In this document: in pieces, positions 1 to 64,000 of the stretch | Numbering within the stretch: the stretch's first letter is position 1 | Layout: every line of letters starts with the position of its first letter | Source of the DNA: Candidatus Omnitrophota bacterium | GTDB lineage: Bacteria > Omnitrophota > Gorgyraeia > Zapsychrales > JBAZNR01 | Assembly: GCA_041649175.1 (NCBI GenBank) | Contig: JBAZNR010000001.1 | Span: forward strand, 719,497-783,496 | Direction of reading: 5' to 3' | DNA length: 64,000 nucleotides | Program-made: the position numbers and the translations under genes | Notes under the pieces: model-generated | Database searches by the model: none | Told to the model about the DNA's origin: nothing | Seen by the model: the letters and a program-made list of their open reading frames with translations, nothing else

Positions 1-1659
1 ACTCAGAATATTGCAGAAAATACTATTTCTGGAATGTTTCATCTCCGTTCAGTTCCTGCCAGTCCGATCCAAGAGATAACCAGCGGTCAAGTGAATATCA
101 AAATTGTAACGCCCGCGGCTTATCCGCAATATGAAAGCCCTCAGGCTTTCTTTGTAGACGAGCCGTTGTGGATATTTCCACATGTGCGGATGGATGACGG
201 GAAAATATGTCCTCCAGATAGTCGTAGATGGTTTGAGAATCCGACTTTAAGAGGATTTTTGGAATATCTAAGCGAATTTTTAACAAAGGCCGCTGAGAAT
301 AATTTAGAAGCAAAAGAAGATTATTATGAATTGCCGCAGTTCCCGGTTGCTAAGCCATTTCATTTGGTTTTTGTTGAGAGAGATCCGCAAAGTTGGATTT
401 CTCGGACAGAATCTGTGATCGGTTTCTTCTCTTATGCTGTTGAGAACCAGTTAATTCAAATACGTAGGTTTAACATTGACCCAAAGGCCTTAAATTCTGA
501 TGAGAGATGCGGGATATATATTTGGTATAAGAAAGAGCCCGTGCTTAGATATAAAAGGCCGCCAATTTATTTTCGAGAACTGGCCGAGCTTTTGGAAAGC
601 GAAGGGTTATCCTTCGAAAATTTGGTTAGGGAGGGGATAAAACTATTACCAGAGAAGAAATTCATTGTTATCTTGGGGTTCCCGATTAAGGAAACCAATG
701 GTGGCCCGTTTAATGATATACACTGGCAATCTTTTTTGTTAGATATCTCTGCTTACTATCAAATTTCGAGAAAGCAGAGGAAGAAAAATAAGAAAAAGAA
801 GGTCGATTATAACCTTGCAGTGAGTGATTATAGAAAAGAAGTTGAGAATACAAAGGTCGAATATTTTAAATCACACGATTGTTCCCTTAGGTTTTTATAC
901 AGTAGAATTGGAGGGCAGTCCTCGGTAAATAATTGTGCTGTTTTTGGTTGCGGTGCAATTGGCAGTCATCTTTTAGTATTTTTGGCTAAATCTGGTATCG
1001 CAAGAATGATCGTATGTGATCATGAAACAATCGAAGCTGGCAATTTATGCAGGCATGCCTTACATTTCAGCAGTGTTGGAAAACTTAAGGCATCTGAAAT
1101 GGGCAAGGTGTTAAAAGATATTAATCCGTGGGGAGATTTCTCGGTTGCCTTGACAGATATTCTTAATCTGACATCAGATTCAAAAGAAATGCAACAGCTT
1201 TTGGAGTATGACCTGTGGATTGATGCCGGATTGCCGGTAAAAGCATCCCTGTATTTGGTGGATCTTGCCAAAAAACATTCGAAACGGATGGTTTCGGCTT
1301 TTATTACAAATAAAGCAAAATATTTAATTATTGCGATATCGGGAAAGAATTCTTCACCTGATATTAATGAAATATTGACGCAGATGCGGATTTATATGAG
1401 CAATAGCGATGATAGCGATCTCAAAGGGTGTCTTGCTTTGCTCGAATCCCCTGAAAAAGATATAGGAATTAGGCCGAATACAGGATGTTATTTTATGACA
1501 TTTGAGGCTTCGGAAGCAAGAATGTCCGCGACAACATCCATATTGTATTCTTGTTTAAATGAGTTGTGTGGGGATACTTTTGAGAAGGGTCGGTATTTAA
1601 TCTATGGTTATGATGATAAGCATTTTACTTATAAGATAATTTTGGATTCCGTAGTATGA
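1..1659 (+). CDS. E2-E1 fusion protein (UBC-like N-terminal domain + ThiF/MoeB-type E1 domain); Cap2-like; 5' end outside window (frame open to nt 1)
   Basis: N-terminal region has the UBC-like motif YPQYESPQAFF...FPHVRMDDGKICPPD with a putative catalytic Cys. A K-rich linker follows. C-terminal half carries the Rossmann/E1 signature VFGCGAIGSHLLVFLAKSGIARMIVCDHETIEAGNLCRH. No stop codon lies between nt 1 and the first ATG at 34. Confidence 0.7.
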   Translation, partial: TQNIAENTISGMFHLRSVPASPIQEITSGQVNIKIVTPAAYPQYESPQAFFVDEPLWIFPHVRMDDGKICPPDSRRWFENPTLRGFLEYLSEFLTKAAENNLEAKEDYYELPQFPVAKPFHLVFVERDPQSWISRTESVIGFFSYAVENQLIQIRRFNIDPKALNSDERCGIYIWYKKEPVLRYKRPPIYFRELAELLESEGLSFENLVREGIKLLPEKKFIVILGFPIKETNGGPFNDIHWQSFLLDISAYYQISRKQRKKNKKKKVDYNLAVSDYRKEVENTKVEYFKSHDCSLRFLYSRIGGQSSVNNCAVFGCGAIGSHLLVFLAKSGIARMIVCDHETIEAGNLCRHALHFSSVGKLKASEMGKVLKDINPWGDFSVALTDILNLTSDSKEMQQLLEYDLWIDAGLPVKASLYLVDLAKKHSKRMVSAFITNKAKYLIIAISGKNSSPDINEILTQMRIYMSNSDDSDLKGCLALLESPEKDIGIRPNTGCYFMTFEASEARMSATTSILYSCLNELCGDTFEKGRYLIYGYDDKHFTYKIILDSVV

Positions 1660-2162
1660 AAAATTGGATTGATCATAAATATGATTTATCGGTGATTATG
1701 CCGGATTCGATTTGGCAGAAGATGGCACGCTTATGTGAAGAATCTTATCCAAATGAATGCGGTGGGATATTGATTGGTGAGTATTCCGATGATTTGAAGA
1801 AGGCTAAGGTTAAAGATATCATGATCTCAAAGGGTAATTCTGGGAAAAGAATGAGTTTCTTGAGAGAGGCGAAAGAGGCGAATAGTTTTTTGAAGAAACT
1901 GTGGCGTATAGCATCAGGCACTAAGTATTTTATCGGTGAATGGCATTCACACCCTAATGGTGCCGGATATCCTAGCATTACTGATGATGCCGCTATGTTT
2001 CAGGTTGCAAAAAGAGATCAATGCGCTTGTAAGCGACCTGTGTTGATAATATTAAACGGTGGGCCTAAAGTTTGGAAATCGGAAAAATGTTGGGTATATC
2101 TTATGGAAGATGAAAGGATTGAATTAATTGCGATTACAGAAGGCATTTCAGGAATAGTTTGA
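1656..2162 (+). CDS. JAB/JAMM (MPN+) metallopeptidase, Cap3-like
   Basis: Perfect JAMM motif EWHSHPNGAGYPSITD (H-x-H-x7-S-x2-D) with an upstream Glu (NECGG). The start overlaps the preceding stop (ATGA), indicating translational coupling. Confidence 0.8.
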   Translation: MKNWIDHKYDLSVIMPDSIWQKMARLCEESYPNECGGILIGEYSDDLKKAKVKDIMISKGNSGKRMSFLREAKEANSFLKKLWRIASGTKYFIGEWHSHPNGAGYPSITDDAAMFQVAKRDQCACKRPVLIILNGGPKVWKSEKCWVYLMEDERIELIAITEGISGIV

Positions 2163-2178
2163 TTATGAGATCCGAGAT

Positions 2179-2607
2179 ATGGTTCTCGACACAATCATGG
2201 ATAATCCGCATGGTTCGGGAAGTTCGGAAATAAAACGAAATTTTTTGCTTATGATCCACGAAGTATTCAAGCCAAAACAATTATTCCGCGGCGGGCCAGA
2301 AAGTGCAATGCTCAAAGGCCTAACCGCTCTAGATGTCTTGAAATATGAGCAAGAGGAATTAGGCAATAAAGATGTTGTACCTGAACCCGGGATTGATTTG
2401 ACAAAGATAAAATCTGAAAATTTGGCATGGTTAACCGAGACGGAAGATCAGGCTAGAGAATATGGGGAGGCTTCTAAATCGGATTTAAAAGATTATCGGG
2501 TTATCGCTCGTGATTCTGAGGGCGGAGTATTGGTTGAGAAATTGAATGCGGAGAATAAGCCCGTTATTCTCCGCAAGATGAAAGCGGGTAGGGTAAGGTT
2601 TTCATAA
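2179..2607 (+). CDS. hypothetical 142-aa protein, co-operonic with E2-E1/JAB (16-nt gap); C-terminus ...VILRKMKAG-RVRFS
   Basis: ORF with ATG at 2179, no recognisable domain. Its last 60 nt contain a copy of the operator palindrome. Confidence 0.5.
   Translation: MVLDTIMDNPHGSGSSEIKRNFLLMIHEVFKPKQLFRGGPESAMLKGLTALDVLKYEQEELGNKDVVPEPGIDLTKIKSENLAWLTETEDQAREYGEASKSDLKDYRVIARDSEGGVLVEKLNAENKPVILRKMKAGRVRFS
2546..2576. promoter_or_regulatory. palindromic operator O1 (ATGCGGAGAATA-N7-TATTCTCCGCAA), inside 3' end of the 142-aa ORF
   Basis: 12-nt arms that are reverse complements (11/12) with a 7-nt spacer. Same architecture as O2/O3 upstream of fic. Confidence 0.5.
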
Positions 2608-2660
2608 ATAGATTTAAGTCTTAGTGAATAAACAACTTGTATAAAATAATCTGGTTAGTC

Positions 2661-2691
2661 TTGTCACAAAAATGCACGCTTTTTGTGACAA
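2661..2691. promoter_or_regulatory. 12-bp perfect inverted repeat TTGTCACAAAAA-N7-TTTTTGTGACAA (hairpin or distinct operator)
   Basis: Arms are exact reverse complements. Not followed by a U-run, so not a classic terminator. Confidence 0.4.
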
Positions 2692-2719
2692 TATCATCTG
2701 GAAATTTATAAATTGAGAC

Positions 2720-2748
2720 TTGTGTATGCGGAGAATATGTGTTATATT
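2720..2748 (+). promoter_or_regulatory. putative sigma70 promoter of fic (TTGTGT-17-TATATT)
   Basis: -35-like TTGTGT 2720-2725, 17-nt spacer, -10-like TATATT 2743-2748, about 60 nt upstream of the ATG at 2809. Overlapped by operator repeats. Confidence 0.4.
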
Positions 2749-2791
2749 CTACGCATAGTATGCGGAGATTAAGGCGTCTATTCTCCGCATA
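2725..2791. promoter_or_regulatory. two tandem 13-7-13 palindromic operators O2 (2725-2757) and O3 (2759-2791), core TATGCGGAGAATA / TATTCTCCGCATA
   Basis: Four copies of a 13-mer in alternating orientation, each pair separated by exactly 7 nt. They overlap the spacer, the -10 and the 5' UTR of fic. Confidence 0.6.
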
Positions 2792-2808
2792 GCATAAAGG
2801 AAAATTAA

Positions 2809-3954
2809 ATGAAATATATCCACCAATTAGATAACTGGCCAGCTTTCATATGGGATCATAAAGAGATTGCATCCATACTAGGGACTGTGCGCAATCGACA
2901 GGGACGTTTGATCGGCCGTATGGAAGCATTGGGTTTTTCTTTGCGTTCAGAGGCAATTTTACAGACACTTACTCTTGATGTTTTAAAAAGCAGTGAAATC
3001 GAAGGGGAGATCCTTGATCCTGCCAAAGTGCGATCATCCATTGCGCGAAGATTGGGCATGGATATTGGCGGACTTGTGCCTTCCGATCGTCATGTGGATG
3101 GTGTGGTGGAAATGATGCTCGATGCCACACAGAATTTTGATAAGCCCCTTACTCAAGATCGAATGTTTGGCTGGCATGCCAGTTTGTTCCCGACCGGACG
3201 TAGCGGAATGCATAAAATTACTGTTGGCGCTTGGCGCGACGATAGCCATGGCCCCATGAGAGTTGTATCCGGTCCTGTTGGCCGTGAGAAGGTGCATTAT
3301 GAAGCGCCGGAAGCCAGTCGTCTCAAAAGTGAAATGAAGGATTTTTTGAGCTGGTTTAATGGTTCGGCTTCGCTCACCACAGGTGGAACGAAGGATTTAG
3401 ATCCTGTGCTCAAAGCAGGTATTGCACATTTGTGGTTCGTGACGCTTCATCCCTTTGATGATGGCAATGGGCGTATCGCCCGGGCGATTGCTGATATGCA
3501 GCTGGCGCGTGCCGACGGTAGTCGGGAACGTTTTTACAGCATGTCGAATCAGATTCGTCATGAAAGAAATGAATATTATGATGTCCTTGAAAAGACACAG
3601 AAAAGTATCCATATCACAAAAGAGGGGATTGATATCACGGCGTGGCTGGTGTGGTTTCTGAACTGTTTGAGTCGGGCGCTGGATACAACTGAAAGTACAT
3701 TGTCCGGTGTGTTCAAGAAAGCCCGTTTTTGGGATTCTCTTCCTGTCGAATCCATTAACGAACGGCAGAAAATGATCATCAACAAGTTGTTTGACGGCTT
3801 TGAAGGTAAACTCACCACTTCAAAATGGGCGAAGATCACAAAGTGTTCGCAGGACACCGCTCATCGGGACATTCTTGATCTTGTTGAGAGAGGTATTCTC
3901 GTTAAGGATCCCGCTGGTGGACGCAGTACGAGCTATTCGTTGAAAGAGGCGTGA
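2809..3954 (+). CDS. Fic/DOC family protein (AMPylase-type) with N-terminal inhibitory-helix motif and C-terminal winged-helix domain
   Basis: Fic motif HPFDDGNGRIARA. N-terminal SSEIEG fits the (S/T)xxxE(G/N) inhibitory motif. About 80 C-terminal residues are typical of the wHTH found in this Fic subfamily. Confidence 0.85.
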   Translation: MKYIHQLDNWPAFIWDHKEIASILGTVRNRQGRLIGRMEALGFSLRSEAILQTLTLDVLKSSEIEGEILDPAKVRSSIARRLGMDIGGLVPSDRHVDGVVEMMLDATQNFDKPLTQDRMFGWHASLFPTGRSGMHKITVGAWRDDSHGPMRVVSGPVGREKVHYEAPEASRLKSEMKDFLSWFNGSASLTTGGTKDLDPVLKAGIAHLWFVTLHPFDDGNGRIARAIADMQLARADGSRERFYSMSNQIRHERNEYYDVLEKTQKSIHITKEGIDITAWLVWFLNCLSRALDTTESTLSGVFKKARFWDSLPVESINERQKMIINKLFDGFEGKLTTSKWAKITKCSQDTAHRDILDLVERGILVKDPAGGRSTSYSLKEA

Positions 3955-4110
3955 TCAATTCAGGATTGGCCCGTGCTAACACTGTGCTAACAAAATAGCC
4001 CGCACCTAGGGCAATCAGGCAGAAACACCATCAAGGCACAAATCGCGCAACTGATAACACCCCTAACAGTTATCAAAAACCAGCAAAAACCAGCAACAGC
4101 GTCGGAGCCT

Positions 4111-4155
4111 CTCATAACCTGAAGGTCTCGGGTTCAAATCCCGACCCCGCAACCA
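4111..4155 (+). other. 3' fragment of initiator tRNA-Met (anticodon loop CUCAUAA, AGGUC variable loop, T-arm, CCCCGCA-A-CCA); not a complete tRNA; putative att-site direct repeat
   Basis: T-arm TCGGG-TTCAAAT-CCCGA, acceptor 3' strand CCCCGCA with discriminator A and CCA, anticodon CAT. No complementary 5' acceptor strand or anticodon-stem 5' strand lies upstream, and homology breaks exactly at 4110/4111. Confidence 0.6.
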
Positions 4156-4167
4156 GTTTTCCTCATC

Positions 4168-4206
4168 AAAAAAACCTTTGCCTTCGGGCAAGGGTTTTTT
4201 GGTTTT
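4168..4206 (+). terminator. intrinsic (bidirectional) terminator: CCTTTGCC-TTCG-GGCAAGGG flanked by A7 and T6
   Basis: 8-bp GC-rich stem with a UUCG tetraloop, followed by TTTTTTGGTTTT. It sits immediately after the tRNA 3' end copy. Confidence 0.6.
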
Positions 4207-4224
4207 AAGAGGAAACTGGTTGCG

Positions 4225-4251
4225 CCCCTGTCCTTGGAAAAGGACAAGGGG
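4225..4251 (+). other. second stem-loop (10 bp with 1-nt bulge)
   Basis: CCCCTGTCCT...AGGACAAGGGG. No adjacent U-run, so function unclear. Confidence 0.3.
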
Positions 4252-4302
4252 CAAGGTACATTATCCCTCACCGCTTTTTTGATTTTATGTTAAAATAAAA
4301 AA

Positions 4303-4746
4303 ATGAAAATGGATCACTTCATAGAAGAAGCAATAAAAGAAGCGCAGATCGGTTTATCCGAAGGTGGTATTCCGATCGGAGCTGTGCTTGTCCATCAGGA
4401 TAAGATCATTGGGCGGGGCCATAATCGCCGGATACAAAAAAATAGCGCTATTCTTCATGGCGAAACAGATGCCCTTGAGAATGCGGGCCGTCAGAAAGCA
4501 AGTATTTATCGAGACTGCGTTATGTACACAACTCTTTCTCCGTGCATTATGTGTTCGGGGACAATTCTTCTGTACGGTATCCGTCAAGTTGTTGTTGGGG
4601 AAAATAGGAATTTCCTTGGGGCTGAAGACTTATTGAGGCAAAACGGAGTTATGGTTGATGTTTTGCAAAATGATAGATGTATTAAGATGATGGAATCGTT
4701 CATCAAAGAAAAGCCGATGCTTTGGAATGAAGATATCGGTAAATAA
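4303..4746 (+). CDS. cytosine deaminase, yeast FCY1-type (CMP/dCMP deaminase zinc-binding fold)
   Basis: HGE...LENAGR and TLSPCIMCSGTILLYGI...VVGENRNF closely match the Fcy1 active-site regions (HxE, PCxxC). Confidence 0.8.
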   Translation: MKMDHFIEEAIKEAQIGLSEGGIPIGAVLVHQDKIIGRGHNRRIQKNSAILHGETDALENAGRQKASIYRDCVMYTTLSPCIMCSGTILLYGIRQVVVGENRNFLGAEDLLRQNGVMVDVLQNDRCIKMMESFIKEKPMLWNEDIGK

Positions 4747-4839
4747 GATAATCTGCAAGAATAAGTTTAAAAGCCAATATAGATCTTTTGATGATTGGGC
4801 TCAATTACAGCGTATGAGTTTTATCGGCTTTAGTCCAAT

Positions 4840-6474
4840 ATGAATTCTGGGTTGAAAATCCTTCTTGTCGTCGGCTATTTGTGCATTTTTGGTATTTTAC
4901 TTAATTATGAAAATGCCTGGATGCATAATGAAGTAGCTGTGACAACGCAAAAATTCTTCGACGGACATCCCTCTTTTCTTGAGCGCGTTTCTCAATGTTT
5001 GAATTGGCAGATCTTTGAAGGGGAATATGGCGGAGTTCCCAATAGCCGTGCGCGCATCTTCTCTAATATATTCCAGACATTCAATATTCTATTTAGAAAC
5101 TGGATCTTTCAATTTATCCCCGTACATCCAAGTCTTTCTTTAACATGGATTGTTGTTTTGGTCCTATGCCCGTATTTTCTATACAAATTTATCAAAAATA
5201 TTACCGACGATAAGGCGATCGCGCTGATCACGGCATTTCTTTATATCATCAGCCCCGGCGCGCTCATATCGGTCATCATGTTGTTTCTTCCGGGCAAAGC
5301 TATTACCAACTTTTTTTGTATCTTTTGCCTTTATCTTGGATCAGTGATCGCAAGAAATATAGAAAAAGCCTCCTGCACATCTTTCAGGCGAGATTTTCTT
5401 TTTCTTGTCCTGATGATCATCGCTTCCTTATTCTTTGATGAATATTCACTGTTTATTTTTGTTCTCGTCCCTATTTTCTTCCCGGGGATTTTCCGGCAGC
5501 GCCAACAACGTGTTTTTACAACAATTTTATACTTACTGATCCCGGCTGTTTACTATTTTTCGCTCACGTTTTTCTTACCCCAACTTTATGCCTTCGCCGG
5601 TTATCCGGGATTTAATTTCTTTGCTTTTTCTGATCATATGGGGATCAGCCAGCGTCTGCCAAACATCGATGTATGGGCGATGATCGTTAACTTTATTCTT
5701 CTTTTGCATGATAATCTCTTGGCAGGTTTTAACGCGTATCTTAAGGATCCTTCTGTCAGTGTTCGCGTAACGCAGTTTTATTCTACGGCGAATGAGTTAA
5801 TTCATGGCGATAATATTCAACTGGGCTGGGATTTTATCAAAGATAAACACATCACTTTCTTTCAAATTCTTCACGGCATTTTTTCTTTTGCAATTCTTGC
5901 TGTCGGGGCGTGGGCCTTAGCGGGGAAATGGCGTGATAATCAAAATAAGAAATTACGGACATATTTCTTAAAATCCTTAATGGCTTTGGTTGGGTTTGTG
6001 ATATTTTTTAGCCTGCTTCATATGACGAGTAATATTTTAGCCGGCTGCGGATATTATGGGTCGTGTTTCAGCGTATTTTTTGCGATCACCGTTGGGTTGG
6101 GCTTAAAGTTTATGATGGATAAAACACCGTGGAAAAATGTCCTTATTTGCATTTTTCTGGCCAGCCTAATGGTCAATTCGTTTTATAATATCCGGATGCT
6201 GAATTATTCCTGGATAGCGCTGCATTACCGCCAGCGTTATTGGGAGCTATCGATGTGGCTTAATCAGTATCCGCTCCGGGAAATTTACGAAAAGCATTTT
6301 GTAAAGGCAAATTCTTCCAACTTAGAATATCCTTATAATTTAAAGAATAATTTTAAGATTACCTATGAGGCGTGGAGAAATCGGAAGGATCCCGGTATTT
6401 GCAAAATGATCATTTCCGCCGCGCCGCCGGAATTAAGAGGTTTTTTATTAGCCGAACTGCCCTATATTAAATAG
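4840..6474 (+). CDS. polytopic integral membrane protein, GT-C-like (putative glycosyltransferase)
   Basis: More than 10 predicted hydrophobic helices, no soluble domain. Resembles YfhO/ArnT-type membrane proteins. Confidence 0.55.
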   Translation: MNSGLKILLVVGYLCIFGILLNYENAWMHNEVAVTTQKFFDGHPSFLERVSQCLNWQIFEGEYGGVPNSRARIFSNIFQTFNILFRNWIFQFIPVHPSLSLTWIVVLVLCPYFLYKFIKNITDDKAIALITAFLYIISPGALISVIMLFLPGKAITNFFCIFCLYLGSVIARNIEKASCTSFRRDFLFLVLMIIASLFFDEYSLFIFVLVPIFFPGIFRQRQQRVFTTILYLLIPAVYYFSLTFFLPQLYAFAGYPGFNFFAFSDHMGISQRLPNIDVWAMIVNFILLLHDNLLAGFNAYLKDPSVSVRVTQFYSTANELIHGDNIQLGWDFIKDKHITFFQILHGIFSFAILAVGAWALAGKWRDNQNKKLRTYFLKSLMALVGFVIFFSLLHMTSNILAGCGYYGSCFSVFFAITVGLGLKFMMDKTPWKNVLICIFLASLMVNSFYNIRMLNYSWIALHYRQRYWELSMWLNQYPLREIYEKHFVKANSSNLEYPYNLKNNFKITYEAWRNRKDPGICKMIISAAPPELRGFLLAELPYIK

Positions 6475-6743
6475 TTTAAATACCAAAGGTTTTATTTTCT
6501 TTCTGTGACCGGAAAAACTAGATTCAGCGCATATTCATCATCATCTTTTTTACTCTATGTTAAAATGCGAATGGGATGAAGGGTAAAAAGATACGTGTCC
6601 CCGGAAAATATAACTTTTAATTAACAATTTAATCCGGCGCTTGACAGGCCTGGCAATTTGAATGGATGCTGACGTATTATTTACCGATATATTTTTTAAA
6701 TAAAAAAAGTAATTAAAACATTTAGAAAGGGATTGAGATAATT

Positions 6744-7274
6744 ATGAGGAAATTGCTAGTGTTGCTATTTTTATTGTTTATATTTGGTTGTGCTCAACCA
6801 CTGCCTCGTTTAAAGACTGTGGATCACGTTGATATCAAGCGCTATATGGGGCCTTGGTATGTTATTGCGTGTATCCCGACTTTTATTGAAACAAAAGCCT
6901 ATAATGCAATTGAAGAGTATCAAATCAACGCTGATGGCACCATCAACACGATTTTTACATTTCACCAAGGTGGATTTGATGGACCGCTTAAGAAATACAA
7001 TCCCCGTGGATTCATTGTTGATAAAGTCAACAACTCAACCTGGGGCATGCAGTTTGTCTGGCCGTTTAAAGCTGAGTTTCTGATAACATATCTAACGCCG
7101 GATTATAGCCAGACCGTGATCGGGCGCAATAAGCGCGATTATGTTTGGATCCAGGCGCGAGCGCCTCAAATTCCGGAACAAGATTATCAGCGCTTACTGA
7201 GCATTCTAAAAGAGCAAGGATATGATATTACCAAAATTCGCAAAGTACCTCAACGCTGGGGCGATAAGGAATGA
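6744..7274 (+). CDS. blc: bacterial lipocalin Blc (outer-membrane lipoprotein)
   Basis: Lipobox LFIFGC, lipocalin motif YMGPWYVIA, length 176 aa. Confidence 0.8.
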   Translation: MRKLLVLLFLLFIFGCAQPLPRLKTVDHVDIKRYMGPWYVIACIPTFIETKAYNAIEEYQINADGTINTIFTFHQGGFDGPLKKYNPRGFIVDKVNNSTWGMQFVWPFKAEFLITYLTPDYSQTVIGRNKRDYVWIQARAPQIPEQDYQRLLSILKEQGYDITKIRKVPQRWGDKE

Positions 7275-7349
7275 AAAGGATTTTAAACTCCGGGGATATG
7301 TTCTAATTTTTTTTCTCTACATCTAAAGTGCTAAAGCTGTTCCGATTTG

Positions 7350-7389
7350 CCTTGTGCGTCTGCGGTCGAAAAGCTGCAGACGCACAAGG
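7350..7389. promoter_or_regulatory. 14-bp perfect inverted repeat CCTTGTGCGTCTGC-N12-GCAGACGCACAAGG
   Basis: Exact reverse-complement arms. Lies 75 nt downstream of blc and about 190 nt upstream of nuoA. No U-run follows. Confidence 0.45.
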
Positions 7390-7400
7390 TGAATTAACTG

Positions 7401-7428
7401 TTGATTTTCCTCTTAAATACGCTATAAT
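7401..7428 (+). promoter_or_regulatory. putative sigma70 promoter of nuo operon (TTGATT-16-TATAAT)
   Basis: Consensus -10 TATAAT 7423-7428 and -35-like TTGATT 7401-7406. Confidence 0.4.
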
Positions 7429-7575
7429 TCAGCCGATATATAGCCTTTGTTCTTCTGCGAAGAGGTGTGCCAAAATCGCATCTTTTCTAAGAAATAACCA
7501 CAAGGCCTATTAAAATCAAACGAACTTAATCTGGACACAATTAAAAAAATCTGTTAGGATTGGAAAAATTTCCGT

Positions 7576-7935
7576 ATGCTTCCAGACTACATTTACATCA
7601 TATTTTACCTTATCCTCGGCGTTGTCTTCATCGCCGCGGCCTTTGTGGCGTCTTGGTTTCTGCGCCCCAGGCTTGGGGTTGAGGCGGTCAAGAATTCTCC
7701 TTATGAATGCGGAGAGATCGTTAAAGGCAACTCCCGGATCCAATTCAATGTCCGCTATTACCTGTTCGCTTTGATTTTCGTGATTTTTGACGTGGAAGTC
7801 TTATTTGTTATTCCCTGGGCGGTTGTTTTTAAGCAATTAGGAATGATCGCCTACGTTGAGATGATGATCTTTATTTTGATCCTGACCCTAGGATTAGTGT
7901 ACGCCTGGAAGAAAGGAGCCCTCGAATGGCAATAA
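7576..7935 (+). CDS. nuoA: NADH-quinone oxidoreductase subunit A
   Basis: ND3/NuoA family sequence and size (119 aa). Confidence 0.9.
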
Positions 7936-8537
7936 ATGATAAAGCAGCCGCGTTATCGGGAGAAAAGTTCATGGAAAAATTTCCCGGTGGAGAAGTTATA
8001 ATGACGAAAACCGAAGACCTTTTTAAATGGGCCAGAGGGTCTTCGATTTGGCCGCTCACCTTTGGGCTTTCTTGCTGTGCGATTGAAATGATGGCTACGG
8101 GTGCCTCTCGTTTTGACATTGATCGCTTAGGCTCAGGTGTGTTTCGCGCAAGTCCCCGTCAGTGCGACGTGATGATCGTTGCCGGAACCATTTGCGTTAA
8201 AATGGGCGATTGTATGAAAAAGCTCTACGCCCAAATGCCCGAGCCCAAATACGTGATCGCCATGGGCAACTGCGCCGTCGGAGGAGGGATTTTTTATCAC
8301 GATACGTATTCCGTGGTGCAGGGAACCGAACGATTAGGGATTCCGGTGGATGTGCACGTGATCGGTTGTCCGCCGCGCCCCGAAAACCTCTTAAACAGCA
8401 TTTTATTACTTAAACAAAAGATTGAAAGTCCCGAAGGATATAAACATCCTCCTTTAAATCCTGCTAATCCGAATATTGGCGGAGGATTGTTAAATAAGGA
8501 AAATCCTTCCGATAAAAAAGAAGAGAAGGCCTCTTAA
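7926..8537 (+). CDS. nuoB: NADH-quinone oxidoreductase subunit B
   Basis: CCAIEMM...GNCAVGGG...GCPPRPE motifs ligating cluster N2. Confidence 0.9.
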
Positions 8538-8540
8538 ATT

Positions 8541-9008
8541 ATGGATCTTGCGCCATTAACTCAAATTGTCCGCGGAAAATTTCCCGATTCAATCGTTGAA
8601 GAACAATCCACAGCCCTTGTCATCAAAAAGGAATTTTTGCTGAAAATTGCCGAATTCCTTAAAGGGGAAGAACTGTTATTTGAAAATATGCATTGCATTT
8701 CCGGCGTTGACCGCAAAGACAAAATTGAAGTTGTTTATCATCTGTATTCCTTTAAAAATCGATTTATGCTTACACTCAAGGTTTTTCTTCCGCGGGAAAA
8801 CCCCGAAGTAGAAACTTTAACAAAGTTTTGGCGCTCAGCCGATTGGTTGGAGCGGGAAGTTTTTGATCTATTCGGTGTGAAATTCTTAAATCATCCGGAT
8901 CCGCGCCGCATTCTTAATCCGGATGAATGGACGTATTATCCTTTAAGAAAAGATTTTACGCATCCCGAATTTTTTCCAAAGGCAGAAACACAAGGGCTTA
9001 AAGGGTAA
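8541..9008 (+). CDS. nuoC: NADH-quinone oxidoreductase subunit C
   Basis: 30-kDa subunit family, ERE.FDLFG motif. Confidence 0.85.
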   Translation: MDLAPLTQIVRGKFPDSIVEEQSTALVIKKEFLLKIAEFLKGEELLFENMHCISGVDRKDKIEVVYHLYSFKNRFMLTLKVFLPRENPEVETLTKFWRSADWLEREVFDLFGVKFLNHPDPRRILNPDEWTYYPLRKDFTHPEFFPKAETQGLKG

Positions 9009-9025
9009 CGCTTAAATATTTTAAA

Positions 9026-10153
9026 ATGAACGAACATTCTTTTGATCCTAAAGAACTTAAAGACGAAGAACTCATCGTTAACATGGGGCCTCAGCACCCC
9101 TCCACGCATGGGGTTCTTTATCTGGAGTTAAAACTTAACGGTGAGATTGTTTTAGATTGCCGTCCGCATATTGGTTATCTTCATCGCAGCTGCGAAAAGG
9201 TGGCCGAAAACCGCATGTATACGGCGTTTATTCCGTTTACCGACCGCCTTGATTATTTAGCGTCGATGAATAATAATTTGGGATATGTGATGGCGGTGGA
9301 AAAAAGCCTTAACCTTACGGTTAATCCGCGCGCGCAATATCTTCGCGTGATCATCGCGGAATTAAACCGTATCGGAAGTCATTTGGTTTCGACCGGAACT
9401 TTTGCTCAAGATCTTGGCGCCTACGCAACGGCGCTTTTTTATTGCTTCCGCGACCGCGAAAAGATCGTGGAATTATTCGATACCATTTGCGGAAGCCGTC
9501 TTACCTATAATTATATGCGCATTGGCGGCGTTCAAAATGATCTGCCTGCCGGCGGAGATAAGATCATCAAGGATTTTATTAAATATGAACGCAAAAAGTT
9601 GGATGAATATGATCAGCTTTTAACTTATAACGCGATTTTCTTAGCTCGGGCGAAAAAGGTTGGCGTTCTTTCAAAAGAAATGGCTATTAACTATAGCGTT
9701 TCCGGGCCTATTTTGCGCGCGGCGGGTGTTAAGTGGGACATTAGAAAAGAAGAACCGTACCTTGTTTATGATAAATTTGATTTTGATATTCCCACCGGAC
9801 AAAACGGCGATTCGTGGGATCGATATAAGGTAAGAATTGAAGAAATGCGCCAAAGTTTAAAGATCGTTGAGCAGGCTATTGGTGCTTTGCCCGAAGGAAA
9901 TCCTGTGGCTAAGGTCAATAAGGTTCATAAACCGGCCGCCGGAGAAACATATTTGCGAACAGAAAATCCCAAAGGCGAATTAGGTTTCTATATTGTGAGC
10001 GACGGATCGGAAAAGCCTTATCGGCTTAAAATACGCTCTCCATCTTTTTCTAATTTGGCGGTACTTCCTGAGCTTATTCGCGGGCTCAATGTTTCGGATG
10101 CGATTTGCGTTTTGGGAAGCATGGACTTTGTCATGGGGGAAATTGACCGATGA
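9026..10153 (+). CDS. nuoD: NADH-quinone oxidoreductase subunit D
   Basis: 49-kDa subunit family, 375 aa. Confidence 0.9.
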   Translation: MNEHSFDPKELKDEELIVNMGPQHPSTHGVLYLELKLNGEIVLDCRPHIGYLHRSCEKVAENRMYTAFIPFTDRLDYLASMNNNLGYVMAVEKSLNLTVNPRAQYLRVIIAELNRIGSHLVSTGTFAQDLGAYATALFYCFRDREKIVELFDTICGSRLTYNYMRIGGVQNDLPAGGDKIIKDFIKYERKKLDEYDQLLTYNAIFLARAKKVGVLSKEMAINYSVSGPILRAAGVKWDIRKEEPYLVYDKFDFDIPTGQNGDSWDRYKVRIEEMRQSLKIVEQAIGALPEGNPVAKVNKVHKPAAGETYLRTENPKGELGFYIVSDGSEKPYRLKIRSPSFSNLAVLPELIRGLNVSDAICVLGSMDFVMGEIDR

Positions 10154-11115
10154 TCGATCAAACATCAGCGCTTTTTACGATGATTTTAGGCGGGTCGGTT
10201 ATTTTAGGCTTCGTGGCGATTTCCGCGATGTTTTTGGTTTGGTGGGAAAGAAAAGTTTCAGCCGTTATTCAAAACCGTTTGGGGCCGATGGTGGTTGGCT
10301 GGCACGGGTCGCTTCAAACTGCCGCCGATATGCTCAAACTTTTGTTAAAAGAGAATATTGTTCCGTCGGGAGTTGACAAATTTTCCTGGTGGCTGGCGCC
10401 GTTTTTTGTGACGGTTCCGCCCATTATGGCTTTGGTCACGGTTCCGTTTAGCGATGTGCTGATCGCGCGCGATCTTAACGTCGGAGTTTTATTCTTAACA
10501 TCCGTGACTTCTGTTTGCGTTTTAGGAATTTTCATGGCCGGATGGGGCTCAAATAATAAATATTCGCTTTTAGGCGGCATGCGTTCGGCGGCGCAAATTA
10601 TCAGCTATGAAGTTCCACTGCTTCTTTCAATTGTGGTGGTGGTGATGGAAACCGGAACGCTTTCCATGCAGGAAATCGTCCGCGCTCAAGAACATTCCTG
10701 GCTTATTTTAAAACCTAATATGGCCATCGCTGCCCTGATCTATTTTATTTCTTCCACGGCGGAAGTGAACCGTGTGCCTTTCGATATTCCGGAAGCGGAA
10801 TCGGAATTGGGAGCAGGGTATCACACCGAATATACAGGAATGAAATTCGCCATGTTCTTCTTGGCGGAATACACCAATCTTTTTATTATCTCGGCGGTGT
10901 TGGCTGTTCTATTTTTAGGCGGCTGGCAAGGCCCGGTATTGCCGCCTTTGGCATGGTTTCTCATCAAAACATACGGCATTATTTTTGTTTCGATGTGGGT
11001 TCGATGGACTTTACCGCGAGTGCGGATGGACCAAATGATGGCGTTTGCCTGGAAATTCTTAACGCCGATCGCATTAGCGAATATTGTGGTGAGCGGTTGG
11101 CTCATGTTAAAGTAA
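10150..11115 (+). CDS. nuoH: NADH-quinone oxidoreductase subunit H
   Basis: ND1 family. Overlaps nuoD by 4 nt, and nuoEFG are absent between D and H. Confidence 0.9.
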   Translation: MIDQTSALFTMILGGSVILGFVAISAMFLVWWERKVSAVIQNRLGPMVVGWHGSLQTAADMLKLLLKENIVPSGVDKFSWWLAPFFVTVPPIMALVTVPFSDVLIARDLNVGVLFLTSVTSVCVLGIFMAGWGSNNKYSLLGGMRSAAQIISYEVPLLLSIVVVVMETGTLSMQEIVRAQEHSWLILKPNMAIAALIYFISSTAEVNRVPFDIPEAESELGAGYHTEYTGMKFAMFFLAEYTNLFIISAVLAVLFLGGWQGPVLPPLAWFLIKTYGIIFVSMWVRWTLPRVRMDQMMAFAWKFLTPIALANIVVSGWLMLK

Positions 11116-11136
11116 GCGATGAAGGGATAGATAGTT

Positions 11137-11610
11137 ATGTTTTTGCGTCTTAAATTTTTTGTTTTAAGTTTTGTCAGCATCTTGATCGGGCTTAAAGTTA
11201 CGATGCGTAATATTTTTGCTCCGGCGGTGACTTTGCAGTATCCGAAAGAAAAAAGGCCGATGGCGGAAAATTTCCGCGGCATGGTTGACCTTATTCCGGA
11301 AGATTGCGTTGTTTGTTATATGTGTATTAAGATCTGCCCGGTGGCCGCGCTTGATCTTACGCACAAACAAAGCTTAACGGCGGATAATAAAAAGAAATTG
11401 GATATTACCAAATTTACGTTTAACGGAGAACTTTGCTGTTTTTGCGGGCTGTGCGAAGAGATTTGCCCGACGGACGCGATCTATTTAAATAAGATGTATG
11501 AGGTTTCTGTTTTCTCACATGATGATGTTAATAATATTGACTTGATGAACGCGGAAAAATATAAGCATCTAGACAAGTACGATCTTACTAAATATACAAA
11601 GAAGGGTTAA
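11137..11610 (+). CDS. nuoI: NADH-quinone oxidoreductase subunit I
   Basis: Two CxxCxxCxxxCP 4Fe-4S motifs, and a TLQYP motif. Confidence 0.85.
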   Translation: MFLRLKFFVLSFVSILIGLKVTMRNIFAPAVTLQYPKEKRPMAENFRGMVDLIPEDCVVCYMCIKICPVAALDLTHKQSLTADNKKKLDITKFTFNGELCCFCGLCEEICPTDAIYLNKMYEVSVFSHDDVNNIDLMNAEKYKHLDKYDLTKYTKKG

Positions 11611-11618
11611 TTAAGCCT

Positions 11619-12107
11619 GTGGCTGATTTTATTTTTTATTTTATTGCGCTTTGCGGCTGTGTTTCCGCTTTTATGACGGTGACCGCGCGGGATATTTTCC
11701 ATAGCGCCGTTTGGCTGGCGCTGACACTTTTGAGTGTCAGTGGATTTTATTTTTATATCGGAGCCGAATTCTTAGGCGCTGTTCAAATTTTGGTCTATGT
11801 CGGTGGGATTGTGACTTTATTTATCTACGCCATTAAATTAACGGCGGATATCGGCGATAAAACGATCAAGCAGACCAATGAACAAAAGGGAATTTCTTTT
11901 TTTATCAGCGCTTTGATTTTCGCGGTCCTTGTTTTCAGCATTATGAAAACACCGTTTTTAAACATTGCGCTGTCAGTCGTTGTGAGCACCGCGCAAATCG
12001 GACGAGTACTTTTAACGGATTATGTTTTAGCTTTTGAAATACTATCTTTTGTTTTGTTGATCGCTTTGATGGGCGCGATCATTATAGCCAGAAAAGAAGT
12101 TAAATAA
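11619..12107 (+). CDS. nuoJ: NADH-quinone oxidoreductase subunit J
   Basis: ND6 family membrane protein, GTG start. Confidence 0.8.
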   Translation: MADFIFYFIALCGCVSAFMTVTARDIFHSAVWLALTLLSVSGFYFYIGAEFLGAVQILVYVGGIVTLFIYAIKLTADIGDKTIKQTNEQKGISFFISALIFAVLVFSIMKTPFLNIALSVVVSTAQIGRVLLTDYVLAFEILSFVLLIALMGAIIIARKEVK

Positions 12108-12116
12108 CAAATACTT

Positions 12117-12437
12117 ATGGTCCATATTAAAGAAATTTTAATTTTTTCCAGCATCTTGTTCGTCATCGGTATTTATGGCGCCTTAACACGGCGAAATACG
12201 TTCGGTATTTTGATGTCTATTGAACTTATCTTAAATAGCTGTTGTTTGAATTTTGTGGCGTTTATGCGCTATCATCAGTCGCCTTATTTTGCGTCTCCTT
12301 TATCGGGAGAAGTTTTTGTCCTTTTTATTATCGCCATCGCGGCGGCGGAAGTGGCGGTGGGTTTGGCGCTTCTTTTAGGTATTTATCGTCATTGTAAAAG
12401 CATTGCCAGTGATCATATCAATCTGATGAAAGGGTAA
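12117..12437 (+). CDS. nuoK: NADH-quinone oxidoreductase subunit K
   Basis: ND4L family, about 100 aa. Confidence 0.85.
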   Translation: MVHIKEILIFSSILFVIGIYGALTRRNTFGILMSIELILNSCCLNFVAFMRYHQSPYFASPLSGEVFVLFIIAIAAAEVAVGLALLLGIYRHCKSIASDHINLMKG

Positions 12438-14278
12438 TGATGTTAGTTTTAGCAGGCTTAGTTTTATTATTTCCTCTTTTGGCATTTCTGCTGATCGCCT
12501 TAGTGACCAGAAAATCTCCCAGGATTTCTGCCGGTATTTCCATTCTGGCCATGCTCTTTTCTCTTATATCATCCATTATTATCTTTGGGCTGGTGGCGGC
12601 GGTTCCGGGGAATACGGAATACACATTTCCATGGATGAAGATATTAACTAATCTAAATATCGAAATAGGGATTTTGCTTAATCCAATCTCATCGGTGATG
12701 CTTTTGGTGGTATGCGCGGTGAGCTTTTTGGTTCAGGTTTACTCGGTCGGTTATATGAAAGGCGACAGCGGCTATTCGAAATATTATGCTTTCTTGTCTT
12801 TGTTTAGTTTTTCCATGCTGGGATTGGTCATCGCCAATAACTTTTTGCAGATGTATATTTTCTGGGAAATGGTGGGCTTGTCTTCGTATCTGTTGATCGG
12901 GCATTGGTATTTCAAGCCGGAAGCGGCCAACGCGGCTAAAAAGGCATTTGTGGTGACGCGTTTTGGAGATTTTGGATTTCTGATCGCCATTCTTATCCTT
13001 TCGGTGAAAACCGGAACGTTTAATTTTCTTACGCTCGAACGAATGCTGCCCACCGGTATCATTGATCCGATGACAATTACGGTGATCGCGCTTCTTTTAT
13101 TCGCGGGCGCGGCCGGTAAAAGCGCTCAATTTCCTCTCCACGTTTGGCTTCCCGATGCCATGGAAGGCCCCACGCCGGTTTCGGCTCTTATCCATGCGGC
13201 CACCATGGTGGCCGCCGGAGTATATTTGGTCGCGCGGGCGTATTTTCTTTTTTCTCTGTCGGCAACAGCCCTTTTTGTTATTGCGATCATCGGTTGTTTT
13301 ACCGCATTTTTAGCGGGAAGCATTGCTTTAGTTCAAGACGATATCAAAAAGGTTTTAGCCTATTCAACCGTCAGCCAGCTTGGCTATATGATGTTGGGGC
13401 TTGGCGTCGGTGGATTTACAGCCGGATTTTTCCATTTGATCACCCATGCGTCGTTTAAAGCGCTTTTGTTCTTAGGGGCGGGCAGCGTTATTCACGCGGT
13501 TGGAACCAACAATATTTGGGAAATGGGCGGACTTTATAAAAAGATGAAAGTAACGACGCTGACATTTTTAGCGGGTGGCTTAGCGCTTTGCGGAATATTT
13601 CCGACCAGCGGTTATTTCAGCAAAGACGCTATTTTATTGGAGACGTTTCATAGCGGGCATTACATCCTTTTTTCCGTGGCACTTTTAACCGCCGGATTTA
13701 CGGCCTTTTATATGGCGCGGCTATTTTTTGTCGTATTTTTCTCAACCGAAAAATCTCACGGAAAACATCCTCACGAATCACCGTGGGTGATGTGCGTTCC
13801 TCTTATTGTTCTCGCGGCATTTGCCTTAGGGTTAGGATACGCGGCTGAACATTTTAGGCATTTTGTTTTCTTTGGTAGTGTTGCGGCCGAAGAAGGGCAC
13901 GATATGATTATTCCGGTTGTCTCTAATATCGTGGCTATTGGCGCTATTATTTTTGCTTGGGCCATCTATCAAAAACAAATGATCTCAGCACAAGCTTTAG
14001 CTCAAAGGTTTTCCGGAATTTACAGAATCCTAAAAAATAAATATTATGTGGATGAATTTTATACGTTTTGTGTCGATCGGATCCTTTTTGTCATTTCGGA
14101 TATGGCTCACTGGTTTGACCGACATATTGTCGACGGAGCGGTGAATGGTTTCTCGCACATCATCCAATTGTCGGCCGGTTCGCTAAGGCGGATCCAAACC
14201 GGTTTTGTGCAGAATTATGCTTTAGGGATATTCGGCGGCGTTGTTGCTTTGTGTTTACTCATGTCGATAGGAAAATAA
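12437..14278 (+). CDS. nuoL: NADH-quinone oxidoreductase subunit L
   Basis: ND5 antiporter-like subunit, 613 aa. Confidence 0.9.
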   Translation: MMLVLAGLVLLFPLLAFLLIALVTRKSPRISAGISILAMLFSLISSIIIFGLVAAVPGNTEYTFPWMKILTNLNIEIGILLNPISSVMLLVVCAVSFLVQVYSVGYMKGDSGYSKYYAFLSLFSFSMLGLVIANNFLQMYIFWEMVGLSSYLLIGHWYFKPEAANAAKKAFVVTRFGDFGFLIAILILSVKTGTFNFLTLERMLPTGIIDPMTITVIALLLFAGAAGKSAQFPLHVWLPDAMEGPTPVSALIHAATMVAAGVYLVARAYFLFSLSATALFVIAIIGCFTAFLAGSIALVQDDIKKVLAYSTVSQLGYMMLGLGVGGFTAGFFHLITHASFKALLFLGAGSVIHAVGTNNIWEMGGLYKKMKVTTLTFLAGGLALCGIFPTSGYFSKDAILLETFHSGHYILFSVALLTAGFTAFYMARLFFVVFFSTEKSHGKHPHESPWVMCVPLIVLAAFALGLGYAAEHFRHFVFFGSVAAEEGHDMIIPVVSNIVAIGAIIFAWAIYQKQMISAQALAQRFSGIYRILKNKYYVDEFYTFCVDRILFVISDMAHWFDRHIVDGAVNGFSHIIQLSAGSLRRIQTGFVQNYALGIFGGVVALCLLMSIGK

Positions 14279-14319
14279 GAGCAGGCTAAAGAAGAAAGAG
14301 TAGAAAGGCATTTGAAATT

Positions 14320-15876
14320 ATGAGTTCGCAGTTTCCGTTCATATCGGTTATTTTATCGACGGTTTTTTTAGGCGGCCTTGTGGTCATGGCGCTTCCTGAA
14401 AGAAATCATCGCGCCATTAAATGGGCGGCGGGCATTTCAAGTTTTATCGCCATGGTTTTTTCTTGCGCGGCGTTTTTATGCTTTGACCGTTCACAGGGCG
14501 GATTTCAATTTATGGAGAAAATGCTCTGGTTGCCGCAGCTGGGAATTACCTATCAAGTTGGCGTGGACGGAATCGGGATCTCCATGGTGCTTTTAACCGG
14601 TATTATTATTTTTACCGGAGTTTTGATCTCTTCGCATGAATTTCTTCCTGCCGGTTTATTAGGCGGTGTGGGCCGGCCCAAAGAATATTTCGCGCTTTTA
14701 CTTTTCTTAGTCACAGGTGTCTTTGGCGTTTTTGTTTCTCTGGATCTTTTCTTTCTGTTCCTCTTTTATGAATTAGCTGTTTTGCCGATGTATCTTTTGA
14801 TCGGTATTTGGGGAACCGGGAAAAAAGAATATTCGGCTATGAAATTAACGCTTTATCTTTTATTAGGAAGTGCCTTTATTTTAGTTGGGATCTTGGTGAT
14901 GTATTTCGCGTCGGGCTTAAGAACTTTTGATTGGATCGCTTTAAGTAATTACAGTTTTGATAAAAATATTCAGGTGATCCTTTTTCCGCTCATTTTTGTT
15001 GGGTTTGGTATTTTGGCGGGTTTATGGCCGTTTCATACTTGGTCTCCCGATGGACACGCGTCGGCTCCGTCCGCGGTGAGTATGCTGCACGCAGGGGTAT
15101 TGATGAAATTGGGAGCTTTTGGCATTATCCGAGTGGCATTGCAGCTGCTTCCATACGGCGCAAAAGTATGGTGTCCGTTTTTCGCGTTTTTGACGGTTGT
15201 GAATATCGTCTACGGCGCTTTAGTTGCTATGTCACAAAAAGATTTGAAATACGTTGTGGCTTATTCATCCGTAAGCCATATGGGCATTGTTCTTTTTGGG
15301 ATTTGCAGTCTTAATCTTATCGGCTTGGATGGCGCGGTTTTTCAAATGTTCTCTCACGGAGTTATGACCGGGCTTTTCTTCGCTTTAGTGGGGTGTATTT
15401 ACGGAAGAACGCATACCAGAATTCTTGCGGAAATGGGCGGGCTGGCTAAGCTGACACCATTTTTAGCGGTTGCATTTACCATCGGTGGACTTGCCTCATT
15501 AGGATTACCCGGTACCAGCGGTTTTATCGCTGAATTTTTGGTTTTAGTCGGAGCCTTCCGCAGTTATCCGTTGCTTACGATCGTGGCCGCAACAGGAGTT
15601 GTCATAACCGCCATTTATGTCTTGCGAGTTTTGCAGAAAATATTCTTGTCTCAATTAGGCGTTCAATTTTCATCCGCGCATAGCGGGGAAAAAGCACCTT
15701 CGGCGGGGCATGCGGGTCATTCCATTGTAGTGTCAGATGCGGTTTTGGCCGAGAAAATCCCTCTTTCAATTCTTATCTTTTTTCTTATTTTATTGGGTGT
15801 TTGGCCGGCTATTCTGACCGATGTTATTAATCCGGCTGTTGCCGCTGTTGTCATCAAAATAGGGGGAATGTTTTGA
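14320..15876 (+). CDS. nuoM: NADH-quinone oxidoreductase subunit M
   Basis: ND4 family, 518 aa. Confidence 0.9.
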   Translation: MSSQFPFISVILSTVFLGGLVVMALPERNHRAIKWAAGISSFIAMVFSCAAFLCFDRSQGGFQFMEKMLWLPQLGITYQVGVDGIGISMVLLTGIIIFTGVLISSHEFLPAGLLGGVGRPKEYFALLLFLVTGVFGVFVSLDLFFLFLFYELAVLPMYLLIGIWGTGKKEYSAMKLTLYLLLGSAFILVGILVMYFASGLRTFDWIALSNYSFDKNIQVILFPLIFVGFGILAGLWPFHTWSPDGHASAPSAVSMLHAGVLMKLGAFGIIRVALQLLPYGAKVWCPFFAFLTVVNIVYGALVAMSQKDLKYVVAYSSVSHMGIVLFGICSLNLIGLDGAVFQMFSHGVMTGLFFALVGCIYGRTHTRILAEMGGLAKLTPFLAVAFTIGGLASLGLPGTSGFIAEFLVLVGAFRSYPLLTIVAATGVVITAIYVLRVLQKIFLSQLGVQFSSAHSGEKAPSAGHAGHSIVVSDAVLAEKIPLSILIFFLILLGVWPAILTDVINPAVAAVVIKIGGMF

Positions 15877-17306
15877 TCGATCTAGGGCTTTTAAAAATTG
15901 AATTTTTATTGTGCGCTCTTATCGGCATCCTTTTTATCGTCGATCTATTGACCGAACAAAAGGATATCTTAAAACGCTTAGCCGCTGTCGGAAGCTTTGT
16001 TGTTTTGGCCTATTCATTTTTCGGACAGCCGGCCGGAACAACATTTTTTGATATGTATGTCGCGGATGGATTTAGCGCGCTTTTAAAAACATTATTCCTT
16101 TTGACCGTTTTCATCACCATCCTTGTTTCTTTCGATTTTCTTAAAAAGAATCCGCGATTTACGGGCGAATATTTCATTCTGTTGCTGTCAGCGACGCTGG
16201 GAATGATCCTGATGGTGTCCAGCCAAGAGATGATCACTTTTTATGTTTCCTTAGAATTATTATCCATTAGTTCTTATATTTTAAGCGCTTATCAGAAACC
16301 CAATCCTAAATCGACAGAAGCCGGCATCAAGTATTTTCTTTTAGGCGCTATGGCGTCGGGAATTCTTTTATTCGGGATCAGCTTGGTTTATGGGGCGACG
16401 GGAACGCTTTATTTCTCGGAAATCGCGGCGGCGACAACAAATCCTTCCTCAGCCATTCTTTATGTTGGTGTCGCGCTTATTTTGATCGCTTTAAGTTTTA
16501 AGATCGCGGTCGTTCCATTTCATATGTGGGTTCCGGATGTTTATGAAGGCGCGCCAACTCCCGTCGTTGCCTTTTTCTCTGTGGGAACGAAGATGGCCGG
16601 CTTCGCTGTCTTAATGAGATTGTTCTTAATGGCCTTTGGAAATTTAAAAGCCGAGTGGGGCATGATCATGGCTGTTTTAAGTGCTGTCACGATCGTTTTA
16701 GGAAATATCCTGGCTATTCCGCAAACGAACATCAAAAGATTCATGGGATATTCCAGTATCGCTCAGGCCGGTTATATTTTGATGGGTTTAGCCGTCGCGT
16801 CTTTTAGCGGAATAAGTGCGTGCCTTTTTTATCTGGTGGCTTACTTATTCTCAAATCTTTGCGCCTTTGTCGTTATTATTATTTTTAGCGGAAAAATAGA
16901 AAGTGATGATATTGAAGCTTATCGCGGGCTTTCCAAACGTTCGCCTCTTTTAGCATTGTCTTTGCTCATTGCTTTAATGTCTTTGGGCGGCGTTCCTCCG
17001 CTGGTCGGATTTTTGGGAAAGCTGTATCTTTTTTCTAGCGCCGTGGAAAGCGGATTTACCTGGCTTGTCGTGATCGGCGTTTTGATGAGCGTTGTGTCTA
17101 TCTATTATTATTTAATGATCCTCAAAAGAGTTTATATCGAGCCTTTGGAGGGAAGTTTGCCGATCGTTTTATCTCCTGTGGAAAAGTTTGTCCTTCTCAT
17201 CTGTATTTCCGGAACCGTTATTCTTGGAATTGTCCCATATCCGGTCTTTGAACATATTCTACCCATCACCCAGTCATTCTTTAGCACTCTCGCGCTTCCT
17301 TTATAA
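15873..17306 (+). CDS. nuoN: NADH-quinone oxidoreductase subunit N
   Basis: ND2 family. TTG start overlapping the nuoM stop. Confidence 0.85.
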   Translation: MIDLGLLKIEFLLCALIGILFIVDLLTEQKDILKRLAAVGSFVVLAYSFFGQPAGTTFFDMYVADGFSALLKTLFLLTVFITILVSFDFLKKNPRFTGEYFILLLSATLGMILMVSSQEMITFYVSLELLSISSYILSAYQKPNPKSTEAGIKYFLLGAMASGILLFGISLVYGATGTLYFSEIAAATTNPSSAILYVGVALILIALSFKIAVVPFHMWVPDVYEGAPTPVVAFFSVGTKMAGFAVLMRLFLMAFGNLKAEWGMIMAVLSAVTIVLGNILAIPQTNIKRFMGYSSIAQAGYILMGLAVASFSGISACLFYLVAYLFSNLCAFVVIIIFSGKIESDDIEAYRGLSKRSPLLALSLLIALMSLGGVPPLVGFLGKLYLFSSAVESGFTWLVVIGVLMSVVSIYYYLMILKRVYIEPLEGSLPIVLSPVEKFVLLICISGTVILGIVPYPVFEHILPITQSFFSTLALPL

Positions 17307-17349
17307 GGTTTCGCGCGCTGTATCATAAATTAATAAGAAATTATCCAAA

Positions 17350-18291
17350 TTGACCTCTGACCTTAAAACCAAGCTGTCCCGTTTTCTCGGACGAAACGCC
17401 CTTTTTGTCGCCCGCTGGCTTATTAGCCGCCTGCCGTATTCTGTTTTCAAGTTTTTCCTATCCTGCTTTATCATTGTTGGCCGTCCGCTTCTGATGAATA
17501 AGAAAGGTTTAGTGATGGAAAATCTTCATATTGCTTTTTCAGGAGAAAAAAGCGAGCAGGAGATTAAGAAAATCGCCGAAGATTATTTTAAGAATTTTGG
17601 CTTGGGAATGATCGAGCTTATCTATTTTATTGACCGCCCTGGGGAAGTTTTTAAAAAAGTTTCTATTCAGGGAAAAGACAATCTCGATAAAGTATTAAGC
17701 CAGGGCAAAGGCGCTATTCTTTTGAGCGCGCATATGGGCAATTTTATTTTAATGTATTTGCGCATGGCCATGGAAGGTTATAAAACCAATTGTATTATGC
17801 GCCGCGTGCGCGACAGCCAGTTCGAAGAATACATTTCCAAATTTCGCGACGAAAACGGGATCCAGACGATTTATTCTCTGCCGCCTCGTCAGTGCGTGGT
17901 CAAATCCTTAAAATGCCTGCGGGATAATCAGATCCTTTTTATCATGCTTGACCAGAATTATGGGGATGATGGGCGGGTTTTTGTTGATTTCTTTGGGAAA
18001 CCGGCAGCGACAGCCACAGGCCCGGTTGTTTTTTCACAGCGCTCTCAAGCACCGATCTTGCCTGTTTTTATCGTTCGTGATGGAATCGACGGCTATAAGA
18101 TCATGATCGACCCACCTGTTGAACTAGAAACTGTTTCGCCGCAAGAAGCAGAGCAAGGCGCGCAACAAGTTCTCGTGCGTAATGTTTCCTTGCTAACAAA
18201 AGTTATCCAAAAATATATTTGTCTTTATCCGCAAGAATGGGGCGGATGGATGCATCGGCGCTGGAAGAGCAAGCGCACGGCCGGTGAATAG
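17350..18291 (+). CDS. lipid A biosynthesis (Kdo2-lipid IVA) acyltransferase, LpxL/HtrB family
   Basis: N-terminal membrane anchor, HMGNF (Hx4D/E-like) acyltransferase motif. TTG start. Confidence 0.7.
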   Translation: MTSDLKTKLSRFLGRNALFVARWLISRLPYSVFKFFLSCFIIVGRPLLMNKKGLVMENLHIAFSGEKSEQEIKKIAEDYFKNFGLGMIELIYFIDRPGEVFKKVSIQGKDNLDKVLSQGKGAILLSAHMGNFILMYLRMAMEGYKTNCIMRRVRDSQFEEYISKFRDENGIQTIYSLPPRQCVVKSLKCLRDNQILFIMLDQNYGDDGRVFVDFFGKPAATATGPVVFSQRSQAPILPVFIVRDGIDGYKIMIDPPVELETVSPQEAEQGAQQVLVRNVSLLTKVIQKYICLYPQEWGGWMHRRWKSKRTAGE

Positions 18292-18412
18292 TTTTTAGGG
18301 CTAAGGCGGAATAAAAAAAGACTTTCCGCTGGGAACTTGCCTTAAAGTATGCAAAAATAAGATGAAAGTTTTTCAGAAATCCCCTATAAAAATCCATGGA
18401 ACATAAAAAACG

Positions 18413-19885
18413 ATGAATAATCCTATGCGCACCATTAGCCTTCCTTCCATTGCCCGCCAGGCGATGATCAAATACGGTTTTGAACCCGGGTTTTCCAAAG
18501 CGGTTAATAAAGAAGTTGAAAGGCTCAAAGATCAATTAAAGACCTTGCCGGTGGACAAATCTGTAGAAGATATGCGCTCTTCTCTGTGGTCTTCCATTGA
18601 TAATTCGGATTCTTTAGATCTAGATCAGCTAGAATATTGTGAGCGTTCTTTGCGCGATGAGATCCATGTTTTTGTGGCTATTGCCGATGTGGATACGTAT
18701 ATCCCTAAAAGTTCTGCGATGGACAAGCGCGCCCGTCAGAACGGAACTTCCGTGTACGCGGAAGTAGAAACTTTTCCGATGATCCCCGAAAAACTTTGCA
18801 ACGATCTATCGTCGCTACGCGAAGGAGAAGACCGCCAGGCTGTTGTTGTCGATTTTTTTGTGACCCGCGACGGGCAATTTCGCGCTGGAGATGTCCGCCG
18901 AGCCCTTGTTCATAATAAAGCAAAATTAGTTTATGAACCCTTAGGGGCGTGGTTGGAAGATCAAGGGCCTATTCCGGAAAAAGTTGAGAGCATTGAAGGA
19001 CTGAAAGACCAAATTCTCTTGCAAAATGAAGCCTCACAAAGGCTGAGGAATTTTCGCTTGAGCCAAGGCGCTTTGGAACTAGATACGCTCGAGGCAAAAG
19101 TCTTAATGGAAAATCATGAGGTCAAAGACATTGCTGTAAAGCATTCTAATGCGGCGCGATTTATTATTGAGAATTTTATGATCTCGGCTAATGGGACCAT
19201 GACGAACTTTTTAGAGAAAAATAATTTTCCTTATATTCAAAGAATTTTACGTACGCCAGAACATTGGATCAAAATCGTTGCTTTAGCTTATGATCTAAGC
19301 GATCAATTACCCGAAGAGGCTGATGCTAAGGCATTGTCTGATTTTCTTATTCGCCAGCGAAACCGTAACCCGGACCGTTTTCCTGATTTGTCGCTCGCTG
19401 TTGTTAAATTGCTAGGCCATGCCGAATATGACCTAATCGAGCCGGGAAAAAGAAAAGTAGGGCATTTTGGTTTGGCGGTTAGAAGTTATACGCATTCTAC
19501 AGCTCCTAATCGGCGCTATGTGGATATTGTTTTACAAAGGCTTATCAAGGCCGTTTTAGATAAGAAAAACACACCATATACTAAACTTGAATTGCAAAAT
19601 ATCGCGGATTGGTGCACGGACCGTGATCAATCAGCGAAAAAAGTAGAGCGCTTTATGATCAAGGTGGCCGGCGCCATTCTTTTGCGCGGGCGCATCGGAG
19701 AAGTTTTTGAAGGTATGATCACCGGCGCTTCGGAAAAAGGAACTTATGTCAGGCTTTTTCATCCGCCCGTGGAAGGGCGCGTGATGCGCAATTTTGTCCA
19801 CATGAATGTCGGTAGTAAAGTGCGCGTGCGGTTGACCGGCCTTGACCCTTTAGAAGGACACGTCGATTTTGAAGGCGCTAATTAA
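18413..19885 (+). CDS. RNase II/R family 3'-5' exoribonuclease (RNB domain + C-terminal S1 domain), short form
   Basis: RNB motif HFGLA...YTHSTAPNRRYVDIVLQR. C-terminal S1-like region. Confidence 0.75.
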   Translation: MNNPMRTISLPSIARQAMIKYGFEPGFSKAVNKEVERLKDQLKTLPVDKSVEDMRSSLWSSIDNSDSLDLDQLEYCERSLRDEIHVFVAIADVDTYIPKSSAMDKRARQNGTSVYAEVETFPMIPEKLCNDLSSLREGEDRQAVVVDFFVTRDGQFRAGDVRRALVHNKAKLVYEPLGAWLEDQGPIPEKVESIEGLKDQILLQNEASQRLRNFRLSQGALELDTLEAKVLMENHEVKDIAVKHSNAARFIIENFMISANGTMTNFLEKNNFPYIQRILRTPEHWIKIVALAYDLSDQLPEEADAKALSDFLIRQRNRNPDRFPDLSLAVVKLLGHAEYDLIEPGKRKVGHFGLAVRSYTHSTAPNRRYVDIVLQRLIKAVLDKKNTPYTKLELQNIADWCTDRDQSAKKVERFMIKVAGAILLRGRIGEVFEGMITGASEKGTYVRLFHPPVEGRVMRNFVHMNVGSKVRVRLTGLDPLEGHVDFEGAN

Positions 19886-19894
19886 TTTAAGTCT

Positions 19895-20155
19895 ATGAAT
19901 TGGGATCCGGATACCGATACAAAATTCAAACAGTTGATCGAAAAAATTCCGATTTTTTTACGAGCGGTGGCGCAAGAAAAAGTATCTAATAGAGCAGAGA
20001 ACATTGCTGCTAAAGAAAATCATCTAGAAGTTACCGAAAAAGACCTGGTGGACGCATTTTTTGCTGAGACGCCGTTTGGTTTCCAGGGCCCGCTCAAATG
20101 TGATATGGAAGCGTTAGGAATTGATTATACGAAATACGGATACAGTAATAAATAG
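19895..20155 (+). CDS. small conserved protein, PCP_red-like domain (hypothetical)
   Basis: KIPIFLRAVAQEKVSNRAE...VTEKDLVDAF resembles the small stand-alone PCP_red/DUF-type proteins. Confidence 0.45.
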   Translation: MNWDPDTDTKFKQLIEKIPIFLRAVAQEKVSNRAENIAAKENHLEVTEKDLVDAFFAETPFGFQGPLKCDMEALGIDYTKYGYSNK

Positions 20156-20165
20156 TTCCTTACCC

Positions 20166-21419
20166 TTATCCTATCCGATTTAAATTCTGCGGATCAAATT
20201 TTAATTGTCGAAGTTTTGGTGCAAGACTTGTCGCCAGCATAACAACACCCAACGTTGCCAGTCCTCCCGCCCAAACACAGGGAATAACTCCTATCCAGTG
20301 AGCTACAAGCCCGCTTTCAAAAGCGCCGATCTCATTCGATGCTCCGATAAAGATCCAGCTGACTGAGGCGATGCGCCCGCGCATATGTTCAGGCGAAAGA
20401 AGCCGGACGATAGACCGTCGAATGATCATGCTGACTCCGTCGAATATACCGCTCAAGAAAAGGCACACCAGAGATAAGTAAAAATCTTTTGAGAATGCGA
20501 AAACGATCATGGTGATCCCGAAACCTGTTACGCAAAAGATCAGGTTGCGTCCCGCGTGGCGAATGGGAGGATGCTTGGTGGAGATAACCATAATGATCAA
20601 TGCTCCGGCGGCGGTAGCGGCGTTTAAAAGCCCCAAGCCTTTGGCTCCGACGTGTAAAATATCGGTGGCAAAAATGGGCAAAAGCGCGATCTGTCCGCCA
20701 AAAAGTACGGCAAATAAATCTAGTGACATTGAGCCGACCAGAGCCTGTTCCTTAAAAACAAACTTTAGTCCTAAGCTGATGCTTTGGAAAAGAGATTCAT
20801 TTTTAGGTATTACCGGCCTTGGCTTAGGAGCAATAAATACCATACAGATCCAAGAAAGAATAAAGAGTATTCCTATAATGAAGTAGGTATTAACGATCCC
20901 GAAGCCGTCGTATAAAAATCCTACGCCGGCCGGCCCGATAATCGAACAAGAAAGCCAGGTGCTGGCGATCCAGGATGCGGCATTGACAGTTAGTTCTTTG
21001 GGAACAACTTGTGCCTCCATAGCGGTGGAGGCTGGGTCGGAAAAACCGCGCGCGATTCCCGCTAAAAATATAACGCTATAAAGTCCCATCAAACTTGTTT
21101 GCCCTGGATCAGAAGAAATAAATGCCAAAAGAAACGCGCAAAGAGTTGAAACTCCTCGGGTAATAAGAAGAATTTTTCTCCGGTCAACGCGGTCGGCAAC
21201 ATGTCCGCCAAAAAGTGCCAAAGAAATGGCCGGAATTGCTTCAACTAATCCTAAGATGCCAAGAGCCAAAGCGCTATGCGTTAATTGGTAAATTTGTAAA
21301 CCAATGATAACAACGAGGGCGCGGTTGGCTAATGTAAAAAATCCCACGGTACCGATAAAAAAACGGATTTCAGGGATCTTAAAAATGACAAAACTTTGTG
21401 TGTTCTGGGGATTGTTCAT
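20166..21419 (-). CDS. MFS transporter
   Basis: 12-helix pattern and a GxxxDRxGRR-like motif (GGHVADRVDRRK). Confidence 0.8.
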   Translation of the reverse strand: MNNPQNTQSFVIFKIPEIRFFIGTVGFFTLANRALVVIIGLQIYQLTHSALALGILGLVEAIPAISLALFGGHVADRVDRRKILLITRGVSTLCAFLLAFISSDPGQTSLMGLYSVIFLAGIARGFSDPASTAMEAQVVPKELTVNAASWIASTWLSCSIIGPAGVGFLYDGFGIVNTYFIIGILFILSWICMVFIAPKPRPVIPKNESLFQSISLGLKFVFKEQALVGSMSLDLFAVLFGGQIALLPIFATDILHVGAKGLGLLNAATAAGALIIMVISTKHPPIRHAGRNLIFCVTGFGITMIVFAFSKDFYLSLVCLFLSGIFDGVSMIIRRSIVRLLSPEHMRGRIASVSWIFIGASNEIGAFESGLVAHWIGVIPCVWAGGLATLGVVMLATSLAPKLRQLKFDPQNLNRIG

Positions 21420-21594
21420 AGGTTTTTCTAGATTGTGGGACCTAAATGAAACTCTACGACCTTATGGCCGTAGATTTATAAGGCGAATAATTGTTAGCAA
21501 TTTAATATAGGAATAAAGGTTTGTCAATCATTCTCACAAAAGTGACGACGATTTATATTTGTATTTATCTTTTTTTCAAGTAGAATAAGCCATT

Positions 21595-22851
21595 ATGAAA
21601 CGTATTAATTCCTTTATTTTTATTCTTTTCTTTGTTTTAATTCCGACGGTCGTCTCGTCCCAGCCGGAAGATTCTCCCACTCTTACGGATTGTTATCAAT
21701 TAGCTCTTAAACAAAGCGAAACGGTTGCCATCAACCAAGAGGCCATTCGTGAAGCGCAGGCGCGTTTTGGGCAGGCGCTAAGCACTATTTTGCCGCGTGC
21801 CTCGTATTCCTATTCTCAAAAATGGGAAGACGCGGGAGGTTCGTCTTCCCGGGAAACTCCCGAAGGGAAATTTACTTTCAGTCAGCCGCTTTTTACCGGA
21901 TTTAAAGAATTTGCCGCGATCGCTGCGGGGCGTTCAGAGAAAAAGCAACGCCAACACGAGCTTAAGCGCGCCAAACAACTTCTCTTTAAAGACGTAGCGG
22001 ACGCGTTTTATTTCTATTTAAATTATCAACAGGATATTGAAACGCTGGAAAGCATTCGCGCGGTTCTTGCCGATCGCCGCGTTGAATTGGTCAAGCGCGA
22101 AGAATTGGGACGGTCGCGGTTAAGTGAAATTGCCAGCGTTGACGCGCGCATTAGCCGCGTGGAAGCGGATATTGAAGAAGTAAAAGGCGAAAAGGATGTT
22201 GCCGCGCAACTGCTGGCGTTTTTAACCGGAAGTACTTTTGAAGTAGTGAATGATGATCGCGGCGTTATTCAAGAATTAAAACCTTTAAGCGAGTATGAAT
22301 CATATACTGAAAATCGTCCCGATGTTTTAGCGGAGCATGAAGCTTTTATCCAAGCTAAAAAAAATATTACGATCGAGCGTTCAAAATATTGGCCGACGGT
22401 GGAAGCGAAGGGAAATCAATACACCAAGCGTGTCGGAAGTTCTAAAGATATTGATTGGGACGCGACACTTAGTGTGGATGTCCCGCTTTTTGAAGGCGGC
22501 GAAACAGCCGGGGCCGTGCGCGAGGCCCGCTCGCAGGCAAAACAAGAGCAGCTTAAGTTTGAGCAGGTCAAACGTAGCGCTCTTTTGGATATCCAAAATT
22601 CTTATAGTCAGCTTCAATCTTCTATTCGGCGTTACCAGGCGATCAGTAAAGCTTTAGATGCGGCACAGAAAAATTATGATCTTCAGTTGGAAGATTTTCG
22701 TGTTAACTTAGTCAGCAATTTGGATATTTTGCAAGTTTTAGAAGATCTGCAAGACAGCCGGCGGGATCATATTGCCATTCAAAATGAAATGAAACGGCGT
22801 TATTGGCAATTTCAAGTTTCTTTAGGGAAGGCCTTTGATGATACTTTCTGA
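21595..22851 (+). CDS. outer membrane efflux protein (TolC/OMF family)
   Basis: Signal peptide and two OEP repeats. 418 aa. Confidence 0.8.
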   Translation: MKRINSFIFILFFVLIPTVVSSQPEDSPTLTDCYQLALKQSETVAINQEAIREAQARFGQALSTILPRASYSYSQKWEDAGGSSSRETPEGKFTFSQPLFTGFKEFAAIAAGRSEKKQRQHELKRAKQLLFKDVADAFYFYLNYQQDIETLESIRAVLADRRVELVKREELGRSRLSEIASVDARISRVEADIEEVKGEKDVAAQLLAFLTGSTFEVVNDDRGVIQELKPLSEYESYTENRPDVLAEHEAFIQAKKNITIERSKYWPTVEAKGNQYTKRVGSSKDIDWDATLSVDVPLFEGGETAGAVREARSQAKQEQLKFEQVKRSALLDIQNSYSQLQSSIRRYQAISKALDAAQKNYDLQLEDFRVNLVSNLDILQVLEDLQDSRRDHIAIQNEMKRRYWQFQVSLGKAFDDTF

Positions 22852-25800
22852 TATCTCTATTCGTCGCCCTGTATTTGCCTGGATGCTTATGCTGGGATTG
22901 ATGTTTTTTGGTTATATTTCCTTCGGGCGTTTAGGTGTCGGCCGTATGCCGGATGTTGATTTTCCTGTTGCTAACATTCGTGTTTCTTGGGAAGGGGCCG
23001 CGCCCGAAGTCATGGAAACGGATGTTGTCGATGTTGTCGAAGATGCGGTTACAGGCATTCAAGGAATAAGAGAAATTAATTCTAGCGTTCGCCAAGGGCA
23101 AGCCTCGGTGACAGTCGAATTTGATATTGACCGCAATATTGATGTCGCTATTCAGGAAATTCAAACAAAACTTTCCCAAGCGCAGCGCCAGCTTCCGCGC
23201 GATATGGATCCGCCAACGGTTTCAAAAAGTAACCCCGAAGATCAGCCGATCATGTGGATCACGGTTACCGCCGATGGCATGCCCCTGCGGGCTCTTATGG
23301 ATTATGTCCAAAATTATCTAGAAGACCGATTTACGACGATCAAAGGCGTGGGCGAAGTTTTCTTAGGCGGATTTTCAGATCGAAATCTACGTGTTTGGAT
23401 CGATGCCGAAAAACTTACCGCTTATGAAATGACCGTTCAGGATGTGATCGGTGCCATCGAGCGCGGCCATAGTGAAGTTCCGGCGGGACGCCTGGAAACA
23501 TCATCTCAAGAATTTAGTGTTCGGGCGATGGGAGAAGCGCTTAATACGGAAGAATTTGGCAACATCATTATCCTGCAGCGCGGCGGACGGCCGGTCTACA
23601 AGCCCATTTATTTAAAAGATGTTACCACTATTGAAGACGGGTTGGCGGATGTGCGGCGCATTTCCCGACGAGACGGTGTTCAAACCGTTGGGATCGGTAT
23701 TCGTAAACAACGCGGGTCTAATGAAGTTGATGTGGGGCGAAGGGTCTTAGAGCGTTTAGCGGAAGTTCAAAAAGAATCTCCTGAAGGGATCAAGGTCGAG
23801 CTTAACGTTAATCGGGTGAGATTTGTTGAACAATCCATGCATGAGCTAACGTTCACCCTTATTTTGTCGGCGATCATCACCTCTCTTATCTGTTGGCTCT
23901 TCTTAGGGTCAATATCGGCAACGCTCAATATTCTTTTGGCTATTCCTACGTCGATCTTAGGAACGTTTATTGTTATTAATTTCTTCGGGTTTACGCTTAA
24001 TACCTTTACCATGCTGGCTCTTTCTTTGGCGATCGGTATTGTGGTGGATGATGCCATTATGGTTCTGGAAAATATTGTGCGTTACCGTGAGAAAGGGCAT
24101 AATCCGACGGAAGCTGCTAGTCTGGGTGCCAGGCAAATCACCTTTGCGGCCATGGCGACGACGTTTGCCGTCATTGCTATTTTCCTTCCCGTGGCCTTTA
24201 TGAAAGGGATCATCGGAAAATTCTTTTATCAGTTCGGCGTTACGCTATCTGTTGCTGTTGCTATTTCGCTTTTAGAGGCCCTCACTTTTACGCCGATGCG
24301 ATGCGCGCAATTCTTGCAGATCAAGGAACACCAAAGTTTTGTCGGTAAAGCTGTTGAAACAGGTTTTCGGCGTTTGGCTGAGCTTTACCGTAAGCAGCTT
24401 GCCTGGTCTTTATCGCATCGCGCTATTGTTATCATTGTTTCGTTCAGTTTATTTCTTGCCTCGCTTGGAATAGCGAAGATCTTACGAAAAGAATTTATTC
24501 CATCCCAAGACCAGAGCATGTTTTTCTGCCGCCTGCAAGCGCCGGTGGGATCTTCCATTGAGTTTACAGATCAGAAGTTTCGTGAAGCAGAAAAGATCAT
24601 TACAGCTCGCCCCGAGGTTTTGCGGTATTTCACGGCCGTGGGCGGTTTTGGCGGAGGAGAGGTGAACAGCGGGCAGATCTTTGTAACGCTAAAAGATCCT
24701 AAAGATCGTCCGGTACTTGATCCTTTTAAAAGGCGTCCAACACATCAGGATATGATGGATTATTTTCGAAAAGAACTGAAAAAAATATCTGATGTAAAGG
24801 TAAGCATCCAGGATCCGTCTTTGGGCGGCCTGGCGTCTTCGCGGGGATATCCGGTGGATATGACGTTGGTTGGCCGCAGTTGGAATAAATTAACCGAATT
24901 AAGCGAAGCGATCGAGACCAAAATGAAAGAAAACCCGCTACTTACGGATGTTGATACGAATTACGAAGAGGGCGCAACAGAAGTCCGTATTTTTCCTGAT
25001 CGCCAAAAAGCCAGCGAACGCGGGGTCAGCATTGATGAGATCGGACAGACGATCAATGCGTTAATTGCCGGAGAACGTGTGGCGAAGTATACACAAGGCG
25101 GACGCCGTTATGATGTGCGGGTGCGCCTTATCCCTTCGCAACGTACGCAAATAGAGGATATTGAGAATTTATGGCTTTGGAACAATCATGGAGAATTAGT
25201 TCAGCTAAAAGATGTGATCACAGTTTCATCGAAAAAAACCACCACCACGATTACGCGCAAAGACCGGGAGCGTGCTATTGCGCTTCGGGCCAACGTGAAA
25301 CAAGGCGCTTCTCAGTCCGACGCTATTGCGGCGGCGCATAAGATCGCGAAAGATATTCTGCCGGAAGGATACCGTATTGAAGCGGGTGGTAGCACGCAAA
25401 CTTACCGCGAGTCCTTTGAAAGCCTCTATCTTGTTTTGTGGTTAGGAATTATTATTGCCTATATGGTTTTAGCGTCGCAATTTAACAGTTATATCGATCC
25501 CGTTACGATTCTATTGGCTCTGCCTTTCAGCATTTCAGGCGCGTTTTTAGGATTATGGATCGCTAATCAATCGATCAATATCTACAGTTTTATTGGGATC
25601 GTGCTCTTGATGGGGATCGTGAAGAAAAATTCTATTTTGATCGTGGAATTCACTAATCAATTGCGCGCGCAAGGCCGTTCTGTTACGGAAGCGCTTTTGG
25701 AAGCGGGAAGTGTGCGGTTGCGCCCGATCTTCATGACTTCGTTCGCGACCATTGCCGCGGCTTTGGCTCCGGCTTTGTCTTTGGGGCCCGGCTCAGAAGT

Positions 25801-25945
25801 ATTGCGCCCGATGGCGGTAACTGTTATTGGAGGAGTTATTGTTTCAACAGCGTTAACAGTTTTTGTTATTCCTTGTGTGTATTCTTTGTTTGCCAGATTT
25901 GAGCACAAGAAACTTAAGGCAACTGCCGAGGAACTTCCGGTTTAA
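22835..25945 (+). CDS. RND efflux transporter (AcrB/HAE1-like)
   Basis: 1036 aa, 12 TM helices with two large periplasmic loops. Overlaps the OMF gene by 17 nt. Confidence 0.85.
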   Translation: MMILSDISIRRPVFAWMLMLGLMFFGYISFGRLGVGRMPDVDFPVANIRVSWEGAAPEVMETDVVDVVEDAVTGIQGIREINSSVRQGQASVTVEFDIDRNIDVAIQEIQTKLSQAQRQLPRDMDPPTVSKSNPEDQPIMWITVTADGMPLRALMDYVQNYLEDRFTTIKGVGEVFLGGFSDRNLRVWIDAEKLTAYEMTVQDVIGAIERGHSEVPAGRLETSSQEFSVRAMGEALNTEEFGNIIILQRGGRPVYKPIYLKDVTTIEDGLADVRRISRRDGVQTVGIGIRKQRGSNEVDVGRRVLERLAEVQKESPEGIKVELNVNRVRFVEQSMHELTFTLILSAIITSLICWLFLGSISATLNILLAIPTSILGTFIVINFFGFTLNTFTMLALSLAIGIVVDDAIMVLENIVRYREKGHNPTEAASLGARQITFAAMATTFAVIAIFLPVAFMKGIIGKFFYQFGVTLSVAVAISLLEALTFTPMRCAQFLQIKEHQSFVGKAVETGFRRLAELYRKQLAWSLSHRAIVIIVSFSLFLASLGIAKILRKEFIPSQDQSMFFCRLQAPVGSSIEFTDQKFREAEKIITARPEVLRYFTAVGGFGGGEVNSGQIFVTLKDPKDRPVLDPFKRRPTHQDMMDYFRKELKKISDVKVSIQDPSLGGLASSRGYPVDMTLVGRSWNKLTELSEAIETKMKENPLLTDVDTNYEEGATEVRIFPDRQKASERGVSIDEIGQTINALIAGERVAKYTQGGRRYDVRVRLIPSQRTQIEDIENLWLWNNHGELVQLKDVITVSSKKTTTTITRKDRERAIALRANVKQGASQSDAIAAAHKIAKDILPEGYRIEAGGSTQTYRESFESLYLVLWLGIIIAYMVLASQFNSYIDPVTILLALPFSISGAFLGLWIANQSINIYSFIGIVLLMGIVKKNSILIVEFTNQLRAQGRSVTEALLEAGSVRLRPIFMTSFATIAAALAPALSLGPGSEVLRPMAVTVIGGVIVSTALTVFVIPCVYSLFARFEHKKLKATAEELPV

Positions 25946-25966
25946 AATTTTCTAGCGGGCAATGAT

Positions 25967-26203
25967 CTATTGTTCAGTGATGAAAGCGCGGATACGTTTA
26001 CCGTTATGATGGGCATTGCCTAAAACACAAATATCGCGGCATTGGACTGACAGCTCAGCGCCCAGTGTTTCAACTAGATCAACTTCTTTCCATTTTCCCG
26101 TTGCTTCGATCAAAGACAGGGCGGTTTTTTGAATATCTTTCTCAGAAGCAGAAGGTAAGTTTTTCTTGAGGATGTCTTCTATTTCCGTCAGGGTTAATAC
26201 CAT
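25967..26203 (-). CDS. hypothetical 78-aa protein
   Basis: ORF only, convergent with the RND gene. Confidence 0.4.
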   Translation of the reverse strand: MVLTLTEIEDILKKNLPSASEKDIQKTALSLIEATGKWKEVDLVETLGAELSVQCRDICVLGNAHHNGKRIRAFITEQ

Positions 26204-26418
26204 AGGTGCTCCTCTCTTTTGAATAAATGATCAGCATTTTTTATTGATTTATTTTATCATAAAATCTTTAAAGTTATTTGAAATCTTGACTTCAAACCTG
26301 GTTGGAACAAAAAGATTTTGTTGTCACCTAAAAACAAAGATAATATAATAAAACGCTATTTAACAAAGAAGAATCCTTTTGAACTATATAAAAATGACAC
26401 ATCAATTTATCTAAAATA

Positions 26419-27750
26419 ATGTCAAAACCTTTACCTCAAGAACTGCGCATTTTACTTCCGGAAGATCTTAAGCCCGTTGGATCCTTGAAAGAATACGAAA
26501 ATTTAGGCGGATTATCCGGCTTAAAGAAAGCTCGCGCGATGAAGCCATTGGATGTGATCGCCGAGGTCAAGGCTTCTAAACTGCGCGGACGCGGCGGCGC
26601 CGGATTTCCGGCGGCTTTAAAATGGGAAACCACCGTTCATGATCCAAGTCCTAATAAATATCTTGTCTGCAACGGATCCGAGGGCGAGCCGGGGACGTTT
26701 AAAGACCGATATTTGTTGAGAAAAAATCCTTACAAACTTTTAGAAGGACTTTTGATTGCCGCTCATGCGATTGGCGCCAAAGAAGTTTTTATCGGTTTAA
26801 AAGAGAAATTTACTCTTGAGGTCGAACGTGTTCGGAGCGCTCTTAAGGAAATGGAGCAGGCAGGAATTGCGCCGGCCGGATATATTAATATTGTCTTAGG
26901 CCCCGATGAATACCTTTTTGGGGAAGAAAAAGCTCTTCTGGAAGTGATTGACGGGCGAGGCGCTTTGCCGAGAATTTTCCCGCCGTATATGCAAGGCGTA
27001 CGTTTCACGCCGACCGACTATAATCCGACGGTCGTTAATAATGTTGAGACCATGAGCCACTTGCCGAATATTTTATCTAAGGGCGCGGATTGGTTTAAGA
27101 CGATTGGAAGCGCGGACACGCCGGGAACGATGATCTTTACCTTATGCGGTGATGTGAAAAATCCCGGCATGTATGAACTTCCACTAGGAACACCTTTAAA
27201 AGTTTTGTTAGAAGATATCGGCGGCGGGCCTAAAGATAAAAAATATCCCATCAAGGCTGTTTATTCGGGCGTGGCTAATCGTGTTATCACATCGGAACAA
27301 TTCGCAACGCCACTTGATTTTGGATCCATGCGTTCTGCCGGAAGCGGACTGGGTTCAGCCGGATTTTTTGTTTATGATGAAAGTGTTTGTATTGTGCATG
27401 CGCTGTTACGTTTATCGGAGTTTTTAGCGAAAGAATCTTGCGGCCAATGCCAACCTTGCAATATGGGTTGCCGGATCATTACCAATCATTTACGCCGCAT
27501 TGAGGAAGGCTATGGCACCAAAGATGATCTGGACGCTATTTCTCATGAATGCGGAAAGATCACCAATCAAACACGCTGTTTTCTTCCCGTGGAAGAAGCT
27601 GCTTTAGTTTCCAGCACTATTCAAAAATTTTCTAAGGAATTTGAATCCCATTTAGGAAAAACTTGCCCACACTCCCGCGTTCCATTCTTGCCCAAAATCA
27701 TCGATTTTGATGAGTATTCAAAAGTTTTTAAATTTGATGATAAAGGTTAG
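26419..27750 (+). CDS. NuoF-like NADH-binding 51-kDa flavoprotein (orphan, not in nuo operon)
   Basis: GRGGAGFPAALKW (NADH/FMN site), CNGSEGEPGTFKDR, ESCGQCQPCNMG (4Fe-4S N3). Confidence 0.8.
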   Translation: MSKPLPQELRILLPEDLKPVGSLKEYENLGGLSGLKKARAMKPLDVIAEVKASKLRGRGGAGFPAALKWETTVHDPSPNKYLVCNGSEGEPGTFKDRYLLRKNPYKLLEGLLIAAHAIGAKEVFIGLKEKFTLEVERVRSALKEMEQAGIAPAGYINIVLGPDEYLFGEEKALLEVIDGRGALPRIFPPYMQGVRFTPTDYNPTVVNNVETMSHLPNILSKGADWFKTIGSADTPGTMIFTLCGDVKNPGMYELPLGTPLKVLLEDIGGGPKDKKYPIKAVYSGVANRVITSEQFATPLDFGSMRSAGSGLGSAGFFVYDESVCIVHALLRLSEFLAKESCGQCQPCNMGCRIITNHLRRIEEGYGTKDDLDAISHECGKITNQTRCFLPVEEAALVSSTIQKFSKEFESHLGKTCPHSRVPFLPKIIDFDEYSKVFKFDDKG

Positions 27751-27954
27751 ATAAAACAATTATTTAATCTCGATTCAATAGCGTTGACTTTATGATGCAG
27801 CGCCTTCATCTTTTATTCTCGTCGCTAAAGGAAGATAGAAAACAAAGGCCGCATCTTATTTTAAATTTGTAAAAAAAATACTTTCTGCTACAATAGCAGC
27901 AGAAAATGTATTTTGAGATGTTTTGATAAGGAATAAGTGAAGGAGCGTGAAGAG

Positions 27955-28323
27955 ATGGTTAAAAGACTTATATTTATTGTTGATGATGAAAAAGAATTAC
28001 GAAAAAAGTATAAGAAGCTTTTAATCAAAGAAGGATTTAAGGTCGTGGAGGCTTCCAATGCTTTGGAAGTGGCCAATATCTTGATGCGCGAGAAAAGCAA
28101 GCTTGACCTTATCTTATTGGATATCAATATTAGCGAGGTTGATGGACGGGATATTTTTGATATTATCGAAGAATATGTTCCGGGATTGCCGGTCATTGTA
28201 ACAAGCGTTTATCCGGTGAGTGAACAAAAGCTCAGGATCCCCAAGGCTGTCGATTATTATCATAAACTGCAAAAAGAAGAGAGCTTGATCAAAAAGATCA
28301 AGAATGCTTTAGGGTTAGAATAG
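27955..28323 (+). CDS. single-domain response regulator (CheY-like receiver)
   Basis: DD...D...T...K receiver pattern (IFIVDDE, LILLD). The start was moved to ATG 27955, which has an AGGAG Shine-Dalgarno 9 nt upstream (the track ORF begins at GTG 27937). Confidence 0.75.
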   Translation: MVKRLIFIVDDEKELRKKYKKLLIKEGFKVVEASNALEVANILMREKSKLDLILLDINISEVDGRDIFDIIEEYVPGLPVIVTSVYPVSEQKLRIPKAVDYYHKLQKEESLIKKIKNALGLE

Positions 28324-28351
28324 CAGGCTAGAATTTAGGGAAGTAAAAGAA

Positions 28352-28380
28352 GGCGCCCGTCATGTTTCATGACGGGCGCC
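28352..28380. terminator. bidirectional intrinsic terminator (13-bp perfect stem GGCGCCCGTCATG / CATGACGGGCGCC)
   Basis: Perfect palindrome between convergent genes, with T-rich flanks on both strands. Confidence 0.55.
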
Positions 28381-28411
28381 TCTGTATTTCTTAAAGTATT
28401 CCTTTAAAAAC

Positions 28412-28885
28412 CTAAACGGTATCGTTAATGACGTTATTATGGCTGGCGATGACTTGCCACTTATCGTTTTCTTTCATCCATGTCATCGTGTAGCGGCGTA
28501 CCGAACGGCGTCCGCCTTCCAAGTTCTTTTCGATCGTAAAAAGATAATACTGTAAAACCGCCGTATTTCCGAAAACACCGCAGCTGATAGGGCTGATGTA
28601 GTAAATCGGAAATTTGGTATTTTCACACCAGAAACCGACCCATTTGGTCAACCAGCGCTTGTCCAGCATTAAAGGGCTTTCGTGGCCGAAACCGCGGAAA
28701 TCGGGATGAATGTATTCTAAAAATTCTTTTACCTTGCCTTGCGTGAGGATTTCCCAGTGACGCTCAAGATGCTGCCAGATCTCTTTTTGTTCTTTGGACC
28801 ATTCTTCTGTGTTCGGAGAAACAGATTGTTTCATAAATATCCTTTCCTGTGGTGTTCTCTTGCTGCGCAAACTTAAAATCCTCAT
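28412..28885 (-). CDS. NTF2-like/SnoaL-like (DUF4440-type) protein
   Basis: Size and sequence character of the ketosteroid isomerase-like fold. Weak. Confidence 0.5.
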   Translation of the reverse strand: MRILSLRSKRTPQERIFMKQSVSPNTEEWSKEQKEIWQHLERHWEILTQGKVKEFLEYIHPDFRGFGHESPLMLDKRWLTKWVGFWCENTKFPIYYISPISCGVFGNTAVLQYYLFTIEKNLEGGRRSVRRYTMTWMKENDKWQVIASHNNVINDTV

Positions 28886-28934
28886 TAATTTAGCGTAGCG
28901 TCAAAAAATAGTCAAGATATGTTTTGAGTGGAAA

Positions 28935-29909
28935 ATGCCCATAAAACATCATACAATGAAACATTATTTTATGAATACCTGCAACCTCCCTGAAATATTC
29001 TTACAGCGCTTACGCGAAATTATTCCTCCGGAAGAATTTGAGTATCGCTATCAACTTTTTTCACAGCGCCGAGCTTTAAGCCTGAGGGTTAACACGCTAA
29101 AAAGTAATGCGGATGAAGTTGGTCAGATATTGTGCGAGAATGGTTTTAGGTTTGAGCCTGTTTCTTGGTATAAACATGTCTTGATCCTTCAAGATACGTT
29201 GCCCAAAGATTTGGATACAACACAGATCTTACAAAAAGGGTTAGCGTATATTCAGAGTTTGTCTAGCATGCTTCCGGTGCTTGCCTTGAATCCTCAACCC
29301 TCTGAAAATGTCCTAGATATGTGCGCGGCACCGGGAAGTAAAACAACGCAAATAGCATCTCACATGAATAACCAAGGGTCTATCGTGGCGCTTGATGCCG
29401 TGCGAGACAGATGTTATAAGTTGAGATCCGTTATTTCTCTTCTGGGCGTTTCTATCGCGGATGTCAAATTCCTAGATGCCCGAAAATTTAAGACGAATAT
29501 GCTTTTTGATAAGATCTTGGTGGATGCGTCTTGTAGTGCGGAAGGGCGTTTTTCTACTCTGGAGCCTAAGACATTGGCTTATTGGAGCCCCAGGAAGATA
29601 AAAGAAATGGTTCACAAACAAAGAGGGATTCTCTTAGCCGCAAGCCGCTTATTAAAATCGGGAGGAAGCTTGGTCTATTCAACGTGCACTTTTTCTCCGG
29701 AAGAAAATGAAGGCGTTATCGATTGGTTCTTACGTAAGACAAAAGAGAATTTTAAGGTTGAAGAGATCCAAATGGACTTTGTCCCACGCTATCCGTCTTT
29801 GCTTTCCTGGGGGCAAAAGGATTTTCGTAAAGAAGTTAAGAATTGTTTGCGGGTTTTACCGACCAAGGACATGGAGGGATTTTTTATTACAAAACTTGTT
29901 AAAGAATAG
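28935..29909 (+). CDS. RsmB/RsmF (Sun/NOL1) family RNA m5C methyltransferase
   Basis: SAM-binding DMCAAPGSKT, catalytic DASCSAEG and STCTFSPEENE motifs. Confidence 0.8.
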   Translation: MPIKHHTMKHYFMNTCNLPEIFLQRLREIIPPEEFEYRYQLFSQRRALSLRVNTLKSNADEVGQILCENGFRFEPVSWYKHVLILQDTLPKDLDTTQILQKGLAYIQSLSSMLPVLALNPQPSENVLDMCAAPGSKTTQIASHMNNQGSIVALDAVRDRCYKLRSVISLLGVSIADVKFLDARKFKTNMLFDKILVDASCSAEGRFSTLEPKTLAYWSPRKIKEMVHKQRGILLAASRLLKSGGSLVYSTCTFSPEENEGVIDWFLRKTKENFKVEEIQMDFVPRYPSLLSWGQKDFRKEVKNCLRVLPTKDMEGFFITKLVKE

Positions 29910-30033
29910 TTGCCTTGCGCCGTTAGATTTTTTGGCTTGTTTCCTTCATAGAATAGGGGTAGAATACGCCCAATGTTAGAGTACGATTCAGTATTATTTT
30001 AAGAAAACTTTCAGAAAGCGAGGTAGGAAAAGG

Positions 30034-30225
30034 ATGTCTAATATCGGATTTAGCGAACTGATCATTATCCTTTTGATCGTCCTTCTTTTCTTTGGGGCGA
30101 AAAGGCTTCCGGAAATAGGCCAGGCCTTAGGAAAAGCCGTTAAAGAATTTCGTAATGCCAGCAAGGAAATGGGAAATAGTATTAAAGATGCCACCAAAGA
30201 TGATGGAAACGAAAAAAAGTCATAA
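30034..30225 (+). CDS. tatA: twin-arginine translocase TatA/E
   Basis: [25 protein letters not shown] signature. Confidence 0.9.
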
Positions 30226-30946
30226 TCAGCTTACCTTCCTTGAACATCTTGATGAATTAAGAAGCTGCCTCATTAGATCCATTCTTGCTATTATTGTGGC
30301 GGCTTGTTTTTTTTATCAATATATTCATCAAGCCATGGATTTTCTGATCCGCCCTGTTGGCAGTGTTGTTTTTACTTCTCCGGCGGAAGCATTGATGGCG
30401 CATATTACGCTAACGATGCTAGGGGCTGTTTTATTAGCATCGCCGTATATTCTTTACCAGATCTGGAATTTTATTTCTGCGGGGCTTAAAGCTCAGGAAC
30501 AAAAGCTGCTGTCTATTTTCCTTCCCGCCTCGCTTTTTCTTTTTATCTTAGGAGCCTTGTTCGCCTATTTTATTATTTTACCGATCGCGCTAAAATTCTT
30601 TTTAAGTTTCTCAAGCTCGATGCTGCGACCGATGATCACAATCGGAAAATATGTGTCATTTGTTGTGACACTGGTTTTATCATTCGCCGTTGTTTTTGAA
30701 TTACCGGTTGTCATTGCCATATTGACGACGATGGGGATCGTTACGCCGGATTTCTTAAGACAAAAACGGCGTTTGGCGATCGTTATTATCTTAATTGTTA
30801 GCGCGATCTTAACTCCGCCGGATTGTGTGTCACAGCTTTTAATGGCTATTCCGATCATCGTGCTTTACGAGATCAGCATTGGGTTAGCTGCTTTGATCAA
30901 TCCGTCGATTCATCAAAAGTGCCAATCTTGCGCCAGGGAGAGTTGA
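30200..30946 (+). CDS. tatC: twin-arginine translocase TatC
   Basis: LxEHLDELR motif and 6 TM helices. Start chosen at internal ATG-ATG; the track ORF extends to 30155. Confidence 0.8.
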
Positions 30947-31086
30947 CGTTGTATTAATTTTTAGCTTGTATTTTTATATTTTTTTAATAAAATAACTTTC
31001 AAATCGTTTGTGTTATTTTAAAATCGCGATAGAATCTAAAGTGTAGGCAGACAAAAAGAACACAAGGTTAAGGAGGAAAAGAGCAA

Positions 31087-31293
31087 ATGAAGATCAACGA
31101 TGTTAAAGAGTTGCTAAAGGACAAAAGAGTTACCGAAGAGATCAATAAGCATCTGTGGATCGAAAGCCAGAAATCCGGTTATAGCATCGGGATTGAGCGG
31201 GCGACCGATGAATGGCTAAGGCTTTACTCGGAAGGCTGGATGAAGTACCATATGCCGGATAAGTATAAGCAGTTAAAATCTAAGAAAGCTTAA
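31087..31293 (+). CDS. small conserved hypothetical protein (68 aa)
   Basis: ORF with an AGGAGG Shine-Dalgarno. Followed by a strong terminator. Confidence 0.5.
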   Translation: MKINDVKELLKDKRVTEEINKHLWIESQKSGYSIGIERATDEWLRLYSEGWMKYHMPDKYKQLKSKKA

Positions 31294-31311
31294 GACAGTT
31301 TAGAAAAAGCA

Positions 31312-31356
31312 AGCGGGCTGCCCCGGTAATAACCGGGGCAGCCCGCTCTTTATTTT
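31312..31356. terminator. bidirectional intrinsic terminator (15-bp perfect stem AGCGGGCTGCCCCGG / CCGGGGCAGCCCGCT)
   Basis: Perfect 15-bp GC-rich stem with a 6-nt loop, followed by CTTTATTTT. Lies between convergent genes. Confidence 0.7.
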
Positions 31357-31367
31357 CTACGAATAAT

Positions 31368-33743
31368 TTATTCTTTCTTAGCCCTAAAGATCAACAATAT
31401 TACCAGCAGAAAAGACAAGATGCTCACGATGCAACCGATGTAAAAAGAAGGCGGTTCAAAAGAGAATCTCACCGTATGTTTTCCGGCGGGCGCAAAAACC
31501 GAACGGATAAGATAATTGGTCGCATAAAGTTTGGAGGGTTTGTTATCCACAAAAACCTTCCAATCCGGGTGAAAGGCATCGCTTAAGACAACTAGCCCGG
31601 CGTTTTCTAAATCCGCTTCAATAATAACTTCATTAGCTGTGTATCGGGTAATTTCCGCTTTTGAGTTGTCGCGCACCGGAATTTGAGAGAGTTGTTTCTC
31701 CATCTCGCGGTCAGAAGCCCCTTCCAAAACCACAGCCTCATTTAAATTCTGGCTGATAAACTTTATCGCGTTAAAAGGGACATCGCTGGTATTATCAAAA
31801 ATAGCGCGGTGGACAATAAAGGCCCGCGGAAAAGCCTTCGTGCGCTCATAGATCACTACTTCCTTGGAATAAGCAGCTTTGGTCGTGTCGGCCAACGTTG
31901 CCTTTAAGTACATTGGTTTTGTATACGATCCGCTGAGCAATATTTCCGGAGATCCGCCTCTGTTTATAGGAGCAACAATATATTTAAGGTTAAGCATATC
32001 TAAAAGCGGATTATCGTCGGGAAGAGAAACCGTGCGCAAAGCCGGCGGACGCAGGTCTTGCCTAAAATGATTTCTTATCACGAGTTGATTGAAGAAATTA
32101 ACGAACCGGTTAGGCAGAAAATCTTGAAAGATCCCAAAATCATCAACGCCATAGCCGGTGGCCGTGTTCGGATAAAATTGCCAGAATACCCCGTAGGCTC
32201 TTTGCGGTTGTGGAGTATCTTTTAAGAATTCAATGTAGGGAATTTTGGCAAACGATTGAAAACGCTTGGGATGTTCTCGGTGAATATAGAGAAATAATTC
32301 GAAAATGAGCAAAAAGACGATTGCTAGAATAGCATGCTGTTTTTTTAAGATATTTTTATCTTTCAGAAAAAGGATCAGCCCAAAGAAGATAAGAACGCAG
32401 AAAGCAAAAATACTCGCATGAAGCGATTGCGCGAGATGCCCGGAATCTCTAAAGTAAAGTAAATAACCGGAAATAATGGCTACGAAAGTTGCGCTAAACA
32501 CTAAATTTTTCTTAAAAAGATGGCCGGCACAAAGGATCGTCCGTAATCCCATCCCGGCGGCAATAGCCGTGCACAGCGCGACAACGTGAGGTGTATGGAT
32601 CGCAAAACGGCAAATATCAAAGATCGGTAAGTATCCTATCCAGTTAATTAAAGGAAAACTGTAAGATTTTGCAACGGCTATAAAAGCTATTGCGGCAAAG
32701 AAATAATTTAATCCGCATCGTTGTTTGTTGAACAAGCTTAAAACAACCAATGCCAGGGGAATAATGCCTAAATATCCTCCCCACCATCCGGCGAACGTAA
32801 AATCGTAGGTTAAATTTTCTTTCTGAAAAAAATGCGGAACAGCCAAGGTGATGATGCGATGAATAACTTCTCCGGAAGATAATCCCACATTTTGGGGATG
32901 CGCGTGCCAAAATTCGGAATTAAGATTACGCAAAAATGGAAAAAGGACAATAGCAGATAAAGCAAATCCCAAAATGTAAGAAAGGCTAAGCTGTCCGGCA
33001 GCGGTCTTAAAGTTTGGTTTTGGCTTGATGGTGAGTGTGCGGAAAATAAAAAATAAAAATCCCAACCCGTTTACAAAAAAGATATGCTCGGCATGTCCGC
33101 CAAAAAATGTCAATGCGGTGGCTATGGCGACAAGCCCGATGGCTCGCGCTGTTTTTTCACGAATGAGTTTTTCTAAAGACAAAAGAAGTAGTGGCGCGAT
33201 GATTTCAACATTGGCGATCCAATACTGCAAAAGGGTCATGGGGCCGGTGAACATAAAAATGATCGCCGCGCCCAAAGAAGGTATTCTGGGAAATCGTAAA
33301 ACCCGCATGAACCAATATAAAAATAATCCGCCGAATAAAAATCTTGCCAGCATCAAAATGTCCCAGGAATATAATTCCGGCAGAAGATAAAGGATGAGAT
33401 GAAGCGGGAAAAACATCCCCACCTGGATCATCCCGATCAAAGGATAGCCGCAGGCCTGATGAGGATTCCATAGAGGAATAATGCCTTGTTGAAAATTATT
33501 CTTGATGAATTGATAGATAGGTTCTTCCAAAACGGACGCGTCAGTTCCGTTGACGGGAATATAAGCGGGGCGGTTATGTTCTTGCCCGTAAACACCATAA
33601 TGAAAAGCCTGGGCGTTGGCGGTTGCGACCTTAAAGGTGCGTCCTAAAAAGACAATGTCATAGAAAAATACGGCGATTAGAGCCGATAAGATCCCGATGA
33701 TCAAAAGGTTTTCTTTGAGGAAATTCTTTTTAGGGTTTTTCAT
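31368..33743 (-). CDS. YfhO-family polytopic membrane protein (putative glycosyltransferase)
   Basis: 791 aa, many TM helices plus a C-terminal extracytoplasmic domain and final TM. YfhO-like architecture. Confidence 0.6.
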   Translation of the reverse strand: MKNPKKNFLKENLLIIGILSALIAVFFYDIVFLGRTFKVATANAQAFHYGVYGQEHNRPAYIPVNGTDASVLEEPIYQFIKNNFQQGIIPLWNPHQACGYPLIGMIQVGMFFPLHLILYLLPELYSWDILMLARFLFGGLFLYWFMRVLRFPRIPSLGAAIIFMFTGPMTLLQYWIANVEIIAPLLLLSLEKLIREKTARAIGLVAIATALTFFGGHAEHIFFVNGLGFLFFIFRTLTIKPKPNFKTAAGQLSLSYILGFALSAIVLFPFLRNLNSEFWHAHPQNVGLSSGEVIHRIITLAVPHFFQKENLTYDFTFAGWWGGYLGIIPLALVVLSLFNKQRCGLNYFFAAIAFIAVAKSYSFPLINWIGYLPIFDICRFAIHTPHVVALCTAIAAGMGLRTILCAGHLFKKNLVFSATFVAIISGYLLYFRDSGHLAQSLHASIFAFCVLIFFGLILFLKDKNILKKQHAILAIVFLLIFELFLYIHREHPKRFQSFAKIPYIEFLKDTPQPQRAYGVFWQFYPNTATGYGVDDFGIFQDFLPNRFVNFFNQLVIRNHFRQDLRPPALRTVSLPDDNPLLDMLNLKYIVAPINRGGSPEILLSGSYTKPMYLKATLADTTKAAYSKEVVIYERTKAFPRAFIVHRAIFDNTSDVPFNAIKFISQNLNEAVVLEGASDREMEKQLSQIPVRDNSKAEITRYTANEVIIEADLENAGLVVLSDAFHPDWKVFVDNKPSKLYATNYLIRSVFAPAGKHTVRFSFEPPSFYIGCIVSILSFLLVILLIFRAKKE

Positions 33744-35094
33744 TAGGGGTGTTGGCTTTCTCTTTATTCCAGCAACAATAAAATACCAGAAAAACCAAAG
33801 AAGGCAATAAACAAAAAAGGATCCGTTGCAGTGTTCGGGATAGTCGCCACATCAGGTCAAAATTCGCCGTTGTGAGGTAAACAAAGAAAACACACAACGC
33901 GTAACATAAAAAGAATAGAGTTAAAACTCCGGATTCCTTTTTTATAAAGCGCGGCGCCCGCCAAACGATGAGAATCGCTAAAGCGATCCAAAGGTAGTTC
34001 CAAACCGCGGAGGATATTTCCTGAAAGAAACTGGTTGTAACGAGATAGCAGCCTTCCCAATTAAGAAACTTTAGTGAACTTGGCGAATTCTTTAAAGTGA
34101 TGTCGCGGTTAGCAGGAGAAAGAAAGAATTTGAATATCAAGGGAGCCGGTAAAGTAAAAATAAGCCCCTGAACAACGGGTAGCAAAGACGATAGGTTTGT
34201 CCAAATCTTTTTAAAAGGCCGGCAACGGTAAAAGAAGATAAGAATAAAAAACAGCAGAAACGCCACAAATCCTTCGTTCTTTGAGAATGATAAAAAGCCT
34301 AAGAATAATCCTAGGAGAATGCCAAAACCGTTTTCTTTTTCTCGGGTGAAAAGAACAAAACAGACACAAACAGCCAACAAATAGTAAGCAAAAACAATGT
34401 CCGCGTATTGTGTTGTTCCCAGGTAAATATAAGCAGGCAGAAATAAGATCAGACATGAGCCAAGAAGAGCTGTCCTGTTTTCTGCGTATTGCTTTAATCC
34501 GGAAAATACAAGCGCGGGGCAGGCGACGGTAAAAATGATCCCGGTCCAGAAAGGCACTTGGGGCGAATATTTCTGAATCATCGTTGATCCCCAGACATTG
34601 ATCATCGGTAATAGTAAAGGATAGTCGGGTTGCGTGTGCCAATGAAGTTCTTGAAAAAGATCTTTCCAATTGCTTGTGCTTGCGATCAGGAACTTTGCCT
34701 TCATATTCCAAACAGCCCAACCGTCCCATTCGCCAAAAGGATGGCTGCAAGCGAGAATGTAAACAACGTAAGATGCTGCCGCAAAGAGAATAATGTAAAC
34801 CCATGATGAAAATATTTGATTGGCATTGAATTTAATATGTCGATAGCGGCCAGCAAATAAGATCATAGCCAAGGCCAGCGTGAGCCCTGCGTGCAAAAGA
34901 ATGATGATGGGGATATTAAATCCGCCGCAAAGAAGAAAAGAAAAAAAGATGAGTGTCGAGGAGGCCCCTAGCCCAATTCCCACGGATAGCAAACAAAAAA
35001 GAAATGATCCGATGTTTTGACTTTTGCGTAAAGCTACCGAAGTGATCAAAAGGCCCAGGAGAAATGAATACAAAAAAGGCAGTAAAGGCGTCAT
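33730..35094 (-). CDS. polytopic membrane protein, GT-C-like
   Basis: 454 aa, highly hydrophobic. Overlaps the upstream and downstream genes (operon). Confidence 0.55.
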   Translation of the reverse strand: MTPLLPFLYSFLLGLLITSVALRKSQNIGSFLFCLLSVGIGLGASSTLIFFSFLLCGGFNIPIIILLHAGLTLALAMILFAGRYRHIKFNANQIFSSWVYIILFAAASYVVYILACSHPFGEWDGWAVWNMKAKFLIASTSNWKDLFQELHWHTQPDYPLLLPMINVWGSTMIQKYSPQVPFWTGIIFTVACPALVFSGLKQYAENRTALLGSCLILFLPAYIYLGTTQYADIVFAYYLLAVCVCFVLFTREKENGFGILLGLFLGFLSFSKNEGFVAFLLFFILIFFYRCRPFKKIWTNLSSLLPVVQGLIFTLPAPLIFKFFLSPANRDITLKNSPSSLKFLNWEGCYLVTTSFFQEISSAVWNYLWIALAILIVWRAPRFIKKESGVLTLFFLCYALCVFFVYLTTANFDLMWRLSRTLQRILFCLLPSLVFLVFYCCWNKEKANTPNEKP

Positions 35095-35516
35095 GGATTT
35101 TTTTCGGCTAAAATCTTTTCATGTTCATTGACGTGAAGCGGGTTCAAATTTAATTTTTTGGTCATTTCAGAAGCGTTCACGAGATTTGTAGCGTCGATAA
35201 TAAAAAATTGATGAGATAAGCCGTTAAGGTCAAGGACGGTGGGCGCTAAGGCAAATTGCGCGGATAGAAATTGTCCGTCATTACGCTCTGACGACATGTC
35301 TTTATCGGTGAGAAAGCCAATGATCCGCTCGTTTTTCAGATATTTCTTAAAGCGAGCAAATTCAAAACCCGGTTCAGTGAATTGTATAATGCCTTTGGTC
35401 TGAGCGGATTTCTGGTAGTTTTTGAAAAGAGAAAGGGCATTGCCGGCTATGATAAGAATAAGGAAAGCCAGGATCATGTTTTCAATGCGGCAATATTTAG
35501 AAATGATTTCTTTCAT
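35091..35516 (-). CDS. membrane-anchored hypothetical protein (141 aa), first gene of the 3-gene membrane operon
   Basis: N-terminal TM helix. 4-nt overlap with the next gene. Confidence 0.5.
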   Translation of the reverse strand: MKEIISKYCRIENMILAFLILIIAGNALSLFKNYQKSAQTKGIIQFTEPGFEFARFKKYLKNERIIGFLTDKDMSSERNDGQFLSAQFALAPTVLDLNGLSHQFFIIDATNLVNASEMTKKLNLNPLHVNEHEKILAEKNP

Positions 35517-35593
35517 GGGATCAGAGCTTATGAGTATTTTACTATAAGTTTTATCATTTTTGATTCTTTTAACATAATGTTACAATAACCGCC

Positions 35594-36697
35594 ATGAACT
35601 CGCTTTACGTCCATATTCCGTTTTGCCAAAGCAAATGCCTTTTTTGCTCCTTTGTGATCGCGGTGGGCCAAACGCATAAAATGGACGCGTATCTTGACGC
35701 GCTTTCCAAAGAAGCCGACTTTTATAAAGGTGAGAACTTAAAAACAGTTTACATCGGAGGAGGAACACCCAGCCTTCTTTCTGCGGATGGATTAAAGAAG
35801 CTATTTTCTATTATTAAGCAAAAGTTTGTACTTTCTGCGGATTGCGAAGTAACACTGGAAGCTAATCCGGAAAGCCTTGATGTCGAAAAGGCAAAATTGT
35901 TATATGACCTGGGTGTTAATCGCGTAAGCTTAGGCGTTCAATCACTGGAGGAAAAGTATCTTAAATTTCTAGGGCGCAATCACGGACGTGATTGCGCCCT
36001 AGGAGCTTTTCGTATTTTACGGAAAACGGGGTTTCAGAACATCAGTCTTGATCTGATGTTCTCTTTTCCGCAACAAACCTCTTTCGAGATCGAAGGTGAT
36101 GTGCGCGCGATGGCTAGCTTAAACAGCGAGCACATTTCTCTTTATGCTTTAACGGTCGAAGAAAAAAGTAAATTTTTCTCCCGTCGTGTTCAACTGAGCG
36201 ACGATACATTACGTGCTGAGCAATACAGCTTGGTTATCCAGTTTCTAAACGATCTAGGATTTCCACAGTATGAAGTAAGTAATTTTTCGAAACCCAAAAA
36301 AGAATCGCGGCACAATCTTGCCTATTGGCAGGGAGAAAATTATATCGGGCTTGGCGTCGGAGCACATTCGCACAAAGACGGAACAAGATCTTGGAATACC
36401 TCAAATCTTAGTGATTATCTTTCCAAAACGAATCAAAATGTAAGCCCGGTTGAAGGAGAAGAGCGGCTTGATCCTGCACAGCGCTTTATGGAGACTTTGC
36501 TTTTCGGTTTAAGGATGAATCGCGGTGTTGATGTGCCGGCTTTGGAGAAAAGATTTTCATGTGCCTTGCCGGAAGGCCAGGTAGAAGCGGTGAACCAATT
36601 TCTTCGAGATGGATTTTTAACACAGGAAAATAATATTCTGAAAGTGACCGATTGCGGAAGGCTTATTTTAGATGAGCTGTGCTCGCGGCTTATCTAA
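35594..36697 (+). CDS. hemW: radical SAM heme chaperone HemW (HemN-like, oxygen-independent coproporphyrinogen oxidase family)
   Basis: CxxxCxxC (CQSKCLFC) radical SAM motif and HemN C-terminal domain. Confidence 0.8.
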   Translation: MNSLYVHIPFCQSKCLFCSFVIAVGQTHKMDAYLDALSKEADFYKGENLKTVYIGGGTPSLLSADGLKKLFSIIKQKFVLSADCEVTLEANPESLDVEKAKLLYDLGVNRVSLGVQSLEEKYLKFLGRNHGRDCALGAFRILRKTGFQNISLDLMFSFPQQTSFEIEGDVRAMASLNSEHISLYALTVEEKSKFFSRRVQLSDDTLRAEQYSLVIQFLNDLGFPQYEVSNFSKPKKESRHNLAYWQGENYIGLGVGAHSHKDGTRSWNTSNLSDYLSKTNQNVSPVEGEERLDPAQRFMETLLFGLRMNRGVDVPALEKRFSCALPEGQVEAVNQFLRDGFLTQENNILKVTDCGRLILDELCSRLI

Positions 36698-36709
36698 AAT
36701 ATCAAAAAG

Positions 36710-37189
36710 CTATTTCGGAATAAAAACTTCATTGCAATCACGGCAGAAATATTGCTTATCCCAAACAGTTCGCAGACGACGGTAGCGAATAATATCTTTA
36801 TGAAAATCCCGGATAACCAACCGCAGGATAAGATAAAACGGGATCCCCACAATAAACGCGGTGATCAGCGTCATGAGAAAATAATCTTTTTGCCCGAGCC
36901 GTCCGAGCATGAGCGCGCTGGTCGCTAAATACGAGATCAAAAACGCCATAAACGCGATACGTCCGGCCGGAAGGGTTTTTCTGGGTTCTTTAGGGGGCGT
37001 GAGCCGATGCAACAACCTTTCTTTCTGACGCGCGGTCATATTTTGCGTGTAGGTCCCAACGCGCTTATCCAGAAAAAGATCGAATTTTCTTGCGAGATTT
37101 TTTGATCTTAAAGAATAATAGACCGAAGAGACGATCTCAACATTTTCGCTTTTGCATTTTGGGCAAGTGATCTCTTTTTCGAATGCCAT
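36710..37189 (-). CDS. membrane protein with split zinc-ribbon (N-terminal CPKC, C-terminal CRDC) flanking 2 TM helices
   Basis: CxxC at both termini plus a hydrophobic core. Confidence 0.5.
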   Translation of the reverse strand: MAFEKEITCPKCKSENVEIVSSVYYSLRSKNLARKFDLFLDKRVGTYTQNMTARQKERLLHRLTPPKEPRKTLPAGRIAFMAFLISYLATSALMLGRLGQKDYFLMTLITAFIVGIPFYLILRLVIRDFHKDIIRYRRLRTVWDKQYFCRDCNEVFIPK

Positions 37190-37206
37190 AGGGTAGCAAG
37201 AGAAAG

Positions 37207-38301
37207 TTATTTAAAAAAGCGGATGGGGATACGATTGTCCCGGCCGATGGTTTCGCTTTCTTGGAACAACTGCAAAAATGACTGCAAAATGATCGCGCGG
37301 TATTGATCTCTGATGCGCAGCTTGGAAATAATGATCTTTGATTTTTCCAAAAGGGAATTTATTTTTAATAAACTGTAACGCAGGCTTTTTGATTCCATCA
37401 GGATCTTTCTGATCGCGATGAGGTCTCGATAGGATTTCTTTTCTTTCGTGAAATGCTGCATAAATTCCTTTTTCTGACGGCGGTTCATTTTCCGGTAAGC
37501 ATGGCAGACGAGAATTGTTTTCTTCGACTCGGCGATGTCGCTTAGAATAGATTTGCCGATATTTTTCTGAGATCCGAAGATCCCTAAAATATCATCTTGG
37601 ATCTGGAATGCCTGTCCGATCATCAGGCCAAGCTGGGAAAGTTTCCGGATGTCGTTACGGCCGGCGCCGGCAAGAATAGCGCCGACAACCATCGGGCATT
37701 CAAAAGTATAGCGGGCCGTCTTAAGGGAATAATTCAAAAATACATCTTTTTCCGATATCTTTTTGATGTGATTGACTCCATGCAAGATGTCGATGAATTC
37801 TCCCATGGCCGTAAAGGCGGCTGTTTTAATAAAATATTTTAAGGCTTCTTCTTTGCGGTAAGGTTTTTCGTTAATGGATAAAAAGGCATCGATCGCCAAA
37901 GCGTACAAAATATCGCCGGCGACAATGCTAAGATCGTAGCCCAGTTTTTCCCTGTCTTGTGTTTTGGCTGCTTTGCTGAGAAGTTTATGCATGGTGGGTT
38001 TGCCGCGCCTTAGATCTGAGCGGTCAATAATATCATCGTGAATGAGCATGAAGTTGTGCAAAAGTTCCATGCAGGTGGAGGCATTGTAAAGGCTTTGCGG
38101 GGGATTGGTATTTTTCTTGCTGTAGCCTTTGTAACTTAAAATGAGAAGCAATGGCCGTATCCTTTTTCCTTTGCGCAAAGTGAAGTCTTTGAGGCTTTCA
38201 AAAAGGATGGGGTGGACTAAGTGGAGCTTGTATTCTTGGCGAATTTCCTTAAGGAAATTCGCCAAGCTTTTGTCGATTTGTTTTTTTAATGCCGTAATCA
38301 T
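37207..38301 (-). CDS. trans-polyprenyl diphosphate synthase (IspB/IspA family)
   Basis: First and second Asp-rich motifs LIHDDIIDRSDLRRG and QIQDDILG. The start was set at ATG 38301, which has an AGGAG Shine-Dalgarno; the track ORF extends to a TTG at 38394. Confidence 0.75.
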   Translation of the reverse strand: MITALKKQIDKSLANFLKEIRQEYKLHLVHPILFESLKDFTLRKGKRIRPLLLILSYKGYSKKNTNPPQSLYNASTCMELLHNFMLIHDDIIDRSDLRRGKPTMHKLLSKAAKTQDREKLGYDLSIVAGDILYALAIDAFLSINEKPYRKEEALKYFIKTAAFTAMGEFIDILHGVNHIKKISEKDVFLNYSLKTARYTFECPMVVGAILAGAGRNDIRKLSQLGLMIGQAFQIQDDILGIFGSQKNIGKSILSDIAESKKTILVCHAYRKMNRRQKKEFMQHFTKEKKSYRDLIAIRKILMESKSLRYSLLKINSLLEKSKIIISKLRIRDQYRAIILQSFLQLFQESETIGRDNRIPIRFFK

Positions 38302-38476
38302 GGCTCCTATGGTAACACACGGTCTTTCGGCGTTCAACCGAAAGATTTTATGCCTTGGCGCGCAAAGCTGTTTCGTCGGGAAAAGGAAAACCAAGGCTTT
38401 AAAACTTTTCCATTTTGTTTGACCGCTTTTAAGAAAAAGACTACAATAAGGCAGTCTTGTAAAAGGAACTAACCCT

Positions 38477-39058
38477 ATGCTTAAAAAAACCAGTTTGATC
38501 TTATTTTTTTCCTTTCTTATTTGCCTGCCTTCTTTTGCCGAAACGATCTATCTTAAAAACGGCAAAACGATCAACGGAAAGATCACCGAGAAAACAAATA
38601 CTCAAGTTAAAATCAATGTTAATGGCATTGGCATTACATATTACGCGGATGAGATTGAACGCATTGACGGCGGTGTTAGCTTTGCTCCGCTAGTAAAGCC
38701 TGTACCTTCTTCTTCGCCATCGCCGGCGAATAAAAGAGGCCTTATTTTAAGCCTGATCGATTCCAGCGGCGCCAGAGAAAATATGAATACCCTGTACGCA
38801 AAGATGTTGTCGCAAGGCTCCGCGCAAGAAACACAAAAACTACGCGAGGCGATTAAGGTTGACGATATTATTGAGCGCTTGGTCCCCGTTTATGATAAGT
38901 ATTTTACCGAAGATGAACTAAAGGGGTTGATCGCTTTTTATCAAAGCCCGCTCGGTAAAAAATTGTTAAGAACAACTCCCATGATCATGCAAGACGGCAT
39001 GGCTGCTATGGGGGCGTACTTGCAAGAGAACTTATCTATGCCGGACGTTCAACAATGA
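38477..39058 (+). CDS. secreted DUF2059-domain protein
   Basis: Signal peptide and a C-terminal DUF2059-like region (FYQSPLGKKLL). Confidence 0.5.
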   Translation: MLKKTSLILFFSFLICLPSFAETIYLKNGKTINGKITEKTNTQVKINVNGIGITYYADEIERIDGGVSFAPLVKPVPSSSPSPANKRGLILSLIDSSGARENMNTLYAKMLSQGSAQETQKLREAIKVDDIIERLVPVYDKYFTEDELKGLIAFYQSPLGKKLLRTTPMIMQDGMAAMGAYLQENLSMPDVQQ

Positions 39059-39086
39059 TCTTGGCTCATGATCAGAGGATTTTATT

Positions 39087-40319
39087 TTGACGCGCATTAT
39101 TCGTAAAAGGAAAATTGTTCTCGCCGAAGGCGAACTTGTGATCGCCGAGATCCTGCCGCAGCTTTTAAAACCCATAGGCTATGAAGTGATCACTGCCTCC
39201 GACGGAGAATCCGCGCTTGTAACGATCAAGCGGGAGCTTCCCGATCTCATTATTATTGATAGCGACCTGGACAAAATAGATGGGTTTGCTTTATGCAAGA
39301 TATTGAAAAGCGATTTTATCACCTCTTATGTGCCCATCATTATCCTTATTGAAAAAAGGCAGATCCGTAAAAGGCTTTTAGAGATCCAAGAAGGCGTTGA
39401 CGATTACATTATTAAACCGCCTGATCCCATCGACCTTCAGGTCCGCTTAGAAATGGCGCTACGGCGTACCGCGCATCAAGTTCACGCGAATTCTTTGACG
39501 CGTTTGCCCGGTAATCGCGCTATTGAAAGCGCCAGCCGAAATCGCATTGACAAAGAAGAACCATTTTCTTTTCTCTATTTAGATATTGACCAATTCAAAT
39601 CGTTCAATGATACCTACGGGTATTTACGCGGTGACGGCGTTATTATGCAAACCGCGCGGATCTTAACGGATAGCGTTCGCAAACACGGCAACAAAGATGA
39701 TTTTGTGGGGCACGTGGGCGGAGATGATTTTGTGATCATCACAACGCCGCAAAAAGAAAGTATTTTAGCGAAAGATATTATCCGCCAATTTGACCGGCTG
39801 ATCCCGCTTCATTACAGTACGGAAGATAGAACAATAGGTTATTTATCCGTTAAAGACCGTCAGGACAAAGATATTAAAGCGCCCCTGATGGGAATTTCCA
39901 TCGCGGTGGTTAACAATAAATTGCGGAAAATAAAGAATGTATTAGAGTTAACAGAAATAGCTTTTGAGATCAAAAAACATATTAAAACAATTAAGGGAAG
40001 CAAATTCCTTGTTAATCGCAGAGCCAGCGGGTCGGAAAATCTATCTAAAAATTACGGTTCCGATGAAGAAGGTTCTCACGTTCGCGCCCTGCAAGACAGC
40101 AAGGAAGCTCTTCCTATCGGGCAACTTTTGCTTAAGGCAAAACTGATCACGGAAGAGCAGCTTACAGAAGCTTTATTTGAACATTGGTCCTCGCGCGAGC
40201 TTCTCGGGCAGACACTGATCAAGATGGGGCTCATCAGCGACGAGGATTTGGAGCCGTTTCTTCGCGAGTATCGAAAAAATATGCAAGCAGCTTACCCGAG
40301 CGATCCTTCCGCAAAATAA
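39087..40319 (+). CDS. response regulator: receiver + GGDEF-family domain (variant GGDDF, no RxxD I-site) + C-terminal T2SS-E N-terminal (MshEN-like) domain
   Basis: REC (LIIIDSDLDKIDG), GGDEF fold (LDIDQFKSFNDTYGYLRGD...VGGDDFVII). C-terminal PIGQLLLKAKLITEEQL...LLGQTLIKMGLISDEDL repeats are typical of GSPII_E_N/MshEN. TTG start. Confidence 0.7.
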   Translation: MTRIIRKRKIVLAEGELVIAEILPQLLKPIGYEVITASDGESALVTIKRELPDLIIIDSDLDKIDGFALCKILKSDFITSYVPIIILIEKRQIRKRLLEIQEGVDDYIIKPPDPIDLQVRLEMALRRTAHQVHANSLTRLPGNRAIESASRNRIDKEEPFSFLYLDIDQFKSFNDTYGYLRGDGVIMQTARILTDSVRKHGNKDDFVGHVGGDDFVIITTPQKESILAKDIIRQFDRLIPLHYSTEDRTIGYLSVKDRQDKDIKAPLMGISIAVVNNKLRKIKNVLELTEIAFEIKKHIKTIKGSKFLVNRRASGSENLSKNYGSDEEGSHVRALQDSKEALPIGQLLLKAKLITEEQLTEALFEHWSSRELLGQTLIKMGLISDEDLEPFLREYRKNMQAAYPSDPSAK

Positions 40320-40392
40320 TCCGTAAAATATTTGGTATCAATAGGTTATGTTCTTTCTCGTCGAGAACAGTAAATTTATTTTTTATTTTTAT

Positions 40393-40421
40393 TTGACCTT
40401 CCTAAGTGTTTCTGCTATAGT
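40393..40421 (+). promoter_or_regulatory. putative sigma70 promoter of pur operon (TTGACC-17-TATAGT)
   Basis: -35 and -10 hexamers with a 17-nt spacer, 50 nt upstream of purB. Confidence 0.4.
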
Positions 40422-40473
40422 ATCTGAGTTTTCAAACCAACCAAATTGAAGAGAATAAAGGAGTGAAGGGCAT

Positions 40474-41766
40474 ATGATCGAGCGCTATACGTTATCCAAA
40501 ATGGGTAATATTTGGTCCGACAAGCATAAAATGGATATTATGCTTAAAATTGAAATACTTACTTGCGAAGCAATGACAAAATTAGGAGTTATTCCGAAGG
40601 CCGCCATGGAGAAGATCAGAAAAAAGGCGGCCTTTGATGTTGAAGAGGTTAAAAGGATCGAAGAGAAGACAAAACACGACGTTGTCGCGTTTATCGTGAG
40701 CATTGGCAACAACTTAGGGCCCGAATCAAAATATCTTCACATGGGCTTAACTTCCTCAGATCTCCTCGATACAGCGCTTTCCGTTCAATGCGTTGACGCT
40801 AGCGATATTCTGATCGCTGATGTCAAAAGATTATTAGTCGTTCTGAAAGAAAAAGCCAAGAAATATAAAGATACCGTTTGTATTGCCCGTACCCACGGCG
40901 TTCACGCCGAACCGACAACATTCGGTTTGAAATTAGCAGTCTGGTACGATGAAATGCAGCGTAATCTTATACGTCTTGAACAGGCTCGGGAGAATATGCG
41001 CATCGGAAAACTTTCCGGCGCGGTCGGTACTTATGCCAACATTGATCCCTTTGTGGAAGAATATGTTTGCGAAAAATTAGGGCTTAAGCCAGCTAATGTT
41101 GCCACGCAAGTTATTCAGCGTGATCATCATTGTCAGTTTCTTGTCACGCTAGCTTTAGTGGGTTCTTCTCTTAATAAGTTCGCTACCGAAATACGGCTTT
41201 TGCAAAAGACAGAAGTTTTGGAAGTTGAAGAACCATTTTTTAAAGGACAGATCGGTTCTTCTGCCATGCCTCATAAACGTAATCCGGTGACGTGCGAACG
41301 GATCTCCGGCTTATCCAGGCTTTTACGCGCCAATGCTCAAGCGGCTTTTGAAAATATCAGCCTTTGGCATGAACGTGATATCAGTCATTCTTCCGCCGAG
41401 CGCGTGATTCTCCCCGATAGCACCATCACCTTAGATTATATGCTCAATAAATTTATTCCTATTCTGGAAGGTTTATTGGTTTATCCGAAAAATATGATTG
41501 CGAGCCTCGCCAAAACACGCGGCCTTATTTATTCCCAGCGTATTTTGCTGGAGTTGATGAAAAAAGGCCTCACACGTGATGAAGCGTATAACATTATTCA
41601 ACAATGCGCTATGCAGGTGTGGCAGGAAACTTCGGATTTTCGTGATGTTCTCTATCGCGACCGAAAGGTGAGAAAATATTTAACAACCGGCGATATCGAT
41701 AAGTGTTTCGATATTAAATACTATATTCGTCATCGTGATCTGATCTTTAAAAGGGCAGGACTATAA
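40474..41766 (+). CDS. purB: adenylosuccinate lyase
   Basis: Fumarate lyase signature GSSAMPHKRNP. 430 aa. Confidence 0.9.
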   Translation: MIERYTLSKMGNIWSDKHKMDIMLKIEILTCEAMTKLGVIPKAAMEKIRKKAAFDVEEVKRIEEKTKHDVVAFIVSIGNNLGPESKYLHMGLTSSDLLDTALSVQCVDASDILIADVKRLLVVLKEKAKKYKDTVCIARTHGVHAEPTTFGLKLAVWYDEMQRNLIRLEQARENMRIGKLSGAVGTYANIDPFVEEYVCEKLGLKPANVATQVIQRDHHCQFLVTLALVGSSLNKFATEIRLLQKTEVLEVEEPFFKGQIGSSAMPHKRNPVTCERISGLSRLLRANAQAAFENISLWHERDISHSSAERVILPDSTITLDYMLNKFIPILEGLLVYPKNMIASLAKTRGLIYSQRILLELMKKGLTRDEAYNIIQQCAMQVWQETSDFRDVLYRDRKVRKYLTTGDIDKCFDIKYYIRHRDLIFKRAGL

Positions 41767-41796
41767 TAATAACAATCATATCTTGAGGGATTGATT

Positions 41797-42501
41797 ATGG
41801 ATAAAAAAGCAAAGATTTACGAAGGGAAAGCCAAGATCCTTTATGAAACAGATGCTCCCGATCAACTCATTCAGTATTTTAAGGATGATGCCACCGCGTT
41901 TAACGCGGCTAAAAAAGGGACCATCCAAGATAAAGGAATTGTAAATAATAAGATCTCAACAAAAATCTTTGAATATCTGCAATCAAACGGCATCCCGACG
42001 CACTTTATTAAGTTCTTAAACGATCGGGAAATGCTGGTTAAAAGAGTCAAGATCGTTCCTCTGGAGGTTATTGTCCGTAATGTTGCGGCGGGGTCTTTAT
42101 CTCGGTTATTGAATATTAAAGAAGGGACCGTCCTTAAATGTCCGGTTTTGGAATTCTGTTATAAAGAAGACAGCCTGGGCGATCCGCTCATTAATGAATA
42201 TCATGTTTTAGCCTTAGGGTACGCTACACAAGAAGAAGTGGACGCCATTAAGAATTATACGTTTAAGATCAATGAGCTGATGAAGAAATTTTTTGATTCC
42301 ATGGGCATTGATCTGGTGGATTTTAAACTGGAATTCGGCCGATATCAGGGGAACATTATCCTCGCCGATGAAATTTCACCCGACACCTGCCGGCTTTGGG
42401 AAAAAGGCACGGGACGCAAGATGGACAAAGACCGTTTCCGTCGGGATCTAGGCAATATTGAAGAAGCCTACCAGGAAGTTTTAAGCCGAGTAACAAAATA
42501 A
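41797..42501 (+). CDS. purC: SAICAR synthetase
   Basis: PurC family. Start at ATG 41797 with a GAGGGA Shine-Dalgarno. Confidence 0.9.
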   Translation: MDKKAKIYEGKAKILYETDAPDQLIQYFKDDATAFNAAKKGTIQDKGIVNNKISTKIFEYLQSNGIPTHFIKFLNDREMLVKRVKIVPLEVIVRNVAAGSLSRLLNIKEGTVLKCPVLEFCYKEDSLGDPLINEYHVLALGYATQEEVDAIKNYTFKINELMKKFFDSMGIDLVDFKLEFGRYQGNIILADEISPDTCRLWEKGTGRKMDKDRFRRDLGNIEEAYQEVLSRVTK

Positions 42502-42558
42502 TTTCTAGAAGGCAAGCAGTCCGCAAGTCTCTCGAATAATCTTTAACATTTCTATCCT

Positions 42559-45492
42559 ATGATTTGGCGTGTTGAGATCAAAGATAAAAAGGGTATTTTT
42601 GACGCTATCGGTGACGGCACGCAAAAAGATATCCTCGATTTAGGCATTCGTTCGGTTAAAAAAGTTTCCTTTGTCCAGGTGTATCTGATCGAAGGCAACT
42701 GTTCTGAAAGCAACGCTAAAACAATTTGTGAAGAACTGCTGGTTGACCGCATCATCCAAGATTATTCTCTCCAAGATTCTGCAAAAACGACTACCTTACG
42801 CAATAGTAAAGATCTTAAAGTTATTGAGATCGCGCATAACGTGGGTGTTATGGATCCCGTGGAAGCTTCAACGCTAAAAGGTATTGCGGATTTAGGGATT
42901 GCAGGTATTGCCTCCGTTCGTACGGCTAAAAAATATATTCTTACCGGAAAAGTTTCTTCTAAAGAATCAGATGTTATTGTTAATAAAATTTTATGCAATA
43001 AACTGATCCAACATGTTGTTAAAGATCAACATTTTAAAGGTGGCTCCCCACCCAAAGCCGCTATTTTAGGCCAATCGTTTAAGTTGATCGTTGTTGACAT
43101 TCTTGGTGCCGACGATAAAAAGCTTCTCGCTTTAAGTCAACAGGGGCAACTTTTCCTTAATTTAAACGAGATGAAAACGATCCAGGATTATTTTAAGAAT
43201 TTGGGAAGAAATCCAACGGATTGTGAGCTGGAAACCATTGCCCAAACCTGGAGCGAGCACTGCGGCCATAAAACTTTTCGCGGCAATATTGAATACACTT
43301 GTCAGGAAGACGGTAAAACGCAAAAAACCTTGATCCAAAGCCTTTTAAAAACAACCATTGTTAAAGCCACCAAAGAGATCAATAAATCCTGGTGTGTTTC
43401 GGTCTTTCACGACAATGCCGGGGTTATTAAATTTGACGATGAGGATTGTGTGTGTTTTAAGGTAGAAACGCATAACCATCCTTCGGCGCTTGAACCTTTC
43501 GGCGGAGCCAATACGGGCGTGGGCGGCGTCATCCGGGACATTTTAGGGACAGGTTTAGGCGCAAAACCTATTTGTAACACTGATGTCTTTTGTTTTGCGC
43601 CTCCGGATCTCCCCTTTAATAGACTTCCCGAAGGAACGCTTCATCCGAAACGGATCATGAAAGGGGTTGTTAGCGGTGTTCGCGACTACGGAAACAAAAT
43701 GGGAATTCCGACGGTCAACGGCGCTATTTTGTTTGACGAACATTTTGTTGGTAATCCGCTTGTTTATTGCGGAACGGTCGGCATTATGCCAAACGATAAA
43801 GTTAAAAAACAAACTCTTGTAGGCGATCTGGTCGTGGTGGCTGGTGGGCGTACCGGGCGCGACGGAATCCACGGCGCGACATTTTCTTCCGGTGAACTTA
43901 CGCATGAATCGGAAGTTGTTTCGTCGGGGGCTGTCCAGATCGGCAATCCTATTGAAGAAAAGAAAGTTTTAGACGCTCTTTTAAAAGCGCGCGACAAAAA
44001 CCTCTATTCCGCTATTACCGATTGCGGAGCCGGCGGGTTATCAAGCGCGGGCGGAGAAATGGGAAAAGATTTAGGATGTCGCATTGATCTCGAAAAAGTT
44101 CCGCTTAAATACGAAGGGCTTTCTTATACCGAAATTTGGATCTCAGAATCGCAAGAACGCATGGTTTTATCTGTCCCCAAAGAAAATATCGAAGAGCTTT
44201 TAAAAACATTTGAAGATGAGAACGCTCAGGCAACGGTGATCGGCGAATTTACCGACACCAAACGTTTGGAATTATTTTATAACAGTTGCCAAGTCTGTTC
44301 TTTGGATATGGAATTCCTGCATGATGGCTTGCCCAATATTACCAAGAAAGCTCATTGGGCTAAGCCGAAGATCAAAGAACCGGATTTTAAATGCCCAAAA
44401 AGCTTGACCGATAAACTCGTCGAAGTTATTTCTCACTATAATGTTTGTTCGAAAGAGTGGGTCATTCGCCAATACGATCATGAGGTTCAGGGAATGAGCA
44501 TTATCAAGCCTTTGGTGGGTGTTTGTGATGACGGCCCGTCGGATGCGAGTGTTCTTCGCCCCAAACTTCATTCGCAAAAAGGTATCGCGGTCTCCAACGG
44601 TATTAATGTTCGTTTTGGCGCAATTGACCCGTTTTGGATGGCAGCGTCTTGCATTGATGAAGCTGTGCGGCAGATCATTTCCGTCGGAGGTTCTTTAGAA
44701 AAAATCGCTATTTTGGATAATTTCTGTTGGGGAAATCCCGACAAACCTGACCGGTTAGGCGGCTTGGTGCGCGCGGCGCAGGGCTGCTATTTTGCTTCTG
44801 TCGGTTACAAGGTTCCATTTATTTCCGGAAAAGACAGCCTTTATAATGAATACACCGACAAAGGAAAACCGTTAGCCATTCCGGGCACCATCCTTATTTC
44901 AGCCATCGGGATCGTGGAGGATGTTTCTAGAACCGTTACCATGGACTTCAAGGATTCCGGAAACCTTATTTATGTTTTAGGCGAAACGTATGATGAGCTG
45001 GGTGGCTCTATTTATTTAGACACATTTGATTCTCTAGGAAGCAGTGTTCCGAAAGTTGATACGCAAAAGGGAACAAAAGTTTTTGAAGCACTTTCTCGAG
45101 CGATCCAAAAGGGACTGGTAAGATCGTCGCACGATTGTTCCGAAGGCGGGCTTGGCGTTGCTATTTCGGAAATGGCGTTTGCCGGTGGGCTTGGTGCGAG
45201 CATATTTCTAAAGGACGTTCCTTTTAAGGCCAGAGACCAAAGACTAAAGACTAAAGGCAATATGAGAAATGATTTTATTTTGTTCTCCGAATCTAACTCG
45301 CGTTTTGTCGTTGAGGTTGCCAAAAACGATCAGAAAGATTTTGAAAAATGCTTAAAAGAAATTCCGTTCGGCCTGATCGGCTGCACCGATAATAAAAAGG
45401 TCTTAACGGTTTATGGGCTTAATAATGATATTTGTGTCAAAGTAGACGTTGATTTTCTTAAACAATCCTGGCAGAAGAAGCTAAAGTGGTAG
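42559..45492 (+). CDS. purL: FGAM synthase II PurL with two N-terminal PurS-like repeats fused
   Basis: PurL AIRS-like domains. The N-terminal ~160 aa form two PurS-like units. Confidence 0.85.
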   Translation: MIWRVEIKDKKGIFDAIGDGTQKDILDLGIRSVKKVSFVQVYLIEGNCSESNAKTICEELLVDRIIQDYSLQDSAKTTTLRNSKDLKVIEIAHNVGVMDPVEASTLKGIADLGIAGIASVRTAKKYILTGKVSSKESDVIVNKILCNKLIQHVVKDQHFKGGSPPKAAILGQSFKLIVVDILGADDKKLLALSQQGQLFLNLNEMKTIQDYFKNLGRNPTDCELETIAQTWSEHCGHKTFRGNIEYTCQEDGKTQKTLIQSLLKTTIVKATKEINKSWCVSVFHDNAGVIKFDDEDCVCFKVETHNHPSALEPFGGANTGVGGVIRDILGTGLGAKPICNTDVFCFAPPDLPFNRLPEGTLHPKRIMKGVVSGVRDYGNKMGIPTVNGAILFDEHFVGNPLVYCGTVGIMPNDKVKKQTLVGDLVVVAGGRTGRDGIHGATFSSGELTHESEVVSSGAVQIGNPIEEKKVLDALLKARDKNLYSAITDCGAGGLSSAGGEMGKDLGCRIDLEKVPLKYEGLSYTEIWISESQERMVLSVPKENIEELLKTFEDENAQATVIGEFTDTKRLELFYNSCQVCSLDMEFLHDGLPNITKKAHWAKPKIKEPDFKCPKSLTDKLVEVISHYNVCSKEWVIRQYDHEVQGMSIIKPLVGVCDDGPSDASVLRPKLHSQKGIAVSNGINVRFGAIDPFWMAASCIDEAVRQIISVGGSLEKIAILDNFCWGNPDKPDRLGGLVRAAQGCYFASVGYKVPFISGKDSLYNEYTDKGKPLAIPGTILISAIGIVEDVSRTVTMDFKDSGNLIYVLGETYDELGGSIYLDTFDSLGSSVPKVDTQKGTKVFEALSRAIQKGLVRSSHDCSEGGLGVAISEMAFAGGLGASIFLKDVPFKARDQRLKTKGNMRNDFILFSESNSRFVVEVAKNDQKDFEKCLKEIPFGLIGCTDNKKVLTVYGLNNDICVKVDVDFLKQSWQKKLKW

Positions 45493-45504
45493 AAAGGACG
45501 CCTT

Positions 45505-46188
45505 ATGCAAAATCGTAGAAAAGCGAAAAATGAATTGAGCAACATGGAAGACCCCTGGAGAGTGTTTCGCATTATGGCGGAATTTGTGGACGGATTTGAC
45601 ATGCTTTCTACCGTCGGGCCGGCGGTCACTTTATTCGGTTCCGCGCGCCTTAAGCCGGAAAACCCTATGTATAAATTAGCCGAAAAAACAGCCTATCTTT
45701 TGGCCAAAGAAGGTTACGCCGTGATTACCGGCGGCGGGCCGGGCATCATGGAAGCCGGAAACCGCGGCGCCAGCCGAGCCAACGGCAATTCTGTGGGCTT
45801 AAACATCGAACTTCCGTTTGAGCAAGTTCCTAACCCATTTATCAAAACCTTGGTCAGTTTTCATTATTTCTTTTGCCGAAAAGTTATGTTTTTAAAATAT
45901 GCTTCAGCGTTCGTTATTTTTCCAGGAGGTTACGGAACCTTAGATGAATTTACCGAAAGCATTACGTTGATCCAAACCAAGCGCATGGAAGGTTTTCCGG
46001 TCATTGTCGTCGGAAAGAAATACTGGAAAGGCCTTTTAGATTGGTTGGAAGATACGGTCGTCAAAGAGGGTTGCATCAATAAGGAAGACTTGGATATTTT
46101 TCAGGTTGCGGATAAACCGGAAGAGATCGTTGATATCATAAAGAAGTTCTATAAAAATAAGAAAAATGCCCACCTTAAAAAAATCTAA
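45505..46188 (+). CDS. LOG-family protein (TIGR00730; nucleotide 5'-monophosphate nucleosidase / cytokinin riboside phosphoribohydrolase-like)
   Basis: GGGPGIMEA and PGGYGTLDEF LOG motifs. Embedded between purL and purQ. Confidence 0.8.
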   Translation: MQNRRKAKNELSNMEDPWRVFRIMAEFVDGFDMLSTVGPAVTLFGSARLKPENPMYKLAEKTAYLLAKEGYAVITGGGPGIMEAGNRGASRANGNSVGLNIELPFEQVPNPFIKTLVSFHYFFCRKVMFLKYASAFVIFPGGYGTLDEFTESITLIQTKRMEGFPVIVVGKKYWKGLLDWLEDTVVKEGCINKEDLDIFQVADKPEEIVDIIKKFYKNKKNAHLKKI

Positions 46189-46960
46189 AGTCCTCATTTT
46201 GCGAAGCGCCGGGACGAACTGCGATCAGGAAACCGGTTTTGCCTTTAAAAGTGTCGGAGCCGATGTAGAATTTGTCCACATCAATAAGCTTTCTTCCGGC
46301 GATCGAAGCCTAAATGATTATCACATTTTGGCTTTACCTGGCGGATTTTCCTACGGTGATGATATCGCGGCGGGAAGGATCTTCGCCAATGAATTACGTT
46401 TAAAGCTTGGAGACGATCTGCGCCGTTTTATCTCTGATGGCAAGCTGATCATCGGAATCTGTAACGGCTTTCAGATCTTAGTCAAAGCCGGGCTTTTGCC
46501 TGGCGAAAGCAATTTCAAGCAAACGGCAACGTTGATGCTTAATACGTCGGCGAAATTTGAAGACCGCTGGGTTTGTTTAAAACCGGAAGGCAAATCGGTT
46601 TGGACTAAGGGGATGAACGGAGTAATTGAACTTCCTGTTGCGCACGGCGAAGGAAAATTTATTGTGCAAAATGACTCCCTGTTAAAAACTTTAAAGAAAA
46701 ATCATCAGATCATTTTTCGCTATTGCGATGAATCAGGAAAAAAGCCAAAATATCCGCAAAATCCTAATGGTTCCTTGGAAGACATTGCCGGCATTACCGA
46801 TATAACGGGACGGATCTTAGGATTGATGCCGCATCCCGAGAGACATTTTTTTGTAACCCAACATCCTAACTGGACGCGCGAGAAAAGAAAATCTAAATTC
46901 GGAGATGGGGCGCAAATCTTCCAAAATGGGGTCGATTACGTAAAAAAGAATTTACTATAA
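46166..46960 (+). CDS. purQ: FGAM synthase I, glutaminase subunit
   Basis: Class I glutamine amidotransferase with catalytic Cys (GICNGFQ) and HPE. Confidence 0.85.
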   Translation: MPTLKKSKVLILRSAGTNCDQETGFAFKSVGADVEFVHINKLSSGDRSLNDYHILALPGGFSYGDDIAAGRIFANELRLKLGDDLRRFISDGKLIIGICNGFQILVKAGLLPGESNFKQTATLMLNTSAKFEDRWVCLKPEGKSVWTKGMNGVIELPVAHGEGKFIVQNDSLLKTLKKNHQIIFRYCDESGKKPKYPQNPNGSLEDIAGITDITGRILGLMPHPERHFFVTQHPNWTREKRKSKFGDGAQIFQNGVDYVKKNLL

Positions 46961-46970
46961 GCGAGAAAAT

Positions 46971-47972
46971 ATGCCTAAGACCATAACTTACAAAACAAGC
47001 GGTGTGGATATTCAAAAAGCGAATGTCTTTGTGGACGCGATCAAAAAATTAGCTAAAAGCACCATGCAGCCGAGCGTTTTAAAAGATAAAGGCGGATTTG
47101 GAAGCCTTTTTGCTTTTGATACAAGAAAGTATCGCCGTCCGGTTTTAGTATCTTCTACCGATGGTGTCGGGACAAAGCTCCTCATTGCCAAAGCCGTTAA
47201 TAAACATGACACCGTCGGTATTGACCTGGTGGCGATGAATGTTAATGACGTTCTTTGCGCCGGCGCGCGTCCATTGTTTTTCTTAGATTATATTGCCTGT
47301 GGTAAAGTTCAGCCCAAAGTTTTAAAAGATGTGATGAAGGGAATTGTGGAAGGCTGCCGCCAATCAGGCTGTAGTTTGATCGGCGGAGAAACGGCGGAAA
47401 TGCCCGGGCTTTACAAAAAGGATGAATATGACTTGGCCGGATTTACGGTAGGCGTGGTGGATCACGATAAAATTATTGACGGTTCAAAGATGCGGGCGGG
47501 CGATGCTATTATCGGGATCGCGTCCAGCGGGCTTCATTCCAATGGTTTTTCTTTGGCCAGAAAAGTTTTTTCGCTGAGCGAGCAGAAAAAATATGCCAAA
47601 GAATTGCTGACCCCGACCAAAATTTACGTTAAACCGATCTTGAAATTATTAGAGCATTTTTCCGTTAAGGGGATGGCTCATGTTACCGGCGGCGCATTTT
47701 ATGAAAAGCTAACGAAGATCATTCCTGACGGAAAATGCGCGCTCATTTGTAAGGGCAGTTGGAATATTCCGGATATTTTCCAAAAGATCCAACGTAAAGG
47801 CAATGTTCCCGAGCGGGATATGTACACCACATTTAACATGGGCATTGGTTTTGCGGTTGTTGTCGATAAAAAATTCGTTGAGTCTGTTCGCCGGTTTTTA
47901 TCAAAACAAGGGCTTGTCTCTTGGAATATCGGTGAGATCATTAACGATAAGAAAAGAAAAATTATTTTATGA
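46971..47972 (+). CDS. purM: AIR synthetase
   Basis: PurM family. 333 aa. Confidence 0.9.
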   Translation: MPKTITYKTSGVDIQKANVFVDAIKKLAKSTMQPSVLKDKGGFGSLFAFDTRKYRRPVLVSSTDGVGTKLLIAKAVNKHDTVGIDLVAMNVNDVLCAGARPLFFLDYIACGKVQPKVLKDVMKGIVEGCRQSGCSLIGGETAEMPGLYKKDEYDLAGFTVGVVDHDKIIDGSKMRAGDAIIGIASSGLHSNGFSLARKVFSLSEQKKYAKELLTPTKIYVKPILKLLEHFSVKGMAHVTGGAFYEKLTKIIPDGKCALICKGSWNIPDIFQKIQRKGNVPERDMYTTFNMGIGFAVVVDKKFVESVRRFLSKQGLVSWNIGEIINDKKRKIIL

Positions 47973-49225
47973 ACGTCTTAGTGATCGGTTCCGGCGGGCG
48001 TGAGCACGCTATTTGTTGGAAAATAAAACAGAGCCCAAAGGTTAGAACGATTTATTGCGCGCCGGGTAATGGAGGTATTAGCGAGGCGGCTTCGTGCGTC
48101 GATATCAAGGCGGATGATATTGCCGGGCTTTTAAAGTTTGCTAAAGATAAAAAAATTGATTTAACGGTTGTAGGCCCCGAAGTGCCATTGGTTGCCGGCA
48201 TTGTGGATGAATTTGAAAAAAACGGATTAAAAGTCTTTGGGCCCCAAAAAGGTGCCGCGCAGCTTGAAGGAAGCAAGATTTTCGCCAAAGAATTTATGAA
48301 GCGAAACAAAATTCCAACGGCTGATTTTGAGAATTTTGATTCATTGGTGCGGGCTGAACAGATCGCCGCGCAGGGAAAATTCCGTTTTCCGCTGGTCATT
48401 AAAGCGGATGGCTTGGCGGCCGGTAAAGGCGTTGTAATCTGTCAGTCTTTGGATGATGTCAAGCAAGCCTTAAAGACAGCCGTTAAGAAAAATGGCGTGA
48501 TTGAAGAATATTTAGACGGCGAAGAAGCTTCTATCTTAGCCATTAGCGACGGAAAAAATTTTGTTTTGTTAGAATCTTCTCAGGACCATAAAAGGACCTT
48601 TGATAATGATCAGGGGCCTAATACCGGAGGGATGGGGGCTTATTCTCCGGCTCCGGTGGTTACGCCGGAATTAATGAAGAAAATTTCCAAAGAAGTCATC
48701 AAGCCTGTCATTGACGGCATGAGCCGGGAAGGAAATCCTTTTAAAGGCGTTTTATACGCCGGGCTAATGATCAATAAAAATGAGTTAAAGGTTCTAGAAT
48801 TTAATGTTCGTTTCGGCGATCCGGAAACGCAGGCGGTTTTACCGAGATTAAAAACTGATCTAGTGGACGTGATGCTGGCTTCTTGCGATGATACTTTAGA
48901 TAAGATCAACTTACAGTGGGATAAACGTGTTTGTGCTTGTGTCGTCATGGCGTCTAAAGGTTATCCGGATAACTATGAAAAAGGAAAAGAGATCAAAGGG
49001 CTAGATGCTAGCAGCGAAAAAGACGCAATTGTTTTTCATGCCGGCACTGTAGAGCAGCATGATAAAATACTTACCTCTGGAGGCCGCGTGTTGGGTGTGG
49101 TTGGCTTAGGGAAAGATATCAAAGAAGCGGTTGGGAAATCTTATAAAAAGGTAAGCCAGATCAAATTTGACGGATGTCATTTTAGAAAAGACATCGGTTT
49201 TAGGGCTTTGAAAAGGCCGTCCTGA
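47969..49225 (+). CDS. purD: GAR synthetase
   Basis: ATP-grasp PurD family. 418 aa. Confidence 0.9.
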   Translation: MNVLVIGSGGREHAICWKIKQSPKVRTIYCAPGNGGISEAASCVDIKADDIAGLLKFAKDKKIDLTVVGPEVPLVAGIVDEFEKNGLKVFGPQKGAAQLEGSKIFAKEFMKRNKIPTADFENFDSLVRAEQIAAQGKFRFPLVIKADGLAAGKGVVICQSLDDVKQALKTAVKKNGVIEEYLDGEEASILAISDGKNFVLLESSQDHKRTFDNDQGPNTGGMGAYSPAPVVTPELMKKISKEVIKPVIDGMSREGNPFKGVLYAGLMINKNELKVLEFNVRFGDPETQAVLPRLKTDLVDVMLASCDDTLDKINLQWDKRVCACVVMASKGYPDNYEKGKEIKGLDASSEKDAIVFHAGTVEQHDKILTSGGRVLGVVGLGKDIKEAVGKSYKKVSQIKFDGCHFRKDIGFRALKRPS

Positions 49226-49296
49226 AAATAGTTTTCAGGAGAGCCTCGTTTATTTCCTCTTAAAGGGAAATAAGGAAAAATAAACGGGAGCGTGTG

Positions 49297-49785
49297 ATGA
49301 AAAATATTTTAGTGTCTATTGTTATGGGAAGTGAATCTGATCTATCCACCATGGAAGAAGCCGCCAAGATCTTAAAAAATTTCGGCGTTTCGTATGAAGT
49401 CAAAGTTTGGTCTGCACATCGCACCCCTGATGAAACGGCGGAATATGCCAAAGCCTTAAAATCGCGCGGAGTTCAAGTTGTTATTGCCGGCGCGGGCGGA
49501 GCGGCCGCGTTAGCGGGAGTAGTGGCAAGCTTTACCACAATTCCGGTCTTAGGCGTGCCTATTGAAACAACCGCCTTAGACGGATTAGATTCCTTGCTTT
49601 CAACAGTGCAGATGCCGGCCGGAACTCCCGTCGGGACTTTAGCCATCGGAAAACCAGGTGCCAAAAATGCGGCCTTTTTGGCGCTACGTATTCTCAGCTT
49701 ATCGGATAAAACGATCGGGGCAGCTTTAGAAAAATATCGCGGTGAACAAGCGGAAAAAATAAAGAATATCAAGGTAGACGTTTGA
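49297..49785 (+). CDS. purE: N5-CAIR mutase / AIR carboxylase
   Basis: PurE family. Start at ATG 49297 with a GGGAG Shine-Dalgarno. Confidence 0.9.
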
Positions 49786-50843
49786 AGACCGAAATTATTA
49801 AAATTCATCCGAATTATCCTGAATACGATAAGATTATCGAATGCGCCAAGATCATTCGTGACGGTGGGCTCGTTGTATTTCCCACCGAAACGGTTTATGG
49901 GATTGCGGCCAATGCCGAGGACAGAAAAGCGGTTGAACGTCTTTATAAAGTAAAACGTCGTTCTTTGGATAAACCGTTTTCCATTTTAGCCTGGCAAAAA
50001 TTAGCCATTGATGAAATGGGTTATAAGACGGATCGTTCGGTTTATAAGTTGATCGATGAATTTTGGCCCGGCCCTTTAACTGTTATTGTTCCAACGCAAG
50101 ATGCCGGAAAAACGATTGGCCTAAGGATGCCTAATAATTTGATCGCCTTAAGCTTAGCGCGCGAAGCACAATGTTTGGTGGCGGCGCCGTCGGCGAACTT
50201 TGAAGGCAATCATCCTCCGGTCACTTATGCGGAGGCCTTGCGTGATCTTGACGGGCTGGTGGATGTGGCTATTGACGGCGGTCCATCGACAGTCGGACAT
50301 GAATCTGCCATCGTTGATCTAACCAACTTACCGCCGAAGATTTTACGTTCCGGCCCCATTAGCCAGGCGGATATTGACCGGATCACAAAACAAAAGATCG
50401 TTCTTTTTGTCTGCACCGGAAATAGTTGCCGGTCGGTGATGGCGGAATATTTGTTACGCAAGAAATTAGAAGATCGACGGGATGTCAAAGTTATTTCGGC
50501 GGGAACGGGTGTTTATATCAGCACCGGCGCCAGCGAGGAAACATTATGTGTCCTTCGCAAAGAAGGCATTAACGCGCTGTCGCATCGCGCTCAACCGGTG
50601 ACAAAGATCTTGTTAAAGAAAGCGGACCTGATCTTCGTGATGACCTCAAGCCATCGACGGCAAGTTTTAGAATTCGCTCCGTCGGTAGAAGACCGGATCT
50701 ATTTATTGCGGGAATTTGCGAAAAATGCCAAAAGTTTAGAAGAAACGGATATCTCGGACCCTATCGGAAGATCGGCGCAGGCTTATGAGGAATGTTTAGA
50801 AATGATCAAAGACAGCATACAAAAAATAGGAGAACTGGTTTGA
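49782..50843 (+). CDS. fusion: TsaC/YrdC-type L-threonylcarbamoyladenylate synthase domain + low-molecular-weight protein phosphatase (LMW-PTP/arginine phosphatase-like) domain
   Basis: N-terminal YrdC fold ([14 protein letters not shown]). C-terminal CX5R P-loop ([13 protein letters not shown]) and DP motif (DISDPIG). Confidence 0.8.
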
Positions 50844-51289
50844 ACATTTATATCGGGGCGGATCACCGCGGATTTGTTCTTAAGGGAAAAATAAAGAAAT
50901 TTCTGGCCGATCGCGGATATCATGTTGTTGATGTCGGAACGTATGAGCGTGATGTTAGCTGTGATTATCCTAAGACAGCTCTTCAGGTGGCTAAAAAAGT
51001 CGCCTGCGATAAACAAGCGCGTGGTATTATTGTGTGTATGTCAGGCATTGGTAATTCAATTGTTGCTAATAAGGTTAAGGGTATTCGAGCGGCTCTTTGT
51101 TATAACAAAACGGCCGCGCGTCTTTCCCGGGAACATAATGATGCCAATGTCTTGGCATTAGGTTCAAAGTTTGTGACTAAAAAAGAGCTGTATGCCATTA
51201 TTACGATTTGGCTTAAAACGCCTTTTGAAGGTGGGCGTCATTTAAGAAGGGTGAATCAAATTCGAAGCATTGAAAGAGGACTTTGTTAA
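50840..51289 (+). CDS. rpiB: ribose-5-phosphate isomerase B
   Basis: RpiB/LacAB family. TTG start with an AGGAG Shine-Dalgarno, overlapping the preceding stop; the track ORF starts further upstream. Confidence 0.85.
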   Translation: MNIYIGADHRGFVLKGKIKKFLADRGYHVVDVGTYERDVSCDYPKTALQVAKKVACDKQARGIIVCMSGIGNSIVANKVKGIRAALCYNKTAARLSREHNDANVLALGSKFVTKKELYAIITIWLKTPFEGGRHLRRVNQIRSIERGLC

Positions 51290-51316
51290 TTTAATTTTTA
51301 CGGTTACGGAGGAAAC

Positions 51317-52570
51317 ATGTCACGTCTTATGAAGGTTGATGGGCAGGTTTACAAGGCTATTCAAAATGAAGTTAAGCGGCAAAATGAGAACTTAGAGCTG
51401 ATCGCTTCGGAAAATTTTGTTTCCGAGGCTGTTTTAGAAGCTCAGGGTTGCGTGATGACCAATAAATACGCTGAAGGTTATCCCACAGCGCGCTGGTATG
51501 GCGGCTGCGAAAATGTTGATGTCGTCGAGCAATTGGCCATTGACCGTGCGAAGAAAATATTCGGTGCGGAGCATGTGAACGTTCAACCTCATTGCGGTTC
51601 GCAGGCGAATATGGCGGTCTATCAGGCGGTTTTAAATCCGGGTGATACAGTTTTAGCGATGGACTTAGCCTGCGGCGGGCATTTAACGCATGGGCACAAA
51701 TTAAATTTTTCCGGGCGGACCTACAAAATGGTTCCTTATGGAGTCAATAAAGAAACAGAAATGCTCGATTACAATGAAATTATGGATATTGCCAAAAAAT
51801 GTCAGCCTAAAATGATCTTGGCCGGCGCCTCGGCATATTCACGTATCATTGATTTTAAGAAATTCCGTGAAATTTGCGACGCGGTCGGCGCGTATCTTTT
51901 TGTGGATATGGCGCATATCGCGGGATTGGTGGCGGCAGGGCTTCATCCAAATCCTGTTCCGCTAGCGGAATTTGTAACGACCACAACGCATAAAACATTG
52001 CGTGGGCCGCGCGGCGGAATGGTTTTTTGCCGTAAAGAATTTGCTAAAAGAATTGATATGACGGTTTTTCCGGGAATTCAAGGCGGGCCTCTCATGCATG
52101 TGATCGCGGCCAAAGCGGTGGCTTTAAAAGAAGCATCCAGCGGCAGTTTTAAGAAATATCAGGCGCAGATCATTAAAAATGCTAAGGCTTTATCGAATAA
52201 ATTAGCCGGACGTGGTTATCGTATTGTCGCCGGAGGGACCGATAATCATCTTTTTATGGTAGACTTGCGGGAGAAGAATATTTCCGGAAAAGATGCCGCG
52301 CATCTTTTAGACCAGGTGCGTATTACGGTCAATAAAAATCTTATTCCCTATGACCCGCAGCCACCGATGGTAGCGAGCGGTATTCGTATCGGAACGCCGG
52401 CGGTGACCAGCCGCGGCATGAAAGAAGCGGAGATGAAAAAGATCGCCGAGCTTATTGACGAAGCGGTGACGTATCGCGATGATGAAGAAGTTTTGGAAGA
52501 TATTCGCAAAAAAGTCGGACAGGTCACTAAAAGATTTCCTTTATACGGGTATAAAAAAATTAAAAAATGA
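51317..52570 (+). CDS. glyA: serine hydroxymethyltransferase
   Basis: PLP site [13 protein letters not shown]. 417 aa. Confidence 0.95.
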
Positions 52571-53040
52571 AATGTCCCAGCTGTTTTTATAAAGAAACTA
52601 AAGTTATTGATTCGCGTTTAAGCAGTGACGGTGCTTCTATTCGCCGCCGGCGGGAATGTTTAAAATGCGAGAAGCGTTTTACAACGTATGAATATGTTGA
52701 ACAAGTTCCTTTGATGGTGGTTAAAAACGACGGACGAAGACAGCCATTTGACCGTAAAAAGATCGTAGCCGGCCTTATTAAGGCTTGTGAAAAACGTCCC
52801 ATTAGTATTGATAAGATGGAAGATGTGACGACGGAAATCGAACGCACGGTCCAAAAACAATTCGATAAAGAAGTGAACTCAAAGGCTATCGGCGAATTAG
52901 TGATGGAAAAATTAGCCGTTTTAGACGAAGTGGCTTATGTGCGTTTTGCTTCTGTCTATCGGCAGTTCCGTGATGTTAATCAATTTATGAGCGAGCTGCA
53001 CCATATCCTTGATAAAGAGAAAGTAAAACGAAAGAAGTAG
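52567..53040 (+). CDS. nrdR: transcriptional repressor NrdR
   Basis: N-terminal zinc ribbon (CPSC...CLKC) and ATP-cone. Confidence 0.9.
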
Positions 53041-53041
53041 C

Positions 53042-53449
53042 GTGATGATCCAAGTTGAATTAAGCAAAATTATTATTGATGAAAAACGCCAAGACCAGAT
53101 CATTGTCCTTCGGGAAAAAGAGGGAACAAGGCAGTTTCCGATCGTTATCGGTTTTTTGGAAGCATCTAGTATCAAGATGAAGCTTTCCGGGCTTCAAGTC
53201 CCGCGTCCGATGACCCATGACCTTCTCATAGCGCTTATTGAAGGCCTGGATGCTAAATTGGAAAAACTGGTGGTGGATAAATTAATCGATAATACCTTCC
53301 ATGCAAAGCTTATCCTAAAGGTTGCCGACGGAAAATCAAAAACGGTCGATTGCCGCCCGTCCGACGGCGTTGCTTTAGCCGTTCGCGCTAATGCGCCTAT
53401 TTTTGTCGAAGAAGAAGTTTTAAAGAAGGCCTCTATTTTTAAGGCATAG
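53042..53449 (+). CDS. bifunctional nuclease family protein (BFN, DUF151)
   Basis: PSDGVALAVR motif and size. Confidence 0.7.
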   Translation: MMIQVELSKIIIDEKRQDQIIVLREKEGTRQFPIVIGFLEASSIKMKLSGLQVPRPMTHDLLIALIEGLDAKLEKLVVDKLIDNTFHAKLILKVADGKSKTVDCRPSDGVALAVRANAPIFVEEEVLKKASIFKA

Positions 53450-53468
53450 CCTGCGCCGCTTTTCTCCT

Positions 53469-54929
53469 ATGAATCTTCAAAACTCATTGCATCTTAAAAT
53501 ACCTTTCCTGGAATTGATCCAAGGCCTAGCAAAGGAAAAGAAGCGATCGATCTTCCTTGTGGGAGGATCTTTGCGTGATTGCCTTCTTGAGCGCCACGTG
53601 ATGGATTTTGATTTTGCGGTTTCCTGTGGCGCTATCAAATGTGCGCAAGAATTCTGCAAAAAAATTAAAGGAGCTTTTGTCCTTTTGGATGAAGAGCACG
53701 GCTGTGCCCGCATCGTCAAAAAAACCAAAGAGGGGATCTTAACTTTTGACTTTGCCGATTTTCGCGGAAAAACCATTTCTGACGATCTGGCTTTAAGAGA
53801 TTTTACGATCAATACGCTTTGCGTTGATGTGCAGAAGATCGCTGGCAACACAATATTGCTCCAAGCCATTTTGAGCCATGACAATGCGTTAGAGGATATT
53901 CGATCAAGGAAGATTTCCATGGTTTCTGTTCGAAGTTTCAAAGATGACCCTTTAAGATTGGTGCGTGCTTTTAGTTTGCAGGCTACGTTAGACTTTTCCA
54001 TTGACCGTAAGACATTGGCGCAAATCAAAAAGGACAAAGATCTTCTAGCTCAAACCGCTTATGAAAGAATTCGTGACGAGTTTTTCAAAATATTATTATC
54101 TGAGCGCGCCGCGCCAACGTTGATCCTGATGGACAAAGTTGGTTTGCTGGAGAAAATTATCCCGCAGATCGCCGTTATGTTCAATGTGAAACAAGGCGGA
54201 TACCACCATTTGGATGTTTGGAAGCATTCTTTGGAAGTGGTGACACAGCTGGAAAAGGTATTTTCTGAAGTTAAACACGATCAGGATATTAAGAATTATC
54301 TTGAGGAGCCTTTGGCGGGAGTGCGAAACCGCCTGGCGCTGATGAAATTAGCAGCACTTCTCCATGATATCGGAAAGCCCGATACTCGCCGGAAAGAAAA
54401 AAAGCGCATGACTTTTCACGGCCACGAGCGTGTTGGCCGGGACATCTCTCGTCCTATAGCGCTTATGCTTAAGCTTTCCACAGATGAGCGCCACATTTTA
54501 GAAGATATGGTTTTTTGGCATCTTCGCCCGGGCTATTTATCCAATTTTAATATTCCCAGCGAGCGGGCCATGTTTAGATATTTTCGCGACACCAAAAAAG
54601 AAGCTCTAAGTATTGCGCTTTTATCATTGGCTGACCAAAGGTCTACGCGAGGGCCTTTAACGACCGCTTCAAAACAAAAGCACCATGAAAAAATCGCCTG
54701 GAAGATCATTAAACGTTATTTGGCAAAATCCAAAGAAAATCCTCTCAAGCGCCTTATTACGGGACATGATTTAATCCGACAATTAAAGTTAACACCGAGC
54801 CCAGTTTTTGCTAAAATTTTACGTGCTGTTGAGGAGCGTCAAACCTTGGGTGAGATCAATACAAAAACACAAGCGCTTGTGGCGGCTAAGGCTATGGTTA
54901 AGAAAAATAAAGGCAGAAACATTAATTAA
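53469..54929 (+). CDS. cca: CCA-adding enzyme / tRNA nucleotidyltransferase with HD domain
   Basis: Pol-beta NT motif GGSLRD...DFDF, and HD domain (HDIGK). Confidence 0.8.
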
Positions 54930-55885
54930 TGAAAATAGAAAATACAGAGATCAAGATCATTAAAGGCGACATTACTGATCTTACCGTTGATGCGATCGTC
55001 AGCGTTGCCAATGACCGACTTCTCATGAATGTGGATGTGGCCTCCGCCATTAAACGCAAAGGCGGCCAGGCTATTGAGGATGAGGCTGTTAAAAATTTGC
55101 CCGTGGTGATGGGCAATTGTGTTTTAACAACAGCGGGAAATCTTAAAGCCAAACATGTTATTCATTCGGTCATTATGGGGATGGATTTACGTACCGACGA
55201 AAAGAAAATACGCCAAGGTGTCGCCGGTGCTTTAAAGTTAGCGAACCAGATGAAATTAAAGTCTCTCGCCTTTCCGGCCCTTGGCCATGGCGTGGGCGGA
55301 TTTCCGCTCATTGGCGTGCCGAAAGTCATGATCCAGGAAGTCCTCAAATTCCTGCGGCAGGCAAAATCTGCTCCGTCAGAAATTATTTTCTGCCTCTATG
55401 ATGATGACTCGTTTAAGATCTTTGAGAAAACGATCCCGGCTTATCTGGAACATGTGCTGTATACTTTGTCGAAGGGGCCGTTTTTAACGGTAGATATCAT
55501 TATTGAACTCAAAGAGGGAATTGTCGTTATTGAACGCTCTAATCCTCCTCTTGGATTAGCTTTGCCCGGCGGATTTGTTGATTACGGAGAAAGCTTGGAA
55601 GAAGCGGCTTGTCGTGAGGCTAAAGAAGAAACCAATTTAAAGCTTTTGAATTTAAAACAATTTCATACCTTTTCAGAGCCAGGGCGTGATCCGCGCTTTC
55701 ATACCGTTTCAACGGTTTTTATCGCCGGGGCGAGCGGGATCCCAAAATCCGGCGATGACGCTAAGGCGCTGCGCGTTGTTCCCTTAAAAGATTTGATGAA
55801 GCTTGATTATGCTTTTGACCATAAGCAAGTTATTAAAGATTATTTGAAACAGTGCGGTATGTCGTCAGCGAAGTCTAAAAAGTGA
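54929..55885 (+). CDS. fusion: macro domain (O-acetyl-ADP-ribose deacetylase-like) + NUDIX hydrolase
   Basis: Macro GDIT...DAIVSVAN...KGG. NUDIX box [24 protein letters not shown]. Confidence 0.8.
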
Positions 55886-56562
55886 AAATTATGAACATCC
55901 TTATTAAAAACATTCGTTTTATCATCATTGTTTTAGCCGTGTTTTTGATCTATCAATATGCGGCTAAGTATTTCCATGAAAATAAGATCTTAAAAGAAAT
56001 GGTGGCGCGCCTGGAGGCTGATTCGCGCGGGGCACAAGTGCTCGTGACCAATGTATCGTTTGATGAACAGACCGGAAGGAATCTGACCACCATTAAATTC
56101 CAAGAATTTGACGCGCAACAAAAGCCTTTAGCGCCAAAGTACTTTACGTTTTCCGGAAACCTGATCCAATTCCAATCGCTGGTGATCCGCTTTGATGATA
56201 TTCGTATTCGTCAGGCGGATAAATTCCGCGGAAAAAGCGCGTATCTTTTTATGAAGGTCTTTGTTCTGGACGGAAAAAATACGCAGGTATTCGACATCGC
56301 GAAAGTCAACGAAGTTCCGCTGGGTTACCAAATTGATGGGGCATCTCATTTTGAAAAACGGTTATGGGAACGTTTCTGGGGGTATGCTTTAAATGCAGAT
56401 CAGGCGAAAGACATGGGCATTAAAAATGCGCAAATCGAAGCGCCTGGAACGGTTTTTGTTCCCGGAACGCTTTATACGATTAAAATCGAACACGACGGAG
56501 GTTTAAGGATCGAAGCTCAAGCTCTGCCGGAGATTCTTAAAGGGGAAAGGATAGGGGCATAA
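55882..56562 (+). CDS. hypothetical protein with N-terminal TM anchor (226 aa)
   Basis: ORF in operon context, no recognised domain. Confidence 0.5.
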
Positions 56563-56981
56563 TGGAACATATTACAGTTCTTATTGCTGACGATGAAGTG
56601 GATGTTCTGGAGATCATGGCCAAAAAGATCTCGGCGGTCGGATATAAAGTTCTTACGGCATCTGACGGCCAAGAGGCGTGGGAAAAGATCAAGGCAGAAA
56701 TCCCGGATGTGATCTTATTGGATTTAAGAATGCCAAAACTTGACGGATTTATGGTTTTGAAGAATTTAAGGGATAATCCGCCTACTAAAAAATGGCAGCC
56801 GGTCATTATCATCTCAGCCGTCGGAGAATTAGACAGCATGAAAAGAGGCTTTGACTTGGAAGCTGATCATTATTTAACAAAGCCTTGCGACATGGAAGTT
56901 GTCCTTAAATCAATTCGCTTGATGGTTAGCCTCATCCCACAGCGCAGGTCTAATCTGGAAATGGATGAAGAAAAGAAATAG
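56562..56981 (+). CDS. single-domain response regulator (receiver)
   Basis: LIADDE...D...LLDLRMPKLDG...K receiver motifs. Confidence 0.8.
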   Translation: MEHITVLIADDEVDVLEIMAKKISAVGYKVLTASDGQEAWEKIKAEIPDVILLDLRMPKLDGFMVLKNLRDNPPTKKWQPVIIISAVGELDSMKRGFDLEADHYLTKPCDMEVVLKSIRLMVSLIPQRRSNLEMDEEKK

Positions 56982-56987
56982 AACGCA

Positions 56988-57797
56988 ATGATGATCAAAC
57001 TTTTGATCGCTCTAATCGCGGTTTTTATTCTTCTCGTCGGGTTTGTCAGGTACTTTGAAGCCAATAGCATCTTTCATCCGACGACTGAGATGCCGGTTAA
57101 TCCCAATTTGATCGGGTTTGATTACGAAGACGTTTATTTTAAAACACAAGACAATCTTCTTTTGAACGGATGGTTCATAAAATCTCCCGGAGCTCTCACA
57201 ACAGTTTTATTTTTTCACGGAAATGCCGGCAATATCAGCCATCGGTTGGAAAAGATCGTTCTTTTCCGCCAGCTGGGCTTAAATACATTTATTATTGATT
57301 ACCGAGGTTATGGAAAAAGCGAGGGAAAACCGACCGAAGAGGGAATTTATAAAGACGCGTCGGCTGCTTTGGATTATTTATCCACACGCGATGATATCAA
57401 CCGCAATCGTTTGATTGTTTATGGCGATTCGCTGGGAGGCGTTGTGGCGGTTGATTTGGCCTCAAGAAAGAAAGTCGCTGCTTTGATCGTTGATTCTTCG
57501 TTCCCGTCGGCGGCCGATGTAAGCAAGACTATTTTTCCGTTCATTCCATCCTTTTTCTTGAGAACAAAAATGGATTCGGCAAAGAAAGTCAAGCAAGTCA
57601 CAATTCCGAAGCTGTTTATTCATAGCACCAATGATGAAATTATTCCTTTCGCGTTAGGCAAAAAGTTATTTGACTTGGCCGGCAGCCCTAAAGAATTTTT
57701 ATCTATTACCGGCGGGCATAATACCAATCACATCGATTCTCATGATGTTTTGATAAAGAATATAACCCAATTCCTAAAGAAGAATAATTTACTCTAA
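56988..57797 (+). CDS. alpha/beta hydrolase
   Basis: Nucleophile elbow GDSLGG, HG oxyanion motif, His near the C-terminus. Confidence 0.75.
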   Translation: MMIKLLIALIAVFILLVGFVRYFEANSIFHPTTEMPVNPNLIGFDYEDVYFKTQDNLLLNGWFIKSPGALTTVLFFHGNAGNISHRLEKIVLFRQLGLNTFIIDYRGYGKSEGKPTEEGIYKDASAALDYLSTRDDINRNRLIVYGDSLGGVVAVDLASRKKVAALIVDSSFPSAADVSKTIFPFIPSFFLRTKMDSAKKVKQVTIPKLFIHSTNDEIIPFALGKKLFDLAGSPKEFLSITGGHNTNHIDSHDVLIKNITQFLKKNNLL

Positions 57798-57801
57798 GAC
57801 A

Positions 57802-59004
57802 ATGACAAAAAAATTCTTAAAAACAAAAGGGATGAGCATCATCGGGCCTAATGGAAAGCCGATGATCTTAAAAGGCGTTAATTTAGGTGGATGGCTTTTG
57901 ATGGAAGGCTATCTGATGCATGCTTTAAATAGGCCGCAACGCGAGTTTAAGCAGAATTTTGAAAAAGCCCTAGGAAAGAATGCGTTAAAAGATTTCGAGA
58001 AGTCTTTTAATAACAGCTTCATCTGCGAAAAAGATATTGCCGCGATTGCCAAAATGGGGTTTAACTGTGTGCGCGTGCCGTTTCATTTTGAACTTATTGA
58101 AGAAAAGCCGTATCAATATTCTTCCCGCGGGCTCAAATACTTAAAAGATCTTGTCCGTTGGGCGGGGCGTCATCGTATTTGGGTCATTTTAGATTTGCAC
58201 GCCGCGGCCGGCGCGCAAAACCACGATTGGCATTCGGATAGTTTTGGGCCAGCACTGCTTTGGCAAAGAAAAGAATTCCAGAATCGTACCTTTGCTTTGT
58301 GGGAATTTCTGGCGGATCAATTTAAAGATGAGCCATGGATCGCCGGTTATGACCTTTTGAATGAAGCGGTTTTACAAGATGAGCGCCTGTTGAATCAATT
58401 TTACAAAACGCTTATTAAGCGTATAAGAAAAATTGACCAGAACCATATGATCTTTGTTGAGGGCAATACCTGGGCGACCAATATCAAATGCCTGGACGCT
58501 TTTGACGATGATAATATCGTTTTAAGCGTTCATTTTTATGAGCCGCTTCAGTACACATTTAATTTAACGGCCCATTTATCTTATCCGCTTCGCCATCAGG
58601 GAAAAACCTGGAATAAAAAAACCTTAAGAGATATTTTAGGCGCTCACTTTAAAGTCGCTAAGCGGTGCAACCGTCCCGTTTTCGTCGGAGAATTCGGCAT
58701 CAATGACCGCCAAGGGCTTTATGGAGAAAAACTTTGGCTTAAGGATATGCTTTCCTTGTTCAGGGAATTTGGGTTTTCCTGGACGTATTGGACATATAAA
58801 TCCATCAAAAATGCTTATTTGGTCGATGGGATCTTTTCGTTTCTTGAAAATCCGCCGTGGGTCAATCGCATGGGTCCTGTCCAAGGCTGGAGCACGTATC
58901 ATCTTTATTGGCCCAAACAAAAACGCGAGATGATCTCATCTTGGAAAACCGAAAGTTTTCAAAAGAATAAATGGTTATTGAATACCTTGCGCCATGCCCT
59001 CTAA
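57802..59004 (+). CDS. glycoside hydrolase family 5 (cellulase-like), cytoplasmic
   Basis: NEP-like acid/base (LLNEA) and GEFG nucleophile motif. No signal peptide. Confidence 0.75.
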   Translation: MTKKFLKTKGMSIIGPNGKPMILKGVNLGGWLLMEGYLMHALNRPQREFKQNFEKALGKNALKDFEKSFNNSFICEKDIAAIAKMGFNCVRVPFHFELIEEKPYQYSSRGLKYLKDLVRWAGRHRIWVILDLHAAAGAQNHDWHSDSFGPALLWQRKEFQNRTFALWEFLADQFKDEPWIAGYDLLNEAVLQDERLLNQFYKTLIKRIRKIDQNHMIFVEGNTWATNIKCLDAFDDDNIVLSVHFYEPLQYTFNLTAHLSYPLRHQGKTWNKKTLRDILGAHFKVAKRCNRPVFVGEFGINDRQGLYGEKLWLKDMLSLFREFGFSWTYWTYKSIKNAYLVDGIFSFLENPPWVNRMGPVQGWSTYHLYWPKQKREMISSWKTESFQKNKWLLNTLRHAL

Positions 59005-59809
59005 GAATATGCCGATCGTGATCACCAGTGCCCAAAATCCACGGATTAAATCTGTGATCGATTTAAGAGAAAAGAAAACTCGTGATAAAACGGGTTTGAT
59101 GATCGTGGATGGTTTTCAGGAGATCAGGTGTGCTTTAGAAGCGAAAGCGGAGTTTGAAGAGATCTATATTTGCCGTGATTTTTGGAGTGAACAAACTAAG
59201 TCTTTATCGGAAAATTTAATAGCACGTGGCGTTGAATGTTTTGAATTGGGAAAGACGGTTTTTCCAAAAGTTTCTTTCGGCGAACGGATGGAAGGTATCG
59301 TTGCCGTTTGCAAGAAACCAAAGTGGGAACTTAGCGATCTAAAAATAACAAAACAATCGCTTTTAGTTATCGCCGAGGGCATTGAAAAGCCCGGAAATTT
59401 AGGAGCTATTTTAAGAACTTGCGACGGGGCCGGAGTTGACGGGTTGATCGTTTGTTCGGGCGTTGTCGATTGTTATAATCCCAATGTTGTCCGCGCAAGC
59501 TTGGGAACAATATTTTCGGTGAAAGTTATCGAGGCTTCCGCTCAAGAGGCACTTGATTTCTTAAAAAAGAACAATATTAGCATTTGCTCAACGTTTGTGT
59601 CGGCCGAAACGGTCTATACGGATGCTTTACTAAAAACTCCTTTGGCGGTTGTGGTAGGGGCGGAAAAAGACGGCCTAAGCAGTTTTTGGGCGAAGCACTG
59701 CGACTTGAAAATAAAGATCCCTATGAGGGGAACGGCGGATTCTTTGAATGTTTCCGCGGCCACGGCCATTGTTATTTATGAAGCCCTTAGACAAAACACC
59801 TCCCATTAG
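58994..59809 (+). CDS. TrmH/SpoU family RNA 2'-O-methyltransferase
   Basis: SPOUT motifs (EGIEKPGNLGAILRT, LNVSAATAIVIYE). Confidence 0.8.
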   Translation: MPSKNMPIVITSAQNPRIKSVIDLREKKTRDKTGLMIVDGFQEIRCALEAKAEFEEIYICRDFWSEQTKSLSENLIARGVECFELGKTVFPKVSFGERMEGIVAVCKKPKWELSDLKITKQSLLVIAEGIEKPGNLGAILRTCDGAGVDGLIVCSGVVDCYNPNVVRASLGTIFSVKVIEASAQEALDFLKKNNISICSTFVSAETVYTDALLKTPLAVVVGAEKDGLSSFWAKHCDLKIKIPMRGTADSLNVSAATAIVIYEALRQNTSH

Positions 59810-60509
59810 GTTGCAGGTTTTTTTATCGCATAGCGGACTATGTTCCCGCCGTGAAGCGATGAAAATTATCCAGCAAGGCCGGGTGAGCCTTAATGGGCAA
59901 ATCACTACGGAGCCGTCGACGCCGGTTGATCCAGTAAAAGATAACGTTGCGGTCGATGGACAGGATATTAAAAGCTCAGCGCATGAATACATTCTACTCA
60001 ATAAACCTAAGGGTTATGTAACGACGACAGCCGATCCTCACGCGCAAAAAACGGTTCTTGACCTGGTGCCGAAAGAATTTCAGCATCTTTATCCGGCCGG
60101 ACGCCTTGACCAAGACACCCAAGGCTTGCTTTTATTAACTAATGACGGCGATGTCGCCTATAAGTTGACGCATCCTAAATTCAATGTTGATAAAACTTAT
60201 TTAGCTAAGATCTCAGGAGTTTTAGCTCCTTTAGAAAAAGAAAAGTTAGAAAAAGGCGTTGTCATTGAGGATAAAATAACAGCTCCGTCGAAAATAACCA
60301 ATGTGAGAATTTCTTTGGGGCAAACAGAGTTTTTGATCACTATTCATGAAGGACGTAAGCGTCAGATTCGCTTAATGCTTCAAGCCGTGGGACATAAAGT
60401 GGTTGACCTTACGAGGATCAAGCAGGGGCCTTTGAGCTTAGGAGATTTGAAATTGGGCTGTTGGCGCCGTTTGAGCGAACAGGAAATCCTACAATTAAAG
60501 AGTATCTAA
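59778..60509 (+). CDS. pseudouridine synthase, RsuA/RluB family (S4 + PseudoU_synth_2)
   Basis: S4 domain followed by the GRLDQDTQGLLLLTNDG catalytic motif. Start chosen at internal ATG; the track ORF begins at 59748. Confidence 0.75.
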   Translation: MKPLDKTPPIRLQVFLSHSGLCSRREAMKIIQQGRVSLNGQITTEPSTPVDPVKDNVAVDGQDIKSSAHEYILLNKPKGYVTTTADPHAQKTVLDLVPKEFQHLYPAGRLDQDTQGLLLLTNDGDVAYKLTHPKFNVDKTYLAKISGVLAPLEKEKLEKGVVIEDKITAPSKITNVRISLGQTEFLITIHEGRKRQIRLMLQAVGHKVVDLTRIKQGPLSLGDLKLGCWRRLSEQEILQLKSI

Positions 60510-60512
60510 ATC

Positions 60513-62456
60513 ATGATCACTATTACTAATCTTTCCAAGAATTTTGACCAGCGGATGCTGTTGAATAATGTCTGCATTAGCATTTACCGCAATGAAAAGA
60601 TCGGTTTGACCGGACCTAACGGAACGGGAAAAACTACGCTTTTTTCCATTATTCTCGGTCAGATGGAGCCGGGATCGGGAAATGTTCAAGTTCAGAAAAA
60701 TCTTAAAATAGGTTATTTACCGCAAGAAGCACATTTTGAATCGGGGCGGACCGTGATCGACGAAATTACAGCCGGCGATGAGCAGATGATCGCTTTAAAA
60801 AAAGAAAAAAAAGAATTAGAAGATTCTAACCGTGCCGGGGAAATGCGTTATGGCGATATTTTGCATGAATTGGAACAAATGGGCGTTTATGACCTTGAGC
60901 ATAAAGCGGAGAAAGTTCTCTCTGGGCTTGGATTTCGCCAGCAAGATTTCACTCGCCCTATCGCTAATTTAAGCGGCGGCTGGCAGATGCGCACACTTTT
61001 AGCAAAACTTTTGGTGTATCAATTTGACCTGCTTTTATTGGACGAACCGACGAACTATTTGGATTTAGAGGCAACATTGTGGTTTAAAGATTATTTAGCG
61101 AGTTATCAGGGAACGTTCGTTATTATTTCCCACGATAAAGTTTTCTTAAATGAGGTAACAAATTACACCATTGTTTTAGAAGACGGGCGTATGTCTAAAG
61201 TTAAAGGTAACTATGAAGAGTATGAACAGGCGAAATTGCAAAGAGTAGCCTCATTAGAAAAAAGACAAAAGGTGGTTGAGAAAAAACGCGACCAGCTTGA
61301 ACGGTTTGCCCAGCGTTTTCATGCCCAGCCGAATCGGGCATCCGCTGTACGCAATAAGCGAAAAATGATCGAGCGCTTGGAAACGATCGAGATTCCGGGT
61401 GAAAAACACAGCATCAAAGATTTTGATTTTCCCGTGACTCAACAAAGCGGACATTCCGTGATCACCTTAAGAAATATTTCAAAATCGTATACTGACCTTA
61501 AGGTTTATCAAGGGCTTGATTTTGAAATTACCCGCGGAGAAAAGATCTGCTTGATCGGACATAACGGCGCCGGAAAATCAACGCTTCTTAAAATGTTGGC
61601 CGGTGTCGTCAAGCCCGATAGCGGCGAACGCAAATTAGGGCACAATGTTGGTTTGGGATATTTCTCCCAGACGCGCTTAGACGTCCTTAATCAAGAGAAA
61701 ACGGCGTTTGATGAAGTAGCGACGTCTGCCGCCGGCATTGTTCCGGCGCTTAAGATCAGAACACTTTTAGGTTTATTCAATTTTCGCGGTGATGATGTTT
61801 TTAAGCAGGTGAAGGTTTTATCAGGGGGAGAAAAGAGCCGGCTTATTTTAGCGAAACTTTTGATTAGTCCGCCGAATTTTATTTTGCTGGATGAGCCTAC
61901 CACCCATTTGGATATTGACGGCGTGGAAGCGCTCACTAAAGCATTTAAAGCATATGAAGGGACACTTTGTTTTATCAGTCACGATTTATTTTTTGTTAAA
62001 CAGATCGCCAACCATGTCGTGGAAGTTAATAACGGGGTTTTAAAAAATTATCCGGGAGGGTTAGACTATTATCTGGATAAAAAGCGCGCTCAGGATGATC
62101 TTTTAAAGCAAGGTGAATCAAAGGTAAAACAAGAGCAAAAAGAAAAAAAGAAACTTAGCTCATTCGAGCAGAAAAATGATCCCAAAACAACAGAATTGCA
62201 CCATCAGCATCAGCAGGCCTTAAAAAGGCTTGCGGAAATTAAAAATGAACTAAAACGGCTCGACAATGAAAAAGGACAATTGGAAGCGGAAAGCTTTGTG
62301 AAGTCTAAGGCTATTTCGGACCCGTCGGGCCGGCGTGATTCGCAAACATTAAAAGAATATGGCCAAAGGCTTAAATTCATTCAACATCGGGTCAGAGAGA
62401 TCGAAACAACCGCTGAGCAATTAACGCAAGAACGCGATCAGATCGGTAAAAAATAA
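60513..62456 (+). CDS. ABC-F family ATPase (Uup/YbiT-like, two ABC domains + C-terminal coiled coil)
   Basis: Two Walker A sites (GPNGTGKTT, GHNGAGKST) and two signature motifs (LSGGWQ, LSGGEK). No TMD. Confidence 0.85.
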   Translation: MITITNLSKNFDQRMLLNNVCISIYRNEKIGLTGPNGTGKTTLFSIILGQMEPGSGNVQVQKNLKIGYLPQEAHFESGRTVIDEITAGDEQMIALKKEKKELEDSNRAGEMRYGDILHELEQMGVYDLEHKAEKVLSGLGFRQQDFTRPIANLSGGWQMRTLLAKLLVYQFDLLLLDEPTNYLDLEATLWFKDYLASYQGTFVIISHDKVFLNEVTNYTIVLEDGRMSKVKGNYEEYEQAKLQRVASLEKRQKVVEKKRDQLERFAQRFHAQPNRASAVRNKRKMIERLETIEIPGEKHSIKDFDFPVTQQSGHSVITLRNISKSYTDLKVYQGLDFEITRGEKICLIGHNGAGKSTLLKMLAGVVKPDSGERKLGHNVGLGYFSQTRLDVLNQEKTAFDEVATSAAGIVPALKIRTLLGLFNFRGDDVFKQVKVLSGGEKSRLILAKLLISPPNFILLDEPTTHLDIDGVEALTKAFKAYEGTLCFISHDLFFVKQIANHVVEVNNGVLKNYPGGLDYYLDKKRAQDDLLKQGESKVKQEQKEKKKLSSFEQKNDPKTTELHHQHQQALKRLAEIKNELKRLDNEKGQLEAESFVKSKAISDPSGRRDSQTLKEYGQRLKFIQHRVREIETTAEQLTQERDQIGKK

Positions 62457-62491
62457 TCTTTAAAGCGTTTTAAAAAACGCGGAGGATCAAG

Positions 62492-62887
62492 ATGAAGAAA
62501 GAAATTATTATTCTCTCTTTTGGGCTGATCATTTTTTGCGGATGTGCAAAACTGGCACATCTTGAAGAACTCCTAACGCTTAAAAGTTTTTCCGACAATC
62601 AAGCACAGCAAGTTAAATACGTAGAAGTTCAGGATAAAAAGTTTGCGTTGCTTTTAGAGGCTATCAAAAATGACCAGATGAAAGACCATCCGGATAAAAA
62701 AGAATTCCTTAAAACGTTCGGCCAGCCCATTTTGGCCAAACGTGTTGTTGAAAACGGCGTAGAGCTGGAAGAATATCTTTATCGCTATAGCGCAAAATTA
62801 TCAGGATCAGAGAAAGTCTATGTTTATTTTGATGCGCAAGGAAAAATAAGTCGTTGGCGTTATGTGGAGCCGGAAAAAAGAAAATAA
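62492..62887 (+). CDS. small lipoprotein (131 aa), hypothetical
   Basis: Lipobox IIFCGC. Confidence 0.5.
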   Translation: MKKEIIILSFGLIIFCGCAKLAHLEELLTLKSFSDNQAQQVKYVEVQDKKFALLLEAIKNDQMKDHPDKKEFLKTFGQPILAKRVVENGVELEEYLYRYSAKLSGSEKVYVYFDAQGKISRWRYVEPEKRK

Positions 62888-62908
62888 TTCACGAAGTGAA
62901 CAGGTGGA

Positions 62909-63841
62909 ATGATGGGTGAACGAACAGCAAAAAATTTAGAAGAGATCTATAAACGGCTTTATGCCAAATTTGGGCCGCAGCATTGGTGGCCCGGGAAAAC
63001 CAAATTTGAGATCATTGTTGGTGCTATTTTAACGCAAAATACCAGCTGGAATAATGTGGAAAAAGCCATTCGTAATTTAAAGCACCATGGTTTTCTAACG
63101 CCGCAAAGATTAAAAGAGGCTTCCGTAAGGAAGATCGCGGCGCTCATAAAACCTGCGGGGTATTTTAACGTTAAGGCGATGCGCCTTAAAAACTTTATCC
63201 ATTTTCTTTTTAAAGAATACGACGGCAGTTTGGAGAAAATGTCAAAAGAATACTGGGCGAATCTACGTATGAAATTGTTGAATGTTAATGGCATCGGGCC
63301 GGAGACGGCTGATTCGATCCTTTTATATGCGTTCAACAAACCTGTTTTTGTTGTTGATGCTTATACAAAAAGAGTTTTAGCCCGGCATAATTTGATCGGG
63401 CGCCATGCGGATTATCAAAGCATTCAAAATCTCTTTACGGATAATCTTAACCAAGACGCAAAAATGTTCAACGAGTATCATGCTCTGATTGTTCGTTTGG
63501 GCAAAGAGCTGTGCAAATCCAAACCCTTGTGTGAAATTTGTCCTTTAAATAATCTCAGCTACTCCATCAATTATAAATGTTATTCCTGCAATAAATTCCT
63601 TCCTCGGCCGCAAGAACGGTATCATTTTAATCTAGAATTATATGCGGCCCCCGAGATCGTTCCGACGGAAGCCGAGCTTAAAAAAGACCCCCAGGCGGAA
63701 ATAAGATCCTTGGTTGATCAAATGGGTAAGAAGAATATTTCCGAACTTCCCGAAGATAAATATATTTCTCATAAAGCGAGTTTATGTAAAAAGTGCCATG
63801 ATACGTTCAGGGCGCGAGTTCAAAACAAAGAATTTGTCTAA
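62909..63841 (+). CDS. HhH-GPD DNA glycosylase (endonuclease III family) with Cys-rich C-terminal extension
   Basis: HhH-GPD region (LLNVNGIGPETADSILLYAF...VVDAY) and FeS loop CKSKPLCEICP. Extra C-terminal CYSC...CKKC. Confidence 0.75.
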   Translation: MMGERTAKNLEEIYKRLYAKFGPQHWWPGKTKFEIIVGAILTQNTSWNNVEKAIRNLKHHGFLTPQRLKEASVRKIAALIKPAGYFNVKAMRLKNFIHFLFKEYDGSLEKMSKEYWANLRMKLLNVNGIGPETADSILLYAFNKPVFVVDAYTKRVLARHNLIGRHADYQSIQNLFTDNLNQDAKMFNEYHALIVRLGKELCKSKPLCEICPLNNLSYSINYKCYSCNKFLPRPQERYHFNLELYAAPEIVPTEAELKKDPQAEIRSLVDQMGKKNISELPEDKYISHKASLCKKCHDTFRARVQNKEFV

Positions 63842-63855
63842 CGTTTTGAGGGGCT

Positions 63856-64000
63856 ATGCCCACACTTAATCAAAAATTCCTCGAACAATGCCGGCAATTC
63901 CCCGACAGGGAAGCTTTTTGCCTTAAAATTCTCACCGGCTGGCGCCGTTACAAATATACAGATGTTGCGCAACATGCCCTTAAAGTGGCGTATTGGTTGC
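63856..64000 (+). CDS. AMP-dependent synthetase/ligase (acyl-CoA ligase-like), 5' fragment; continues beyond window
   Basis: N-terminal FPDREAF...ITYTDV-type pattern typical of acyl-CoA synthetases. Open to the window end. Confidence 0.45.
   Translation, partial: MPTLNQKFLEQCRQFPDREAFCLKILTGWRRYKYTDVAQHALKVAYWL

What the first reader, a model, noticed from the sequence alone, without database searches (positions are those of the whole stretch)
1..2162. Truncated E2-E1 fusion (Cap2-like) translationally coupled to a JAMM peptidase (Cap3-like): a bacterial ubiquitin-like conjugation/defence module cut by the window edge
The first ORF carries a UBC-type E2 signature (YP...P..FF...FPHVRMDDGKIC, i.e. 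HPN-like motif followed by a catalytic Cys) and, after a Lys-rich linker, a ThiF/MoeB E1 adenylation domain (VFGCGAIGSHLLVFLAKSGIARMIVCDHETIEAGNLCRH). The next ORF overlaps it by ATGA and has a complete JAMM metalloprotease motif (EWHSHPNGAGYPSITD). This E2-E1 + JAB pair is the arrangement of CBASS type II Cap2/Cap3 and of the fused-E1/E2 Bub/Bil-type anti-phage ubiquitination-like operons. The reading frame is open to nt 1, so the partner genes (CD-NTase and effector, or a Ubl/target) should lie immediately upstream, outside the window. Which family it belongs to cannot be decided from this window, and it may be an uncharacterised variant.
Basis: partly seen in the sequence, partly recalled or inferred. 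Interest (0 to 1): 0.8.

Follow-up and report, generated by a model that had tools for sequence, protein, structure and literature searches.

The report
Cap2/Cap3-like module regulating an MBL hydrolase

Summary
Window 1-1659 encodes residues 17-568 of an E2-linker-E1 fusion. Window 1656-2162 encodes a complete JAMM peptidase that overlaps it by ATGA.

The missing upstream DNA was recovered. A public contig is identical to window 1-1481 and extends it by 1,747 bp. NCBI protein accessions MFA5059534-38 from the same Candidatus Omnitrophota MAG are consecutive. The upstream genes are a 161-aa four-TM protein (PADLOC candidate PDC-M48A) and a 360-aa MBL-fold hydrolase. There is no CD-NTase and no Ubl, so this is not CBASS, Bil or Bub.

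It is a split-gene, membrane-protein-associated variant of the MBL pathway (Iyer 2006 family 6a; the 6A-MBL anti-phage system). It scores well below NCBIfam's 6A-MBL cut-offs.

The strongest mechanistic clue is the MBL's disordered C-terminal tail, which ends ...FPNRFG. All 28 E2-E1-linked MBLs examined carry an aromatic-Gly or Ala end, often followed by a 1-7 aa extension. MBLs without an E2-E1 partner lack it. A true CBASS CD-NTase served by a related Cap2 ends ...PNREFA.

The MBL is therefore most likely the conjugated substrate, and the JAB trims or deconjugates it. I rate this a new variant of a known kind, of moderate interest.

The parts
1..1659 (+). E2-linker-E1 fusion gene (Cap2-like), codons 17-568 plus the stop codon. 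The first 16 codons lie upstream of the window.
   Evidence: ORF and translation. 100% identical to the 568-aa P0001 / MFA5059535.1. PADLOC E1-E2 7.4e-43. Foldseek top hit Cap2 7TO3_A, 1.1e-30.
1..327 (+). E2 (UBC-like, ATG3/ATG10-type) domain, residues 17 to about 125. Invariant His77 is at nt 181-183 and the predicted catalytic Cys86 at nt 208-210.
   Evidence: The AF2 secondary structure shows helix, four strands, a loop and helix 99-114. His77 and Cys86 are invariant in the family. They are also invariant across CBASS Cap2 and 6A-MBL triple fusions.
328..882 (+). Cap2/ATG7-N-terminal-like linker domain, residues about 126-310. It includes the Lys/Arg-rich segment RKQRKKNKKKK at nt 769-810.
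   Evidence: Precomputed Pfam PF26398 Cap2_linker on P0001 and homologues. The PADLOC and NCBIfam alignments span this region. R273, K274, R276 and K277 are nearly invariant.
883..1656 (+). ThiF/MoeB-type E1 adenylation domain, residues about 311-568. The GCGAIGS nucleotide loop is at nt 946-966. The crossover loop covers residues 500-518 (nt 1450-1506), with invariant Cys512 at nt 1486-1488.
   Evidence: Pfam ThiF 3.7e-16. Invariant G332, C333, G334, G337, S338, D356, R367, D424 and C512. Loop 500-518 has pLDDT below 50, as expected for a flexible crossover loop. The GC motif aligns with the crossover-loop Cys of other Cap2-like proteins in 7 of 8 sequences.
1656..1659 (+). ATGA overlap: the JAB start codon overlaps the E2-E1 stop codon.
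   Evidence: Sequence read directly. The same 4-nt overlap or near-abutting arrangement occurs in homologous loci.
1656..2162 (+). JAB/JAMM metallopeptidase (Cap3-like), 168 aa. Catalytic Glu34 is at nt 1755-1757. The HSHPNGAGYPSITD motif (H97, H99, S107, D110) is at nt 1944-1985.
   Evidence: Pfam Prok-JAB 1.9e-15. PADLOC JAB 6.4e-40. The NCBIfam 6A-MBL_cap2_3 JAB part scores 70 bits, above CBASS Cap3 at 47 bits. The catalytic residues are invariant in 9 homologues. The protein is NCBI MFA5059536.1.

Best explanation
The window starts 48 nt inside the third gene of a four-gene operon on the chromosome of a Candidatus Omnitrophota MAG. The gene order is: four-TM protein (161 aa, PADLOC candidate family PDC-M48A), MBL-fold phosphodiesterase/nuclease-like hydrolase (360 aa), Cap2-like E2-linker-E1 (568 aa), Cap3-like JAB peptidase (168 aa). 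It is a divergent, split-gene, membrane-protein-associated variant of the MBL pathway (Iyer et al. 2006 family 6a; the 6A-MBL anti-phage system). The layout mirrors type II CBASS (effector, CD-NTase, Cap2, Cap3), with the MBL in the CD-NTase position.

Proposed mechanism, all inferred:
1. The E1 domain adenylates the C-terminal Gly360 of the MBL's disordered tail (...FPNRFG-COOH).
2. The tail passes as a thioester to Cys512 on the crossover loop and then to Cys86 of the E2 domain.
3. It is ligated to an amine on an unknown target, which primes or positions the hydrolase.
4. The JAB peptidase reverses the conjugates. In homologues whose MBL carries 1-7 residues after the Gly, it first exposes the Gly.

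The TM protein is the MBL's usual partner even in systems with no E2-E1. It most likely acts as a membrane effector or anchor.

The operon's role is most likely anti-phage or anti-MGE defence.

What is shown here: gene content and order, conserved catalytic residues, predicted folds, and the tail signature with its correlation to E2-E1 presence.

What is inferred: the chemistry, the target, the MBL's substrate and the defence role.
For: Recovery of the upstream genes:
- L084 matches window 1-1481 with 0 mismatches and adds 1,747 bp upstream. It carries the TM gene at L084:107-592, the MBL at 613-1695 and the E2-E1 start at 1700.
- The NCBI accessions MFA5059534 (MBL), -35, -36, -37 and -38 are consecutive on one 1,225,647-bp contig.
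- The TM protein is WC676_02800 on the same contig.

Conserved operon:
- MBL-E2E1-JAB recurs in L002, L003, L005, L006, L007, L008/L010, L009 and L120.
- It also recurs in the nearest outgroup, L122.
- A TM protein lies directly upstream of the MBL in L002, L003, L005, L006, L007, L008/L010 and L120. In L009 a second MBL-like gene sits between them. In L122 a Csx27-like TM protein lies convergently downstream.

Cap2-like enzyme. The catalytic Cys and His residues are conserved across CBASS Cap2 and 6A-MBL fusions. The JAB catalytic set is invariant.

MBL partner:
- The HxHxDH and HHGS motifs are invariant.
- The AF2 model has pLDDT 83.7, with residues 337-360 disordered.
- The closest solved fold is the ComEC nuclease-type MBL domain 9ic4 (1.1e-16), followed by the Pce phosphodiesterase and RNase Z-like proteins.

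Tail evidence:
- Gly360 is at least 90% conserved. About half of the family ends at it. The rest carry RRHVC, RRHV, KKYVR, MSHEC, Q, K, N or IIS after it.
- Loci passing both NCBIfam 6A-MBL cut-offs carry VG[FY]G plus 0-6 residues, or, in L088, end in ...KKWG.
- After correcting for E2-E1 genes cut by contig ends, 28 of 28 E2-E1-linked MBLs have the aromatic-Gly or Ala end. Among MBLs with no adjacent E2-E1, 1 of 6 matches, by chance.
- A true CBASS CD-NTase next to a Cap2 that is 28% identical ends ...QRPNREFA. The window operon's MBL ends ...LFPNRFG.
- In L120 the E2-E1 is swapped for another Cap2 lineage (PADLOC PDLC00855, 552 bits) and the MBL tail changes to ...PNKPGRFA.

Defence context:
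- L005 has SIR2-HerA and a type IIG RM directly upstream. L006 has an HmaC-like gene upstream. L085 has Dsr2 beside a TM+MBL pair.
- L090 is a prophage end. L003 lies next to a T4SS.
- A SoFic-like Fic gene lies downstream in the window.

Literature:
- Family 6a is defined as E2-E1-JAB plus MBL (PMC1779556).
- The Cap2/Cap3 mechanism (bioRxiv 10.1101/2022.03.31.486616).
Against: - No biochemical step is demonstrated, and nothing here shows phage protection.
- Both proteins score far below NCBIfam's 6A-MBL equivalog cut-offs (152 against 320, and 65 against 220 bits). Function cannot be transferred by orthology.
- The E2-E1 is about as similar to a true CBASS Cap2 (135 bits) as to the nearest MBL-linked outgroup (147 bits).
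- The tail correlation rests on related sequences, not independent events. The no-E2-E1 group is small.
- In this organism the MBL already ends at Gly, so a processing role for the JAB is not needed here.
- The MBL's substrate is unknown. The role of the TM protein is guesswork, and in L002 and L120 it could equally belong with a second, PDC-M48B-type MBL upstream.
- The DNA further upstream of the TM gene in the source genome was not obtained.
Confidence: 0.72

Rival explanations
1. It is a type II CBASS. Cap2 and Cap3 regulate a CD-NTase that makes a cyclic-nucleotide signal for an effector.
For: PADLOC's CBASS-derived E1-E2 and JAB models hit strongly. The top structural match is CBASS Cap2. 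The gene layout parallels the true CBASS loci L123/L124.
Against: The two genes upstream are a TM protein and an MBL hydrolase, not a CD-NTase. No SMODS/DncV Pfam hit appears among the called genes of the related loci L002, L003 or L120. The control locus L123 shows one. The remaining 60 kb of the window was not scanned gene by gene for a CD-NTase.
Confidence: 0.03
2. Two independent systems happen to sit side by side: a TM+MBL pair (PDC-M48-like) and an orphan E2-E1/JAB pair that modifies some other substrate.
For: TM+MBL pairs exist without E2-E1/JAB in L085, L086/L087 and L090. The TM family (1,591 hits) is far larger than the E2-E1 family (22 hits). Defence genes often cluster without interacting.
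Against: The spacing is operon-like: 20 nt, 4 nt, then a 4-nt overlap. The order is conserved down to 38% E2-E1 identity and in the 30% outgroup. The aromatic-Gly/Ala tail is present only on E2-E1-linked MBLs. The tail co-varies with the E2-E1 lineage in L120. The tail resembles a CBASS CD-NTase tail.
Confidence: 0.1
3. It is a Bil- or Bub-type bacterial ubiquitination operon that conjugates a beta-grasp Ubl.
For: E1, E2 and JAB activities are all encoded. BubCD and UBA5 appear among the weaker structural hits.
Against: E2 and E1 are fused in the Cap2/ATG7 manner. No Ubl gene lies upstream. The only small neighbour, the 142-aa ORF at 2179-2607, has no family hit and is absent from related operons. 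Cap2 outranks Bub structures by about 19 orders of magnitude in E-value.
Confidence: 0.02
4. The operon is not an immune system. It is a membrane-associated nucleic-acid or phosphodiester-processing module, for example uptake-linked DNA degradation like ComEC or envelope remodelling like Pce, whose enzyme is regulated by conjugation.
For: The closest solved folds are the ComEC MBL domain and the phosphorylcholine esterase Pce. The partner is a membrane protein. In this genome the operon lies beside housekeeping genes, including the nuo operon, a lipid A acyltransferase and RNase II.
Against: Relatives sit in defence islands, a prophage end and a conjugative element. The TM protein belongs to a PADLOC defence-candidate family. 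The related 6A-MBL system is reported as anti-phage. The family is patchy and rare, as expected for mobile accessory genes.
Confidence: 0.1
5. It is a plain ThiF/MoeB sulfur-carrier adenylyltransferase with an unrelated peptidase next to it.
For: NCBI annotates it as 'ThiF family adenylyltransferase'. ThiF and MoeB models give weak hits.
Against: All ThiF/MoeB hits fall far below their cut-offs and cover only residues about 311-480. An N-terminal E2 and a Cap2 linker are present. There is no ThiS or MoaD neighbour.
Confidence: 0.01

Closest known systems
6A-MBL anti-phage system / family 6a operons (Iyer, Burroughs & Aravind 2006, PMC1779556; NCBIfam NF058523 and NF058524; van den Berg et al. 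2024, as cited in PMC11601596 and PMC13276650)
   Same: An MBL-fold enzyme sits directly upstream of Cap2-type E2-E1 and JAB activities. The E2 Cys/His, the E1 nucleotide loop and the crossover Cys are conserved. The MBL carries an aromatic-Gly C-terminal tail. These are the best NCBIfam hits for both proteins. A four-TM protein is often adjacent in bona fide members too: L017, L059, L080 and L088.
   Different: The JAB is a separate gene here, not the third module of one polypeptide. Both proteins score far below the equivalog cut-offs (152 against 320 and 65 against 220 bits), whereas control loci pass at 349-435 and 281-311 bits. E2-E1 identity to bona fide members is about 18%. A PDC-M48A TM gene is a fixed first gene of the operon in the closest clade.
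Type II CBASS (effector, CD-NTase, Cap2, Cap3; Ledvina et al., bioRxiv 10.1101/2022.03.31.486616)
   Same: The E2-linker-E1 architecture and fold match, with Cap2 as the top hit. The JAB is a separate gene. The four-gene layout is the same, with a membrane protein first. The substrate has a disordered tail, and the tail motif resembles that of a real CD-NTase: PNREFA against PNRFG.
   Different: There is no CD-NTase. An MBL hydrolase occupies that position. No cyclic-nucleotide sensor domain was detected in the TM protein. This family's E2 keeps an invariant His 9 residues before the Cys.
PDC-M48 (PADLOC-DB v2 phage-defence candidate: M48A membrane protein plus M48B MBL)
   Same: The TM protein is a full-length M48A member (215.8 bits, positions 1-160 of 164). 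It is always adjacent to an MBL-fold gene, in 10 of 10 contexts examined.
   Different: The operon's MBL matches M48B only weakly (30.9 bits, N-terminal 76 residues) and has gained the conjugation tail. E2-E1 and JAB are added. No publication mentioning PDC-M48 was found.
Eukaryotic ATG7 / ATG3-ATG10 / ATG8-ATG12 conjugation. The comparison with ATG8 and ATG12 rests on my own knowledge of those proteins.
   Same: ATG7 structures are the next-best full-length structural hits after Cap2. The catalytic Cys sits on the crossover loop. The substrate ends in aromatic-Gly, often followed by a short propeptide that a protease must remove, as in ATG8/LC3 (FG or YG plus extension, cut by ATG4).
   Different: The substrate is an enzyme's flexible tail, not a beta-grasp Ubl. 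E1 and E2 are fused. The protease is a JAMM metalloprotease, not a Cys protease. No lipid target has been shown.
Csx27 (type VI-B CRISPR accessory membrane protein)
   Same: The membrane proteins of the L008 and L017 operons hit Csx27 models (1.4e-9 and 1.7e-8). The window operon's TM protein hits weakly in its N-terminal hairpin (4.9e-4). A shared N-terminal Y-[DN]-x5-P-G motif is visible.
   Different: The profile-profile comparison is weak (probability 11%, 62 columns). There is no CRISPR context here. Homology is unproven.

Membership tests
Type II CBASS | A CD-NTase (SMODS / DncV-like nucleotidyltransferase) gene in the operon | tested here: not met
   The upstream genes are a TM protein and an MBL hydrolase. 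No SMODS hit appears among the called genes of L002, L003 or L120. The positive control L123/L124 shows SMODS plus DncV-like_NTFase.
Type II CBASS | A Cap2-type E2-linker-E1 fusion with an E2 Cys and a crossover-loop E1 Cys | tested here: met
   PADLOC E1-E2 7.4e-43. Cap2_linker Pfam. Foldseek Cap2 7TO3_A 1.1e-30. Cys86 and Cys512 are invariant.
Type II CBASS | A Cap3-type JAB peptidase encoded next to Cap2 | tested here: met
   Prok-JAB 1.9e-15 and PADLOC JAB 6.4e-40. The JAMM residues are invariant. The score against NCBIfam CBASS Cap3 is only 46.8 bits, below the cut-off of 200.
Type II CBASS | An effector with a cyclic-nucleotide-sensing domain | tested here: inconclusive
   The only candidate is the four-TM protein. 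It matches PDC-M48A and weakly Csx27, and no CBASS effector model at E <= 0.01. Ligand binding cannot be assessed with these tools.
6A-MBL system / family 6a | An MBL-fold protein encoded next to the E2/E1/JAB activities | tested here: met
   The MBL is at L084:613-1695, 4 nt before the E2-E1 start. It is MFA5059534.1 'MBL fold metallo-hydrolase'. HxHxDH and HHGS are invariant.
6A-MBL system / family 6a | E2, E1 and JAB joined in one triple-module polypeptide (PMC1779556, Table 1 row 6a) | tested here: not met
   There is a stop codon at 1657-1659 and a separate JAB ORF from 1656. The same split occurs in all close relatives. Bona fide members are 694-1,166-aa fusions carrying a JAMM motif.
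6A-MBL system / family 6a | Scores above the NCBIfam equivalog cut-offs (NF058523 at 320 bits, NF058524 at 220 bits) | tested here: not met
   The scores are 152.4 bits and 65 bits. The latter was measured on the 83%-identical L002 MBL. Control loci L015, L017, L027, L039 and L088 score 349-435 and 281-311 bits.
6A-MBL system / family 6a | Experimentally shown anti-phage activity | not testable with these tools
   Only reported for P. aeruginosa 6A-MBL, in papers citing van den Berg 2024.
PDC-M48 (PADLOC candidate) | An M48A membrane protein | tested here: met
   PDLC04670 9.5e-65, 215.8 bits, residues 1-160 against positions 1-160 of 164.
PDC-M48 (PADLOC candidate) | An M48B-type MBL protein | tested here: inconclusive
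   P0087 hits PDC-M48B at only 3.8e-8 (30.9 bits, N-terminal 76 residues). LmuA-type and RT-associated MBL models score higher. True M48B proteins score 340-533 bits (L002 MBL1 and the L086 MBL).
Bil / Bub ubiquitination-like operons | A beta-grasp Ubl gene, with E1 and E2 as separate proteins | tested here: not met
   E2 and E1 are fused. The upstream genes are the TM protein and the MBL. The downstream 142-aa ORF has no family hit and is not conserved in related operons.
ThiF/MoeB sulfur-carrier pathway | A ThiS/MoaD partner and a score above the ThiF/MoeB family cut-offs | tested here: not met
   All ThiF/MoeB NCBIfam hits score 20-52 bits against cut-offs of 152-647. No ThiS or MoaD gene lies in the operon.

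The most novel reading that the evidence does not exclude
TM+MBL pairs (PADLOC candidate PDC-M48, more than 1,500 TM-protein relatives) may be a widespread, uncharacterised membrane-linked ComEC-like nuclease or phosphodiesterase module. The E2-E1/JAB cassette would then define its 'type II' form, as in CBASS and Pycsar. In that reading, 6A-MBL, this Omnitrophota operon and PDC-M48 are one system family. The membrane protein would be an overlooked core component.

The MBL tails look like ATG8/ATG12 ends: aromatic-Gly with a removable 1-7 aa propeptide. The ligase is ATG7/ATG3-like. The conjugation could therefore tether the hydrolase to the membrane, either to the TM partner's conserved Lys-rich loop or to a phosphatidylethanolamine amine. 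The JAB would act both as the maturing protease and as the off-switch.
Probability: 0.15. Interest if true: 0.8.

Novelty: new variant of a known kind. Interest (0 to 1): 0.5.

Why it matters
- Annotation. Pipelines that rely on Cap2/Cap3 (E1-E2, JAB) models would label this locus as a partial CBASS, and NCBI calls it 'ThiF family adenylyltransferase'. The real partner is an MBL hydrolase.
- Portability of the cassette. The Cap2/Cap3 cassette appears to be a portable regulator that recognises a short C-terminal tail. Nearly the same tail (PN-R/K-x-F-G/A) is found on a CD-NTase and on an unrelated MBL enzyme. The tail changes when the Cap2 lineage is swapped. This gives a simple sequence rule for predicting which neighbour is the conjugated substrate in uncharacterised E2-E1 operons.
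- Links between systems. The locus connects three items so far treated separately: the validated 6A-MBL system, the unpublished PADLOC candidate PDC-M48, and Csx27-like membrane proteins. It points to a membrane component for the MBL pathway, whose mechanism is unsolved.
- Testable role for the JAB. The post-Gly extensions in about half of the homologues predict a maturation role for the JAB, which has been described for Ubl precursors but not for Cap3.
- Host range. It places this machinery in Omnitrophota, an uncultured phylum.

Tried and rejected
- Exact-sequence look-ups of the window JAB and of P0001 found no contig on record. The upstream DNA came through the MBL cluster member P0087 instead. 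A further look-up through the TM protein gave the same 3.2-kb contig, so DNA upstream of the TM gene in the source genome was not obtained.
- The genome-contig scan returned only one short relative, L001.
- The metagenome scan did not contain the source contig, but gave 80 comparison loci.
- A tblastn search against plasmids found only a CBASS-like Deinococcus locus, with no 6A-MBL example.
- Viral-contig scans found no member of this E2-E1 family, only distant ThiF-domain hits. They found one prophage-end MBL+TM pair.
- The primary 6A-MBL paper (van den Berg 2024) is not held. No paper mentions PDC-M48.
- Homology between the 161-aa TM family and the 216-252-aa Csx27-like TM proteins was tested. 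BLASTP found nothing. hhalign gave only an N-terminal match at 11% probability. I treat this as suggestive only.
- No tRNA was found in window 1-12000 and no Rfam family anywhere in the window. No integration site was identified.
- The promoter and terminator scan was no better than shuffled sequence.
- GC content of the first 2 kb is 38.7%, against about 43% elsewhere. This is too mild to argue for recent transfer.
- Considered and rejected: CBASS, Bil/Bub and ThiF/MoeB (see rival explanations).


Full report
**1. Observation**

Frame 1 of the + strand is open from nt 1 to a TGA at 1657-1659. The next ORF starts with the ATG at 1656-1658, so the two genes overlap by ATGA.

However, an NCBI protein of 568 aa is 100% identical over the whole in-window part (P0001 = MFA5059535.1, 'ThiF family adenylyltransferase', Candidatus Omnitrophota MAG, contig of 1,225,647 bp). 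Only 16 residues are missing.

Domain assignments are robust:
- Pfam ThiF 3.7e-16 and Prok-JAB 1.9e-15.
- PADLOC E1-E2 7.4e-43 and JAB 6.4e-40.
- The best solved-structure sequence hit is Cap2 7TO3.
- An AlphaFold2 model built on 20 homologues (pLDDT 86) has Cap2 7TO3_A as its top Foldseek hit, E = 1.1e-30 over 637 columns. ATG7, MccB, BubCD and UBA5 follow.

The model shows three parts. An N-terminal UBC-like unit has a helix, four strands, a loop bearing His77 and Cys86, and a helix. A middle domain is flagged in the precomputed Pfam as Cap2_linker. The E1 Rossmann domain has a crossover loop (residues 500-518) that is disordered and carries the invariant Cys512.

The JAB has the full JAMM set (Glu34, His97, His99, Ser107, Asp110), invariant in nine homologues.

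**2. What lies upstream**

Exact look-ups of the window proteins failed. A search with a homologous MBL protein and a cluster look-up then found P0087 = MFA5059534.1, 'MBL fold metallo-hydrolase'. It lies on the same 1,225,647-bp contig. Its accession directly precedes those of the E2-E1 (…35), the JAB (…36), the 142-aa ORF (…37, locus tag WC676_02820) and the Fic protein (…38).

A Logan contig carrying exactly this MBL (L084, 3,228 bp) is identical to window 1-1481 with 0 mismatches. It extends the window 1,747 bp upstream. It holds:
- a 161-aa protein with four predicted TM segments (L084:107-592; NCBI WC676_02800 on the same contig);
- 20 nt later, the 360-aa MBL (613-1695);
- 4 nt later, the E2-E1 start (1700).

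The operon is therefore TM, MBL, E2-E1, JAB. There is no CD-NTase and no Ubl.

**3. Comparative evidence**

The MBL-E2E1-JAB core recurs in every relative with enough flanking DNA:
- L002/L004 and L005 (83% E2-E1 identity), and L003 and L006 (about 60%), have a TM protein of the same family directly upstream of the MBL. So does L120, whose E2-E1 belongs to a different Cap2 lineage.
- L007 (43%) and L008/L010 (38%) have a longer Csx27-like TM protein in the same position.
- L009 (37%) has a 160-aa membrane protein and a second MBL-like gene upstream of the core.

An exhaustive HMMER search of 1.84 billion cluster representatives shows the family is small. Four representatives score above 370 bits, then there is a gap to 147 bits. 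There are 13 hits at E <= 1e-30 and 2,183 at E <= 1e-3.

The nearest outgroup (P0218, 30% identity) is again MBL, split E2-E1, JAB, with a convergent Csx27-like membrane protein. The next one examined (P0220, 28%) is a genuine type II CBASS: a 242-aa membrane protein, a SMODS/DncV CD-NTase, Cap2 and Cap3. The E2-E1 alone therefore does not define the system. The partner enzyme does.

**4. Relation to 6A-MBL**

The best NCBIfam hits are 'anti-phage 6A-MBL system cap2_3 protein' and '6A-MBL system MBL-fold protein'. The scores are 152 bits (cut-off 320) and 65 bits (cut-off 220).

Control loci from the metagenome scan (L015, L017, L027, L039, L088) pass both cut-offs, at 349-435 and 281-311 bits. 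They have the classical architecture of Iyer et al. 2006 row 6a: an MBL followed by one E2-E1-JAB polypeptide of 694-790 aa.

His77, Cys86, the nucleotide loop, Asp356, Arg367 and Lys379 are invariant across CBASS Cap2, split MBL-linked Cap2 and 6A-MBL fusions. The crossover-loop Gly-Cys aligns in 7 of 8 sequences.

The window operon is thus a distant relative of 6A-MBL, not an equivalog. It uses the CBASS-style split of Cap2 and Cap3.

**5. The MBL as substrate**

The MBL family keeps HxHxDH, His183, Asp203 and the HHGS motif, so it should be catalytically active. Its model has pLDDT 83.7. It is closest to the ComEC nuclease-type MBL domain (9ic4, 1.1e-16), then to the Pce phosphorylcholine esterase and RNase Z/ELAC-like proteins. 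Residues 337-360 are disordered.

The tail ends in FPN[RK][FY]G, with Gly360 at least 90% conserved. About half of the family stops exactly at this Gly. The others continue for 1-5 residues (RRHVC, RRHV, RRHAH, KKYVR, MSHEC, IIS, Q, K, N).

Loci passing the 6A-MBL cut-offs show the same pattern: …VG[FY]G plus 0-6 residues, or, in L088, a …KKWG end. A third clade ends in Ala.

The survey needed one correction. In six loci the E2-E1 gene runs off the contig end, so it was not counted as adjacent. With that corrected, 28 of 28 E2-E1-linked MBLs carry the signature. MBLs with no adjacent E2-E1 (L085, L086, L090, the extra MBL of L009, and others) lack it, apart from one chance regex match. The PDC-M48B-type MBL1 of L002 also lacks it. 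These sequences are related, so this is a pattern and not a statistic.

Two further observations tie the tail to the ligase. First, the CD-NTase of the true CBASS locus L123 ends …QRPNREFA, close to the window operon's …LFPNRFG. Second, in L120 the E2-E1 has been replaced by a different Cap2 lineage (PADLOC PDLC00855, 552 bits; Pfam E2-E1mid), and the otherwise 75%-identical MBL ends …PNKPGRFA.

In CBASS, Cap2 adenylates the CD-NTase C-terminus and conjugates it, and Cap3 cleaves exactly after the C-terminal residue. By analogy, the MBL tail is the E1 substrate. The JAB would reverse conjugation and, where an extension exists, expose the Gly. [quoted passage not shown] I have not seen the tail/propeptide pattern described, but I could not read the primary 6A-MBL paper.

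**6. The membrane protein**

The 161-aa protein is a full-length member of PADLOC candidate family PDC-M48A (9.5e-65). It has a weak N-terminal match to Csx27 (4.9e-4).

Its family is large (1,591 hits at E <= 0.01) and unusually conserved, with 74% mean column identity across Omnitrophota, Planctomycetes and Patescibacteria. Many polar residues are invariant.

In all ten distinct contexts examined it is adjacent to an MBL-fold gene:
- with E2-E1/JAB in L084, L002, L003, L005, L006 and L120;
- with a PDC-M48B MBL and no E2-E1/JAB in L086/L087 (7.9e-161) and L085;
- in the prophage end L090;
- next to a bona fide 6A-MBL operon in L088.

Other bona fide 6A-MBL loci have a 216-252-aa protein with three or four TM segments directly downstream. 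The L017 one matches Csx27 at 1.7e-8. Homology between the short and long TM families is only weakly supported.

The picture resembles CBASS type I versus type II. A TM+MBL pair is the basic module, and E2-E1/JAB is an add-on that comes with a tail on the enzyme. What the TM protein does (pore, anchor or conjugation target) is unknown.

**7. Context and likely role**

Relatives lie in defence islands or mobile elements:
- L005 has SNF2/DrmD-like, type IIG RM and SIR2-HerA genes (535 and 842 bits) directly upstream.
- L006 has an HmaC-like ATPase upstream.
- L085 has Dsr2 (1,424 bits) beside the TM+MBL pair.
- L003 lies next to a T4SS, L002 next to a transposase, and L090 next to a prophage integrase.

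In the window, the operon is followed by a 142-aa ORF of unknown function and a DUF4172-Fic-wHTH protein resembling SoFic (PADLOC 2.1e-41, but NCBIfam 42 bits against a cut-off of 550). Housekeeping genes follow: a deaminase, a lipocalin, the nuo operon, a lipid A acyltransferase and RNase II.

6A-MBL is listed among anti-phage and jumbo-phage defence systems of P. aeruginosa. Defence is therefore the most likely role, but this is inferred.

**8. Verdict**

It is wrong about the partners.

The locus is a new variant of a known kind: an MBL-pathway operon with split Cap2 and Cap3 and a PDC-M48A membrane protein.

The most useful by-products are the tail rule, the propeptide pattern and the link between PDC-M48, Csx27-like proteins and 6A-MBL. 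I score interest at 0.5.

The most novel reading not excluded is ATG8-like tethering of the hydrolase to the membrane or to its TM partner. I give it about 15%. The ATG8/ATG12 comparison rests on my own knowledge of those proteins, not on a test run here.

Noticed in passing
window 2809-3954 (+): A DUF4172-Fic-wHTH protein lies 650 bp downstream of the JAB gene. It matches PADLOC SoFic over its full length (2.1e-41) but scores only 42 bits on NCBIfam SoFic (cut-off 550). It may form a small defence cluster with the operon, or it may be an ordinary Fic protein.
   Followed up: partly
window 2179-2607 (+): A 142-aa ORF starts 17 nt after the JAB stop (MFA5059537.1, WC676_02820). It has no Pfam, PADLOC or NCBIfam hit. 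Its 90% cluster holds 20 mostly shorter Omnitrophota proteins. It is absent from the related operons, so it is probably not part of the system.
   Followed up: partly
L002 1234-6118 and L120 1454-6401: A five-gene form recurs: a PDC-M48B-type MBL (about 340 bits), the TM protein, the tailed MBL, E2-E1 and JAB. The membrane protein is thus flanked by two different MBLs. The upstream neighbours differ (a NucS-like 355-aa protein in L002, Lipase_3 in L120).
   Followed up: partly
L120 3068-6401: The E2-E1 here belongs to a different Cap2 lineage (Pfam E2-E1mid; PADLOC PDLC00855, 552 bits) than in the window. The MBL is 75% identical to the L005 MBL used as search query, but its tail is changed to ...PNKPGRFA. 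This looks like cassette exchange with co-adaptation of the tail.
   Followed up: partly
L084 107-592; alignment A3: The PDC-M48A membrane protein is much more conserved than its partners. The L088 copy is 64% identical, while the adjacent E2-E1 is about 18% identical and the MBLs barely align. The family has 1,591 relatives. The reason for this constraint is unexplained.
   Followed up: partly
L090 5014-6522 (IMG/VR contig, 95.9 kb): An MBL (320 aa) plus a PDC-M48A-like TM protein (177 aa) sits next to a tyrosine integrase at a prophage end. There is no E2-E1/JAB and no conjugation tail.
   Followed up: no
L018, L024, L025, L037 (E2-E1-JAB ORFs of 1,131-1,166 aa): Some 6a-type fusions are about 400 residues longer than the usual 690-790 aa. 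The JAMM motif sits near residue 690, so an extra C-terminal domain of unknown nature follows the JAB.
   Followed up: no
window 4840-6474 (+): A 544-aa polytopic membrane protein has no Pfam hit at E <= 1e-5. It lies between a cytidine/deoxycytidylate-type deaminase (4303-4746) and a lipocalin (6744-7274).
   Followed up: no
window 7576-17306 (+): An NADH:quinone oxidoreductase (nuo) gene cluster includes NuoA-, NuoD-, NuoH-, NuoL- and NuoM-like genes. A lipid A acyltransferase (17350-18291) and an RNase II (18413-19885) follow. This shows the operon sits in the chromosome next to core genes.
   Followed up: partly
window 1-64000: No Rfam family reaches its gathering score anywhere in the 64-kb window. 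No tRNA was found in the first 12 kb. Nearly all large ORFs are on the + strand.
   Followed up: no

Follow-up and report, generated by a model that had tools for sequence, protein, structure and literature searches.

Fic enzymes that carry a winged-helix (wHTH) DNA-binding domain are widespread, with about 1,800 InterPro entries cited in a 2026 preprint. They include SoFic, an anti-phage protein; CccR, a T6SS toxin and regulator; and CbFic2, an effector of a pathogen. Among these three, an operator sequence has been defined for CccR alone. CccR, from Yersinia pseudotuberculosis, represses its own promoter, as demonstrated by footprinting, EMSA, ITC, and reporter data (PMC9755527). It dimerizes through helix alpha1 and binds an inverted repeat over the -35/-10 region of that promoter (PMC9755527). 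CbFic2, from Coxiella burnetii (CBU_0822, PDB 8cil), has been studied as a host-targeting effector that AMPylates histone H3 (PMC10628234). It binds DNA through its wHTH, and the DNA induces dimerization, which converts an AMPylating monomer into a deAMPylating dimer; its authors tested random DNA only and named the search for a specific site as a key next step (PMC10628234). Dimeric SoFic, from Shewanella (SO_4266), binds in front of its own gene, to the first 100 bp of upstream DNA (bioRxiv 10.64898/2026.07.09.737422). EcSofic, which together with SoFic represents a single-gene anti-phage system, has a downstream 47-aa antitoxin, AS1 (PMC12249575).

We compared these systems with a fic gene at 2809-3954 on the plus strand of the window, by which we mean the whole 64-kb stretch of DNA that was analyzed. 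The gene is preceded by a putative ribosome-binding site, AAGGA (2797-2801, plus strand), 7 nt before the ATG. [quoted passage not shown] The Fic motif, H214PFDDGNGRIAR225, fits the pattern HxFx(D/E)GNGRxxR, and its columns are invariant in 16 homologues. The alpha-inh motif, S61-S-E-I-E65-G66, lies in the same polypeptide and N-terminal to the Fic motif, which places the enzyme in class II. This motif (S61xxxE65G66) is invariant in the homologues and aligns with the SAIEGE region of CbFic2, which holds the inhibitory E66. Beyond the gene, a tRNA-like 3' end was seen near 4100-4156; ARAGORN found no tRNA in the window.

The closest solved relative is CbFic2, which PDB 8cil matches over the full length of the window Fic (E 6e-95); this alignment, the Pfam matches, and the wHTH model together give the same DUF4172-Fic-wHTH architecture in both proteins. 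The domain organization is also that of SoFic and EcSofic. The PADLOC SoFic model matches the window Fic at 2.1e-41, and the gene adjoins genes for CBASS-type accessory proteins Cap2/Cap3 (E1-E2, 6.8e-43; JAB, 6.4e-40; PADLOC). Based on this model match and its site among defense genes, the window Fic matches the model of a SoFic-type anti-phage defense system and would be assigned to it. SoFic itself, however, is only weakly similar to the window Fic (E 3.5e-6 over about 100 residues), and unlike EcSofic, the window fic family is accompanied by no conserved small ORF. CccR shares with the window protein a Fic AMP-transferase domain, an N-terminal alpha-inh motif, and a C-terminal HTH. It is, however, a T6SS effector and a distant sequence relative that is absent from the PDB sequence matches of the window Fic, whose own circuit is predicted from sequence.

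The wHTH (residues 318-378) is encoded at 3760-3942 on the plus strand and was delimited by conservation and by a structure model with pLDDT 78-91. The full-length model was poor (mean pLDDT 60.9), and only the well-predicted wHTH was used. In this model, H1 spans residues 318-328, H2 337-344, the recognition helix 348-360, and the wing hairpin, which carries a GGRST loop, 364-378. The recognition helix (S347-Q348-D349-T350-A351-H352-R353-D354 onward) is encoded at 3847-3888 on the plus strand and stands out by its conservation and by the covariation of residues 348 and 352.

Upstream of the gene, six half-sites build three palindromes of 11-N7-11 architecture, all of them within 2547-2789 of the 64-kb window. 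O1, the distal operator palindrome (2547-2575), consists of TGCGGAGAATA (2547-2557), AGCCCGT, and TATTCTCCGCA (2565-2575). Its arms match perfectly over 12 nt, and it lies 262 bp before the fic start and 180 bp before O2. O2 (2727-2755) is embedded in the promoter and consists of TGCGGAGAATA and TATTCTACGCA around an N7 spacer; in 13-mer form, it reads TATGCGGAGAATA (2725-2737), TGTGTTA, and TATTCTACGCATA (2745-2757), with one arm mismatch. O3 (2761-2789), TGCGGAGATTA-N7-TATTCTCCGCA, lies over the predicted 5' UTR and in 13-mer form reads TATGCGGAGATTA (2759-2771), AGGCGTC, and TATTCTCCGCATA (2779-2791), also with one arm mismatch. The right arm of O2 and the left arm of O3 form a tail-to-tail 11-N5-11 pair. 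Direct reading of the sequence places the palindromes within 1 nt of where the original prediction had put them. The three N7 palindromes are real, but the 13-mer proposed as their unit is too long: across 337 related half-sites, conservation is limited to an 11-nt core, T-G-C-G-G-n-G-A-W-T-A, and the flanking TA is a local feature.

Searching the whole window for the 13-mer with at most two mismatches returned 8 matches, compared with a mean of 2.04 in shuffled sequences (0/100 shuffles reached 8). The half-sites of O1 to O3 make up six of the eight. The other two, at 33036 and 49689, have two mismatches each, are chance-like, and were the only dispersed copies found in the 64 kb. Dispersal as a REP or MITE family, which the original prediction had named as the outcome that would count against it, was thus not what this search returned; in the window, the 13-mer is clustered at fic only.

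The promoter that had been proposed for fic, TTGTGT-17-TATATT, is present, with a candidate -35 hexamer at 2720-2725 and, after a 17-nt spacer, a -10 hexamer at 2743-2748 (plus strand). The -10 is a candidate extended one, TGtTATATT (2740-2748, plus strand), with its TG at 2740-2741, and its sequence runs from the end of the O2 spacer into the O2 right arm, of which it takes up the first 4 nt. It is conserved in relatives and also present in Coxiella as TATAAT. A consensus promoter scan did not list TTGTGT-17-TATATT, the -35 of which matches just 3/6 positions, and returned instead a weak alternative, GTGACA-18-TAAATT (2685-2714). We set this alternative aside and kept TTGTGT-17-TATATT because TTGnnn-17-TATATT is conserved in the relatives at loci L001, L205, L208, and L209. 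Among these close relatives, nucleotide homology extends exactly from the -35 box to the fic stop. The left arm of O2 lies in the -35/-10 spacer, and its right arm covers the -10 and the expected transcription start. Thus, as in CccR, an inverted repeat lies over the -35/-10 region of the gene's own promoter. This overlap, which had been noted for the window alone, is kept in the Omnitrophota clade, at canonical loci, and in Coxiella: the left arm of the promoter-embedded palindrome is always in the spacer, and the right arm is always over the -10. The sigma-70 promoter score (maximum 12) is 8.06 for the promoter-overlapping palindrome vs 4.0 for the upstream palindrome.

O1 had been described as lying inside an upstream ORF. 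It does fall within the last 62 nt of that 142-aa ORF, but the tail is not conserved coding sequence: the homology of the ORF with its 21 database relatives stops at nt 2544, the edge of O1, and the tail is therefore read-through into the fic module. O1 marks the left edge of the module and is not truly intragenic. At L205, an O1-like palindrome lies at the same distance (-263/-245) and is intergenic; no other locus has an O1-like distal site, and single distal half-sites elsewhere are no more frequent than background. With this one relative as the only case of O1 conservation, the DNA looping that was proposed to act through O1 is a possibility only.

In order to see the motif in a broader context, we used 81 loci that were picked by protein similarity. 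They span Omnitrophota, Bacteroidota, Acidobacteriota, Alpha-, Beta-, Gamma-, and Deltaproteobacteria, Planctomycetota, Verrucomicrobiota, Elusimicrobiota, Gemmatimonadota, and others. In these loci, the 400 bp before fic hold 11.0 half-sites per kb vs 0.31 per kb elsewhere, and the half-sites lie within 110 bp before the fic start with strict 18/16-bp phasing. Pairs in +/- orientation are 18 bp apart in 93 cases, and pairs in -/+ orientation are 16 bp apart in 76 cases. Many orthologous loci hold half-site triplets (+-+ +-+), for which one dimer per palindrome does not fully account. The fic gene is the sole conserved gene across the 81 loci; no conserved neighboring regulator or antitoxin was found among ORFs of at least 80 aa or among small ORFs of 25-110 aa. 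Even relatives that are 88-92% identical have entirely different neighboring genes.

A motif-first scan of metagenomes led back to the same gene. It returned 131 palindromes; 86 are followed by a fic start 11-84 bp downstream, and another 3 precede divergent fic genes. About 30 of the 131, roughly a quarter, have no fic nearby, which means that fic promoters are not strictly the only place where the site occurs. Some of these orphan palindromes lie beside fic remnants or just after a fic stop, and no second target family was found near the orphans, the neighbors of which are heterogeneous and non-recurrent. In the literature searched, we found no description of a TGCGGnGAwTA operator for this widespread Fic subfamily; motif strings returned only primer and shRNA coincidences.

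The recognition helix is near-invariant wherever the TGCGG operator is present. The pattern S347-x-D349-T350-A351-x-R353-D354 and the wing GGRST-Y hardly vary, even between proteins with an overall identity of only 47%. Residue 348, the first of the recognition helix, is variable and covaries with operator positions 5-6: Q occurs with GA; N, S, or G with GT; H with TA or TC; K with AC; and R (in Coxiella) with AAGC. The mutual information is 0.87 bit, a value reached in 0/10,000 permutations, and the signal persists both in the protein-selected loci and with one sequence per 70% cluster (0/5,000 each). Note that kinship was controlled by this cluster thinning and by control residues only, which is not a full correction for phylogeny. 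The equally variable control residues 344, 360, 365, and 367 showed no excess covariation, whereas residue 352 likewise covaries with positions 5-6. At locus L041, D349P accompanies the sites TGAAGAGATTA and TGATTGGAATA. Residue 348 is thus a candidate specificity determinant for operator positions 5-6, and D349 would be one for positions 3-4.

The same comparison can be extended to the described relatives. In the Coxiellaceae clade, the helix is S-R-T/A-T-A-Y-R-E and the arrays are built of TGAAGCGATTA. CbFic2's own promoter holds a homologous array, AGAAGCGATTA-N6-TAATCGCTTCA, over its TATAAT box. CbFic2 has the helix S-R-T-T-A-Y-R-E, the half-site TGAAGCGATTA, and a spacer of 6, whereas the window Fic has S-Q-D-T-A-H-R-D, TGCGGAGAATA, and a spacer of 7. 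The CccR operator differs in layout: it is a single widely spaced pair, AGATAATCAT-N26-ATGATAATCT, whereas the window holds tandem 11-N7-11 copies of TGCGGnGAwTA with 18/16-bp phasing. A kinship between the CccR half-site AGATAATCAT and TGCGGnGAwTA was also considered, but the only common part is a short AGATTA-like stretch, which we judged not meaningful. For SoFic, no operator sequence has been defined.

Based on these observations, we consider it likely (probability of roughly 0.8) that the palindromes are an array of operators by which a self-contained fic gene is negatively autoregulated, bound by Fic's own C-terminal DNA-binding domain. We infer operator binding by Fic, the sign of the regulation, the dimer stoichiometry, and the looping. 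The proposal that Fic's own winged helix is the binder has gained from fic being the one conserved gene of its neighborhood, the near-invariant helix, and the covariation of residue 348, with CccR, SoFic, and CbFic2 as experimental precedent. The covariation, and the lack of any other conserved gene, are indirect support for the predicted dimeric, specific operator binding by the HTH of the window Fic. Repression would follow from position, since the operator covers the -10 and the transcription start, and binding would lower fic transcription. The original prediction of a tightly repressed, toxin-type promoter is supported computationally as to autorepression; the gene is that of a self-inhibited class II Fic and not half of a two-gene toxin-antitoxin pair. 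It would resemble type II toxin-antitoxin systems, with their antitoxin-bound operators and conditional cooperativity, in its potentially toxic enzyme, negative feedback, and palindromic operators overlapping its own promoter. Those systems, however, have a separate antitoxin, whereas here the inhibitory helix and the DNA-binding domain are in the enzyme itself.

We propose the following mechanism. Fic would dimerize via its N-terminal helix, and each of the dimer's two C-terminal winged-helix domains would read one 11-bp half-site, TGCGGnGAwTA. The head-to-head half-sites with their 7-bp spacer would place the two centers 18 bp (about 61 Å) apart. On straight B-DNA, half-sites at that distance face directions that differ by about 100 degrees, and either the DNA or the protein would have to adapt. 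Since the left half-site of O2 lies within the -35/-10 spacer and the right one covers the -10 and transcription start, a dimer bound there would exclude RNA polymerase. Cooperative occupancy would be added by O3, which covers the 5' UTR, and by the 11-N5-11 junction at which O2 and O3 meet tail to tail. O1, 180 bp upstream, would be a lineage-specific auxiliary site that may raise the local repressor concentration or allow looping.

The operators could instead belong to a different, unlinked host transcription factor, and the orphan palindromes beside unrelated genes in metagenomes could fit such a broader regulon. These orphans share no recurrent neighbor, however, and the motif accompanies fic in more than 10 phyla and in entirely different neighborhoods, in all of which an unlinked factor would have to occur with the same specificity. 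The operator variants also follow the Fic recognition helix, and we regard an unlinked factor as quite improbable. Slightly less credible still is that the palindromes are primarily recombination or mobility sites, either marking where a mobile fic cassette ends or representing a REP/MITE-like repeat, with the promoter overlap secondary. It is true that fic sits in a different context in every genome, that the homology of the upstream gene with its relatives ends exactly at O1, and that some of the orphan palindromes flank fic remnants or fic stops. Nevertheless, the sites lie on one side of fic only, with no enrichment after the fic stop in the 81 loci, the module has no recombinase, and nucleotide homology begins at the -35 box rather than at a repeat end. 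Within the 64-kb window, the repeat shows no dispersal, and an operator would be expected to covary with the wHTH, as is seen.

The least credible of the alternatives holds that the palindromes work as hairpins in the leader RNA of fic (affecting stability, translation, or termination) or as DNA cruciforms. The transcript would contain O3 and part of O2, each of these palindromes could fold into a 12-13-bp stem with a 7-nt loop, and a terminator scan lists O1 on the minus strand. Across 93 palindromes, however, 175/1023 arm positions are non-Watson-Crick, and 116/175 of these fail to form even a wobble pair. At position 9, both arms have A or T, yet the two are complementary in just 46/93 palindromes; what is conserved is thus which base is present, not whether it pairs. 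Tail-to-tail half-sites at a fixed 16 bp and odd numbers of half-sites are also seen, and in most loci part of the array is upstream of the -35. There is no Rfam match over 2500-2810; a search of 2000-4400 (E <=1) gave nothing over the palindromes and only sub-threshold SurA and Moco matches near 4150-4260. The arms behave as protein-read sites, not as base pairs, and the mismatches rule out hairpin function.

Returning to autoregulation by Fic, the array may have a further role, which we consider speculative and rather unlikely. By analogy with CbFic2, it may go beyond a transcriptional brake and serve a SoFic-type defense enzyme as its physiological, allosteric DNA ligand. The enzyme would sit on its own promoter, harmless in the form of an operator-bound dimer, until infection or stress disturbed the operator DNA or titrated the protein and so released it as an active AMPylator. 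Orphan palindromes would then be extra docking or regulon sites, and fic with its operators would be a minimal self-regulating cassette moving between phyla. If so, one event would both de-repress fic and arm the enzyme, and residue 348 and operator positions 5-6 would co-evolve as a private recognition code.

An autorepressing Fic circuit was already known from CccR; what this analysis adds is an operator common to the family and, for CbFic2, a predicted DNA ligand of specific sequence. The operator model for the CbFic2-like subfamily is a promoter-embedded array of TGCGGnGAwTA half-sites in 11-N7-11 and 11-N5-11 arrangement. The motif is of use in genome annotation as a reliable marker of the fic module and its remnants. 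The operator model, the CbFic2 site, and the specificity residues are all directly testable with short oligonucleotides and point mutants. For CbFic2, the predicted site is TGAAGCGATTA-N6-TAATCGCTTCA over its TATAAT box, and a specific site matters there since DNA binding switches the enzyme between AMPylation and deAMPylation.

The three palindromes at the fic promoter were confirmed in the sequence as the original prediction had described them. O1 consists of TGCGGAGAATA (2547-2557) and TATTCTCCGCA (2565-2575) separated by 7 nt, and O2 (2725-2757) and O3 (2759-2791) each contain one arm mismatch. In the whole 64-kb window, the 13-mer occurs eight times at two or fewer mismatches (dinucleotide shuffles: mean 2.04 copies, with eight reached in 0 of 100), and six of the eight copies are half-sites of O1-O3. 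There is therefore no dispersal of the repeat across the 64 kb, which speaks against the REP/MITE-type family that had been named as the competing reading. The promoter also lies where it had been placed, with TTGTGT at 2720-2725, a 17-nt spacer, TATATT at 2743-2748, and an extended -10 TG at 2740-2741; it was absent from the list of the consensus promoter scan because its -35 fits the consensus at only three of six positions.

The 381-aa product of the fic gene (2809-3954, forward strand) contains Pfam DUF4172 and Fic domains, the Fic motif H214PFDDGNGRIAR225, and the class II inhibitory motif S61xxxE65G66. Structure prediction modelled its C-terminal domain as a winged helix (pLDDT 78-91), with helices at 318-328 and 337-344, a recognition helix at 348-360, and a wing at 364-378. 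An identical protein is recorded from a Candidatus Omnitrophota MAG. Among solved structures, the fic product comes closest to Coxiella burnetii CbFic2 (8cil; full-length alignment, E 6e-95), with SoFic as a distant match in the PDB sequence comparison, and it fits the PADLOC 'SoFic' defence model (2e-41). CBASS-type genes for an E1-E2 protein (Cap2-like, ORF 34-1659; PADLOC 6.8e-43, Pfam ThiF) and a JAB protein (Cap3-like, ORF 1656-2162; PADLOC 6.4e-40) occupy the left edge of the window, which apparently opens within a type II CBASS-like operon, and they thus place fic in a defence-island setting. Downstream, ~4100-4156 resembles the 3' part of a tRNA (an anticodon-like loop in ...CTCATAA..., the T-arm TCGGGTTCAAATCCCGA, an acceptor strand, and CCA). 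ARAGORN and Rfam made no call on this stretch, which may be an att-site remnant at the edge of an integrated island. Just past it, 4303-4746 encodes a 147-aa cytidine/deoxycytidylate deaminase-family protein (Pfam dCMP_cyt_deam_1 2.5e-24; MafB19-deam 4e-21) that looks like an ordinary housekeeping gene product.

A protein-based scan with one genome per species found 583 Fic relatives, from which the best 80 were kept (58-79% identical, at least 10 phyla). Almost all of these best 80 carry palindromes of the same family within 110 bp before the fic start. Using the relaxed half-site pattern TGCGNNGAWTA with at most one mismatch, half-site density was 11.0/kb in the 400 bp upstream of fic versus 0.31/kb elsewhere in these loci. 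A logo built from 337 sites reads T-G-C-G-G-n-G-A-W-T-A, with no information in the flanks beyond these 11 positions, and phasing is strict from start to start, at 18 bp head-to-head (93 cases) and 16 bp tail-to-tail (76 cases). The most frequent architecture among the protein-selected loci (L001-L080) is two half-site triplets (+-+ +-+) ~54 bp apart with a variable gap of 19-22 bp, while four half-sites in a row (+-+-) are found in the window and its nearest relatives. One dimer per palindrome does not account for the odd number in each triplet.

Scanning metagenome contigs for TGCGGNGAWTA-N7-TAWTCNCCGCA, blind to genes, returned at least 131 matches in at least 120 stretches (L085-L204). Among the matches listed, a fic start follows 86 of 131 palindromes at a distance of 11-84 bp, three more stand before divergent fic genes, nine are too near a contig end for judgement, and about 30 of the 131 have no fic nearby. 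The neighbours of these orphans are mixed (OEP, helicase IV, AbiEi-like, radical SAM, integrase, TerB, RelA/SpoT, PhyH), and some orphans are full arrays of 4-7 half-sites (L186 9798-9860, L200 1286-1348, L198 3203-3260). Some adjoin fic C-terminal remnants (L189, L135), and in two cases the palindrome directly follows a fic stop (L106, L137); such sites may be scars left by a lost fic gene, or additional targets.

Fic was the sole conserved family both among ORFs of at least 80 aa (81 loci) and among ORFs of 25-110 aa (146 loci), and there is therefore no antitoxin-like or regulator-like partner. In relatives that are 88-92% identical, the neighbours are wholly different (aminotransferase, PNKP-ligase, AbiEii, glycosyltransferase), and nucleotide homology is confined to the stretch between 2719-2726, at the -35 box, and 3947-3949, immediately ahead of the stop. 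What is conserved is therefore a unit of promoter, operators, and ORF. An RNA hairpin or cruciform was considered and rejected. Of 1023 arm positions in the 93 head-to-head palindromes, 175 depart from Watson-Crick pairing, 116 of them without even a wobble pair; position 9 is invariably A/T, with complementarity in only 46 of 93; and Rfam has no match at the palindromes. The tail-to-tail pairs, triplets, and sites upstream of the -35, which also count against a hairpin, fit a duplex read by protein.

Such a protein would sit on the promoter itself. The Omnitrophota clade conserves TTGnnn-17-TATATT, with the palindrome's left arm in the spacer and a -10 made up of the last two spacer bases followed by the first four of the right arm. 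Best sigma-70 scores in canonical loci average 8.06/12 for the proximal palindrome (at least 8 in 43 of 63) and 4.0 for the distal one. The Coxiellaceae loci show the same construction around a perfect TATAAT. Protein bound there would be expected to exclude RNA polymerase, and repression is thus the sign of regulation that we infer.

One pointer to Fic as that protein is its recognition helix. In all TGCGG-operator loci, the helix S347-x-D349-T350-A351-x-R353-D354-I355 and the wing G370-G-R-S-T-x-Y376 are 94-100% conserved, even in proteins only 47-56% identical overall. The variable residue 348 follows operator positions 5-6: Q occurs with GA; N, S, or G with GT; H with TA or TC; and K with AC, while in Coxiellaceae R together with T/A at 349 accompanies a change of the core to AAGC. 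Mutual information was 0.87 bit (permutation mean 0.33, maximum 0.58), a value reached in 0 of 10,000 permutations. The covariation persisted in the protein-selected loci only, for position 6 alone, and after reduction to single representatives of 80% or 70% clusters (0 of 5,000 permutations in each). Residue 352, one helical turn further, was second strongest. The lack of any excess at the equally variable residues 344, 360, 365, and 367 speaks against a signal of purely phylogenetic origin. Individual loci also fit the pattern, L041 (D349P) with TGAAGAGATTA and TGATTGGAATA sites and L027 (K-D-S-A-I) with TGCAACGAATA. This correlation is what direct read-out by Fic's own winged helix predicts. 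Together with the fic-linked motif and the promoter overlap, it supports the original prediction of self-repression at the level of sequence, and we consider it probable (about 0.8) that the palindromes are Fic's own operators.

O1 had been placed inside the upstream 142-aa ORF (2179-2607), and it does fall within the last 20 codons, which in the window consist of O1 and the following sequence, but not in conserved coding sequence. Core residues ~25-122 are shared at 80-97% identity with 21 database proteins that vary at both termini and come mostly from short contigs, and homology ends at residue 122 (nt 2544), the edge of O1. O1 thus marks where the fic-associated sequence begins on the left. 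The ORF, which has no Pfam or PADLOC match, may represent a small gene associated with CBASS that the fic module truncated, or else a conserved DNA element on which ORFs have been called. In L205, whose Fic is 88% identical, a perfect palindrome lies at -263/-245 and is intergenic; it is the only distal palindrome found among the other compared loci. O1 and O2 lie 180 bp apart in the window, and the corresponding spacing in L205 is 179 bp, with the intervening DNA only about half identical. Looping through O1 is possible, as 180 bp corresponds to ~17 helical turns. Between O1 and O2, at 2661-2691, lies a second, unrelated perfect palindrome, TTGTCACAAAAA-N7-TTTTTGTGACAA, in a region partly kept in L205 (CAAAA...TTTTT..GACAA.ATCATCT); it may serve a different regulator or belong to an upstream promoter, GTGACA-18-TAAATT.

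Judged by its sequence, the window locus belongs with the autoregulated Fic-wHTH enzymes, an already known kind. CccR of Y. pseudotuberculosis, a class II Fic with a C-terminal HTH, represses its own promoter, with a footprint of AGATAATCAT-N26-ATGATAATCT over its own -35/-10, and its dimer holds the DNA-binding helices 70 Å apart (PMC9755527); the half-site centres here are 18 bp apart, a calculated ~61 Å, near that separation. The SoFic dimer binds the first 100 bp upstream of its own gene (bioRxiv 10.64898/2026.07.09.737422). The EcSofic study did not address DNA binding and reported a downstream antitoxin, AS1 (PMC12249575), a feature without equivalent in the window's Fic family (ORFs of 25-110 aa, 146 loci). 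In CbFic2, the wHTH binds DNA, which induces dimerisation and a shift towards deAMPylation; the assays used random DNA only, and the authors ask for a specific site (PMC10628234). At the C. burnetii locus (L081 2447-2475), we found AGAAGCGATTA-N6-TAATCGCTTCA at -54/-37, over the TATAAT box, and Coxiellaceae relatives (L083 2458-2501; L084 2412-2472) have arrays of three and four TGAAGCGATTA half-sites, phased at 17/16 bp. We predict the CbFic2-promoter site to be a specific DNA ligand of CbFic2. A full-text literature search for the motif strings returned nothing relevant, and the family-wide operator model, the candidate specificity code, and the predicted CbFic2 site appear to be new relative to the searchable literature. 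These results make the question of a specific site, which the CbFic2 authors themselves left open, directly testable.

Follow-up and report, generated by a model that had tools for sequence, protein, structure and literature searches.

A displaced 3' fragment of an initiator tRNA-Met gene as the probable right boundary of a defence island in Omnitrophota

The stretch of DNA analysed here (64 kb in its entirety, referred to below as the window) was found to possess a displaced 3' fragment of an initiator tRNA-Met gene. The 45 nt concerned are a real copy of this gene, truncated at the 5' side. Taken as a whole, the reading that they represent the 3' end of a tRNA gene displaced by the integration of a genomic island, that they form its attR site and that the island lies to their left with a cargo of defence genes is considered probable. 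Read in this manner, the fragment would fix to the base (4110/4111 to 4152/4155) where a defence island ends on its right, in a phylum that is uncultivated and has small genomes. On this basis, the Cap2/Cap3-like and Fic genes beside it can be treated as horizontally acquired cargo and not as core genes, and searches for sister elements and their integrase can start from the sequence of the attP arm and core. No concept is changed by this observation, displaced tDNA fragments being a textbook signature of integrase-mediated islands, here met with in Omnitrophota, a poorly studied phylum. A literature search found no described tDNA islands for Omnitrophota. The features of the region are listed in Table 1.

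Table 1. Positions of the features in and around the tRNA gene fragment (numbering is that of the window)
Feature	Position	Strand	Sequence or supporting evidence
Cap2-like E1-E2 (ThiF) gene, cut by the window start; cargo	1-1659	+	Pfam ThiF; PADLOC E1-E2, E=7e-43
Cap3-like JAB deubiquitinase-type protease gene; cargo	1656-2162	+	Pfam Prok-JAB; PADLOC JAB, E=6e-40
142-aa ORF between JAB and Fic; island side	2179-2607	+	Gene call also in Logan contig L002
DUF4172-Fic gene (SoFic-like), last before the att arm	2809-3954	+	Pfam DUF4172 and Fic; PADLOC SoFic, E=2e-41; MFA5059538.1
Conserved 145-nt non-coding arm, element side; proposed P arm of attP	3966-4110	+	Gap-free homology to L086 and L087
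Most conserved arm motif; candidate arm-type protein-binding site	3971-3992	+	CCGTGCTAACACTGTGCTAACA; two GTGCTAACA units 11 nt apart
Displaced 3' fragment of initiator tRNA-Met gene (tRNA positions 32-76)	4111-4155	+	CTCATAACCTGAAGGTCTCGGGTTCAAATCCCGACCCCGCAACCA
Shared att core, within the fragment	4111-4152		
Encoded CCA, within the fragment	4153-4155		
Long hairpin with perfect 12-bp outer stem	4148-4224		CGCAACCAGTTT/AAACTGGTTGCG; encloses the terminator-like hairpin at 4169-4200
Terminator-like hairpin right after the tRNA end	4169-4200		Inverted repeat AAAAAACCTTTGCC/GGCAAGGGTTTTTT; T-run after the stem
Cytidine/deoxycytidylate-type deaminase gene, first host-side gene	4303-4746	+	Pfam dCMP_cyt_deam_1

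The 45-nt sequence occurs only once in the window, even when up to three mismatches are permitted, with 0 matches expected by chance. A scan of metagenomes (JGI contigs) with its first 42 nt gave four loci (L086, L087, L088, and L089), of which L088 and L089 contain full-length tRNA-Met(CAT) genes bearing the identical 3' part. On alignment, the fragment was identical to both genes from C32 to A73 (42/42 in each case), and in comparison with L089, which encodes its CCA, identity extended through the CCA to all 45 positions (45/45). Identity begins with the anticodon loop, of which C32 is the first base, and is preceded in the window by a T (4110) where the intact genes have G31. When the full-length tRNA-fMet of L089 was compared with the window by BLASTN, the sole match was between query positions 33-77 and window positions 4111-4155, and the 5' half of tRNA-fMet was absent anywhere in the 64 kb. 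No second or degenerate copy of the fragment was found elsewhere in the window. The original prediction, made from the letters of the window, of a 45-nt copy of the 3' part of tRNA-fMet without a 5' half is thereby borne out, and the end of homology which it had placed at 4110/4111 proved correct and falls at the junction of stem and loop.

A check proposed with that prediction was whether a complete tRNA is called at this position. A complete, non-canonical tRNA was ruled out by three negative results: ARAGORN identified 0 tRNA genes over the 64-kb window, Rfam at gathering thresholds gave no match in the window, and Rfam at a relaxed threshold (E<=10) gave only weak, unrelated matches in 3900-4320, none of them tRNA-like. 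The partial copy therefore stands. Its initiator character is marked in the fragment itself by the CAU anticodon and by A72/A73, and in the intact L088 and L089 genes by a C1 x A72 mismatch (CGCGGGG...CCCCGCA) and by A11:U24. At the base of the anticodon stem these two genes have two of the three canonical G:C pairs, the third being replaced by A29:U41. The loss of one of the three G:C pairs in the anticodon stem of initiator tRNA is a deviation known in some lineages. The fragment itself is situated in a 348-nt intergenic gap, between the end of the Fic gene at 3954 and the start of the deaminase gene at 4303, and overlaps no coding domain.

It has been described that a tyrosine integrase recombines a target tRNA gene with an attP site (~250 bp with core and arms) in which part of that gene is included; the gene is thereby regenerated at one end of the island and a displaced fragment of it marks the other end, a 3' fragment being located downstream of the island in the same orientation (PMC4383910). 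Such 3' fragments are present in 3760 of 3919 catalogued islands, and 2083 (approximately half) use anticodon-centered "A" sites (PMC4383910). The window resembles the "A" attP class of Islander tDNA islands (PMC4383910) in that it has a 42-45-nt piece of the tRNA 3' end beginning at the anticodon loop, in that this piece lies outside a full-length tRNA and overlaps no coding domain, and in having foreign cargo on the 5' side and host DNA on the 3' side. The Islander rule places the cognate full-length tDNA on the same replicon, in the same orientation and upstream of the 3' fragment, and the Islander filters require this tDNA together with a tyrosine integrase (PF00589) between it and the fragment, whereas the window has no tRNA gene and would start inside the island.

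According to this scheme, a chromosomal initiator tRNA-Met gene would have supplied the fragment, which would be its original 3' end and run from the anticodon loop to the CCA. A genomic island would have integrated into the gene by site-specific recombination, presumably catalyzed by a tyrosine integrase and with its crossover probably in or near the anticodon loop. The attP site of the island would carry its own copy of tRNA positions 32-73, and upon integration the tRNA gene would be made functional again on the left, at an attL site beyond the window, and its native 3' part, together with CCA and terminator, would be pushed to the right end and would constitute attR at the position of the fragment. 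On this scheme, both attL and the integrase would still exist today. The fragment is assigned to attR because it starts at the anticodon loop, extends to the end of the gene, retains a CCA and a terminator of native origin and is preceded by element DNA.

Comparison with the two remaining loci of the metagenome scan bears directly on this reading. L086 and L087 each have the fragment with an identical 5' boundary, no 5' half and no tRNA call, and in both it is preceded by a homolog of the 145-nt arm of the window, at 13011-13155 in L086 and at 712-856 in L087. Over these 145 nt, without a gap, the arm of the window shares 60-61% identity with those of L086 and L087, which share 87% identity with each other; in a control of 20,000 in-register shuffles the mean identity was 27% and never exceeded 42%. 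The genes before the arm differ, with DUF4172-Fic in the window, another Fic in L087 (only 30% identity to that of the window over the catalytic core), and DUF6941 and a DUF4143 ATPase in L086, which assigns the arm to the site and not to a gene. The right flanks of the three loci are unrelated, each with its own terminator hairpin. A conserved left arm, an identical core and an unrelated right flank are together what an attR site (P arm, core, B') should show, and the comparison supports this assignment for the three loci, as it does the view that related elements would have entered the same gene in different hosts. As for an unoccupied site, L088 may represent one, albeit from another locus and another organism, its intact tRNA having enolase on one side, an MFS transporter on the other and no foreign genes around it.

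The same comparison weighs against a 5'-truncated pseudogene left by an unrelated event, such as a transposon or illegitimate insertion into the anticodon loop or a deletion of the 5' half, with no att duplication and no site-specific recombinase involved. A single copy is visible in the window, as would be the case for a pseudogene, and a second copy indicated by the assembly graph (see below) could be a separate tRNA-fMet gene. However, a recurrent breakpoint at C32 in three loci with different right flanks, accompanied each time by the homologous arm, requires a shared site-specific process, and for a small genome the cost of an initiator tRNA gene that stays split would be high. A pseudogene of this kind is thus considered very unlikely, and the original view of the fragment as an att-type remnant is supported, over that of a random pseudogene, by the shared boundary and the gap-free arm in L086 and L087.

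The arm is A/C-rich and has direct TAACA-type repeats at arm positions 12, 23, 90, 99, and 106, with units of this type at matching positions in all three loci. Its most conserved block is at the outer end (three-locus consensus CCGTGCTAnCACTGTGyTArCA), and the corresponding motif of the window is unique there and precedes the fragment in L086 and L087 too. In lambda-type attP sites, P and P' arms that bear arm-type Int/Xis sites lie on either side of the core. Similarities to lambda attP are found in the non-coding arm of fixed length which abuts the core, in the two GTGCTAACA units at 11-nt spacing together with the TAACA units, and in the conservation of arm motifs in register between elements with different cargo. 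The window differs from lambda in that its arm motifs are only candidate binding sites and that a P' arm is perhaps represented only by a second copy of the motif in L086. The 145-nt P arm with its TAACA-type motifs would probably bind the recombinase or accessory proteins. Within the arm of the window there is also a perfect tandem repeat (two copies of CAAAAACCAG at 4074-4093), which is absent from the L086 and L087 arms of equal total length.

The second motif copy of L086 (CCGTGCCAGCACTGTGCTAGCA, at 12860-12908 on the minus strand) is located ~100 nt after the L086 fragment, which is without a CCA, and beyond it are an Xre-type gene, a 255-aa ORF and AbiEi/AbiEii (10200-12850). This copy may be the P' arm of a degenerate neighboring island, that is, of a tandem array; a search for a recombinase or a second fragment that would accompany such a tandem island in L086 found neither. 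The 13 kb to the right of the L086 fragment encode Xre and AbiEi/AbiEii followed by polysaccharide genes, with no recombinase among them, and on the left both L086 and L087 end before any integrase.

The constancy of the arm was also considered in terms of a functional RNA, in which the arm and the tRNA 3' part (~190 nt, with T-arm, acceptor 3' strand, CCA and terminator at its end) would be transcribed as a tRNA-like ncRNA that cooperates with the neighboring defence or toxin genes; one conceivable function would be to serve a Fic-type or nucleotidyl-transferase enzyme as decoy or sensor. The fixed 145-nt length and conserved blocks of the arm across loci, the terminator which always follows the fragment and the presence of Fic-type genes directly upstream in two of the three loci would all agree with this. 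However, no conserved secondary structure was detected (the RNAalifold covariation term is unfavorable, with many broken pairs), the z-score of single-sequence folding is only -2.1, no promoter-like site is present on the plus strand in 3900-4350, there is no Rfam match, and the upstream genes are non-homologous across loci. The 100% conservation of the tRNA part, moreover, follows solely from its identity to the host gene. A transcribed RNA of this description is regarded as barely credible. A broader proposal, that the loci represent either a tRNA-like RNA module serving in regulation or target mimicry with Fic/nucleotidyltransferase-type defence genes, or an Omnitrophota-wide family of defence islands at initiator tRNA genes, is judged highly improbable; in its second form, the family could be a previously undescribed one of small islands whose recombinase is possibly not beside the site.

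Returning to integration into the tRNA gene, a second copy of the core was indicated in the same population by two Logan contigs of an independent assembly (k=31, run SRR8542065), which encode exactly the Fic (L002) and the deaminase (L001) of the window. Contig L002 covers window positions 1919-4140, its last 30-mer starting at 4111, and L001 starts at 4123, its first 30-mer ending at 4152. Given the nature of a de Bruijn graph, the breaks at 4111 and 4152 mean that another sequence in the sample shares exactly 4111-4152. In this second copy the preceding base is not T and the following base is not C, hence there is no encoded CCA. These properties fit an attL tRNA with an island-derived 3' part, which is supportive but not decisive, as the copy could equally be an unrelated paralogous tRNA-fMet gene or belong to another organism in the sample.

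Four genes are found on the element side, in 1-4110, and Pfam analysis detected no recombinase among them. The full Cap2-like protein has 568 aa (MFA5059535.1), the gene starting ~47 nt before base 1 of the window, and the E1-E2 sequence of the window is a 100% match to P0121 (568 aa, Cap2_linker and ThiF domains). The 142-aa ORF has no Pfam or PADLOC match. At 0.387, the G+C content of 1-2000 is below that of 99% of the 2-kb windows on the right. Tetranucleotide frequencies in 1-4000 show a correlation of 0.836 with those of the remaining window, whereas no 4-kb window on the right falls under 0.878. Close to Cap2 relatives, genes of mobile elements were observed: a rve transposase follows Cap2 in L093 (83% identity), and a T4SS conjugation cluster (VirB4/TraE/VirB9/VirB10/TraG) follows it in L094 (59% identity).

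It had been predicted that the island extends to the left of 4111, that the E1-E2, JAB and Fic genes are its cargo and that a comparison of composition between the left side and the rest would be informative. The left side is indeed an outlier in both G+C content and tetranucleotides. Together with the PADLOC defence models and the transposase and T4SS beside Cap2 relatives, this supports the assignment of the three genes as island cargo, made up of compositionally atypical genes of defence type. The direction also finds support, as the loci are conserved on the left only, in agreement with the 3'-fragment rule (PMC4383910).

With regard to known defence systems, the Fic of the window matches the PADLOC model for SoFic, and the Cap2-like (Cap2_linker and ThiF, PADLOC E1-E2) and Cap3-like JAB genes resemble those of type II CBASS. 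Type II CBASS consists of a CD-NTase cyclase and an effector with Cap2 and Cap3, whereas no CD-NTase was recognized before Cap2 in L093 and L094, the nearest relatives for which upstream DNA is available. In its place, both have PDC-M48A/PDC-M48B (MBL-fold) genes upstream of Cap2 (loci at 154-6118 in L093 and 554-5224 in L094), and the operon is accordingly not classified here as CBASS. This suggests that L093 and L094 carry a candidate defence system regulated by E1-E2/JAB and distinct from CBASS. By analogy with these relatives, MBL-fold genes of the PDC-M48 type probably lie beyond the window start, and the island would extend at least ~4 kb in that direction.

The DUF4172-Fic of the window has more than 100 homologs (P0141-P0259) at 73-92% identity, many of them named Omnitrophota and mostly on very short contigs. 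This is consistent with a gene that is widely spread, and possibly mobile or repeat-flanked, in Omnitrophota.

Whether the island is still a mobile one is a separate matter. The att site could be a fossil, in that the element integrated and then decayed, its integrase or attL being lost or rearranged, to leave an immobile defence patch with an orphan tDNA fragment. This overlaps in part with the explanation preferred here, differing only in the present state of the element, and is looked upon as possible, though unlikely. It would account for there being no recombinase near any of the three fragments in the available DNA, and Fic homologs also occur without arm or fragment (L098). A possible decayed fragment (CCTTTCATAACCTGAA...) was further noted in L095-L097, 115 nt after a Fic 87% identical to that of the window, and the L095 patch consists of AbiE/HEPN/Rtc genes with no integrase in 10 kb upstream. 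However, the fragment of the window is undecayed in relation to an intact gene, the arm motifs are kept in register across loci, and the available DNA is too short on the left to judge.

The sequence in question in L095 is at 11247-11290 (CCTTTCATAACCTGAACCTATCG..., also in L096 and L097), in an AbiE/HEPN-NTase/Rtc patch, and is perhaps a decayed tRNA-fMet fragment; the expected number of occurrences of its exact 12-mer in this locus is 0.02, and a wider local alignment scores only ~3.5 sd above shuffles.

Relatives of the element were also sought among phages and plasmids. A megablast search of phage and plasmid collections with 1-4320 gave no match, and a phage or plasmid origin of this segment was rejected when a search in distant mode matched its tRNA part only. 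Unannotated phage matches, on inspection, were found among structural or replication genes and not beside an integrase. In viral contigs the exact 42-mer was not found, a degenerate core pattern matched only intact tRNA genes in unrelated phages that were high in GC or had tRNA clusters, there was one match to the arm motif, which by our own estimate equals chance expectation, and no Fic relative was found. An exact-protein look-up returned no contig for E1-E2, JAB or P0121, and only short Logan contigs for Fic and the deaminase.

On the right side, the deaminase gene is followed by a 544-aa ORF, for which Pfam and PADLOC gave no match, then by a lipocalin and the nuoA-N operon, and further on by housekeeping genes (lipid A acyltransferase, RNase II, and others). 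The nearest relatives of the deaminase have no more than 77% identity and are scattered over many phyla; in the contig scan they showed no nearby tRNA and no synteny, and thus no empty site. Relatives of NuoD within Omnitrophota likewise yielded no syntenic empty site, the region upstream of nuo being different in each.

The genes for the deaminase, the 544-aa ORF and the lipocalin (4300-7300) have a G+C content of 0.37-0.40, as poor as that of the island side. It may represent foreign DNA of an earlier date, but a search of the window showed no second tDNA fragment.

The hairpin that immediately follows the tRNA end is proposed to be the native terminator of the tRNA gene and to belong to the host side. 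The outer stem of the longer hairpin around it takes in the last 8 nt of the tRNA fragment. A second hairpin is present at 4225-4252, and the double hairpin (4148-4252) is very stable, with an RNA MFE of -65.9 kcal/mol (z = -8.0); among the possibilities are that it serves as a bidirectional terminator, represents a small palindromic element or was left as a scar of recombination.
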